DNA of 64,000 nt from Gnetum montanum (lineage: Eukaryota; Plantae; Gnetophyta), in contig MNCI01000775.1 of the NCBI GenBank assembly GCA_015680685.1, positions 140,251-204,250 of the forward strand, given 5' to 3'. Shown in pieces: positions 1 to 64,000 of the stretch. The notes below the pieces were generated by a model that was not told the origin of the DNA, did no database searches, and worked only from the letters and a program-made list of their open reading frames with translations. Position numbers and translations under genes: made by a program. Within the stretch, counting starts at the first letter, position 1. Each line of letters opens with the position of its first letter.

Positions 1-895
1 CTCAAGAGCATTTTAGTAGTAAATTTTGTTATTGTGCAACGTGTGGGAACTGCTATTGGGATTGTTGTAAGAGAGCCTCTGTTTGTAGTCACGTCGTTGA
101 ACAATTCAATAGTCGAGAGGGTTCAGAAAATTTTTGGTATTTTGATGCGACCAAAATAGCTTCTTTTTATCTTTAAAGTGAATTTCTGTGGTATTTCAAT
201 CAGAAATTGTCAAGTCTTTTAAAGGTTCTATTTGAATGCAATCATTGACATCTATTATCTAGTCAAAATGGAGTCTCATACGTGGTAGTTTATGCAACAA
301 TTTTTGATAGCATAGTAGGATTGTCTTGAAGAAATTGCTTGTTTGAGCCTTGGAAGTATGAATAATTCATAGATATTGAATTTGGAATAGCTTTATTGCG
401 AAGTGTTTACTCGTGTCATTTTACCTTATTTAAATATTTGAGGTCTACAAAAATCTGCTTTCTTTTCTTTTCTGCTTATTTCCATTGAATCTTGCTCTAT
501 TTCTAGTTTTCTTATGCAACTATCTCTTTCTCTGGGGAAAATTAGGAGTAGATTTGCAGAGTTGTGCTCAAATGTTTTTGCAAAATTTTATTTGTTACAA
601 GTAGGTATTATAATGACCACGTAGACTAGGTAGTTGAACAAAATAGGAAACTTTCAACAACTCACAGTACTTGGCAAAGTTGGTTGAATCTCTTTAAAGT
701 AAGTCATTTGTAGTTTACACAACGCAATCGTTACATTTCTCACAACCGCATGCCGCAACAGCACACACACATACTCACATTAACTACTGAATTTTTTTGG
801 AGGTATCTAGGCCTTGGTGTTTCCAAAGACCAGCAGGCACCTAAATCTTGTTCGAGGACACTTGTTGATGGTCGCGTCCCAAAAGGTCGCCAACA
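1..895 (+). mobile_element. 3' part of a family-B-like LTR inserted into the 5' LTR of element A1
   Basis: Aligns by eye with ~38750-39641 and ~53700-54569 (e.g. GTATTTCAATC, CCATTGAATCTTGCTCTATTTCTAGTTTTCTT, GCCTTGGT). Ends ...GGTCGCCAACA at 895, matching the decayed B termini GGTCACTAATA (54569) and GATTATCAATA (39641). Confidence 0.85.
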
Positions 896-955
896 CTATG
901 CACATGATAACCTCTTGGTCTTCCAGCCATCAACACTCTAGGATGCTATACTTTT

Positions 956-983
956 TGGTGCTAGAAGGAGGGCTTGAACCTCC
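956..983 (+). promoter_or_regulatory. Primer binding site, tRNA-Asn (extended, 28 nt)
   Basis: TGGTGCTAGAAGGAGGGCTTGAACCTCC is the reverse complement of the plant tRNA-Asn 3' end as recalled (GGAGGTTCAAGCCCTCCTTCTAGCGCCA, one mismatch). It lies 5 nt after the LTR end. Confidence 0.85.
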
Positions 984-1420
984 ATTCTATGTGCTATGGG
1001 TAGTCCTACATGCTTTCTACACCCTCATTAGTAGAAACAAGCTAGCATAGACATAACACCCATATGGACCTTCTTCAGTAGTAGCTCACCCTTAGGCTAG
1101 TGCAAGAGTGATCTATGTTTACATTGGTGTAGATCAATCCCTGTTGACGGTTCTACTAGAACCCCGTAAGATGAAAAGCCCAAAATTTTCTACTACATTA
1201 CACTATCTCTATTCCCTGCAACATAGCATGAACAGTGTAACACTTTTCTCCAGTGTAGCAGTTACCCCCAGTGTATCATAACAGTGTAACCTACTATTTT
1301 TTGTAGTTCCTTCAGACTTTCTTATTTCTAGCTATTTAGGTACATTAGCTCAAAATTTAGTATATTTTACCATTTCTTATTGATTGTTTTATTGTGAACC
1401 TCCTCTTTGACACAACAAGA

Positions 1421-4400
1421 ATGAATCCACCTAACACCTCACCTACCACTTTGGGCTTGGAAATAGCTCATGCCCTATAATGTGGGATGGATCACGAGCA
1501 ACCACTTAGCCTAGTACAGATACCACAATAGTCTCTTCAACTGCAACATCAATCACCCAAATGTATGCCTCATGACAAAGAGCAATACAACTTCTTATGT
1601 GCAAAGATCCAAGAAATCCTACCGTTAGATCATCACAAATTTGAGGAAAAGCATGATTTTGAAATTATCCATCAAAATGGAAGGGAGCTCCTTCCTACTC
1701 CTAAGATCATCATTCCACTCACTGAGACATTTCAATGGCTTTTAAACCAACTTATGCAATTGGGTGGGTCAAGAGAATGGGACATAACATCTCACTATGA
1801 TGAACCTCTTCACGATGGGCAAGAGGAGTTAGAATCCCACTCTAAGGGTGGTGGGCTCGTCTATGCCATGGATGCTTAGCCTACTTCCATCTTTCATTCA
1901 CACTAGTCACAATCTTTTGCTTCTTTTGTGACTACCATGACACTGCCACATCCCAAACCATCCTTGATGGGTAGTCATCAAATGTTATCATCATAATAGC
2001 ATGTAGGGCCTTTGAATTCATTCCTCTTTAGCATTCCTTATCAATCCATTCAAGTTGCACAACCAACATCCATGATGCCTACACTACCCTATGTGCATAC
2101 CATGCCCACATCACAACCGTCTATAAGTCCTACTTCTATTACCTCTTCTATACCCATTTTCCCATTAGTAGTAGGCCCAACCTTAGCTTCATGGTGGACA
2201 GTAATGTCTTTTCCTATAGTTCAAGTGTCTCAGATGCCATAATATATGTAGCCCCACATGTATCACGCATCACACATGGTACAACCAACCATGGGACTAT
2301 GGGCTACTACAAAAACTGGACACATAACCATCCCCATGGCACCACCAATGGTAGCTACTCTATTAGCACCACCCATTGGGCTATGGGCTACTCAGGTGGC
2401 ACCACCAGTAGGATCCATGGCAACAACACCTCCAATTGGACTAGTTGCTACACCTATAACACCTCCAATGATGGCTTCTCTAGTAGCTCCACAAGTGGTC
2501 CAATTCGTAAAACCTCCCGTAACACCCCCAAGACCAGACCAAGCCTTTCAGCTTATCTAGACCCTCAGGGATGAAGTTTAGTGGCTTAAAGCTACTAATT
2601 CTAATATGGTCCAAGTAATGGACTTTTACCATGATGATCCAACCAGCCTAGTTGTTCCTCCACTTACAATGCCTCCTAGGGTACAACTCTCCTAGTTCAT
2701 GAAATACAATAAAGAGGGTGATCCAAGTGTCCATTTGATTACCTTTAGATTTGAATCCTTGTTATTACAACCATGGCCACATGCCATCATTTTTGTTTTT
2801 TCCATGTCATTTACTAGTAAGGCTTTGGATTGGTATTGTGCACTTACTTGTGTGTCAATTTCAATGTTAGAAGAATTGTTGAGCCAATTTTTTACTCACT
2901 TCAAGTATAACTTGAAGTTAGAAGTTACCCTAGATCAACTTATGAACATTAAGCAAGAACCATTAGAACCCATTCAAAAATTTATACAACACTAGAGCAT
3001 CACTTTAAATGAAATCCATGAATCGATCATTGAATCCAATTTACTTGCTATCTTTAAATGGTTTGTAAATGATTTCATCAAATCTAAGTTATATTACTTA
3101 ACACCACATTCCCTTAGTCAAGCTTTCATGAAAACAAAAAGTATACAAGATGCAATAGAAGCGAGTGAAGACTTGGCATACATAACTTATAAAAATGCAT
3201 ACGCAAAGAAAGAGAAAGAAAAGGGAAAAGCCACTATGGCCCCTATGGCCAATGAAACTAAGCCCAACAAAAAAAAACCTACCAAAGCACTAAAAACCAC
3301 AGCCACTACTACCAAGCACCAAGCTCTAGCAACATAGGGGTTAGCCAGCCTACAGAGTTGATGGCCATGGCACAAGCTGCACCAAGGCCAAATTTTGAGT
3401 GTAAGGATTGCTCCAAATATACTCCATTACCAATTAAGGTATCAGAGCTATTGGACCAATTGTTGAATGTTGGGCACATTCAATTTAAGCAAATGTCAGC
3501 AGAGGCCCATAAGTAGCATGAGAGATAATATGAACTCCTTCACAACCCCTCTATAGCCACACCTAACAAGCCTCCTATGCCTAAAAATTTTCAACTCAAA
3601 CAATTCTGTAACTCCCACCAATTGTGTGGTCATGATACTAACTATTTCCTAGCATTAAAAGATGATGTTCAACACATGATTGATTAAGGTAAGTTGGTCC
3701 TTGATGAAACCAGTCCTATCTGGCCCAAAAATCAATCGATGAATGTTTACAAAGACCCATTGAATTCCAATAGCGCAAGCTATACTATCAATGCTATTAG
3801 TATTGATGATAATATGGAATTTTCACACAAGCCATTTGTGGTCCATGCACCTTCTCAGAGGGATGAGGCATCAACAACACTTCAGCAACAATCCCTTATT
3901 GTCATTAAGATGTCATCACAAGGGCATGTTACCCCTTTCATAGTAAAGGTCCCTCAACACACTACCCCAACAACACAGGCACCCTTTGTTATAAGGGTAC
4001 CAAAGCATACACATTCACTACTTGTTCAAATTATAGTGGAGGGAACTGCATCGTAGCCTTCTCATCCAATGAAATGTGATGAATGCCTAGCAGATAAGTT
4101 GGCTAGAGAATGCACTATATTAGGCCCCCTAAAGCCCACCGCTTTGTTGGTAGTTCCTATGACCTCATCATCAAAAGACATTGGTATTGGCATACATATG
4201 CAGCCATCACCTCCGAATCCAAAAAGGGCATTGTTCAATCCAAAGCCCCAGCTCCTTGGGAGATTCATCTTTTAGGGCATGTAGAAGAAGTAAAAACTAG
4301 CAAAAAACTAGATAGTGGGTGGGAATTTCTAGATGAACTTTCATAGGCTAAACAAGCTTCGAAACAAAAATATACAATTCTAAGCTTGTATGATTTAATA

Positions 4401-5237
4401 ATGACTTCCACGACCCACCATGAGGCTTTGGTTCATATGCTGGCATCTATCCCTATTAGTGAAAACATGCCAGCTAAGGAGAGAGCCATCCATGCTATTA
4501 TGCTTCCATCTATGGTGTCAAAACCTTGGCCAACTCATCTGGTTTTTCATGAAAAATCCATTAAAGCTAACCCTAGAAAGGGTTAGGTAATAACTACCCC
4601 CATGTTTAGAATGATCCATGTAGGTCATTACAAGATTCTTAGGGTGCATGTTGATGATGGAGCTACAACTAATGTGATCCCATTCCCCATTGTTGACAAG
4701 TTGGGCCTAGTGGATCAAATCAATCCCATGGTGACTTCCTCTTTAAAGTTATTCAACAAGGCACATGTCATGGTTAAGGAAACTATTACTATTAACTTTG
4801 TGGTAGGGGACCAGTTTTCCACCAATGCAAAATTTATCATGGTAGAGGATATACTTGGGTTTAACTTGATATTGGGAAGATCATGGTTAGCTCAATTAAG
4901 GATCTTCTCCTCACCTATACACCAAGAAATCCACCTACACTACATGGGTAGAGAGGTGGTGATCTTCGGTGATGACGTAGCCCCTCAGGCTATAAATAAT
5001 ATAAACGTGGAGTAAGGATCCGAGATAGAAATCTTCAAAGATGTATCACCTATCCATACTGAAATCTGATGTTCAGCAAATCAGTTGGCCAAAACCACTG
5101 ACTTTCATGAAAAAATCATGTGGGCCGAATTTCCCTTTCAAACAAAAGATGATAGCTTAGAAGAATATCATCTCAAGTCTTCCAGACCATACACCTTGCC
5201 TAACCTACATCAGATTAGGAAACAATTGTACAATTAG
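1421..5237 (+). pseudogene. gag: A1 gag-protease, disrupted
   Basis: ORF fragments 1565-1879, 2258-2560, 2699-2995 (KYNKEGDPSVHL...KALDWY), 3128-3337, 3694-4056 and 4602-5015 (VHVDDGATTNVIP...FNLILGRSWL protease). Collinear with A2 58094-61883. Ends ...QIRKQLYN* at 5235-5237. Confidence 0.9.
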
Positions 5238-5359
5238 ATCCCATCCCTAAGTTACTCTAAGCATCTTTTATTTTTAGCATCTTTGTTTGTGCACTTTCTT
5301 GTTTGTATAGTTTCAAGTTTGCATCATGTTACTTTTCATGCTACCTATATCACCTAGGC

Positions 5360-5596
5360 TTGGAATGGTCTTAAACTATTGCATAGCCCACCAAGGCCTA
5401 AAACTAGCAACCCACTCTTTGGAGACTCCACTAGCGATTACCTGAAATGGCCTTAAACTAGCGATGGCCTAAAATGGCCCTAAACTAGCCATGGCCTAAA
5501 ATGGTCTTAAACTAATGATGGCCTGAAATGGCCCTAAACTAGCCATGGCCCAAAATGGCCTAAAACTAGTGATGGCCCAAAATGACCTTAAACTAG
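5360..5596. repeat. 27-bp tandem array (GATGGCCYRAAATGGCCYTAAACTAGC)
   Basis: AAACTA(G) cores at 5455, 5482, 5509, 5536, 5563 and 5590 (exact 27-bp period), with degenerate units at 5373 and 5401. Confidence 0.95.
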
Positions 5597-5779
5597 AACA
5601 TGGGGCTCACAAGAGGCCCAAGTTCATCAACAAAAATTATTAACCAAAGGAAATAAGACAAACATCTCATGTTTCATTAAACTGCAAATATATATAGTTC
5701 AAACTTGAGTCCATACCTAGAATGGCAACATTGCCTAACAACAAGGGTTATGTTTCAAAGAAAAAATGTTTTCAATAAA

Positions 5780-8700
5780 CTATGGGTCTTTACTAGTTTC
5801 TTTATCTGCTGCCTTGCTACGTCCCGCATTCTCATTTGAATCCTACATGAATAAAGAATAATGTAATGCATCAACACGTGAGAAAGGGCAATGCATAAGG
5901 CTCTCACCAAATAAACTATAATAAAGTAAATCTTGGCTAACTTGAGATGGGCCTACATCCATCTTTGGAGGTATTTTGTCAAGGCCAGATGCTAGGTGTT
6001 GCAGAATTTATTCCTCCATTAAATTGGCCCAATCCTCTTCTCCTAGATCAATGTCTACCGTAATCTTTCCTTTTCCACAATTTCCTAGGTAGGTGGCCCT
6101 GGGGAAAAGGTGGCAGTAGTGGTCTTCCTAGAAGGCAAGTTCATCTCTCTCTTAGAAGATTCACTCACCACTACATGCTTTGCAAATTCATCGTAGGCTC
6201 AGGTAGTGCGAATTACATCGAAAAACAACTCATGAGTACAACATTCTATAGATACATCCCTATACCTCTAGCAATAGGCAACACATTCCATCTTATACAA
6301 GTGTTTATGATTTTTCTATAACTACCTCGACTCATATACTTTGGCACTATAATCCTTCCAATCCTAATTTTTCTATGCCAACAAATCCATTTGCAAATGT
6401 TGTTCAATTACTTCACGGGTAGCCTCATTTTTGCCTCATACGGCTGACTAGCATCTAGCATAATCAATTATGGTCATATGCCAACTACCATCAAAAGTGT
6501 CATGAGCCATTAAGAACTCATTTCTTGATTTCAAATCTTCCAACTCAACTGCTTGACTTGCTTTCTCTTTTTCAAGTTTCTGGACCCTTTTCTAGAGGTC
6601 TTCGTTAATGCATCTACACTCCCACAAGAATCATGATGAGTATAGCACACATTTGCTTGCCTCATCGTATATATGACAAGGCACCTTGGCTACCTCTGGA
6701 AGGATTTTAGGCACAACATCGACTTCAACTACCTATTTTGGGTCCCACTTAAGTTGAGAAGTTGTTGTATCACACATAAGGAAGCATTAATTATAAGATG
6801 ATGGCAAAAATAGAATAACATTGAGAAAAATTGTTCTAGTTCAAATGCACCTATCTCGGGGTCTATTTTCCTTAAGCGGTTAATCATATCATCAACTACC
6901 CCTTCCATAAAAGTAAATTTATCTGCGATTTCTATCCATGGCTGTAGGTGAAATGAAGAGGAAGACTCAAGATCTTTAGTAGAATTAGTTCCTACTGTAT
7001 AATAAAGCATGTTAGCATTGTGAAGAAGAGAAAAGGGAAAGTGAGAAGTAACATAAATGATAGTGTAAAGCTCCTACCTAGCAAACCCTCAGGGGTGAGA
7101 GTGGGGGGATCACCCATTGACACATTGTCAAAAAAATCATCAAACTCACTAGCCTCAAAATATAGCCCTTCTTCCTCAAGCTTCCTTAAAAGTGCAACAA
7201 CATCTTAAAATTTCATGTGCCCCTTGGGTTCTGGGGCACAATCTATAAAAGGTTCATCTACAGCAGGGGCTTTCTCCTCTACAGTGCGGGCTTCCTCCTC
7301 TTCTTCCGTAGTAGGGGCCTCTACCTTAGGAGCGAGAACCTCTTCTTCATCTACTAAACATAAGCCAAAGTTAAGATGCTAGCCCAACATATGCATGAAA
7401 AAGAAAAAAGCATCAAGCAAGAGAGCTAAGGAATACTCACCAACAAGCATAGATTGCACATTACGAACTTTGATTCGTAATCTTTTTCCCCTTTCCTCGC
7501 TTATACATGGAGGCTCTTCTACAAGACGAGGCTTCTTAAGTTGTAACTTTGACTTTACTATTTCTGTAATAAGGTGTGTCCACCTAACTACATTTCCTCT
7601 ATTACTAGGGGGGCCTCTCTAAATTTTTCTTGTGCATGAAAAGATGGTCCCACCTAATCCTTCATCGTTATTAAAAAGGACTTCCCACTAGCTTCCGAAG
7701 GGTCTTAAGATCATGTGGTGTAAAATACTTGGTGGATACATGGTTTGGATATCTGGGTATGATCCTATAACACCCAAAACCCATTCTCTTGGACCACCAA
7801 TAATTTGGCACACCATTGCAAACAATCTATAAAAAAGGCAAAATGCACATTGAAACATGTGTTAAGTTTGTCACGAAGCCTAACCATTTCAAACAGCAAG
7901 CCTTCTAAAGGGTAACTAACCCAATTATAACATGTCCCCTCTTCCATAATGTCTCTCATGATCTAGGCTTTCTCTATGCCAATAATCTTTCCTTGGGAAA
8001 GCAACTTGAGAAAGGCATGAGCTCAAAAGATAGGGTAAATCTCTTGGGCTACCTCTAACTTAACCTTGTTCATGTAATCCCTAGCCATGCTTCTATGTTC
8101 CTTCAATGGTTTACATCTTTGCTAGTCTTCTCTCTCATAGGTAAACCATTAGAAGAGATGCTGAAAAGATCTAAAAAAATGTTGTTGGTAATTTCAAGCA
8201 CCACCTACACATTATGGACTCACATGAAAAAGTGATCAACACTTTCTATAAAAGAATCAACAAGGGTGAGCATTTTTGCAGCCAAAATGCTAGGATTTAT
8301 TACCATAAAGAGGTCCATGAGCCTAGCCTCTTAGACATTTTGAACAATTGTGACTGGAGCCCCATTGCATAGCCAATGCTATGACAAATCAACATCACCA
8401 TACTTAAAGAATAAGTTTGCTTCATTACGTCCTAAGGTGATTACCATAACCTTCTTGGACTTGGTCAACACTATAATAATCAAGAAAAAAATTAGCCAAA
8501 CAAATAAAAAAATCAATCAATCAATAGCACATGACAACAAGTGTATAACCTAACTCACTTAGTGTGAATGGTGTAGGGACTGGTGGTATTTTCACTAGAA
8601 TTTCTTCTATGGTGGGTACCCAATGAGACGCCCATTCACCATCTAACCACCCAAGTTCCTCACACTTCAAATAGAATTTAGCATATTTGGTTGGATAGGT

Positions 8701-10398
8701 TTTAAAGTTGGCCAAAATTTTTTCTATGACCCTGACATTCATGTTCTCAGTAGAAGAGAACTCCTATAGGGTTTTTTAAGCCAATGCCAATGCCCCCTCT
8801 TTATCATGGAGGCTATCCTTATCAATTACAAATTTGGAAATCCATAGAACACAATAAGCATTCCAACGTATACAAGATAAATGATACAACATGTCTAAGT
8901 AACTTCATAGGACTCACCTGCTAGCATAGTAGATGGTCCTAGGTGGGTTTTGAAATAAGGTGTCCATATGGTGAGCGATGAACAATGTGTTGTACTTGTG
9001 ATAGCACTTAAATTCAAGCATGGCCCAAATCCAAGATAGGAGTCTCAAGCCTTTTGGACATTGACTTGAGCCCTCTACCCCTTCTTTTTTAGTGGATCCA
9101 TCAATCATGAATCTCAAGATGCCTCAGTTCACCCCAAGTAATAACATTTCAACTAGAACACTTATTGTCTTAGCTGACAGGTGTGACCATACTATTACAC
9201 TAAAACGATGTAGTAGGAACTCCAAAAATTCCCACGTACCTTCTTGGAACTAGACCACCTAGTCCCTTACTTGTGCATGGGGATGGGGACATTAGCCACA
9301 AGGGCACTTAGGCAACTTAGAACCCCTACTAACTCAATTATGATCAATATTGGTTTTAACAAAACCCTACGCAACACAACAAAAACATTAGTTTATAAAG
9401 TTTTTTGAAATATTTTTCTAAGTGTTAGTTACACTACTATATAGTGTAGTAGTCCCTTGTATAAAAAATTTTCTAAGTATGAAACATTACACCCATGATA
9501 CTATCAAGTGAACCAAAATTTTTCCAAATATTCATCCCACAACATAGCAGGTGCGTCACATGCAGTGTGGTGGCTACATCATGCACAACGTAGCAACATA
9601 ATGGCTACACCCTGCACATGTAGCGTGGCAACTACATCATGCGTAGCATAGTAAAATAGTGGCTACACCCCACACATGTAGCGTAGTGGTTGCATCACGC
9701 GTAGAGTAGCATCGTAGCAACATAGTAGCTACACCCTACATGTGCAGTGTAGCAATGTAGCAGCTATGCCCCATGTAGCATAGTGGCTACATTACATGCA
9801 ACATAGCAACTATGTCCCACATAGTGTAACAAGCACCAAAAATGTGACATAGCTCGTTAGTTACGCTATCAAAGGTGACACAACCTAAAGAAAAACATAG
9901 AATGTTTGCAAAGCCTCTACCCTATTCCACTACGTGAAATGTAAGAAAAAACCTCCCCACACATGCTACACTACCCAAAAAATTCTAAACGTTTGCCTAA
10001 AAAAGAACTGTAGCACCCCAATCATAGTAGGGGCAGCGATGGTCAGGATGTCATGACCATGGTGATTGCCACAATGGTAGTAGTAACAACCATGGCATAG
10101 CTATGGTGGTAACCACCATCATGGAAGCAACACCCATGACATAGTTTCCATAGGAGTCATGGCAACCAAGGCATGGTAGCCATGGTGGAGATAGTGGAAA
10201 CAGCATTTTCTCAAAAACATAAACCAAACAAGAACAAATGAAAATATGCAACACAATCAAAGGCAACATAGCAACTTACTAGGTAGATGGTGCCTCCTGC
10301 TGTTCTTTGATTTGTGCTCTAGGGAGCTGTTGCAAGGTGTGCTCACCTTTGTCCACATTGGTGAGACCCTGATGTCTGTGCTCACTCCTATGCACCAT
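5780..10398 (-). pseudogene. Antisense 9-exon accessory gene inside A1 (~1000 aa; PMD-like core, acidic linker, coiled coil)
   Basis: Exons (minus): 10398-10280, 9325-9240, 9152-8918, 8818-8559, 8470-7441, 7350-7078, 6994-6851, 6764-5942, 5842-5780. Introns are GT..AG (two acceptors decayed to AA), several have CTAA(C/T/G) branch sites, and phases are compatible (2,1,2,1,1,1,1,0). Exons 7-8 are homologous to A2. Contains premature stops and at least two frameshifts. Confidence 0.8.
9540..9860. repeat. Degenerate GTAGC/GCTAC-rich tandem repeats in intron 1 of the antisense gene
   Basis: Recurring units such as GGCTACACCC and ATGTAGCG, apparently CpG-decayed GC-rich repeats. Confidence 0.7.
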
Positions 10399-10529
10399 TG
10401 TCTTGACATCAAACTTGGACCTGTCGGTGGTTACACTGCAACTACTACTCTCTCTCTCTCTAAATCATGCTACACTTTGGGTTGTTGGCTCTGACAGTGA
10501 AAATGACAAGTTTACCATGGGTAAACACC

Positions 10530-10537
10530 TATTTATA
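10530..10537 (-). promoter_or_regulatory. TATA box of the antisense gene
   Basis: Minus strand reads GGGTATAAATAGG, ~130 nt upstream of the predicted ATG at 10398. Confidence 0.6.
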
Positions 10538-10570
10538 CCCTTTAGGGTTACGAGACATGTTACTTTTTCA

Positions 10571-10700
10571 GGACATCCCATGTCCCATCCATAATGCAGG
10601 ATGTCCCATGTCCCATACATGATGTGGAATGTTTAATGTCTCACACGTAACATGGAACATCCCATGTCCTATGCATAACATAGGACATCCCATGTTCACT
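10571..10700. repeat. ~28-bp tandem array (GGACATCCCATGTCCCA...) upstream of the antisense TATA
   Basis: About five units starting near 10571, 10599, 10626, 10654 and 10683. Confidence 0.8.
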
Positions 10701-10905
10701 ACATTGTATCACATAGATGTACAAAAAAAAATTTAACATTTGATTTAACCCCTCACTCTATAAGCACAATAACAGACCTTAAACTAGAAATTTTGTAACA
10801 TTGCATAATTACCTTGCATACATTTCACTTCATGTTAAGATGATAAGCAGGTATCACTTGATGTCTTTTTTTTTCTTGCTTATTTTTGTAGGAGTTCTTG
10901 GGAAA

Positions 10906-13900
10906 ATGGATACACATGATGACCTCCATTTTCCCTTAATTTTAACAAGACCCCATGGAAGATTTCTGAGACGTTTGAACATAGAGCTTGTAGACTTCGA
11001 ACCACCCCCTTTTGAGACCAACATAGCATCCTTGGACTAGCCCAAATATCTAGTCCAGGCCTTAGACTTAGAAGTTGGTGATGTAACTAAGGACCTTCTT
11101 ATTAAAATTCCCATGACTACATCTAGAAGTAAGGTGAGAATGTTAAAGGTTAGCTCTCTACTAGAGCCACAAGTTCAACAAAATATCTCTAAAGTCCTCA
11201 ATGGTAATATCAAAGTGTTTGCATGGTCATATGAAGATATGTTAGGTTTAGACCCATGCATAATACAACATAATATCATCCTAGATTCATGCGTCAAACT
11301 ACTTAAACAAAAATCTTGCAAAATCAAACTAGAAATTGCATCAGCTGTGCACAATGAAATCACCAAGCTTTATCATGCTAGGTTCATCTAGGCAGTCAAT
11401 TATGCAAACTGGGTATCAAACATCATAGTCATCCCTAAGAAAACTAGGGGCATATGAATTTGTATAGACTTCTGATATTTGAATAAGGCAACCATTAAGG
11501 ATGATTTCCCATTACCCAATATTGACCAACTTGTCAATACGATGGTTGACCATGCTTTACAATCCTTCATGGATGGATTCTTCAGATACAATCAAATTTA
11601 CATAAACCTAGAACATCAACTAGCCACTACCTTCATGACCCCTTGGGGAACCTTCTGTTACATAATGATGCCCTTCACAGGCTAGAAAATTTTGGAGAAA
11701 CATATCAATAAGTAATGACTTACATTTTTAGTGACTATCTTCTAGAATGGTTAAATGATTATGTGGATGATATAGTGGTTAAATCTAAGAAAGCTCCTAA
11801 TCATGAAAATGACATAAACTTGGTCCTTCAACATTTTCATAGGCATGACCTCCACCTCAATCCCAAAGAATGTGTCTTTGGAGTCAAAACTAGATGCATG
11901 TTAGGCTTTGTAATGTCAGAAACTGGGATATGGGTAGATCCCAATAAAGTCAAAGCCATTGTTAACTTAGCACCACCTATGAACCTTAAGGAATTACATG
12001 AGTTGCAAAGCAAGGTACAATTCATATGAAGGTTTATCACAAGGTTAATAGATAAATCGCATCAAATGCAACACTTGCTTAAAAACAGAGTTAACTTTGA
12101 ATGGACAAAACAATGCTAGGAAGCATTTGACAACTTAAAAAAGGAACTTGTTCATCTTCCTACCATTTACCCTCCACAAAGAGAGAAGCCTTTTTAAATT
12201 TATCTTTCCACCTTAGACACATCCATTACTGCTTTGCTCTATCAAAAGAGGGATGATGGTTCTAAAATTCCTATCTACTACCTGAGTCATGTGTTGATAG
12301 CTTATGAAGCAAAATACAATAATGTAGAAAAGAATTGCCTTACTTTAGTATTCATGCTTAAAAACTGGTGGCATTATTTGTTTCGTAGCTAAGTAAATAT
12401 CATCTGCAAAAATAACATACTTAGGGATATTACAACCAATACATACAAAAGTAGTAGGATAGCTCGATGGAAATCCATAACTACAAAATTTGACCTACTC
12501 TACGTAGCAAGTCATCTAGAAAGGGTCAAGCAATAGCTACGCAACTTATGGCTTCACCCATCAATGACTAGGCAATAATAGAACCTAAATTTCCAAACAA
12601 ACATGTTAGTAGCATAAGCCTAGTACCAATAGATTTCGAAGCCATTCTACATTTTGATGATGCCTCAACAACACAAGGTGGCAATGCCACTGCTATTCTC
12701 ACATTTTCCTCCAAAGAGATCCAACCTTTCGCATATCACTTCATGTTTATTTGTACAAACAATGTAGTAGAATATGAGGGTCTCCTTAGGGGCATTCTAG
12801 CAACTCAAGAGTTAGGAATCCAAAACTTAGCAATTCAAGGAAATTCTCAATTACTCATTAACTAAGTCATAGATATCTATGCCTGTAAGGCACAACATTT
12901 GCAAACTTACTATGATTTGGTGAAATACTTACTAAATAAGTTTGCAACCCTAGATGTGTAATATGTACCCTATAATAAAAACACCATAGTCAATGCATTA
13001 GCCACCTTAGCAAACACATGTTCAGTACCTTGCCTACTTCCATAGTGAGATGCACTAACCTTATCATTCATATAGCAAACATCATTTCTATAAGTGTGGC
13101 ACATGCCCAAGAATGGTATGATGATGTTAAGACATACCTCCAACATGGTGTGCCTCCACATGGCCTAACACCTACCCAAAAGGACACAATACGAAAATAA
13201 GCTTGGTAGTATGTCCTTGTAGGAGATGAAACTTTATGTCAACGATCTTATGACAGAATATTGCTAGCTTGTGTTAGTGAGGATGAAGTACAAAAAATTG
13301 TTGATCAAGTCCATGAGGGACTGTGTGAAGGGCACATAGCTCCAAGAGCTATGGTGGCAAAAATTAGCCGACTCAGCTACTACTGGACTTATATGGAGCA
13401 TGATTGTGTCTCTAAGGTTAGAAAATGTGATGTATGTCAACACAATGAGAACCTCATACATGTATTGCCTACTAAATTTCATACCACAAAAATCACATCA
13501 CCTATTCAACATTGCAAACTAGACATCATAGGACCCATAACGCCCAAGTCTTCCAGAAGGCATAGCTTCATTATCACTACAACTAAGTACTTCACTAAGT
13601 GGGTAGAAGCTATTCCCCTTAGGAAGACTACATCTCAACAAGTGTGCAAATTCATCTTGGACAATATAGTAACTTGATTCGTCCTTCCTATGACTATCAT
13701 TATAGAAAACTGGCCCCAATTCAATAGCATGGAAACTAAAACCTGTTGCAAAAATCTTGGTATTAAACATTCTTTCTCATCACCATATTATTCCCAATCC
13801 AACGGCCAAGTAGAAGCTACCAATAAAGCTATTTTCAACCTTCTAGAAAAGATGCTTAGTAGTATTAAGTGATGATGGCATGAGCAACTCCTTTATGTGC

Positions 13901-14348
13901 TATGGGCTTATCACACAACATGTAGTACTACCACAGGTAAAACCTCATATAGTCTTGTATACGGATCTAAAGTGGTGTTACATCTTGAATTGCAGGTCCC
14001 ATCACTCTGGATGATCCTCTTGAATTTTATGGATGAGGCTCAAAACAATGAGTCAAGAATCACTAATGTTGATTCTATAGAGGAGGAGTGCATCCAAACA
14101 CTTAACCATATTGAGTGGTATCAAGACAAGCAATGGCAAAAACATCATTGCAATCTACACCAACGTCTGATCAAAAAAGGGGATCTAGTCCTCAAGGTAG
14201 TTCGCTAGCCCATGAAGAAATTCTTAGCCAACTAGAAAGGGCCCTTTTGGTCACAAAGGCATATGAGAATGGAGCATTCAAACTGGTTGACTTAGATGGC
14301 AACGAGTTACCAAATCCTATCAATCATCTGTACCTAAAACCCTACTAG
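10906..14348 (+). pseudogene. pol: A1 RT-RNaseH-aRH-integrase, disrupted
   Basis: RT: FAWSYEDM, DDFPLPNID, SFMDGFFRYNQI, YVDDIVV, LNPKEC. aRH at ~12640-13020 (LHFDDAS, CTNNVVEYEGL, GNSQL). INT: HEGLCEGH...CDVC, LDIIGP, YFTKWVEA, SNGQVEATNK. Ends INHLYLKPY*. Confidence 0.95.
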
Positions 14349-14390
14349 ACCTAACATGCAATGTCATGTTGGATATAAGCCAAGGTAAGA

Positions 14391-14790
14391 AGATCATCCG
14401 CTATGATATAAAACTGGCACAAATCATCCTCTATGACGTAAAACTAGCACAGATCATCTGGTATGACATAAAACTGGCACAAATCATCTTCTATGATGTA
14501 AAACTAGTACATATCATCCACCATGATATTAAACTAGCATAGCATGTCTTTGGGCCATGACATGAAATTGGCACCCATAGAATGATCTGCTATGACCTTA
14601 AACTGGCCATCCCCCATCCGCTATAATATTAAACTAGCATAGAGGTCTACTAGGACCTTAAACTAGCATATCATGGTCTGCTAGGAACATAAACTAGCAT
14701 AGCATGGTCTACCTGGACCTTAAACAAGGACCACAGTTTGCTAAGACTTTAAGCTAACACATCAAATGATATACCAAGATCTAAAACTAG
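14391..14790. repeat. ~30-bp tandem array after integrase (ARATCATCYGCTATGAYRTAAAACTRGCAC)
   Basis: AAACT(G/A)G cores at 14411, 14441, 14471, 14501 and 14531, then degenerate units to ~14790. Confidence 0.95.
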
Positions 14791-16273
14791 GTTTTCAAGG
14801 CAACCTCTCTAGTTCAACACATGTGACCTTGTGAACAAGAAAGTAAGAATGTGTCCCATCTTTTGTTGCTTTTCCATGCCTCTCAGGCAAGGCAGGATGG
14901 GATGTTGTAGTTCTATAATGAAATTCAAAACATCAAGGAAACACCCTCTGGGACATTTGTAATGTCACCATCCCTGGCATCTTGCTGATCTTCTAGATAT
15001 GTCCTTTGACATCTTGCTGACCTTCTAGAGCTACCACAACCATTTTTAATCATCTTGGTTGTAGCTCTCTTCATATGCACTTCCCATTAGAGTCCTAGCA
15101 CTATTGTGGCCTAGCAACAATGTTCGCATCCTCTAACCCTCACCATCATCTGAGTCTGAAAGAACATTCAACAACTAGGTTTCTCATGCTACAACTAAAT
15201 TTCTTAGCTCTTGCCTATGGTGGGGATTCCTACGCACCTACATCATCATTACTCTTAGCCTCTTGAGAACTCTCTTCCGGTGTAGCTGCTGGAATTTTTT
15301 CAGCCTACCACCACAAACACCTACACTAGCCTTCCTACTTTGGACATTGCAGATTCATAGCTTTGTCTTGAGTTGACTAAACTTCATATTCATTTCACAT
15401 GATGATCATTTTTCTACTTTTCTCTTTATTATGTTTGTAGAATAATGTTGGGATGATACTAATCAAGAATACATTTTACCATGAGACCAGGACACTACAC
15501 TATTCCAAAGTACCTACTTCAACTGGCCTAGGTACTTGAGAGTGCATTTCCTCACATCTGTTCAACCAACCTAACCTTTTTTTTTCTCCCTTTGCAATTT
15601 CCAATATCCCCTCACAAGCTTCTCCAATACACATGAAACACTTTTCCATACTCAACCACCAGCCCAATGATAAATGTATTGCAACTCATCCCATGGGAAC
15701 CTTCTGTAGGCAGGTCAAAGTCCCACATGGATGTAACACAACTCATCTCTGGGAGGAAACACCTATCCTATAGTGACAACATGATTGCCTTCAAATGGAT
15801 ATGGGTGTGCAATTTCTTGAAAAAAAAAAGAAAAAGAAAGAAAGAAAACAAGTAAAAAAAAAAAGAAAAAAAAAGAAAGAAGAAGAAGAAGAGAAAGAAG
15901 AAAAGAAAATAAGACAAATACCCATGTTATATGGCATAGTTGCCACTTTGCAACTATCTCAGCCTTGTATTGACCATCTCTAAGCACTCTGATGAGGGGA
16001 AAGACACCCATGTGTGCTGACTCCCTCATAAGCACTATGATGAGGTATCATACTATGGCAATGGTTCTCATGGCATCGCATCCTATACTTTTCCCTTGAC
16101 CCCATCTCCTCAAACCCATCCCCTGTTCTCTATCATACTTCACTTTCCTAGCACTCTCAAGCATAGAAAATCATCATCTAAGTGGGCACTAACAAATGGT
16201 GTTGGTTTCATGTTCATCATGGTGTTTCATATTCTTTGTTGACATCTCTTGGGAAAATCCTCTAGATGTTGAC

Positions 16274-16286
16274 AAAGAGGGGATAG
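16274..16286 (+). promoter_or_regulatory. Polypurine tract of A1
   Basis: AAAGAGGGGATAG directly before TG at 16287. Confidence 0.8.
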
Positions 16287-18523
16287 TGAAACACCATCAA
16301 TTTTTGGCTCTCATGATTCAGCACAGTCCTAAAACTTGGGTGAAACCTCTCCAAGTGTGGTGTTATGTTGGGCCATGTAGATAGTATGACACCCTGGAAG
16401 TCATAATGCTTACAAAGATTTCTCTCAGCCTATCTACTACGTTCCTTGGCATAGTCAACAAAGCACTCAATTACAAGGCTAGTATGCCAAAATAGAGCAT
16501 TGGGGGTGGACCATATAGTTTGAAAAATTTTCTATTTTTGACCTAGGATGCTATGCTCTATTGCACAACATAGACAGCATAGCAAGCCATGAGATGCTGA
16601 AATTTTTCCAAGTGTTCGGCTAGATGTAGAAGGTGCATTTGAGCAATTCTTTAGCTTTCAAGGATTCCTATCCTATTAAATCCTTGGATTATGATCAACA
16701 TGACATGGAAAAATAACAAAAATTTCATGAAATTCATCCTAATTTGGGTGCTACGCTAAACAATGTAGCACATCATAGCAAGGTGCCAACATATCAAAAT
16801 CTTTTCTCAAGTTGTTTTGACATGAAAAATGCATTTGACCATTCTTTAACCTCTAAGCCTACTTGTCCCACTTTGCCCTTAGAGCATGACCAAGGTCCCA
16901 TGGCAAAGCATTGCAAGTTAAGTTAAAATTCATCCAAAATCAGGTGCTGCATTGTGCTCCGCTACACAACATAGCAGACATATCAAGGTCAAATGTGTCT
17001 CAAGAATGAAAATAGGAGGTCTGAGGCTCTTTCACATGAAAAGCATGATGGACAATTGTTGAAGTTGCTTTCCTTGCTAGGTCTTAGAGTGGTGCTCTCA
17101 GTTTTTAACAAAATTTATTAACAAAGGTGTGGTATGCTGTGTAGCATAGCACAGCATAGTGAGCTAGTGTTTACACTACTTCACTATGCTGGATAGCGTA
17201 GATGGTGTAACACTTAAGAAGAAGCCTTAGGAAATCTCCAAAAGTTTCAAAAATCATCATCAATTATCATTTCTACTCCAACATCTCCTTGATAGCCAAG
17301 ATCAATAGTTTTCTTTGTTTCTTGCACCACTTTTTGATCCCCAAACGTTTTCCCTACGATTGAGCCTACTTTGAAAAGAAGACATAGTCCTAGAGCATAA
17401 GCTCCAATTTGCATGTATTGTAAGTATTTTTTATAGAATAAGGTGATTCTTTAGATTCTAGCACATGCAGTATGGGCAATATGGTCACAGCTTGGTAGAT
17501 TTGTGGTTCCTGTTCCTGTTCCATTCAGAGTAGCACATCCACGTAGCACCACATCTTGAGCATAGCACACTAGTGTGGCACATTCACATTCATGCTACAT
17601 GGGACCCACAACATGTGGCATCCAAACCACGTCTCTTCCCCCAACCTTGGATTTATAAATACCTTAGTAAATGAAATTGTAAGGGTTATCTTTTGCAGTG
17701 GCCTTCAGGAGAAGATTGGCGAGCAGAAGGTTGATGAGCAGCAAATCTTAGCATTAGTCTTCCAAATCCTTTTTCCACTCCCACGCTTGAATATGACACT
17801 TTCCTAGTCACAACATAGTAATTTTTAGACCAAAAAGCATCAACACCATATTTGCAACACTCTAGAAAGTGTAACCATATTGCCTTGCTACCCAACTATT
17901 TCTATCTATGTTGCACACCAATTGTACACATCATTCAATTAAAAGCTGCATCCCCCAATCTTGGGGTGGTGAATTTCTTGATCCACACTCTCATTTCATT
18001 CTTTTCCTATAGCATTTTAAATTGTTATCATATCTTATTCTTTTTTTGTATTTCCATATGCACCCACAAGCATATTCTCTCACTATTATACATGTTGCAT
18101 GCCTACTTATGTCAAACTCTTATACATGACACCTAGAAATCATTATCTACAAATGGTTATTTGACACCACGTAAGTCCCTGATTAATTGACCAAACCACT
18201 CAGGGCACCTCATTTCTGTGTTCTCCAACATGACCCTCCAACAAACTTAGGATTATGCTATGCACCTGATAACCTCTCAGTGTTCTAGCCACCGATGTTT
18301 TCAGATGCTAGAAAATTGGCCATGGAAGTGTATGCTACACTAACCATGCCAAGGAGCATAGTTGGTAAACTTAGAAAAAGTTTGCAAAAAAATAGGACTT
18401 CAAGTGTGCTACACTATCTATGCTACAGGGTGTAAAAATAGACTTAGAAAAAGTTTGCCCAAGTTTTGACACTTAGACAAATCTGTCATTGAACTACAGA
18501 AGCCCAAAATTGGTGGTGTTTCA
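16287..18523 (+). mobile_element. 3' LTR of A1 (2237 bp)
   Basis: TGAAACACCATCAATTTTTGGCT...AGCCCAAAATTGGTGGTGTTTCA forms a 21/23 terminal inverted repeat. TATAAATA at 17654. 18171-18312 is homologous to the A2 LTR (57706-57850), and 18258-18310 to 896-948. Confidence 0.85.
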
Positions 18524-21500
18524 GTCCTCCCTGTTGTCCTTGTTTAGGGGCCATCTATAATTACATCAAAATTTATTATTATTAAGGTCATTTAACATAG
18601 CTTCATTATCTCATACCTTACTCATTACCTTTAATAAATATTGAATTCTTTACTTAGTATAATTTCAAAGTTAGAAACATGAAGTTCCCCTAAAAGTTTT
18701 AATGTTCGATCCAATTTGATCAAATGACTCTAATAATAATTTAAATGATTTGGGTGAAGGAAAAAAATTAGTTTGGCATGAGTTTTTAAAATTTTCTAAT
18801 AGTACTTACCCCTATGATATCCTTCAGGTGATGGTAATTTTTGAAAAATGTATGTGAAAATTCTACAGTACCCTCTCCCATGACTAAGTTAAACACTTCA
18901 AGTTTAATTAGGTATGATTGAAAAGGAAATTGAAGCATTAATATTCAAGATATTGACAGTTGAATATTAGACTCTCAGAGTGCTAGAATCGTGGAAGAAC
19001 ATTTGAATAACTCCCCCATGTATATTGTTGAAAATGACTTCTGAACATGCGGGGCGCCATATATATAGGTTTTATAAAAATGATATCACGTATGTGATAG
19101 CACGTACTTGATATCACATAGGACCTAATACCAGGTACCTAATATCACATCCTATCAAAAATAGGGTACTTAGTAAAATTGATGAATTTTCAAGTTTTTA
19201 CGACCAAAAATGAAGGATTTTAGGTAGATTGGCAAGGTCTGGGATAATGTCAAGTGGAAAGTAAGCCACCAAAAGTGTAATGAAGTGGAGTTATACAATG
19301 AAGTTCTTTTAATATGGTGAGGAGAAAGGACATGTAGTGGTTCTAAGGAACATTTGATTGAAATAATTACAAAGGAAAGAATAGGTTTGGCAATGGAATA
19401 CTCAAAGGGCATAAAATGATGTGGTGGTGTGCAACAAGTACAAATTACAAAAGTCACACAAGTGGGTCCTCCCCAAAGTACGTTTCAACCTATCATGCCT
19501 TTGTGTAACCATGCCTTAAATTTTTCATGGGCACTAGAAGGGTTAAATGCAATTAGCACTTCTGCAACAAAACACACACATGTTAAGTTCCACCACTATG
19601 AGGCATGAATTCTATGCCACATAAGACACAAGTTAGAAGTACTTAGATTCTGAGATGAGATGAATTGTAGAAGGAATTGTAGAGATTGGGACATGAGGTA
19701 ACTTACCCTAGGCACAATAAATCCAAAGTGTTGTGCATTATTAAGGTACCATTAGCCTTTCACTCTAAGATCAAAACCAAGTCCATAACTCTAATCAATG
19801 ACATCGCATTGTTTCATCCTAATGATAGATAACCATAAGACCAGCATGATAGTAAAGTGTACAATCACTTAACATTTTTCCCAAGGGAGGAGTAATTCAA
19901 ATTTTTCTACAACATGTTTTTTCTTCAGCTTTTCTTTTTAGCTTCTCTTCTTTTTTTTCCTTTTTTTTCTTGTAGCTACTTTTTGCACTTTGTCTTTCAC
20001 AAAGGTGATTTGGAGAAGCCACCAACCTTTACACATGGGTACATGTCTTTCTAGTCAAACCCCCAAGAGCAATATTGAGTTCCTTTATTGATTGCCTTTA
20101 TTACAACTCTTACTCCCATTGTTCATTTGATCTACAAGGATCTTAGTATAACCAAGCTACATGATAGCACATGCAGATGTCACTAAAGAGAATCCACAAG
20201 TCCCCTTGATGTCACACCCTTGTCATTCCCTCTCAGTCTGTCACTCTTTGCTTTAGCCATAATAAGTACAAAGTTACTTTAAGCTTTAATGATAACAAGA
20301 ATATCAGCGTACCCAGAGTAGAACCTCTTATTAATAGAATGTGTGGGGTGATGTTGTGAGCTCATTGTCCAAATAATTAGTCACTTTTGACTCAATAACA
20401 TAGAACAACACCTCAACTAACTAGTTACATGAGTGTTTTATTCACAAATGAGATTACCCACAAAAAGATAAATTGATAAATTGAAAAACAAGAAAGTATA
20501 AAACAAAAAAAAAATTGAAAAACAAAAAATTGTAAAACCAAAGAAAAGGAAAAACATTTAGTAATTCTGCTTGTTAGAATGGGGGTATCCCCCATGACTA
20601 AACCTTTGATCATGGAAAGAATTAATAAATGGAAAGTTTGGATTTGTGCATGTTGGAAATATTGGGGTCCTATCATATCCAAACCATTGGGTGTCTTTTG
20701 GTGTGGTGGTAGGAATGTACCCAAATTGGGGTTCACACACTTGATTAAAGTGGGCATAGTGGGGTAAATTATAAGATGTGGTCATGTGATAAGAAGCTAA
20801 CCCACTATGGCACCCATGACCATAAGATAGTATGCAAGGATTGATATGTCTTTTCACATTGTTATATTCATTAGGCTACATGGTTGTTGGAGTGTTGATT
20901 GGTGGCTTGGATAAGGTAATAGGAGGTGTTGTGGAAGGTGCATCACCATGTTGGATTTGTGCTAAGTTGGAGGATGCAATGGTTTCAAAGCTATGTTGTC
21001 TCTTTCTACTGCCATGCCTAAAGAAAGGATGCTTCCGATGTGGTGAAGGATCCCCACTGCTATTGATAGTAGTAGCACAAGTAATGTTTGTTGGTGGATG
21101 CAATGGTGCAAAACCTTCTGGTACAACTGGTGGTAATGTAGAAGGAGGTCAAGGATGAGAATATTGAGAGTAAAGAGGGGTGTAAGGGACATGAGGTGAT
21201 GATCTCGTAGGAGAAGACATGGGTTGATGATATTCAAGAGAATGATAATGATGAGGTGAAGTAAAATATGTTGATCTAATTAGAGAAATAGGATGTTGGA
21301 CATAATAAGCACTTGATTTTAAATGATACAGAGGGTGAGGCTAGTTTGGTGATGGTCTCTCCCACAACTGGGGGTTTTGCCACTATGGTTGAGCTTGGTA
21401 CTTCTATATGAAATCTAGATGTAACATGTTTCCCCAATGCTCATGTAGATGTGACAAGATTTGACATTGGCCTTTTAGGTGATTGTACAGGTAGACACAT

Positions 21501-23960
21501 CATTGATACTTGTGTTTGGAAATTGAGCCCTTATCCTTATTTTCTTCAACCCTTCTTTTTGATTGTTGAATGGTGTTCTATCCTATTTCTAAGTTTGGCA
21601 TCCTCTATTTGTTCTAGTTGTTAGGGTTATCTTGTGTGGTTTTCCCTCTAATAATGTTTGCATATTCTCTATATTTTTCATATACCCATTCCATTATCTT
21701 ATTGATCTTTGCCTCAATTTCATCTATTGATTTTAGTACTGGAAAAGATGGGGATGATTTGACCTCCTCAAGGTGAGTTGATTTCTTCTTTTCATGATTA
21801 TGGACCTTCGTCATGTTGAGATTTTAATCCTGTTGAGATTTTTCAATACTCTCCCATTCGGATATTTCTCCTTCTTCTTTTGCTACCCACTTAATAAGCT
21901 CTTGGAACTAGTGGGTTTTTAGTTCATATAGTTGACCTAAGGCATACATCCCTAGGGTCTGTCTTGTTTCCTTGCGAAGCCCATCCATGATGTGATACAT
22001 TAGCCTTTCCTTGAAGAACCCATGGCTTGGGAATTTTTTTAACAACAAGTAATATCTTTCTAAGGCCATTTCCAAGGGTTCATGTTACCCCTGTTTTCAT
22101 TCTTGGACTTGTCTCCTCAATGTTGACACTCTTGCATAGGTTTGATATCTTTTGTTGAAGAGTTTCATCATTGTAGGCCATCGGTGAATTGAATTTGGTT
22201 TTAGAGATCTATACCACACTTTTTCTTGGCCCACACATGTCATAGGAAAGATCTTAAGTCTTTTCCATCCATTATCAAGGTTGTTCCATGCATAGGCATT
22301 AGAGAAGGCTTACAAAATGATGTTGTAGATCTAAATCATAGCCTCCTAAGAACTTGGGAAAGTTGTTGAAATCAAGCCTAGGTAGATGGCTTTCTGTATG
22401 ATGCCTACAAGATATCTAAATGACCTCTATTATATACAGTAGGCTATTAGTGGCTAGTAGGGGTTCATTTTCACGATGTAGGTTGTTAGTTTGTGAGTTG
22501 GAATGATGTTATCTTTGTTCATGTCAGCATTCTTGATTTTGTCCATGGGTTCAATTTTTATTTCTACACCTACCCCTTAAGTAATAGTCATCTATGTCAT
22601 GACCTATTATAGAAAGAGTAGAGGAAGAGAGAAAATTGGAAGACTTGTCATGTGTTTTGTAAGTCTCCCAATCATCCCCTAATGTACTCTTGTTACCCAT
22701 TCAGAATGTCCTAGGCCTTATAGGCCTCCTCATTCTAGGAGATTTCCCATCCTTGCTAGAGGTGTCAAAGTTGGCTAACAAGAGTCTTTGAGTATTGTTG
22801 GGGTGTTCATAAACATATGAAATTCCTACATAATGTTGAGTACTCCAAACTTCATCTTCATCATAAATTTCTTTGGTTCTCCAATGAATTACCTCGGTAG
22901 TTGTTGCATTATCATTGTCTTGTAAGAGAGACATTATCGTGAATTATGTGTGAATTAATTAAATTAAATTTCTTTGTCTAAAAGATATATTGTTAATACC
23001 CTATTATAGCTATCTTGTATGATATAACTAATCTATATAACTAGCACCATCACTAGCAACAACACTAATGATGAGCAGTGAGGTACCCCTATGCTCAATC
23101 ATACGAATATGAGTGTGTACACATGATCCAATTGAACTCTGTGGATGGAATGGTTGTGGAAGCTAGATAGGTATACGTTGATCATAGTTCACTGTCTTCC
23201 CACCTAGACTAGTATTTGCTTTGTCACGTAGGGTTTAGTCTAGGGTGAGGTGTCTGATATGGTTTCTATGACTATGCTACTTCTAAGGACAATGAGAAGT
23301 AACTTGAATAAGCTAAAAAGAAATAGGAAATAAAATCTAAGCTAGCCTAAGTGGGATGAGCATCCATCCTTGATCATCCATACACATCTTGGACTTTGTG
23401 TACTACTTCTAGGATTACCAAGTGCACATCACTCGAAACACTAGTTGATATGCTACTAGGTTACCACGTAGCTACACTTAAATGTTCATGATTAAGACAT
23501 ACTCATTCTATGTTAACAATCGGAATAGTAAATGATAATAAAAGAAATATTCACTAAGAAAATAACAATAAATAATTAATAATTAACCAATTTAAAACTA
23601 AGTTAATGCTACAATGATGGAGTAATCTTGATCTTTATGGCCGATTGTATGCGTGTCCAAGTATGTCACACTCGAACAAAGGTTCCATACAATTACAAGC
23701 ATCACACTATGGGCATACACTTGGGAAAATAACTGAGAAAGAACTAAAAACTAACAAAAGAACTAAAAACTAACAAAAAGACTCTAGACTCCTAATGACT
23801 AACTAATGTCCTACCACATGAACCTGAGTGCTATATTTATAGGCTAACATAGGAATCATGATATCATGTATACGATATCATATCTAGGCTGTGATATTGT
23901 AGACCCAATATCAGGGCCTAGTAAACCATAATTCATCTTGTGGTATGGATCATGAATGAT
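18524..23960 (-). mobile_element. Element D: degenerate LTR element with Asp-type PBS (Athila-like), pol not recognised
   Basis: 23050-23067 TCACTAGCAACAACACTA is a transition-decayed reverse complement of TGGCGCCGTTGCCGGGGA, next to TGATGAG at 23069. Minus TATA at ~23832-23841. A similar GATATCA-rich LTR-like block lies at ~19050-19160 and a purine tract on minus at ~19468-19476. Boundaries approximate. Confidence 0.5.
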
Positions 23961-24339
23961 CCTAGGAGTATGGAGGCGAAGATGAAGGCATTTTTTGATG
24001 TCTTCCATCTTCCATTAGAAGTTATTGTTGCTATAGGACAACCAAAACCACCTCAACCATCACATGCACCTAAAGAAAGAGAAAGTCCTTTGGAGCCTTA
24101 GAAACCTCCATTGCCTAGGATCATTTGATCTTCTTCCTTATCTTTATGCCATCAGAGGAATAATTTTTTTCATTTTTGTCTTGGTGTTCAATTTTGTTAT
24201 CTTGAAGACCAAAATTTTGTAATGATTTTAAACCTATACACTTGGGTACTTAGTGTTTATTTGTGTTTGTGCTTATGAATGTTAGTAGTTAGTCAATAAT
24301 CCCATGTCTTCTCAAAATTTGGTAAGAAACTTGTTCCTT

Positions 24340-24910
24340 CTTTTGTTCACTTGAAGACAAGTTTTCATTTATTCATGGGGGTATGATGAGTCATGTTTTC
24401 TTGGGTTTTGTCAATGAGGGCTCACTGACATGGCCCCATTTACATGACCTCATTGATGTAGCCGCATTGACATGGGATTTGATCCATTGATGTGGCCTTG
24501 TTAATGTAGTGTCTATTTTCACCTATAAATACACACTTACTTGTCATGTTTATGGCATCTTTGGTCATAGTTGTAGTAGAGATCTTGTAGTTTTCTTACT
24601 TGAAAGTTAGAATATTTTTTTTTAAGTGCTTGTAGTAGGAATCAAAGAGTGTATGGATATTTATTCAAGCACTATTGTACCTGAGCACAGTAGTGTGTGT
24701 AACAATAAAAATGAGCTTTCTAATAAACCTTGTAGCACTTTGAAATGGATTAACTATTTATTTATGCATTTAATGTTTTATGCAACTTCATTTAATGCTA
24801 TAATTAATTAAGCTAAATTAAGATACATTAAATAGTGATTAATTAAGCACATAAGTACAACCACTTTAAGCATACACTTGGCACTTGGTAATCCAAGTAA
24901 TGCTTCATGT
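24340..24910 (+). mobile_element. 3' end, PPT and short LTR of another gypsy-like element
   Basis: GAAGACAAG...GGGGG followed by TGATGAG at 24384, ~15-bp CATTGAYRT repeats at 24420-24510 and CTATAAATA at 24523. Right end uncertain. Confidence 0.45.
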
Positions 24911-26470
24911 TTGATAACCCAGTAGCATTAAATGTGTTCAGGATATGTACAAAAAGTGAGAACAAATGCTTATGTTAGGATTAGTTAGGTGTAGCAAGTT
25001 AGAATCAATTAGCAATTTAATTATTTTATTTTATACATTATTCTTTACCCTTATGTGACTTGGAGTATAAAATGTAAAAATGATAAAAATCATATGCCTT
25101 AGTTGCACTTAACCATGCCTTGCATTTTACAAGAATAATTGGGAAGACAATGATTGCAATGGTTAGTTTCACTTCCTAGAGACTAGTTTACTTAGAAGAC
25201 TACAAGTTCCTAAAATTCAACCAGATCATGCATAAATACATAGTGATTCATATGTTTAACCATAGCATCTACTCACTGCTCATCATCATTTGTACTCATA
25301 ATAATATAGATGCAATGAAAAACTTTCAAGTGAAAAAAATTCCCCAAAATCTCCTCATCATTATCTTAAATTTACTATTTTTTCTTCAATTCATCATATT
25401 TTACTACAATAAATGTACAACTTGTAGTTTTACAAAAGAAATTTCTTAGGATTTTCAAATAACAGTAGCTAATATATTGGCCTACAATAAAAATAAGCTA
25501 GATTTGACTAATGATCTTTGATCTATAACTACTCAAATGTACATTAAGAAGAGGCTTACTTGTAAAGAATATTGATTTGATGCCAATTATTTCATAACTT
25601 GTAAAGATATTTTAGCTTCAAATTTATATGTTTCAATGCTAGAGAATTATAGAAATCTTATTTTATTTTTTAAAAAAATGAAGTTCATTAAAGAAAATAG
25701 GAAAGAATGATTAGTGAGCTCAAATCTAATTCAAAAAGCATTTGGAATTTCTTCTAAGATAGAAAAAAATGATTGAAATTTTTCTTTATCTACTATTCAA
25801 ATTTTTTAATAACCTTTTTAATCAAGAGGCTCCCCCTACTATGCAACATAACTCTATTGTTCTTGAGTTATTCCTTTATGATGTTTGAATAGAAATTTAA
25901 AGGTTATCTCTTGGTAAAGGTGCTAATTTTAATGGATTTTATATAGATATTCTTAACTAGGATGGTTCATTAGTGTGGAAAGCAACTTTTAATCTTCTTA
26001 ATAAAGGGATTCAACATGGTTTGGATTGCCCTTGGTATTATGGTAAACAATTCCTAATTTTTGACAATGCAGATAGGTTAAATCTTAATAATTATCAATT
26101 AATTTCAATCACTAAGTTGTTGGGCACTATCTTGAAAAATAAAATTATTTCATGGGTAGAAATGTAAGGTCTTCATTCTCAATTGCAAGTAGCCTTTATG
26201 TCACAACCTAGAAATTTACATAAATTTAATTATTTAATTTAATTTATATGATTAATTCTTTACTGCTATGAGATGCATTTCAATAGATTAGCATATGGTT
26301 ATTATTATCATTATTTTTGTTGTTGTTGTTAGTTTCCTACATAAGTAAATGTAATTTACTTGCTAGGGTACTTTGTTAATGTTTTGTATCCTTTATTTTG
26401 CTACTACTAGAGCTTAGTCATAGGTCATCTAAATATTTTATGATTAAATGTTGAAGTCCAATTACCACTA

Positions 26471-28111
26471 AAAGTGTTTCTTTTTGTTAATTATCATTTC
26501 TTTACAAGTATTGGATTATGAAAATTTTATTCTTTACACACATTTAGTTATGTATATTCAATTTTTATTATGCACATTTAATTATGCATGGTTATATAAT
26601 ACTCTATTCATGCAGCAAGTTTAAACTCTAACCCTACTCAAAACATATCCCTTGTTGCTTTTGTTATTAAACTAGGATTTGGAGTTCATTTTTAATTATA
26701 ATTAAATATGGCATAAATTGTCTTTGTTAAGGAAGTACCTTAGGATGATGTCCTCTCTAAAATCTAACATTACCAATGTGTTTAGAATTTTCAAAAATGT
26801 AGGTTTTGATCCTGGGTTTAGTAAAATCAAAGTTACAATTCTTGAGATACCACATTTTGTAGTTTGCTACAATAACATAAAAGTTTTGACATTTGAACTA
26901 GGTGAATATAATAAGTAATCTCTAGATATTATTTCAGCATACAATTAGGTAGAGCACTTGATAAGATCTTCATAGGTTTACATGGAATTTAATTTGGAGT
27001 CCTAACGTACATTTTCTTCTTCTTTATTAAGCCAATTTGATCTTGGTTTCTTCCATTATTTTCTTTATAAATAGGTTGAGGCCTTAGATACATTTTTTTG
27101 TAGGTTATTAGTCAATCCAATAACCTTTTATGATGGCTAACCATGAACTTTGGAAAAGAATTCAATATAAAATACATCATGATTAGCATGCTCAAAAGTT
27201 TTTGAAGCTAGTCCAAGATGATAATGTTTCAAATTTTAGTAAATTAGATGACTTTCTCATGTTCAAACCAATAAGAATCTATGTTCTAGANAAAGTGTTT
27301 CTTTTTGTTAATTATCATTTCTTTACAAGTATTGGATTATGAAAATTTTATTCTTTACACACATTTAGTTATGTATATTCAATTTTTATTATGCACATTT
27401 AATTATGCATGGTTATATAATACTCTATTCATGCAGCAAGTTTAAACTCTAACCCTACTCAAAACATATCCCTTGTTGCTTTTGTTATTAAACTAGGATT
27501 TGGAGTTCATTTTTAATTATAATTAAATATGGCATAAATTGTCTTTGTTAAGGAAGTACCTTAGGATGATGTCCTCTCTAAAATCTAACATTACCAATGT
27601 GTTTAGAATTTTCAAAAATGTAGGTTTTGATCCTGGGTTTAGTAAAATCAAAGTTACAATTCTTGAGATACCACATTTTGTAGTTTGCTACAATAACATA
27701 AAAGTTTTGACATTTGAACTAGGTGAATATAATAAGTAATCTCTAGATATTATTTCAGCATACAATTAGGTAGAGCACTTGATAAGATCTTCATAGGTTT
27801 ACATGGAATTTAATTTGGAGTCCTAACGTACATTTTCTTCTTCTTTATTAAGCCAATTTGATCTTGGTTTCTTCCATTATTTTCTTTATAAATAGGTTGA
27901 GGCCTTAGATACATTTTTTTGTAGGTTATTAGTCAATCCAATAACCTTTTATGATGGCTAACCATGAACTTTGGAAAAGAATTCAATATAAAATACATCA
28001 TGATTAGCATGCTCAAAAGTTTTTGAAGCTAGTCCAAGATGATAATGTTTCAAATTTTAGTAAATTAGATGACTTTCTCATGTTCAAACCAATAAGAATC
28101 TATGTTCTAGA
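26471..28111. repeat. Identical 820-bp direct duplication joined by a single N (likely assembly artefact)
   Basis: 26471-27290 matches 27292-28111 with N at 27291. Identical ORFs at 26718 and 27539 are offset by 821. Confidence 0.9.
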
Positions 28112-31100
28112 TTAGGGTTCTTTGCATTCTTAAATCATTGATGAATATCATAGCACTTTCTAAGTAGTTCATTCGGAACATAAAAGAAATATGGCACTAA
28201 TGGCACACAACATCTATTAATCAAATTTAGAAGTTGATATGGCTAACTTTATGTGAAGCTATCTAGTATGCTACCAAGAGAAGAGTTTGAATGAAAGATC
28301 AAGGGGCTTGCTTTACTTCTTGGAAATTCTATAGCTTTCAAGAATATCTATTTCCATGGATGTTATTACAAGGCTCCTCATTGTAAAAATATTTTCTAGG
28401 ATTCTTGTAGTGGTGAAAATGTTTTCCAAGTATGTGGTGTAGAAAAACCTCTTCCAATTTCCTTTTTCTCTTCCCTATTTGTGGTTTTTACAAATTTTTA
28501 ACTCTATGAAGATGTATTAAAGGTTAAGGAGATGTCCTATTCAAGAGCTCAAACTTCACAGGAGACATCTCTACTAAAAGCTAAGTCTTCAAAGAAAATG
28601 TCTTATAACTTATGGAGATGTCTTCCAAACTAGTGTGATGTCTTGGTTAAAACATATTAACTAGAAGGAAACATCTCACCCATAAAGGAGACGTCTTCTA
28701 AACTCAAGGAACATCGTTTCCAATACTCTAATTTTGTCAAAAAATAATCCAAAGAGGTTAAAGATTATCCATACAATTTGAAAAAATTTTAGAATTTTCC
28801 ATTTTAATTATAGAAATAGCCAAATTGATGGAGACAAATATGAAAATAATGTGGAATATTCAAGTTATTCTTTTGGAAGGTTTCCTAAGTATCTTGTCAT
28901 ATTTTTCTAATAGATATTAGTGTGTTCATGTTTGTATGTCTAAAAAATGATAAGATGACATGAAAGTTGAAGTCTTGAGCATCAATAAGAGTCTAAGAGA
29001 GCACATTGAGGAAGTGAAAATGTGGTTGTAGCTCTAAGGCTAATTATGTGATGTATTGGGTTGTGTATGCTAGTCTTGCTTGTGAGTTAAGACCTCAATC
29101 TCAGATTGTATGAGAAATTTTCCATTGGTTATGTCTTCCATTGAGAACAACCATTGTATGGTTGTAGATCCTCATGCTTGCAACATCATTTGAGCATTTG
29201 GAAGGGATTGTTTGGATGTTTTCTTGGGTTGTGGAACTCTAATGTAATCTTCTTTTTAATAATTAAATATACCTACTTTTCTTTCTTTCTAGCATATGTT
29301 TTTATGTTTTCATAATATCTAGATTTAGTATGTTTAAAGATGTTTTTCGATTATAGTGAACCTACTCCATTATTTCATTTTTATTTTGTGTGCAACACCT
29401 TGCATGACTAAGAATGTGACATTCTTGTTCATTGATCATGTTATTTCTTACTTTGAGTTATTAACCAGCATTATGTTTAATTAGGACTCTTATTTCATAG
29501 GATATTTTTGGAAAAATATTTTCAAGGTTATGTGCATAAAGTTGCAGATGTCTTTGGGGTATCATTTCCAAATTCATGATCAAATGGAATATGTGAATTG
29601 GATTTTGAAAGATTATTTACAACATTTCATTGAGTTTGATCAAATCAACTAGGTAACCTTGCTACTTGTGGTACATTTCAACTATAATATTCAAAATTAT
29701 TTCACCAAAAGATTTTGTGGAGTAGAGTTGGCATTAAGAAGGCAACTAATAGTACCTTAACTATTATAAAAACTCATGTGAATGTCAAAATCCTTTAACA
29801 AATGAGTTCATGAAGTATCAAATGGAGAGAATCCAATTGACTAGATTGTACCTAAAAAATCTTTTAAGCATATTAAAAAAGTATGCTGATAGCAAGTGTA
29901 TATCATTGAAATTTCAAGTTGACAAATGAGCTTTCTTGAAAATGCATTATGTGGGAAAAATTAGAATGAAAACAAGTACTAGTTAAAATTTTCTTAAGCA
30001 TTATGATGGATCACTCATAATGGTTGCTTATGTCAACTGAGTTACATACAAGCTATAGTTGCTAGTGTGTCTTGTAAAGGATCATTTGGTCTTCCATGTC
30101 TCCATGCTAAAGAAGTTCAATATTTAAGATGTTAATATAATTCAAATGTAGTCCTAAGTGGTTCTAAATATTAAGATTACAAAACGGTGATAGATACATG
30201 CCATAATCAGTATGCATAGAACTAGATGTGCTCCTAATTTGAAGATGAAGTTTTTAGTGCACTAGAAAAGCACATCCTCATAGGAGAACACTTAGAGGAA
30301 TTGGCATACTCTTAAGCACAATAAAACATGCATTACAAAATTCTGAACAAATAATCACATTGATCTACCTTTATAGATCTATGAGAATGGTTGAGTTGGC
30401 ATTACCACTTCTTGATGGGAGTCATAGTATTTTGGAGTCATAGTGTTACTTGTAAATAGTAATAAAAGAAAATGTGGGACAAGCTACATGATTCTAAGTG
30501 GATTTAAGACATCAGTTTGAAAGACAAATAACTAATGTGTTCCCTCTTCAACTAAGAATTTTGGTGATGCCACAATGAGGCTAAAGTCCTAAAAATCTTT
30601 GTTTGTGTTAGAGTTAGGCTATCACTAGACATGGAAAGTAGTTCCACTAATGTATAAAGTAGTCTTTTCTTGGACATATAGGATTAACTCTACATTCTCG
30701 TATTACTACCAAAGGTAGATAATCAGCTCATATGTTAAGCAATTCACTATCAAAGGTAGATAATCACTCTATATAATTAGCTTGTATCAATACCAAAGGT
30801 AGATAATTACTTTCTAGATAGAATGGTTGATACAAGTTTTATGAAAAAGAACCAACCTTTTCTTCCTTAACCCAAGTTACATGAACATCTATAAGCCTAT
30901 TTTTAATGTCAAGTTATGTTCAATATTCATGCTTTATACTTAAATAATCCTAGTCATTGGACCTTCTTATCCATAATTTTTGGATTAGCTTTTAATTGTT
31001 TGATTACCCTTGATATCTTATGTGCCCTCCACATTTGGAAAGTGAATAAACAAATACTTAGTATTTAAAGACATCACTTGTTTTAAGTAAGAAAGAGTGT

Positions 31101-34059
31101 AATAAAGCATTCCTTGGTGGTTTGAAGCTAAGGATGTTTCCCTTTGGAACTAGAAATAGAGAAGTGTAGAGATCCATACAAGTTTTGTGCTATCTTAATT
31201 ATCATCATAACAAACTACATTACTTTTATTTCTTGTGAACTATGTCATAAGGATAGGTAGGCTTCTTGGGAAGGCCTTAACCTCTTTAACTTGGGCACCA
31301 CTACTTCTCTAGGGAGCAGGGATTTAGGTCTAGATATGTTAGAGTATAAAAAAATCTTAGCTTTCTAAACAAAAATAATATCTCTATGTGTATGTAAGTA
31401 CTTTTAATGATTGTATGCACACATGTCTCTATGATCCTATAACTTATATGATTATTGGAATTATCTCTAATATGCCTTAACTATGATGCATGTTCATTGT
31501 GCTAGCTCATGTATATTTAATGTTCATTTTTAGCTATGCTTGCATGTCCCTAGATCCTATCTTTACCTAATGGACCTAAGCATACCATTTCAAATAAAAT
31601 AAAAAATGATTTTAATTTCATATCATAAGATAGAATAGTTGTGCTTATAGTTATAATATCAAGTAAGAGGTTGAGGGTTCAAGTCTTATTATCTATTTTT
31701 AACTATTAATATGGACATATACTTAAAATTTTTAGGAAGCCAAACCTTCATGATGCACTGTGATATATGCATGATTCATACTATCATGCATGGAAGTTAA
31801 CACACAATGAAGACATTTCCTATTATTATTGTGCCACACTCCTAACATATGAACTAATGTATGTGTAAACTTATGTTCTAATTATAGGTGCTATGATCTC
31901 AAATGCATTGTTCATCTTGAGTCTATCTTCCTTTCCTTCGTAATTCAAGACTTAAGAATGGTATCATATACTACTTCTAAGTATAGTAGTGTTACATTTA
32001 TTATTTTCATTTTAAACTTATATATTAAAATGATGTAAATGTTGTTAAGATTGGGGCCATCTATTAATTTACACCTAATTAAGCATAATAATAAAGCAAC
32101 AAAAAGTAACAAAAATAGAAATTCAATTACAAAATTAGAAGAGATACAAAAAGAACATAAAAAATTATATTGGAGAAACCATACAAAAATCCTAGCAATG
32201 GATTCAACTCCTAAAAATCCTTAGTTTAAACCAAGTATTACAAGAGAAGAGAACACATTCAATGGCAAAGTTCCTTGAATTATTCATCGCTTGCTCACTT
32301 TCTCACATGGTTACTATATTCCTTGCCTTTAATATTCTATTTTCATTACCCAATCCACTCACCCATTACTTATATATTAGTTTACATGCTAAACAAGGAT
32401 GATGGTAATAATCAAATAATATAAGTTAGGAATTTACAATAGGGCTTATATATGATAGGTTAGCTGCCAATAATAATTACACTTTATGGCACCCTCCTTG
32501 CTAACAACTAATTTCTCTTTTCGGTTTTCTCAAAGCATCTATTGTAACACTGTTCACTTAAGTTGACATCCTTAAAATTGGAAAGTTATTTCTTTCCATG
32601 ATGTTTTAGAAGATTTCTACTTAGTGATTAAGCATGTGATGTACTTTGAATTCTTTTTACTTATTTTTAATATTTTTTATCTCCTTCTCCCAACAAAATA
32701 TTACAGAATTTTTAAAAAATTTATAAGTTAGTGCTACTAGTAGGGGTTGTTAAAACTTGAAAGAATGACTATAAGTACACCATAAGATATATAGCCAATA
32801 ATAATGGAATATAGGACATGAAGCTAACAAATCCAAGATTTTTACCACTAATCTATATGCACCTTCAAGCCATGTAAAGGGGGTTAGACTCCAAAAAATA
32901 AATAATAATATAAAAAATTTAGAGTACATCATATAATAGAAGAGAGAGTATAAAAAAATCCTAATAGTTTTGGAGATTCCTTTTTAGGTTTTCATCCTTA
33001 CAAATAATCTTAAAAAACCTTTCCTCTAGGATAGGAAAAGGACAAGTCTTTGCTTCTTACTAAATGATTTTTTATAAAGAGAAGGATAAAAACCTCTCTA
33101 CAAATAAAAGAATATATTGATTAGACATTACTTAAAAATATCAACAAATGTTAAAATCTTCCCATCCTTGAGCCTCTAAAACATAGAAATTAATATTATG
33201 GAAAATAATTAATTATTTAGCTTTCATTGAGAGCTCTTTTGCTTGTATTTGTAACTAAAAAGAGAAATCTTTGAGAATCTAATATTTGAATTTTGAAAAA
33301 AGGTCATAATTATGCTCTTAATAATAGAAAATAACTACATACAAAATTTTCAAGTAGAGTAGAGAACAAGTAGTTGAAGACATTTTCAAATGCAAAACGA
33401 GAAAGTAGACAAAGTAGGTTGATCACCAAGAATGACTTCATTATTACTTGCTAGAAAGTTGTTATAAATTTTAGATGTCCATTTCCAAGCATGATAATCA
33501 ACATTTTACTAAGAAAAACATAAGAAAATCAGTATTTACTTCTACAAAGAGGACATTAAAGAGAAACCTTCCTCATATGTNCATTGGAGAAGTAAGAATA
33601 GAAATGGCCTGAGGAAAAAGAAGATAGTGAAGGAAGTTATTAGAAAACAAACTATTATCATTCTTAGGTTTTCATTGTATAAGTATATTTCTTAAAAGAA
33701 CCATCTAAACATTATCTCCATTAATGCACTATGAAATCCATTTTTCTACAAAAGAGATATCCTAGTTATAATAATTAATGAGGCTAAGTCCTCCCTCTTT
33801 CTTACTATTACTACAAATATCCCAAGTAACTCTAGAAAAACCATTTCTATGTTGCTTAGTAGACTAAAGAAACCAATAGATAATACAATAAATTTTATCA
33901 TAAAAAAGTTTTAGAATGAGCCCAAGAATTAAAGTAATAAACATAAGAATGAAGCATTTTCTTAATAACTAAAACTTTGTCAGCAAGGGTGAGCATTTTT
34001 TCTTTTCATTTATCAAGCTTTTTTCTAATTCTATCAACCATATAATTTCATAAAATAGT

Positions 34060-34492
34060 GTAGAATATTATATGGTGATAAATTTTAGGTAGTAAAAAAT
34101 ACACATGAATAACAAATTAGTGTAGCAAAAATGTGAAAGCCTCAATGAATGTTGAATGTTACTAGGAAAGATAAACTATATAATATAGACATTAGAGAAC
34201 TTGGAGAGGATTCTATTACATATAATCTAGAAGAATGGTGGCTTAGATGACTTGGACATGTGCAAATAAGATTAGATAATGAGCCTATAAAAAAATGTTT
34301 CTATATCATTGTTTTAGAAAAGCAACCAAAAGGAAGTTGAAAGAAGACATAGGAAAAAAACAATGTAAAATGATTTAAAGAAACTACAAATAAATAAAAT
34401 CTAGCTCTTCATATAGGCAAATGGTGAACATAATTTATGTATCCAAACCCATTTTTTTAGGATAAGGCTAAGATGATGATGATGATGATGAC
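34060..34492 (+). mobile_element. 5'-truncated RTE-clade LINE inserted in the L1
   Basis: Encodes MLNVTRKDKL.N.DIR...LR*LGHVQ (RTE C-terminus). Ends ACCCA...GGATAAGGCT plus a (GAT)n tail. Flanked by an 18-bp TSD ATAATTTCA(T/C)AAAATAGT at 34042-34059 and 34493-34510. Confidence 0.85.
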
Positions 34493-35098
34493 ATAATTTC
34501 ACAAAATAGTAATATTAGGCTCAAAAGAAAAAGAAATTTCTAAAAATTTTAAGAGAGAAATTTTTTCAAGATTTTACAAGGCTTGGGACTAACCCACTCA
34601 TCAATATTATTAGTACAATAAATAATAGATTTTTGTGAATTTATCTAAGAGTCAAATTACATGTAATAATCCTCCACACAAGCTAAAAGAGTATTGATAT
34701 GTTGTGAAGAATTGTTGATCATAAAACAAGTATCATTTGCAAAGTGCATGTGAAGCAATTACGTAAGTTTGTAGATTATCATGTGGATTATGTGAAAGAA
34801 TGTTTATAGTAATAATAAAAGGATAGAGAGTAAGAGGACAAACTTGAAAAACTAATCATTGAAGAGAGAATGAGGAAATTAATTACAAATTAGTAGCAAC
34901 CTAAGCATTAGCATCAATGAGCAAAGTACGAACAAGGTGAATAAAATAATCACCAAACCCTAATTTATAAAAATAAGAAATAATGAAATTTCATTTAATC
35001 CTATTATAAGATTTCACATAATCTAACTTAATAAAAGGGGATGTTGGAACCTCAAAATAATTATAATATATTTAAACCAAAACTTTATAACTCAACAT

Positions 35099-35168
35099 TA
35101 CCAATAAGAATTGAACCCATGATTTGAAGTTTTCAAATTAAACATCTTACCACTAGCCTAACACCTCA
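35099..35168 (-). mobile_element. Degenerate tRNA-derived SINE head or tRNA pseudogene
   Basis: Minus strand has an A-box-like TAGGCTAGTGG and a B-box GGTTCAATTC at tRNA-like spacing. No intact cloverleaf. Confidence 0.45.
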
Positions 35169-38112
35169 TTGTTATAACTTAATTTAATAAAAGAAATGTC
35201 TTGGTTATTATCAAAAGCCCACTACATTCCTTCTTAAGCTACAATAACATTATCTAAGATAGTTTTACCTTTAACAAAACTAGTATACATAAGTCTAATA
35301 TTACCTTTAATAACCTTCTAAATTTGACAAGTTATGCATTTAGCTAAAATTTTATAAATATTGTTAAGAAGAGTAATAACCCTCCAATTACTAATATGTG
35401 AAGATAATCATTCTTAGAAAGTAGATGAGTTATAATTTTATTGATATTTTATCAAGAGAAACTTTTTTAATGGCTTTTAATAAAATATGAAGACATCATC
35501 TTCAATGTTGTCCCAATGCTTCCTAAAAAATTTAATTGGAAAACCATCAAAACTTTGAGCTTTACCATCTACTAAACTAAATATTGTTACTTTTATTTCT
35601 TCCATTGTAATTTTTTCTTCAAGAATACTTTGATGAGATTATATTAAAACATGAAAAATATGGATACTAGAAACCTATAAGTATTTCTTGCAAAAACCTT
35701 TAAAAGAAAAAATAAAAGAAATTGATTTGCTAAAAATTTGTTAATAGTCTTAGGATCTTTAATGATAGAATTATTTATATAAATTGATTCTAGTTTAGAT
35801 ACTTAAATATTTTCTTTTTTAGAAATTTAAAAAATTCCTTGAATTCATCTTCAATTTTATCCAACACACTCAAGTTTTAGTAAGAGCACTTTTAGTTTCA
35901 AAAGCATCCAAACATTATTTAGGATAATGATCTTTAGCCAAGACCTTTTTTGTTACAAAATTGAAGGAACTCTAGTCTAAAAGAATTTTCATTTTCTTGA
36001 TAAATTCTATAAAATCTTATTCAACTTGACACTTACGTTTAACAAATTTCTTACTAAATAATCTAGCATATTTTTTGACTCTACAAGTAGTTCATTGCTA
36101 CTAGACAATCCAACCAATATCATCAACAGTCTTTTTTTCTTTTTTCATTCTTACATTTCATAAAGACTCTATAACATTTTTCCCGCTAGGTCCTCTAAAC
36201 ATATTAGCATTCATATGAAAAATCTCATTCTTTAGAAAGAAGAAAGAATTAATTCCATAAAGAAAAATGCTAATAGAAAAATGGTCTAATAGAGTAGCAT
36301 CTATATGTGATAAGGGTCACATCAATTTTGGACCAGTTGGATGTATTGTACATATTTTAGTGTGATCCAATCATAATCTTTACAGATGATATTGGCTAAA
36401 TTGCCAAGAACACTCGTTTATATTTTTTATTCCAATAAGTATAAAAGATATTATCATATATTTATGAAAAATAAAACCATGTGTTGCCATGGTGAGAGAG
36501 AGAAAATAATTATAATTTTATGTTCTATAATTTTTATGAATTTTATATTTCTAAGAAACAAAATAAACATAAACACACATGCATCATAATCCCTCTTGGG
36601 GGATTCTTAACTCATTTTCACCATTTTATGGAGCAAGAATATGAAATCAATAGATATGACAAGATTCTTTTAAAATATAAGGATAATAGAATATGCACTT
36701 GAGGACCATGAGTAATATTTCCTATCTAAGTTTTAGGAAAATAATCTATTTAGTGCTATTTTTTTTCAATACGACTATTATTTATTCACATGCAATTTTA
36801 GTTGGGAATATGAGATGGATTGATTTTTCTAGTTCTTAGTTTTGAGTTCTAATAGATACAACAGACAATCAACATTCTCTTTGCTTAAGGATAAATTCAT
36901 CACTTAAGATAATCCTATTACAAGGTCAATGTGTTTAAGTTCTAGTGGAAGCAATTAATCTAAAATGTGCATTTTAGACAACAAGCCATGACTAGAATAT
37001 CAATGATTGGATAGTTTAAAGTTTGAGAAATGCCTTGTAATGATATCATGAGAAATCCCTTGTAATGAACTATTGAATTACTAATTTAGAAAATGGAAAA
37101 ATAGTTTAACAAGGCTAGCTATTATTATGAAATCATATTCTAAGTTACTAGAGAAACAACAAATATCAGAAGTCAAAATTCTTGCCCTAAGTAATAAAAA
37201 AAATGATTAACTCACTCTCATACATTTCTATTGCTGAGGACACCAAGCTCATCATTTTCCATTGCATAGATGGATAGATTCTCTTACTTCTAAAGATGAA
37301 TTTCTTGAAAAATGAGTTCGTGTAGTCTATGAAGACACAAACATATGCACATAGTACTCTAATGAGATGTATCAGTTTAAAGGTAAACAAAGCACCCAAT
37401 GGTAATAAGGGCAAAGCACTAACTTCACGATGGATAACCATAGTTGGGAGCTTCCTATATGTGATATTGTCTACTTGGATGATTGCTATGTATAGCATTT
37501 GTTCAAATAAAAACAACAAATTTTCACTAGTTACACAACTATCCTAGCGTGCGGTAGTGTTAGCAACAAGTTTGAGGCAAGGCCAAAAACATAGAAGGAT
37601 GAACTAACAACTAAATGGTGGTTCAATTCATCATAAAGAGGGTTAACGTGATACCCTAAAAATGAATTGGATAAATTAAACAAGTAAATATATAGTCCCA
37701 ATCTCAATGTTAATGGTAATGACAAAGGCAACATCAACATAAGAGACTATGATAGTTGAAAATGTGACTACAAACTTTCAACAGCAATGGAGCTAGGAGC
37801 ACCAATAGTTGTTAGACAAGAACGAGCTAATAGGTGCAGCTTAAAGAATTTCTAAGCAACTCTATAATTGACAAAACATGCATCAACATGCTATGGATTC
37901 TAAATAGGGCTATGCTCTAAGCATGTACTTGCTCATTATGATGATACCATCTTTACACCAATTACATGCCAACAGATAAGGTATCAAAAGTAACATAACA
38001 ACTACAAATCCTCACATTCATACCACATCAGAGAAAATCACATTTCATTTTTAAGTTAAAATCTTGGGTGGAACATAGTTAAAAACATTATATATATATA
38101 TATATATATATA

Positions 38113-39641
38113 TATTAGTGATCACATTGTGATAATATAAGTTTGAAAAAGGTAATACATGTACATTTGGCAAGGCTACGATTTAGAAAGGGGGATCTAT
38201 AGATCTTTATTTATTTGAAGCTAGATTTTCCATAAAGTTTGTACAAAAGCACAACTAAATCTCTGAAATGTTTGCATTTGAAAGGACACATGCCAATAAT
38301 GGCATGTATTTCTCCAATTTTTGTTTCTTATGGTAACCTCTATGATATTTTTTACTAAGAAAACACTTTGTAACCATAGCTCAAATCTCTAAAAATTCCC
38401 ATGGAAGTTATAACTTCTAGGGTGGTTACAAATTAATATTCCTAGATATTTGTAATACCCTCATGATTATTGTAACTACCTAAGGTCCCTATATAAGGAT
38501 TTCAAAGGTAGAATTGGAGAGATTTTGGAGGAATAAAAGAGAAATTCAGATTATTTGTAAAATGGTTTGCTAAAGACATCAATTCAGATGCTTTGTTTTA
38601 ATCTTTTGAGTTCATTTCCTCCCATTTTCTTTTAGTTACTTAGCTAATGTTTTAAATACTATCATAATTAGAATTTGTTTGGGATTTTTCCCAAGTTAAT
38701 TTTATGGCTCTATTTTTGTTCAATATTAGACTTCTATTAAGATTTTCCATAAAGAGCTTATGTTGTTTGAAAGCATCTAGAGCAATTAAATAGTAATGTC
38801 TTAATGAAATTTCCAGTTTTGAACATAGAGAATCTAGGAAAATCTTTGGTATTTTAAGACAACTACAATAGCTTCATTTTTTTAAAGTGTATTACCTTAG
38901 TATTTCAATCCTAAAATTGTCAAATTTTTTAAGGCTTTGTTGAATGCAATCTTTGACAACTATTAACTAGCCAAAATAGAGATGTGTACTTTGTTATTTA
39001 CACAGCATTTTTAGTAGTATAATAAGATTTTCTTTATGAAAGTGCTTGTTAACCTAAGAGGGTTTGGATAATTTATAGTTAGACTGAATTGGAATAGCTT
39101 TATTGCAAATTTTTTCCTCATATCAATTTATCTTACTTAAATATTTATAATTATACACAAATCTACCTTCTTTTCTTTCTCTTTCAAAGTCCATTGAATC
39201 TTGCTCTATTTCTAGTTTTCTTGTGGAATTTTCTCTCTAGGAGAAAATGGGGGTAGATTGGAAGAATTATGCTCAAATGTTTCTATAAAATTTTATTTGT
39301 TGCAAGTAATGTACTATAGGGACTATATAGACTAAGTTATTAGACAAAATTGGAATACCCAAAAACTTAGTATTTGACAAAGATAACTAAATCCATTTTA
39401 TGACAGCTAATTACCATTTTATACATAACCCAACCATTTCAACATTTGTAGTAGCAAAATCATACTTACAATTAAGTTATTTTATAACTACTAAGTCTAT
39501 CTGAAGGTATCTAAGCCTTGGTATTATTAGAGACTAGCAAGTACTTAAACCCTATTTGAAGAACATCTTCAATTCCATTACCTTAAAGGTCATAAGATAG
39601 AAGGCCCTCACAATGTTTGTAGTTCCAAATGATTATCAATA
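38113..39641 (+). mobile_element. 5' LTR of element B1 (~1.53 kb)
   Basis: Starts TATTAGTGATC (decayed TGTTGGCGACC, the inverted repeat of the GGTCGCCAACA end) right after a (TA)n tract. CTATATAAG at ~38489. Followed by a PBS. Confidence 0.8.
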
Positions 39642-39648
39642 GTTCTTT

Positions 39649-39666
39649 TGGCACTAAAAGGAGGGC
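39649..39666 (+). promoter_or_regulatory. PBS tRNA-Asn (B1), degenerate
   Basis: TGGCACTAAAAGGAGGGC versus TGGCGCTAGAAGGAGGGC. Confidence 0.8.
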
Positions 39667-39959
39667 TGAAGATTTGTCCTTTAGGTTCATAAGCTTGATA
39701 GTCCTAGCACATTAATAGTTCTTTTTGTTGTTAGGAGGGCTTAAGATATTAGATACTATTTTAAGTTCATGACCAAACAGACTAATAGTTTGAAAGATTT
39801 CAAAGGTTCCAAAGAAGTTCTTGATTATAAGAATTGTATAGAACAAGGTTCTTAAGTTTGGAACAAGTAGTGACGTAAAGAGTATAAGGATAAGAATATC
39901 ACCCCTTCTATCTAATTTATTAGTCTATAAGAGAGAGTCAAGGAAATTTAATAGTTCAA

Positions 39960-42900
39960 TGATCAAAAAGACTACTAATAGGATGGCAAATCCTTGGTAA
40001 AGAGTTACATCATTAGGATTTGAAAACTACAATGGTATTTCCAAGTTAGTTTAGAAATATTTTCCTTAGTCTTTTATTCTTAGAAAAGCTTACTTATTTA
40101 AAGAATTCATTGACTTATTTGAGTTAGTCTTAGCTCATGCAAATATTCAACATCAAGATCAAGCATGCAGGTTTTCTGTAGCAAATTTAAAGGATATGGC
40201 TCAAATTTGGTATTCAAACATGCCAAGAAATAGTATTACAAGTTGGGATGATATAAAAAGTCTTTTGTTGGCCTATTTTCATAGTTAATTAGATCAAGAA
40301 CAACTATATTCTAGCCTAGTACAAGCTAAGTAGGAGGTCAAAGAGTCGATTAGAGATTTTAATATTAAGTTTCAAAGAGTCGATTAGAGATTTTCAAAAA
40401 CAATATAGACCATTAGATGAAATGCTTAAAGATACTTATCTTAAGGCTATGAATCCCAATATTTCAATCTAGTTAAGGGGAACTCCAAACTTCATAACAT
40501 TGAATGACTACTTTAGTGAAGCTATATAGTTAGAAAAATAATTCAACTTGAATAATGAAGAGATCATAAAACGCAAAAAAGAGAAGAGAAAATGATGATT
40601 CTTGTCCAAGATTTTGCATAATTTAAATCATTGCTAGGACCATATCATGTTAAGGTAGAGCAAGAGTCTGAAAGCAAAGAATCTAAAAAGGGATAGTTAA
40701 TGGGAGACTTGTGCAGTAAAATAGTGAAACTAAAAAAATCTTTGGAAAAAGTTAAAATCAAGAAAGAAAGGAAAAATAAAAAACATAAGGATCAAGACAC
40801 TAAGTTAGTAGAAGATGAGGATGGGAGTGATGTTGTTATGTCTAACTTCTTTGATATTGAATCTGATAATGAGCTATCTAGTGTTCATTATGCATGCAAA
40901 TCTTCTAATAATGGAGCTAGCGATACCTCTTTATCAATTTCTAAAGAGGATATATTGTAAAATGAAGAATGTAATAAAAATGAATAAAATGGGTATAATC
41001 TTCAAGAAAAATAAATGTTAACTACTTCTAGACCTCCAAATGTCATTTTTGATCCATCTACTAAGAGAAAGATTTTTGAACCAAAATAAGTAAAGATTTT
41101 TGATCCATCTACTAAGAAAAATAAAAGTAAAGAAGATCAAGTAGAGAAAAGTACTCAAAATAAGTATTTTAATAAATAGATGAAGAAACCCAGCTTTTAT
41201 GGAGATGGAGAATATGATCTGATTGAAGAACTTAAACATGTCAAAGCCAACATTAGTATATATCAATTGTTACAAATAAGTGATCATCAAACAAAGGCTT
41301 TAGAGTTCATTAAAAGTAAAAGAAGAGTTGGAGAATTAAAATTAAGCTATGTTTCTAACATTCACAAAATAACTAAAATGAGCTATAATTGTACTCCTAA
41401 CAACAAATCTCCTCTTTTTCTATTGAAAATGAAGTTAAAAGACAAATATCATCACAATTATTTGGTTGATTTTGGAGCTACATCTACTATTATGCCATTT
41501 TCCATATGTAAAAACATTTGGCTTGAATCCTGAGAAATCCAATAAAAAGATTATTCAAGTGGACAAAAGAAAAGTGAAAATTGTGGATCATCTATCCAAC
41601 GTTTTATTAGAAATTACTTTTGAACCTTATATCAAAAGTAAAGTAACTATTCAAGGGGTAAACATACCAAATTCACATAGACTTTTGTTAAGTAGAAGCT
41701 GGAGTAACAATTTCTTTGATTACATATCAACAATTTTTTTTGATATGTGACTACCTTGGAAGGGGAAGCCAAATCAAATATGCATATGTAGTGAACCTTT
41801 GTTGAATGAAAAAATTACTTCATTGAAATAAAGTCATTGAAATAAGAGCTTTTGAAACTAGAATTCACACACTTCAAGAAGTTCTTAATTTGGAAAAGAA
41901 AGAATCTCAACATGAAAGCAAATGGAAGTTATACTTTGATGGTTCTTGTAATTCTAAAGGTGGAGGAGCCAGAGTAGTTCTAGTAAAAGATGATTCCAAA
42001 AAAATATTCAAGGAAATTCATCTGTCTTTTCCCTATAATAATAACAATGCTTAATATGAAGCCCTAAGTACTGGAATTAAAATAGCATTAGAAAAAGAAA
42101 TTAAGGTAATCATCATAAAGGGAGACTTAAGATTAGTGTGTGAACTATTTAAAGATAATTGTGTAGTAAAACACTCATTCTTATGACCTTATAAATAGTT
42201 TGTTTGCAAAATGTTAGATCAATTTCATCACTACCAAGTAGAACATATAGGTAGGAAGGATAATTATGTAGTAGATGATTTAGCAAAGGTAGCTTCAACA
42301 TTAGATATGAAAGGGATAGAAAGTTATGAAGGTGTAATAGTTGGAAAAGAATATCAGCCATTGATACTAGATAAGATAAAGCATTTACAAATATTTGAAG
42401 ATGATGACCAATTTCTTAGATTCTTAAGAAATAAACAAGAATTCAAAAGTCAAACCATACCTAAAATAACGTCAAGATTTAAGGCAAATTGTATTCCAAA
42501 AAAAGGTGATTGATTATGAACATGAGTTTAGCAAAAAATGTCTTACCAAAAAAGATACACAACATTCAAATGATTAAGCTTATGAAGGATTGAATTTTCA
42601 ATTTACAAAGCTACTAAAGATGTTAAATGTCATAAAGAAAAGGATTTAGTTTTCAAGAAAATTTTATTATTACTCCTAAAAAATAATTTGGAAAATTTTT
42701 CTTGGTGTTATGATGATTTTTTAAAACTTTTAGACTAGATGTGATACATAAAATTCCTTTGACAAATGATTATAAAATAGTTAAATAAAAAAATGAAATT
42801 TAATTTATCATTTGAGCCAGTTATGGAAGTTGAGATCAAGAAGTTATTGCAAGCCTAAATCATATATCCTATCCAATACTTGACATGGCTTTCCAACCTT

Positions 42901-45900
42901 GTTCCAGTGAGGAAGAAGAATAGCAATATTAGGCTTTCTATAGATTTAAGAAATTTGAATGAGGCCTCTAAAAAGACAAATAACCACTTTCTAGAATTAA
43001 TGAAATATTGATCAAAGTATCAAGTTATCAAGTATCTTCTTTCCTAGATGGTTTTTCAAGCTATAATCAAATCACAATAAATAAGGGTGATAGATTTAAA
43101 ACAACATTTATCACTAAGTGGAGAACTTTTTTCTACCAAAGAATGCCATTTGGACTGTGAAATGGTGGAGCTACTTTTCAATGAGCAATGGATTTAGCCT
43201 TTAAAGGTTTAATAAGTGAGTTCATTGTTGTTTATTTAGATGATGTCTATAACAATGTTTCCCCTAACATTGCTCAGCACCCCAAGGAATTCACTAAGAT
43301 CTAGTGGATCTGGGGCAGAAGACCTAAGGAATATGCCTCAAGAAAGCAAGAAACTCATGAGTGAGTGCAAGCAGCAACCCAACTTCTTATCATGTATGTA
43401 TGGAGAAAAACCTCATGGAGGATAACCAACTCTAAACAAGGATTAAGCACACAAGCAACCCTACAGAAAACATCGATGGGAGAGGAAATGATGCACCTAC
43501 AAGCGAAGGTGCCTCACCCCCACATCCCGCACAATCTGGTACAAGGTGTGGCCTGGCATTGCACCAAAACTATCTAGTCTTGGCTACCTACATATCTATG
43601 ACCATCATAGAATCAGGACCATGTAGTTCTCCGCTATGAGTGTGGAATGAAGAGGACTTATGAGAGTGTTACAATAGGAGGGTGTCCTATTGCTAGTTTG
43701 GTACCACCAAGCTAGATTGGATTTTATAACACTTGAGAGTTACTTGAGGGTGTTGCAAAGTGTTCCATGGCCCCCAAACCATGGAGAGAGCCTAGGAGAA
43801 CCACCATCCTAGGACATCTCTCACAATGCTCCCTCGCACAAAGAAGGGACGTCCTCAAAGCGGAGCCTAGGATAGCTTCGAAAGTACCCTTCTGTATGGG
43901 TTTGGAACTTTGTCAACTCTAGGGATCCATCAACTCCTCTGATGCCAGGCTCATAGGAAGGTACTAGTCCCAACACCTGATATAGCCTTCCATCCAATGC
44001 CTTGCATCAAATTCAAGGGGCAATTGAAGGAAGCCCAAAGACTTCCCTACTCTATAATAAGTGAGACTACTCCAACCCAAAGGGCCAACATCTCTAAGGT
44101 GTCCCCTAGATCCATCCCTTATTAGTTCTAGAGACATATCTTCTTGCATATACCCATACCTATGTAAGAAGATAGCTCCTCTTCCACAAATCCAACCGAC
44201 TACCTTTGTGAATGGCATCCTAGCACCCCATCAATTTTTTTCATCAATTTTGAGGGCTCACCAAGCCCACTACCCATGGTGATGGACATGGAAACATCAA
44301 ACTAAGAGGGAGGACATGCTCCAAAAGAGCCATGTCTCTACAAGAAACTCATGCTTGCTAGAACTCCATGTTCTACTACTTGCATCGAGACCCATGGGGT
44401 CTCACCAGTGCAACCACCTATGCACTGATTCCATGTGCATCTATACCATCCACATTTTTTTTCCATCATGTCTGTCAAGCTGGTATGAAACAGTCAAGCA
44501 TGTTCTCCCTTCCAAACAAGGTACAAGGGTAGATATTTTAAGCTTGACTTTGCCATCCACAGAAACTAGCATTGCATATCTTAATTCACCATCCCACAAT
44601 AGTCCATTACCAAGAGGATATTAGACAACAAGCCCAAAGTGTCATTAAAAAATTTTTCAATTGTCCAACATCAAGAATTCCTACTTGAATGTTAGAACAT
44701 GTGGAGGGTATGTTGGGTAGCCAACTCTAGGAAAATCCTCTATACATAAGTCTCATGTCAACTGTAAGCACATCATCAAATGCAACCATAATATCCCATT
44801 CATGGAGAAGGATCAACTTCACTTGCAACATACAAGCTATCCTTCCCACTCCAAGTTATGGAACAAGCACCATTTTCTAGACACTAGGTCTAGGAAAGAA
44901 TATAGAGTCACCTCTAAGAGCAACTAGATCATGAATTCTCCAAGGAACATCTAGGTTCCCAAAATTTGATTTTCCCCACCATATCAAGAACAACTGCCAG
45001 TCTCGTGATCAACACCTTTCAATAGATTTTTGCACTTGAAGGAAGGATCCTCTTTTAGAGTTTTCTTCCATAGGTAAGTATAGCAGCCCAACTACACCTT
45101 ACCCATAATACATACCCAAGTAGTCAATATAGGTAATAGAACCATATCATCAAACTATTACCAGCTGAGGGAAGACATGGATTCACAAGACTTATCCAAA
45201 TTCAATTTCACCTTGAGAAAAACTCGAGACACCAAGTAGTTCATCCCTTTAAAATTTTATCAAGAGGGTTTTCTGTTTCATCTTGGGAGATCTAGGTTTT
45301 TGTTTCATACATAGTAGTCAAGACTATTTACATCAATTATGGTGGACAAGGCTACACCACTACCTATTATCACTCAATCCAAACGACAGACACATGTCAA
45401 CAACAACATTTTGCCCATAGGAGGATTGGGTCCTCAAGATATTTTTACATGGAATAGCCTTCACCAACATCAATTACAACTGAAAATACTACACAATTCA
45501 ACCCCAAAGGATTTACAATAAGGGTGGTCTACCAGAGAACCCCAATAAGTCCCTCTAGAGCCCCCAAAATTGAGCGAGTGCATAAGATCATGCCTTTCTT
45601 ATAAGAAGAGCAATATGTACCTTTAATTCACATCAACAACATAGCCTTACAAAGGAGGTTTCATGAATTTCACCAAGGTAATAACATTCTATCTCTGAAA
45701 ACAAACCCCAAGGTTTCACAAACATGGTGCAACTACTAGGAACAAGTTCCAAAGATCAACTGATTCTAGGTCCCAAAAAGGAAACAACAGTCTCAATACC
45801 ACCTACCTTATTATTTTAGGAACTAAAGAGGGCATCCATTGGAATGGAGAATGACCCCTCATAGAATTAAATATTCACCAAGTAATATCATGCTCAACTC

Positions 45901-48900
45901 TGATATCCCACCAGGGAGGTAAAAACACCAACATGAATTAACATTACACTAGAGACATGGGACAATATATTAGGGAGGGACAATGTGATAAATTAGTATA
46001 TATAAGGGACAAATTACATGAGAAAATTTGGCAAGACACCATAGCCTATTAGGCACAATGAGTCCCTTGTCATGGAATCATACCATAGACCACGAAAGCA
46101 CCAATAAGTCCCAAGCCATGAGAGTGCACCATAGCCCTTAGAAGTACCAAAAGAAATTGGTCATGAAAGCATGCCAACATGTACAATCACTATAAGCCCC
46201 CAATAATGAGATCATAGGCTCAAGTATTTTGAGCACATTCAAGTCCAACAAGTAAGGCCACTAAGAGAAGTCACAATTTCTATATCTATAACGTCATTTA
46301 TCCAAGGATGGGCCACCATCCCACCATTTGCAAAGCTACTCCATGATCGCATCCAACATGGAGAGTGAGTCTAGGTGAAAATACCAAAAACTCAACTCTA
46401 CTTCATAGCTAAACATCATAGCATCACATTGATTTGAATTTTAGTCTACCATTGTAATTCACATGGCCACAGTGAACCACCCACTATCAAGATCAAGCAC
46501 ATCAAACTAATTTATTTGTATTTCAGGCTACATGCCACCATTTATCATCTATGGAAAAGATATTTTCTAGTCCAAGAACACAAGAGAAAGTGTTCCCAAG
46601 ATTTTTTCTGTCTCAAGGACATTCACCAAAGCACATACCATCCAGGCATGCCAACATCACCAAGAACACATGGCACTATTTCAAGAGCACAATGGGCAAG
46701 GACATGCCCTAGTCTATTGATTTCAACACCATATTACAACTAAAGAATTTCCCATGAGGTTTTTAGCATAATTATACATCAAGGCACAAAGGTCGTTTAC
46801 AACATAGCAAGGGCACCTTCAAAACAAGCACTAGGAAAACACCATACATCAAGCTTGGCCTTGTCACAAGGTGTGGCATAGGCCTACAATAAGGAAATGC
46901 ATCTAGCACTTTTGAGTGCATACTATCGAATTGAGAATATCACAAGGATACATTTCACACACCCAAGGATAGGAATACATTTTAATAGGAACATACATGG
47001 TATTTAGGAATCCTACCCAGGCCTAGAAGGCTATAGGACAAACTACCCAAGCCCATCCAAGGCTAAAGGATTTAGGCCACCAAGAGAATACCACGAAAGA
47101 ACCATGTTGTTCTAAGAAAAACCTATCTCTGTAATGAAGCATAAATGATCATCTGTCACACTGCACCACTGTCTCAAAACATAAATGATCAACCATTGCA
47201 CTAAACCCACTGCATGACTGCCATCAAACAAAAATGATTCAAGACATGAACACAACAATCGAATAAGGAAACACACCAATTGAGTATCCGCCACCTACCA
47301 TAGTGGGACCTCAAGGCATTGCCCACTCCTGGGCCATTAGTATCCTACATGGCCAAGGATACCATATCATGCCATCTACTAGCCCAATATTTGTATGATC
47401 TAGGATAGATCACCATCCTCTGTTAGTGCTCACCTAGCACAGAGAGGTAAACAAATCATTATGTACCTATTGATTCATCATAGCCAATGTACTGATAAAT
47501 CCACAACCCAGTGTTGGGATTCTAAGACCAAATAATCAGTTCATGAAAGCCTCAAGAGCACATATCTTCCCCATAGACATAGTGCTCATAGAACCAATTG
47601 AGGTCACCACTGGCTGCATCTTTGTACCTGCAAACATTGAGAAAAAATCTCAAAAACATAGAAGTTAGCAGGAACATGATCAGCACATTAGCCTCATATA
47701 CAACCATCAAGCATGATGATATAATAGAGTAATATCACTCTTGCAACATCATAAAAAGCAAGACCTCAACAACATGCATAGAGATCAATCATGAAAAACC
47801 TTGATGGGTCAATTAGATCCACTCAAACAAATGATTTCACCATGAGGCACACCAAGAGAGAGCTAGCACACTCTCAAAATTCCAAGATTCATATACAACA
47901 ATCATTTCTAGCCACTAACACTGGTTTCAAATAGGATCAAAATCTCAACACAATCATAACAAGCATGGTCAATAGAGAATCATCATCTCAACTCAAAAAT
48001 AAGGTGAAAGACTAAGGTCTATCCAACAATAGGTCTACATAAAAACCAATTCTCACAATGATGAGCAACATCATGGAGGATGCGTCTACAAGAAAGACTC
48101 TCATCAAAAGAGATGTGGTCTCAACAAGAACCAGCAATAGGATGACCCACACTAGTAGTCTTTGAATCAAAGTGACCAAGAAATGTCACCAATCAAAAGA
48201 GTGATGCCACAAACCCAAGGGTAACACAACCAGCTCAAACAAGGGAGCACAACTCATGAAATATTAGCAACAAGGGCAATCCTACCTCATGCACAAAAGG
48301 CTGTTACAAAAATACAACAACATTTGTCTTTGGGATGGCAAAATGGCCTCAAATTTCATCCTCAACAATCCCACCAACAAGTAATCATATAGCATAGAAC
48401 ACAAAGCCTTGCATTACGAATGATAGACATGATGAAGAAAACACATATGTAGAATTTGAAAGTGCAACCAAGAAGAAACACATACACAAATAGACAAATA
48501 TACAATTGCAAGCATGAATGTACAAAGTCTACCAGCAATCATCTTAATCCACCCAGAATGAGGCTCTGCAAGAGCACATGTCTGAAGGCCCTCCATCCTG
48601 AGATACCTGGGAACCATCTTGTCCAATTTGTATTGCCCAAACTCACTGTATCTAGGGTGAGTGGGAGTGCAAGGATATCCTATCCTACACAATTCAATCA
48701 ATGCCATCTCAAAACATGTTATTTGGGTGGAAACCAAAGTGAAGACTTGGTCCAATTCATCCCAAATCAATCACTGGAGATCATAAATGAGCTCCTTGAG
48801 CAAAAAAATTCTTGAGTTGCCAGTAGAACTTCTCTCTACCATATCACATACAATCACAACTAGTCCAACCAAAAGTAAACAAGTGGATGACATCAACACA

Positions 48901-51743
48901 ACACAATAGTTTACATCCTCAAGGAGAGCAACATACATCAATTGCTCACAATTTAACATCTGTCCCCTCCTAATAAGCATAAAAACATTTTCATAAGGCA
49001 ATTCTTCAAAGAATACATAAGGATATGATCCTAGACCACCTAGGTATCAATTCGAAGGGACCATTAATCAAACAACCTCAATGGAGTAACACAACAAAAG
49101 AGCACATGCATATCACAACACAATTTCAAAAATGTTTTGATACCATCTGTAACAATGTTACCCTTAACATTGCCTGGCACCCCAAGGAATTCACCAAGAT
49201 CCAATGGATTTGGGGTAGAAGACTTGGGGAATACACCTCAAGCAAGCAAGCAACTCATGAGTGAGTGCAAGTAGCAACCTAGCTTCTTATCATGTGTGTA
49301 TGGAAATGCACCTCACGAAGGGTAACCAACTCCAAACGAGAACCAAGAAAACAAGCACACAAGAAACCTTGTAGACAACATCAGTGGGAGGGGAAATGAT
49401 ACACCTACAAGGGAAGGTGCCTCACCCCAAGATCTCTCATGATCTGGTACAAGGTGTGCTCTGGCACTGCACCAAAACTATCCAGTCTTGGCTACCTACA
49501 TATCTACAACCATCATAGAATCAAGGCCGTGTAGTTCTCCACTATGAGGGTGGAATGAAGAGGACTTAAGAGAGAGTTAACCCAAGAGGGTGTCCTATTG
49601 CTAGATTGCTACCACCAAGCTGGGGTGGGTTTTCTAACACTTGAGAGTCACCCAAGGACATCGCAAAGTGTTCCATGGCCCTGAACCATGGGGAGAGCCT
49701 AGGAGAACTAGCATCTTGGGACATCTCTCAAAATATCACTATCTTTTTAAAAAGGAAGGAAGATCATATTGGTTATCTTTGACAAGTTTTTAAAAAATTT
49801 TGTGAGTATGGTATTTCATTAAATCCTAAGAAATGTATCTTCAAGGTTAAATCTAGAATTTTACTAGGTCGCACAATCTACCAAGAAGGAATTGCTATAG
49901 ATAACTCCTAGATTCAAGTAGTATAGAATATCGAGCATCCTATAAGTAAAACGTTTCTTAGATCCTTTTTTGGAAAGATAAATTTTGTTAAGAAATTTAT
50001 CCTTGGATTCAACAAAATTACTAAACCTTTGATGCATATGCTAAAGAAATGTGTCCTAGTAGAGAAAACACCATAATCAAAGAGAGATTTAGCAAAAAAT
50101 TAAAAATCCATTTAAGAAACTTTATATGTGGTAAAACCAAAATTGAAAGCAGACTTTTGGTTATATGCTTTTACTTCAAATGATTTAGTTGCTGCTATTT
50201 TAACTCAAAAATATGAAGGTCAAAATGAACCAATTGGATTTTTTAAGGATCAGCTGAAAGATTCATAGCTAAATTATTTAGACTTAGAGAAATAGGCATT
50301 TGTAGTTATTAAGGCACTTTAGCATTTCAAAAATTACATGGAAAGCTCATTAGTTCATATTATGCTAATAGAACCTACAATAAATTAATTCTTAGCTCAA
50401 AATGAAATTGGATTGAAAAGAGGAAAATGGCTCATAGAGCTTTAAGGTTTTAGGTTTTCATTGGAGATATGCAAAACCATTAAGGGAATGGGATTATCCA
50501 TGTTAAAGGATAAAGATAATGAAATATGTGTACTTATGACTCATGAAGGAAATTGGTGTGATGAAATTCTAGAATTCTTTAATACATGAAATGCTTCAAA
50601 GAACTTAATTGCAAGTCAAAAAAGAGATTCCTTCAAAAGTGCAAATAAATTTATGGTTAAAGATGGAATCTTATACAAAAAGGATTTTAGAGGGATTTTG
50701 TTGGAATGTGTCTAGAATGATCAAATAAGTCCTATCTTAGAACAATTCCATGATCTCTCTAATTTATTTTATGAGTCCCCTAAGTCTACTATGCAACATA
50801 TACTCCACTATGGGTTTTATTGGCCTAGTATGTACAAAAATATTACTTTAAGGATTTAAAAATGTCACAAATGTAAAATTCATGGATTAAAGATCAAAAA
50901 GGCTAGAGCTCCATTAAAATTAGTAATTATAGATAACCATTTTAGCAATGGGGCTTCAATTTTGTTGGCACAATTACTCCTTTGAGAGTAGGACATAAGT
51001 TTATTCTCACAACTACTAATTACTTTACCAAATAGTTGGAAGCAAAGGCTCTAAGGAAAATTTCAACATTAGACATGATTAAGTTCTTAGAATATTAGAT
51101 TCTAAGTTATTTTGGTCTACCTAAAGTGTTGGTATATGCTAATGGACCTACTTTTCAAACTAAAGAATTTTGTAACATGGGCATCCAAAAAATCCATCTT
51201 TCTATTTTCTTCTTCAAATTATTATCCTCAAGGAAATGTCTAAGTTGAATCTATAAATAAAAAGCTTATTTCTTACATTAAAAAGTTGGTGGGTTCAAAT
51301 CAAGAAAATTGGATTGATTACTTGCAATATGCATTATGGACTAACCATATTAGATTTAGAAAGGATATTGGAACGTTAGCTTATAACATAGTCTATGGTT
51401 TACCCACTAGAATTACAAAAAAGATTATAAGTTTACCCTCATGTTTTGTATAAAAGTATAGTGAGAAAATTGATAAAGTTCAAAGTTTCATGACCTTGCT
51501 TATCAAAAGAGAAGCTAAAATGGATAGGACTAATGATAATTTATTAAAGACTGCTTCTTAAGTCAAAATCTAGTTCAATAGAAATGCTTTGAAAACAACT
51601 TTTAAAGTTGATGATCTTGTATTATTATGGAATATAAATAAGCCAAATAAGTTTTTGACAATATGAACTCGTCTATTTCTGATATAGAAATAATTATCTG
51701 TGGAGACATACAAGTTATCAACATTAAGTGGGATTGAATTGTA
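39960..51743 (+). pseudogene. pol: B1 gag-PR-aRH-RT-RH-INT, disrupted and interrupted by element C
   Basis: Protease YLVDFGATSTIM (~41460). aRH WKLYFDGSCNSKGGGA, NNNA*YEAL, KGDLRLV (~41920-42300). RT FLDGFSSYNQI, MPFGL, YLDD (43233-43244), resuming at 49733 (ITIF...LNPKKC). INT TNYFTK, YYPQGN. Ends YKLSTLSGIEL at ~51740 with no 3' UTR or PPT. Confidence 0.9.
43248..49732 (-). mobile_element. Element C: LTR retrotransposon with Met PBS (probably Ty3/gypsy), degenerate internal region
   Basis: Direct-repeat LTRs 43248-43825 and 49148-49732. PBS TGGTATCAAAAC on minus at 49134-49145. PPT GAGGGAG on minus at ~43829-43835. TSD ATGTC/ATATC. Superfamily assignment is tentative. Confidence 0.85.
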
Positions 51744-54700
51744 TGACTATTATTTATTCACATAAAATTTTAATTAGGAATATGAGATGGATTACTTTTT
51801 CCAGTTCTCAATTTTTGAGTTCTAATAGATACAATAGGAAATCAACATTCTCTTTGCTTGAGAGTAAATCCATCACTCAAGATAAGCCTATTAGAAGATC
51901 AATATGTTTAAGTTATGGTGGAAATAATAAATCTAAAATGTGCATTTTAGAAAACAGCCCATAGCTAAGATATCAATGATTGGATAGTTTAAGGTTTGAG
52001 AAATGCATTATAATGATATCATGAGAAATCCCTTATAATGAAATATTGGTAATTTGAAAAATGGAATAATAGTTGAACAAGATCAACTATTATCATGAAA
52101 TCATATTCTAAGTTACTAGAGCAACAATAAATATCAGAAGTCAAAAATTCTTGGCCTAAGTAAGAACAAACAATTAACGTGGATTCTACATTTCTATTAT
52201 TGAGGACACTAGGCTCAATATTTTCGCTTGCATAGTTTGGAGGATTTTCTTATTGTCTAAGATGAATTCCTTGAGAAATGAGTTCATGCAGTGTATGAAG
52301 ATACAAACATATCCATATAATACTTTAATGAGATGCAATAGTTTAAAGGTAAACAAAGCACCCAATGGTAACAAGGGCAAACAATTAACAACCAGATGGA
52401 TGACCATAGTTGGGAGATTCCTGTACGTGATATCTTCTACTCATATTTTTATTGCCTAAAACATCTATTCAAATAAAAATAACTAATTTTCACCAATTAT
52501 CCAATGATCCTAGCACGTGGTAGTGTTATAAATAGGACTAAGGTAATGCTAGAAACGCATAAGGGTGAACTAACAATCGAATGGTAGTTTAACCCATCTT
52601 AAAGAAGATTAACTAAAAATATTGAAAATGACTTGGATAAATCAAACAAGTAAATAAATGATTCCAATCTAAATGTTGATGGCAATGGTAGAGGCAGCAT
52701 CGACACAAGAGATCATGATAGTTGAAAACCTGGCTACAAACTTTCATCACAGAGCTAGGAGGGCTAATAATTGATAGATGGGAATAGCTGGAGCTTGAAG
52801 AATTTCTAAGCAACTCTACAATTAAAAAAACATGCATAAATGAACTATGGATTCCAAATAAGGCTATGCTCTAAGCACATGCATGTTCATTACAATGATA
52901 CCATCTCTACATCAATTATGTGGCAAGGGATAAGGTAGTAGTGGTATCACGATAGCTACAAACCCTTACACTCATACCACATTAGAGAAAATTGTGTTTC
53001 ATCTTTAAGTTAAGATTTCTGGTGGAACATAATTAAAAAAATTNATAATATAAGTTTGAAAAAGATAATACATGTACATTTGACAAGGTTACGATTTAGA
53101 AAGGAAGATCTATAGATGTTTATTTATTTGAATCTAAATTTTACATAAAGGTTGTATAAAAGAAAAACTAAATCTTCTAAATGTTTCCATTTTAAAGGAT
53201 ACTTTCCAATCATGGCATGTATTTCTCCAATTTTTTTTTAACTTCTTATGGTAACCTCTATGATATTTGTTACAAAGATAACACTTGGTAACAATAGCTC
53301 AAATTTCTAAGAATCCCCATGGAAGTTATTAATTCTAAGGTGGTTACAAATTAATATTCTTAGAAATATTTAATACCCTTAACTTCTCATGATTATTGTA
53401 ACTACCCTAAGGTCACTATAAAAGGACCTTCCAAAGTAGAATTGGAGAGATTTTGTGAGAAGAAAAGAAAATTGAATATTATTTGTAAAATGGCTTGCTA
53501 AAGGCATTAATTTAGCTACTTTTTTTTCATCTTGTGTGTTCATTTCTTTCCATTTTTTTTAGTTACTTAGCTAATGATTTAAATAGTATCATTCTTAACA
53601 TTTAATTTTTGGATTTTTCCTAGGTTTCTTTTATGGCTCTATTTTGGTTCAATATTAGACTTCAATTAAGATTTTCCATATAGAGCTTATGTTGTTGAAA
53701 AGCCTCTAGAGAAATTAAATAGTAATGTCTTAATGAAATTTCTAGTTTTTAGCATAGTAAATTTAGGGAAATATTTGGTATTTTGAGACAACTGAAATAG
53801 CTTCATTGTTTTAAAGTGTATTACCTTAGTATTTCAATCCTAAAATTATCAAATATTTTAAGTCTCTATTGAATATAATCTTTGACAACTATTAACGAAC
53901 CAAAATAGACACTTGTACTTTGTTGTTTATGTAGCATTTTTGGTACTAAAGTAAGATTGTTTATAAGAAATTGCTTATTGAGCTCAAAGGCTTTGGACAA
54001 TTTGTAGTTATATTGAATTGAAATAGATTTATTGCAAAGTGTTTCCTCATGTCAATTTATCTTATTTAAATATTTGTAATCACACATAAATCTACTTTCT
54101 TTTCTTTCTCTTTCTAAGCCCATTGAATCTTTGCTCTTTCTAGTTTTCTTGTCGAATTTTCTCTTTAAGAGAAATTAGGAGTAGATTGATAGAATTATGC
54201 TTGAATTTTTTTGTAAAATTTATTTGTTGTAAGTAATGTACTATAGGGACCATGTAGATTAGTGACTGGACAAAATTGAAATCTCCAACAAATCATAGTA
54301 TTTGACAAAGATAGCTAAATCCCTTATATGATAGCCTATTATAGTTTTATATATAACCCAACCATTTCAACATTCATAACAAAAAATGTATACTTATAAT
54401 TAGTTCATTTTATAACTACTAAATCTATTTAAAGGTATTTTGGCCTTGGTATTGTTAGAGACCAACAAGCACCTAAACCGTATTTGAAGAATGTCTTCAA
54501 TTCCATGACCCCAAAGGTCATAAGACCATAGGTTCCCACAATGTTGGCAATCTCAAATGGTCACTAATAGCTCTTTTGACACTAGAAGAATGGCTAAAGA
54601 TTTGTCCTCTATGTTCATAGGCCTGATAGTCCTAGCACACCAATAGTTCTTTTTGTTGTTAAGAGGGCTCAAGAAATTATATACTATTTTGAGTTCATGA

Positions 54701-57037
54701 CCAAACAAACTAATAGTTTGAAAGATTTCAAAGGTTCCAAAGAAGTTCTTGAATATAATGCTAGTCCTTCATTAGGAGAAGAATAGAAGAAGCTTCTTGA
54801 GTTTGGAACAAGTAGTGGAGTAAAAACCAAAATGATAAGAAGATCATCCCTTCTATCTAGTTTATTAGTCTATAAGAAAAAGTCAAAGAAACTTAAGCGT
54901 TCAATGATCAAAGGAAATTCTAATAAGATGGAAAATCCTTGGCAAAGAGTTACATCATTAGGATTTCATAACTATACTGATATTTCTAAGTTAGTTTACA
55001 AATATTTACTTGAGCTTTTTATTCCTAGAAAAGCTTACTTGGTTGAAGAGTACATTCACTTATTTGAGTTATCCTTACCTCATTCAAATATTCAACACCA
55101 AGATCAAGAATGTATGTTGTTTGTAGTAAATTTAAAGAATATGGCTTAGATTTGATATTCAAACATGTAAAGAAATAGTATTACATGTTCAAATGATATG
55201 AAAAGTCTTTTCTTGGCCTACTTTGGTAATTAATTAGATCAATAGCAACTGTACTATGGGCTAGTACAAGCTAAGTAGGGAGTCAAAGAGTCAATTGGAA
55301 ATTTTAGTATTAAGTTTCAATGAATTTTTGGGCTTTTTCAAAGACAATATAGACCATTAGATGAAATGCATAAAGATACTTATCTTAAGGCTATGAATCC
55401 CAATATTTCAATTTGGTTAAGGAGAACTCCAAACTTCATAATGCTGAATGACTACTTTAGTAAACCTATATAGTTAGAAACACAATTGAACTTGAACAAT
55501 GAAGAGTTTATTACAATTCAAAAAAGAGAAGAGTAAATGATTATTCTTATGCAAGATTTTGCTTAACTTAAAGCATTACTAGGGCCATCTCATGTTAAGG
55601 TAGAGAAAGAGCATGAAAACAAAGAATCTAAACAAGGACAATTAATGAGAGACTTGTACAACAAGGTAGTGAAACTACAAAAAGCTTATGTAAAATTTCA
55701 AATCAAGGAAGAAAGGAAAAACATAAAACATAAGCATTAAGACACTAAGTTAGTAGAAGATGAGGATGAGACTAATATTTTTATGTCTAGCTTCCTTGAT
55801 ATTGAATCTAATAATGATCTATCTAGTGTTCATTATGCAAGAAAATCTTCTAATAATGGATCTAGTAATACTTCTTCTCTAACAAGTTCTAAAGAGGATA
55901 TATCATTAGATAAAGGATGTAATAACAATAAATAAAATGAACATAATTATTGATCAAAAGAAATGTTAACTACTTCTAGGCCTATGAATGTCATTCTTGA
56001 TCCATCTACTAAGAGAAATATTTTTGAACCAAGTGGAAGAGAGAAAAATAAAAGTAAAAAAAAATAAAGGAGGGAAAAGTACTTAAAATTAGTCTTTTAA
56101 TAAATGGATGAAGAAACCAAGCTTTTACGAAAATGGAGAATATAATTTTATTGAAGATATTAAACATGTCAAAGCTAAAATTAGTATATATCAATTGTTA
56201 CAAATAGGTGATTATGAAAAAAATGCTTGAGAGTTCATTTAAGGTAAAAGAAGAGTTAGAGAATCAAAATTAAGCTACATGTTTAACATTGACAAAACAA
56301 CAAAAACTACCTATGATCGTACTCCTAACAGGGAAGCTCCTTCTTTTCTATTGATAATGAAGTTAAAAGACAAATATCTTCATAATTATATGGTTGATTC
56401 TGGAGCTACATCTAGTATTATGCCATTGTCCATATGCAAAAAGCTTGGTTTCATTCTTCTAAAATCCAATAAAAATATTGTTCAAGTGGATAAAAGCAAA
56501 CTGAAAATTGTGGGTTAGCTGCCAAGTATTTTATTAGAAATTTCTTCTAAAAACTATATCAAAAGAAGACTAATAATTGAAGTGGTGGACATACCATATT
56601 CACATAGTCTTTTGTTGAGTAGAAGTTGGAGTAAGAACTTTTCTGGTTATATATCAACAAATTATTCTCATATGTCGGTACCTTGAAAAGGTGAGTGGAA
56701 TCAAATATACATATACAGTAAACCTTTGATGAATGAAAACATTACTTTAAATGGGATGAATAAAGTCATTGAAATAAGATCTTTTGAAATAAGAATTTTC
56801 CTACTTCAAGAAGTTGATAATTTGGAAAAAGAAGAATCTCAACATGAGAGCAAATCGTAGCGATACTTTGATGCTTCTTGTAATTCTAAAGGTGTAAAAG
56901 ATAAAATAGTTATACTAAAAGATGATTCCCAAAAAATATTTAAGGTAACTCATTTATCTTTCCCATGTACTAATAACAAGGCTTAATATGAAGCCCTAAA
57001 TATTGGAATTAAAGTAGCATTGGAAAAAGAAATCAAG
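51744..57037 (+). repeat. Diverged duplicate of ~36772-42105 (L1 flank, B LTR, PBS, gag-PR and aRH start)
   Basis: Collinear homology, e.g. ORF 37329 vs 52253 (KVNKAPNGNKGK), LTR 53045-54569, PBS 54577-54594, YMVDSGATSSIM. N at 53044 sits where the (TA)n tract is in copy 1. Confidence 0.9.
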
Positions 57038-57850
57038 AAGGACAATAACAGAGAGACAGAGACACCTATCGTCAACCTATCGTCAACCTATAAATATCCT
57101 AGTTGGCGAAGAAAAGAGAAGGAGATGAAAAAGAACAAAAAAGAAGGACAATAACAGAGAGATAGAGACAAGAGACACTTGGCTTGAGCATTGGCAGTAA
57201 GAGCGATTACCCCTTTGGCGAAGACACAAGTTTCTCCATTGGTGATTATCGGCAGTTCCGAGCAAAGACTACCGAAGGCAAAAGGAGCATATCAGAGATC
57301 CAGAGATCATCTGGTGTGGTTTGTGAGTTTCTATTGATCATAAGTAGTTGATCAATAGACATTAGAACTTGACCTTCCTTACATCCCTTCTCCGGCCTAC
57401 AAGGTAGATCGGATTCTATTCTTCACTTCTGCTCAGACAGTTTGCTTATTTCTTGTTGCTTTGTGTATGCTTTATACAAAACAATCAGGGTCTCCCCAGT
57501 GTAACTTGAATACATAAAATACTTATTTTCCTAGGTCAAACTATAGATCTGGCAATCACGCGTTTTTCTCGTGTCTGATTCCTGTTGTCGTGTTAACGCT
57601 ATCATCGTCGTTACCATTCATCTACATCGCCTTTCTCTCATTTTGCGACTTGCCGAATCATATCATTCCACAAGATATTCGTAATCTTCATCGGTTTACT
57701 GATTAGTAAGTCCCTATCTGATCGACAAGACCGTTCAGGGCACTGCGGATTCTTTTTTCCAACATAGCCCTCGCGCGGATCCGTGGTTAAAACTGTGTAC
57801 ACGGGATTTTGTTTGGTATTTTCCAGCTGCCGACATTTTCCGTCGTTACA
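57038..57850 (+). mobile_element. 5'-truncated 5' LTR of element A2
   Basis: TATAAATA at 57089. Ends ...CGTCGTTACA at 57850. The last ~150 bp are homologous to 18171-18312 and the last 30 bp to 921-950. Confidence 0.8.
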
Positions 57851-57856
57851 GTTTTC

Positions 57857-57874
57857 TGGCGCTAGAAGGAGGGC
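57857..57874 (+). promoter_or_regulatory. PBS tRNA-Asn (A2)
   Basis: TGGCGCTAGAAGGAGGGC, 18 nt, 6 nt after the LTR end. Confidence 0.9.
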
Positions 57875-58093
57875 CTAGGCTTTGATTCGTATTTTTTCCG
57901 GTAGCCCTGTTAGTGATTTATACCCAAAACTGTAAATGTAATACCTCTAGGGAAGTTTATGGTAAATCGCGTGGTGTAGATCGGTCACAGGAACGATTCC
58001 TCTAGAATCCTGCAGGGTAGAAAGCCTATATGCGATCTTTTTGTTAGCCGCTTACTAGATCTGGTCATTTTTCACAGCTAATCCACTCGATCA

Positions 58094-61000
58094 ATGGATT
58101 CCGTATACACAACCACAACCGCCATGGTCGCCGCTATTGTGGGTGCCACATCTGTGAACCCTATCGCTGTCACCAGACCAGCTCTTGGTGCAACGGGACC
58201 GCAGGGACCATCGCATAGGTCATTGAGAATGCAGGGCAAAGACCCTATTTTCATGATCGTGACCCCTGAAGAATACAACTTCATCTACGTTAAGATCCAG
58301 GTAAAGCTTGCTCTTAGTCGAGCCGAGATCGAAGCAAAAAGAAACTTTGAGATGATTCATCGAGGAGGTCACGATTTCACTCCAACAGCCTATGACATTA
58401 TCCCTTTGACCGAACATCAACATGAAATTATAACACAGTTGGTCATGGCCAAAGGCCAAGCTTCACGGGCTACAATGGAGCCCCAGAATGGGGAGGAGGA
58501 AGAGGATGAATTGGCAGCCTAGTCGGAACATTCGTTCCATACTCTGAGCCCCCACACGTATGTAAATCCCTTGTTTCCTTTCAACGGAGAGGCCGCTCCT
58601 CTTGACCCAGCCATGACCACGTAGACGCATTTCCCTGTCATTCCACAATCCATTGCACATCCATCTGGGTTGCAAATGCAAATACCCCACAACCACATGG
58701 GGGCGGTTTCATCGCCGCGTGTACTCAGCATTCTGGCGGTGGTTCCAGCGACCACCGCGTCCCATTTCATCCCACAGATCCAACCCCAAACCATGTCCAC
58801 AACTCGTCTGATCCAAACTTTTTTGCTACCACCCCCTCCAACCCGGCAGATCACCACTGTTGTGCAGCCACAGATACCTGTCCACTAGCCTGCCGTGAGT
58901 CAGTGGACTTACCCCGCGGCACAACACAACCAGTCCACGGTATACGGTGTGCAACCCTTGGTGGCCCCCGCAACACATATTCTGTCGATGGTTCCACAAT
59001 ATCCTCATCCTTATCCCACGCAGAAGATGGAAACTAACCTCTCTTCCCAAACCGGTGGGTGGTGGTCTTCACAGGCCCCCCTGGCTGCAGGGATGCCCAC
59101 CCCACCATCTACTGGCCAAACCATTCCACTGTTTCCCCTGCCTGGCACGGCTTTTCCAGGTCAGCCCCTGCTCGTCATGCATAGGCACCTCCAGCAATGG
59201 GTCTGGATCAAGCTTTTCTACTGATTCAAACCCTCACCAAAGAGGTTAGGCATATTAAGGTTGCTGGGTCAGACACAGTACAAATCATGGATTTTTACCA
59301 AGATGATCCTATCAGCTCAGCTGTCCCTATGTTGTCGTTGCCAACAGGGATGTCCTTACCTCATTTTACCAAGAATAATGGGGAGGGGGATCCCAACACT
59401 CACTTAGTCACCTTTAGATCTAAATCCTTGTTGTTATAACAGTGGCCACACACGATCATCCACGTCTTTGCTATGTTGTTGACAGGGAAAGCTCTAGACT
59501 GGTACCGAGCCCTCCCATGCTCTTCCATCTCAACTTTAGAAGAGATACTGACACAAATCGTGACCCACTTTAAATACAACTTAAAGCCAGAATTCACGTT
59601 GGATCAGCTTATGGGGGTGAAACAAGACCTTCTCGAACCAGTCCAGAGGTTCATACAGCGTTGGAATGCTACCTTGAATGAAATCCGTGAGCCGATCACG
59701 GATTCACATCTACTGGCTATATTCAAAGGAGTAGTCAATGACTTTATTAAGTCAAAGTTGTACTATCTTTCCCCCAACTCTTTACATCAGGCCTTCGCTC
59801 AAGTTAGAAGCATCCAAGATGCTACGGAGGCTAGCAAAGACCCGGCATATGTTGCCTACAAGAATGCACACAACAAGGCTAAGGATAAAGGCAAAGCGAC
59901 AACAACGATAGTGGCTGCGCTGGCTGAAGGCGTAAAGAACAAGAACAAGAAGGCACCTACGGTGCCTCCTAAGGCTACGGCTGGTGCAGGAACCAGCCAA
60001 GACATGGTAGCTCCTAAAAAGGCCCCCCAGCCAAAACCAAACTTTGAGCATAAAGATCGCTCAAAGTACACAGCCCTACCTGTAAAGCATTCAGAACTGT
60101 TGAAAAAACTGTTAGGGGCAGGGCACATTCAACCTAAGAAGGTGTCCGAGGAAGCTCTGAAGTGTCACAGACATCATTGTGAACTACTGAAGAACCCTTC
60201 TTTAGCCTTACCTAACGAACCACCAGTTCCAAGATCTTTCAGGCTGGACCGTTTTTGTGACTACCACCAGTTGTGTGGTCACGATATGAATTACTGCTGG
60301 GTGTTGAAAGACGACATTCAACGTATGTTGGATGATGGTTTACTCAAGTTAGACAGCAGTAACCCGACACGCCCAGAAAACCAAACATTGCACGTATATA
60401 AGGACCCATTGAACACAAACGATGCTCCTTATATAATCAATGTGGTGAGTACGGATAGTGAGAGGAGAGGAATGCCAAAACAACCTTTTGTTTTGTGTGA
60501 GCCTGCCAGCTCACAAAGGGGGGCAACCATTTCATCGGTAGCTAGTGGTGTCTCTAGGCCACCCTTCATTATACGGGCACCTTCTCAGATACACCCTCAG
60601 TCACGCAGCAACAGACAAGCCACGGCTTCATCCGCGCCCATGCCTAGGGCGCCCTTCATTATCAAGATGCCAAAACCACAGGCTGCTCCTCTCATGCAGG
60701 GGCAGACCTCTAACCAGAATAGCCAACCATCACCTCCCAAGCGAAATGGAGAGGACATACCTGTTAACACAACGAAAGACCATTCTACGCTCGGCTTCCC
60801 TAAACATAGGCCCCTGGCCTCTGCACCTTCGTCTCTGCCTCAGAAACAGGATAAAGGCACATAAACGCAGCCACCTTCTCTTGGCAAGAAAGAGGACAAC
60901 CCTTCGACCGACACTGTCCTACCTCGAGAGATCTATCTCTTGGGTCGGATGGAAGAGGGCAAGGGAGGCAAACAACCTAGCCGAGAGAAGGACCTCCTCG

Positions 61001-61883
61001 ATGTGTTTATGCAGGTTAAATAGGCTTTAAAACAAAAAAAAATACAACGCTGAGCCTCTATGACCTGCTTATGACATCCCAAAAACACCGTGAGGCTATG
61101 GTCCATATGCTGACATCCATACCTGTGGATGAAAGCCTACCAACAGAGGAGGAAGCGATCCATGCAGTCATGTTTCCTTCCGAAGCTAAGCAACCCAAGC
61201 CCACCTCACTGACCTTTCATGATGAGTCCATCAAAGATGACCCTGAGAAAGGTCAGGTAACCACTGAACCCATGTTCATCACTATTCGGGTCGGTTAGTA
61301 CCTGATCCGGAGAGTACATGTGGACAACGATGCCGCTGCAAACTTCATTCCTTATCCCATCGTGGATAGGTTGGGTCTGGTCGACCAGATCATTTCCACG
61401 ACAACAACCTGCGTAAAGTCGTTCAATGGAGCAAGGGTTCAAGTCAAGGGGACGGTGTGTATCGAGTTTGTGGTAGGGAAGAAATTCCCAACGGATGCCA
61501 CATTCTTAGTCGTTGAGGAGATTCTTGGCTTCAACTTGATCCTAGGGAGGTCCTGGTTAGCCCAGCTGAGGGCGGTTTCATCACCGATACATCAAAAAAT
61601 ACACCTACCTTACGCAGGAGGGGAGGTCGTGATACATGACGATGAAACCACCCCCAGAACTGTCAACAACATTGAGGAAGAACAGGATTTGGAGATAGAA
61701 GCCTTGGATGATCAGACCCATCTCCAAATCCCTCAACAAACTGACATCAATGACGACAATCTCACCTGGGCCAACCTGCCATTTCCGGACGGCAGCGTAG
61801 AGGAGTCAAATCATAAGTCCCCCCGCCCTTACGCAACGTTCAACATAAAGGCCATTAAGAGACAGTTGCGTATTAATGGTTGA
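58094..61883 (+). pseudogene. gag: A2 gag-protease (few stops and frameshifts)
   Basis: ORFs 58094-58522, 59473-60864 (KALDWYRAL; CDYHQLCGHDMNYC knuckle), 61071-61298 and 61320-61883 (VDNDAAANFIP...FNLILGRSWL). Confidence 0.92.
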
Positions 61884-62116
61884 ACAATGGCCCTTGTGCA
61901 CGTCATCACATCTTTACACGTTCTTACAGCTTACACTTAGCAGTTTGTTTTACTTCATCCATTTTTACGCTATATTCGCTTTCGGTTTTTACGCTAGTCA
62001 TTTCTTACATCATTCCGCTTCTTTCACATATGCTATCCATGCTTTTACATCATTTTAGCGTAATTACGCAGGATTATATCCACTACCACCATTTACGTTC
62101 TCTGTATTATGTAGTA

Positions 62117-62243
62117 GGCCCGCAATGGCCTTAAACTAGTTGTGGCCCGCAATGGCCTAAAACTAACCATGGCGCACAATGGCCTAAAACTAGCTTCCAG
62201 ATTACGCAAACACTCATGACGGCCCACAATGGCCTAAAACTAG
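62117..62243. repeat. 27-bp tandem array (GGCCCRCAATGGCCTWAAACTAG), counterpart of 5360-5596
   Basis: Cores at 62133, 62160, 62187 and 62237. Confidence 0.9.
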
Positions 62244-62438
62244 TAATTCCACGCCGTCATACCTTAACTTAGGCAAAACCGTTAACAACTACACTTATGC
62301 TTTGTAGATAAAAACGCAAAAGACACAAAGACAAAAAATATATAACACTTAAAATTGTCACAAAATCTTATCGCTAGTCTTTCAGTCATCCCAGTATCAT
62401 TGTTAGCAACAATCAATAAATCCATGCGTAAATCACAA

Positions 62439-64000
62439 TTACGCATCTCCTCTGACGCCACTGTCACTGCTATCTCTTAATTTTGGCTCCAGTCCAAATA
62501 AATCGTCCTCTAGTAGGCCATCTCTCCTAGGAAGTATTCCATCATGAGGAATCCCCTCTTCATGAGGTCCCTGCTCTGGTATCGGCTCCACGGGAGGATG
62601 CTCTTCATCGTTGCGTTCTTCCTCTTGTGCTGGCTCCTCAGCTTGCTCATCTCCTTTGTCCTCTGTTGGTACCTAGATACAGAAAACATGTTAGCAAGAC
62701 CAAGACTTAACAACATAATTAGAAAATGTAGACTTAGTCATGCATGAACTTACTTTCGATGGCCCTGCTTCTGCAGCAAAGGGAAGCTTGTCCAGGCCAG
62801 CCCACATGCGCTCCATGATTTCATCCTCGATCAGATCAGACCACACATCATCTCCCAAGGCAGCTCCAGCCTTCACCTTCCCTTTCTTTATGCTAGTCCA
62901 GCAAGGTGGGTCCAGGAAGAATGTAGGGACTATTGTCTGCCCCCCAGGGAGAGTCATCTCCCTTTTCGGGGATGCACTTACAGTCACCTGCTCTTCGAAC
63001 CTCTTGAAGGCTTCTAAGGCTCCGATGACGTCCAGGAAAACTTCCAGGGATTGAGCCTTGATGGTAGAATCACGATAAAGTTTACGATAAGCGATGCTTT
63101 CTCACTTATATAGATGTTTATGGTCCTTTTCCTTTTGCCCCCACTCTTGCACGCTTGCACAATAGTCCCTCCAATCCTAGCTTTTCTGAGCTAGGAGCTC
63201 TATCTGCATCTGCTGCTCTATCAACGCCCGACTGGTTCGCACGCTATTTTTGATGGCGGTCCAATAATAGGAGTAGTCGATAACAGTGGTACGCCAGTCT
63301 TCATCGCCCATCTCCCGCGCCTATAGGAATTCGCACCGTGATCTTAGGTCTCCGACCTCTTTGGTTAGCAACTCAATCCTCTGCTCTAACCTCTGTAGCC
63401 TTTTCCATAGATTTTCATTTATGTCCCTACCATCCCATAAGGAGCGTGTCGAGCGTAACGCACATTTACGCATTTCCTCATAAATGTGACGTGGCATGGC
63501 TACCCCATCAGATGGAGGCTCCACTGTGTCCAAATCAATGGGCTCCGTAGGATACCATCGGAGGTGAACTCCTAACAGAAATAAAATCATCAATATTGGT
63601 GACACATTACCACTGTATAATATCGCAAACTCATTACATCCGTAACATACCAACTCCAGGTTCGACGTGCTCGAGACGCTCAATCATATCACTGACAACA
63701 CCTTCCATGAAGGCAAACTTGTCAGGAAAGTCTCTTCACGCTCTGCTCACAGCGATGGACGTGGATACATCCTCTTCTCCTGTAGCGTAATCAAGTTAGA
63801 AACTTTAATTATTAATAGAATTCTACACAAATTTCTAACACATTTATTACCTCTTCCGGTAATAGTGGCGACTTCGCCAACATCTTTCGCCCCATTTTCC
63901 TCTTCACGCACATGAGTCTGTGCATCACTGGTTCTAATAGCTGGGGCCTCCTCACGCACAGGGGTCTATGTGCGGCTCACGCTAACAGCTGGGGCCTCTC
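62439..64000 (-). pseudogene. Last four exons of the antisense accessory gene in A2 (runs off the window)
   Basis: Exons >64000-63851, 63779-63651, 63571-62754 and 62672-62439. Introns 63780-63850 (GTAATA..TACAG), 63572-63650 (GTATGT..GTTAG) and 62673-62753 (GTAAGT..TCTAG); two have CTAAC branch points. The spliced frame is continuous to TAA at 62439-62441, apart from a few transition-type stops. Confidence 0.85.

Follow-up and report, generated by a model that had tools for sequence, protein, structure and literature searches.

Here we report a family of Tat/Ogre-like Ty3/gypsy retrotransposons in which a third gene, encoded on the minus strand and interrupted by introns, lies directly behind gag and protease. 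Both copies of the family, A1 and A2, in the 64-kb window (the whole stretch of DNA that was analysed) carry this gene, and a codon comparison between them supports purifying selection. On balance we favour a selected gene whose product would be an accessory factor with the element's own DNA as its target. Antisense extra open reading frames (ORFs) are themselves already known in Tat elements, where they lie behind pol; what appears to be new here is an antisense gene with many introns between protease and reverse transcriptase (RT). No antisense multi-exon gene at this position was found in the literature searched, as far as titles, the openings of abstracts and selected passages go. The origin and function of the extra ORFs of plant Tat retrotransposons are treated as an open question in PMC7264820 and PMC11963269.

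A1 spans about 900-18330 (∼17.5 kb) with both LTR ends seen, and A2 begins near 57040 and continues past the window end at 64000 (Table 1). The two copies share 54-61% protein identity in gag and protease, and in both of them a stop closes the protease frame, behind which come a 27-base tandem array and then the 3′ end of the minus-strand gene. In A1 the antisense cassette occupies 5.7 kb (5237-10891) and separates protease from RT; a Pfam search of pol downstream of it found RT, RNase H, archaeal-type RNase H (aRH) and integrase, in that order. The A1 antisense gene lies within both LTR ends of its element. A2 was inserted into an older element and the left end of its 5′ LTR is uncertain, with positions 57706-57772 of this LTR being 71% identical to 18171-18238 of the A1 3′ LTR. 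A2 gag, at 61% identity to A1 gag, matches Retrotrans_gag (PF03732) with an E value of 1.4e-4, which is below the curated cut-off, and the A2 protease has a protease-like motif recognised by eye and no Pfam match. An A-run at 61034-61045, between A2 gag and protease, differs in length from contig to contig of DNA run X1, and gag and protease may therefore form one frame in other copies. CpG observed/expected is 0.13-0.32 in A1 (900-18330) against 0.49-0.64 in A2 (57040-64000), and since A1 is far more CpG-depleted we take it to be the older insertion.

Table 1. Features of the two element copies and their antisense gene (positions in the window)
Feature	Position	Strand	Remarks
A1 gag + protease	1500..5236	+	degenerate; stop at end
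A1 27-bp tandem array	5360..5596	+	T(T/A)AAACT(A/G)G, 4 exact matches
A1 antisense gene	5780..10398	-	nine predicted exons; ∼1,050 codons; splice signals and T-rich introns
A1 predicted exons 1-5	about 10398-10280, 9366-9271, 9173-8918, 8817-8559, 8470-7441	-	
A1 predicted exons 6-9	7350-7078, 6991-6851, 6761-5942, 5842-5780	-	
A1 introns 6, 7, 8	7077-6992, 6850-6762, 5941-5843	-	86 nt, 89 nt, 99 nt
TATA box candidate of A1 antisense gene	10531..10537	-	from sequence
Candidate sense acceptor	10860..10891	+	pyrimidine tract and AG, phase 1 with pol frame; ATG at 10906
A1 pol	10892..14350	+	frameshifted; PF00078, PF17919/PF17917, PF13456, PF17921, PF00665 in order
A1 30- and 31-bp tandem arrays behind integrase	14391..14790	+	different units, core motif T(T/A)AAACT(A/G)G, 9 exact matches
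A1 3′ LTR end	18171..18330	+	18258-18310 matches 896-948 at 75%; LTR left end unplaced
A2 5′ LTR	57040..57850	+	ends in CA before PBS-like site; read ends stop at 57850
A2 primer-binding-site (PBS)-like sequence	57857..57874	+	nearly the same as A1 956-973
A2 gag	58095..60864	+	broken into pieces; 474-codon open stretch 59440-60864
A2 protease region	61035..61883	+	stop codon at end; 54% identity to A1 4365-5228
A2 27-bp tandem array	62117..62243	+	T(T/A)AAACT(A/G)G, 3 exact matches
A2 exon 9 (last)	62439..62672	-	77 codons and stop; acidic, proline-rich; not conserved with A1
A2 intron 8	62673..62753	-	81 nt, phase 0, GT..AG
A2 exon 8	62754..63571	-	818 nt, three stops; heptad-like stretch at ∼residues 50-85 (crude heptad count)
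A2 intron 7	63572..63650	-	79 nt, phase 1, GT..AG
A2 exon 7	63651..63779	-	129 nt, one stop
A2 intron 6	63780..63850	-	71 nt, phase 1, GT..AG
A2 exon 6, 3′ part	63851..64000	-	low-complexity; cut by window end

The pol of A1 has the RT-RH-INT series with an additional aRH that characterises the Tat clade, to which A2 is assigned by gag and protease similarity only. Within Tat, two features agree with lineages IV-VI: aRH is placed between RH and INT, and the protease is encoded next to gag and away from pol. For these lineages PMC4408406 gives the pol order RT-RH-aRH-INT, a protease on the gag side and, in Ogre, an intron between protease and RT; PMC6317226 likewise places an aRH between RH and INT in Ogre/Retand (Tat IV-VI). 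Named matches of the A1 integrase are Papaver and Fagus proteins at 34-47%. One 658-residue protein (P0001) is 69% identical to the A1 integrase and has aRH followed by integrase, but it starts with a Pol_BBD domain and is probably a chimeric call. With Ogre (Tat IV) the present family shares large size and a gag-protease unit held apart from RT-RH-aRH-INT by non-coding DNA. The Ogre spacer, however, is a spliced intron, whereas here the 5.7 kb spacer holds an antisense gene and its removal from the sense transcript is a proposal. Moreover, the PMD-CC extra ORF of Ogre is described as sense and 5′ of gag; in A2 only ∼240 bases separate the PBS from the first gag-side ATG, and no PMD match was found at 58100-58520. 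A closer parallel is offered by the antisense extra ORFs of other Tat elements, in lineages III, V and VI, which according to PMC4408406, PMC7264820 and PMC11963269 encode PMD or PMD-coiled-coil proteins (Tat III, V) or TRP28-coiled-coil proteins (Retand, Grande gene23, RIRE2). These resemble the gene described here in their Tat-type gypsy host, antisense orientation, family-wide occurrence, own promoter (Grande), coiled-coil part and adjoining tandem repeats; they differ in lying between pol and the 3′ LTR and in being described as ORFs, as opposed to a gene between protease and RT with eight predicted introns, and the A1/A2 gene has no PMD or TRP28 Pfam match. In the degenerate A1, no ORF of 150 codons or more is present at 14350-18330, the region between pol and the LTR end where Retand has its antisense TRP28 ORF. 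Outside plants, the brtn gene of Boty elements in Botrytis, as presented in PMC7264820, is also an antisense accessory gene in an LTR element, although it belongs to another kingdom and another protein family. ORF-based surveys that set a minimum of 250 codons or 600 bases would overlook a nine-exon gene of this kind or break it into pieces.

A sequence-only reading of this stretch had paired three peptides of A2 with counterparts in A1, all of which are indeed present on the minus strand, and had placed three introns at equivalent positions with the same phases. The phases hold, being 1, 1, 0 for introns 6-8 in both copies. Equivalence of position is fixed by aligned codons at three junctions only, namely the donor and acceptor of the middle intron and the donor of intron 8; the remaining three match by order and phase only because the exon 6 and exon 9 pieces do not align between A1 and A2 above shuffles (z 1.1 and -1.2), and at the place in A1 equivalent to the A2 exon 8 acceptor there is no AG, the acceptor having been lost. 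The T content of the introns is 39-44%, against 16-30% in the flanking exons. The earlier remark that the intron sequences do not visibly align was borne out by comparison with shuffles (global z -0.6, 0.7 and 0.0 and local z -0.6, -0.6 and -0.1 for introns 6-8), whereas exons 7 and 8 align clearly, with z values of 9.4 and 11.6. Exons 1-6 of A1 are predictions from a single decayed copy. Neither copy of the gene is intact: A2 exon 7 is broken by one stop (63738) and A2 exon 8 by three (63323, 63179 and 63104); in A1, exon 8 contains 12 stops and a frameshift, and an acceptor has been lost. On the opposite strand, a TATA-like sequence (10757-10766, plus strand) stands back to back with the A1 antisense promoter, ∼130 bases before the pol acceptor (10848-10891). 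Two further tandem arrays, one of a 58-base unit in intron 1 (9557-9711) and one of a 28-base unit upstream of the antisense TATA box (10569-10704), are without the nine-base motif discussed below.

Codon constraint carries the main argument for a selected gene. Over 282 stop-free exon codons the two copies share 45% protein identity, with nucleotide identities of 0.61, 0.71 and 0.33 at codon positions 1, 2 and 3; pN is 0.335 and pS 0.856, giving a pN/pS of 0.39 (bootstrap 0.33-0.45) from an alignment of two copies only that was guided by protein, which favours low pN. Because a pS of 0.856 is saturated, dS cannot be corrected and we give pN/pS alone; the true dN/dS is below this value. The same comparison yields 0.24 for the gag core, 0.30 for the gag C-part and 0.35 for protease, and 0.99-1.24 for four of the five other reading frames of the antisense exons. 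Taken together, these ratios support the conclusion that the codons of the antisense gene are under purifying selection, with a constraint like that of gag and protease, and the codon alignment indicates that the gene has been selected over a span long enough to saturate silent sites. The sequence-only reading had proposed an integral family gene under selection, not a random capture, with dN/dS well below 1, and this proposal is supported by the pN/pS of 0.39 together with a repeat depth like that of gag (see below).

Three other readings of the locus meet their main difficulty in this comparison. The conserved frame could be a sense-strand ORF and the introns chance AT-rich spacers, a reading helped by a pN/pS below 1 in the mirror frame (0.54) and by the failure to find spliced reads among the RNA data described below. 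That frame has 15 stops in A1 and 12 in A2, the latter against three in the minus-strand frame, and is without splice signals; the mirror frames of gag and protease likewise give a lowered ratio, and the GT..AG ends, T-rich composition and matching phases all belong to the minus strand in both copies, so that we give this explanation hardly any credence. Very improbable, too, is a role for the unit as antisense RNA, or as a spacer tuning the Gag to Pol ratio, in which the protein would be incidental. Antisense RNA control has been discussed for such elements (PMC7264820) and the cassette does interrupt gag-pol, but it is the first and second codon positions of the minus-strand frame that are constrained. 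Somewhat better, though still improbable, is the idea that a host or DNA-transposon gene (Mutator-like, VANC-like) was inserted once in an ancestor and has been passively carried since. The eight predicted spliceosomal introns and the TATA box do point to an origin at the DNA level, which we consider likely; VANC genes have introns, and both copies here are dead. Passive carriage nevertheless does not fit a gene whose silent sites are saturated and whose introns are randomised while its replacement sites are kept as in protease, nor a depth equal to that of gag; the codon comparison largely refutes it. No terminal-repeat-like inverted pair was seen around the antisense gene among the 25 longest of 48 inverted pairs.

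For the integral, selected gene that we prefer, a mechanism of four steps can be proposed, each with its own degree of confidence. Very probably the gene would be transcribed from its own minus-strand promoter and its mRNA spliced, with the introns surviving reverse transcription of the genomic RNA, in which they face backwards. The spliceosome would not recognise minus-strand introns in the sense genomic RNA, so that they would be copied along with it, a reverse arrangement that is also used by retrotransposition reporters (PMC12786077). We lean slightly towards a second step in which some of the sense transcripts lose the whole 5.7-kb cassette as an Ogre-type intron, allowing Pol to be made, while unspliced RNA is copied. 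A sense acceptor can be suggested in A1 (Table 1) and a candidate donor, a phase-1 GT, is found at 61870 in A2, with none at the equivalent place in A1; possibly pol has its own promoter instead of an Ogre-type intron. The third step, for which we see the chances as evenly balanced, is that the protein resembles the products of the PMD-CC and TRP28-CC extra ORFs in Tat elements, having an acidic tail and a coiled coil along with a PMD/DUF1985-like domain. The fourth is tentative: the protein may bind arrays of the motif T(T/A)AAACT(A/G)G in the element's non-coding DNA and counter silencing, as VANC does for VANDAL transposons. A motif-binding accessory factor is proposed because VANC contains DUF1985, resembles PMD structurally and binds short motifs in tandem repeats.

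The protein itself offers a lead rather than a result. Searches with A2 exon 8 returned no relatives at E 0.001 among 1.84 billion representatives and, in a word search, no match among 751 word-sharing candidates of 149-476 residues; A1 8085-8474 matched none of 68 longer candidate proteins, two A1 pieces had no match among PDB sequences, and A2 exon 9 had no Pfam match. A Pfam search of the antisense gene in all frames of the heavily decayed copy gave no PMD (PF10536), DUF1985 (PF09331) or TRP28 match. In the ESM Atlas, a 65-residue open piece of A1 exon 5 (7768-7962) scored 0.94-0.97 with three plant hypothetical clusters, 0.92 with a DUF1985 set (23% of members), 0.87 with a PMD set (20%) and 0.93 with one bacterial set, but its recognition value of 2212 is below the 2300 needed for a high score to count, and the DUF1985 row shares 156 of 256 features with the piece, fewer than the 170 that true members of a family typically share. 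DUF1985 is a domain of VANC and is structurally like PMD; a DUF1985/PMD identity of A1 exon 5 is weakly suggested by the Atlas model. An A1 exon 4 piece had no Atlas match, and a single-sequence structure model of the antisense protein reached a pLDDT of 34.8 and is unusable.

The arrays provide the second lead towards a DNA-binding role. The nine-base motif has 19 matches in the window, of which 14 fall in A1 and three in A2; these 17 are all non-coding and all on the plus strand, grouped in four arrays except for one that stands alone at 10779 near the A1 antisense promoter. The only two matches outside A1 and A2 fall in an exact 820-base head-to-tail duplication (26471-27290 / 27292-28111, 100% identity) that is either a very recent event or an assembly artefact. 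A shuffle control (19 against 4.67) is not independent, as the motif was chosen after inspection. The 27-bp arrays of the two copies are 80-84% identical (z 31.8), in contrast to their flanking DNA, which does not align, and we therefore regard the array as constrained. Tandem arrays of unknown function are common in Retand elements, and VANC targets short motifs that recur with a common orientation within tandem repeats (PMC5735166). The VANC system of the Mutator-like VANDAL transposons is comparable in having an intron-containing accessory gene of a mobile element, the DUF1985 lead, and a motif of 8-9 bases whose copies all face the same way in non-coding tandem repeats (PMC5735166). It differs in belonging to DNA transposons, the present element being a retrotransposon whose gene has no DUF1985 or DUF287 match, and in that its binding was demonstrated, while binding here is a proposal.

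In its fullest form, the proposal is that of an LTR retrotransposon with a VANC-like, sequence-specific anti-silencing system, in which a nine-exon gene of the DUF1985/PMD fold would lie backwards inside an Ogre-type gag-pol intron and its protein would bind a nine-base motif amplified in several unrelated tandem arrays; we consider this composite picture, taken as a whole, unlikely. Equally doubtful is the alternative that the gene is integral and selected but that its protein acts on the particle or the RNA (in nuclear import, packaging or cell-to-cell movement), with the arrays serving a host factor or acting in RNA. What both copies share is a coiled-coil-like exon for which no relatives were found, the link to PMD/DUF1985 is weak, and functions of this sort have been proposed for antisense ORFs (PMC7264820). 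Set against this, the sole domain lead points to plant PMD/DUF1985 clusters, and the core motif recurs in arrays of unrelated units on both sides of pol as well as next to the antisense promoter. Should a VANC-like system prove true, antisense ORFs and tandem repeats would have one function in common in Tat elements; the conserved motif arrays make it directly testable whether accessory proteins of retrotransposons behave as VANC does.

Reads from other copies bear on the prevalence of the gene. From DNA run X1, 63,194 contigs were placed on the window at 82% or more identity; their summed depth, which is not a copy number and comes from pieces too short to link exons to gag, ranges over 12,968-61,170 in the antisense exon bins and 4,498-62,590 in gag-PR. 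As these ranges are similar, the exons appear to be as repetitive as gag. Three further organisms contain up to 32-38% of the sampled sequence words, and a search by protease alignment confirmed related loci in none of 414 metagenome and none of 120 viral stretches. RNA runs with the species label of X1 gave few reads, and since nearly all of these are <95% alike they come from other copies. Among 365 such reads from four runs, at low depth, none is spliced at introns 6-8; four joints were present in this set, all within the tandem array, and among 15 listed of 40 joints in a first read set none lies at an antisense intron. Two groups of 11 and 7 reads run from exon 8 ten bases into intron 7 before diverging, and because they follow the exon into the intron they are taken as unspliced. 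Poly-A loose ends at 62310 were considered as the antisense 3′ end and rejected, since they fall at an A-rich stretch and are on the wrong strand for the gene's tail. In X15, the RNA reads of gag and of the antisense exons lean the same way.

Two of the four A2 stops are missing from the RNA reads of other copies (27 of 27 and 17 of 18 reads, with few independent starts). Of 30 read differences classed in exons 7 and 8, taken from the best-supported 40 of 208 rows, 16 fall in exon 7, with 11 at third positions and 10 silent, and 14 fall in exon 8, with 3 at third positions and 11 altering a residue; these replacements are probably A2's own decay.

The window is repeat DNA of plant-like character, and the rest of it contains other mobile elements. 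Two copies of another gypsy family, 83% identical, lie at 41300-43250 and about 56300-57040; this family has aRH upstream of RT (PF13456 then PF00078) and a protease motif recognised by eye, and PMC6317226 gives the aRH-before-RT arrangement for club-moss and gymnosperm TatI/TatII. These neighbouring elements hint at a host outside the angiosperms; should it be a gymnosperm, fern or lycophyte, the Ogre-like layout described here would reach beyond flowering plants. The RT of the neighbouring gypsy element is interrupted by an insert of ∼6.5 kb, bounded by direct repeats (43246-43827 / 49146-49734) that are 83% identical.
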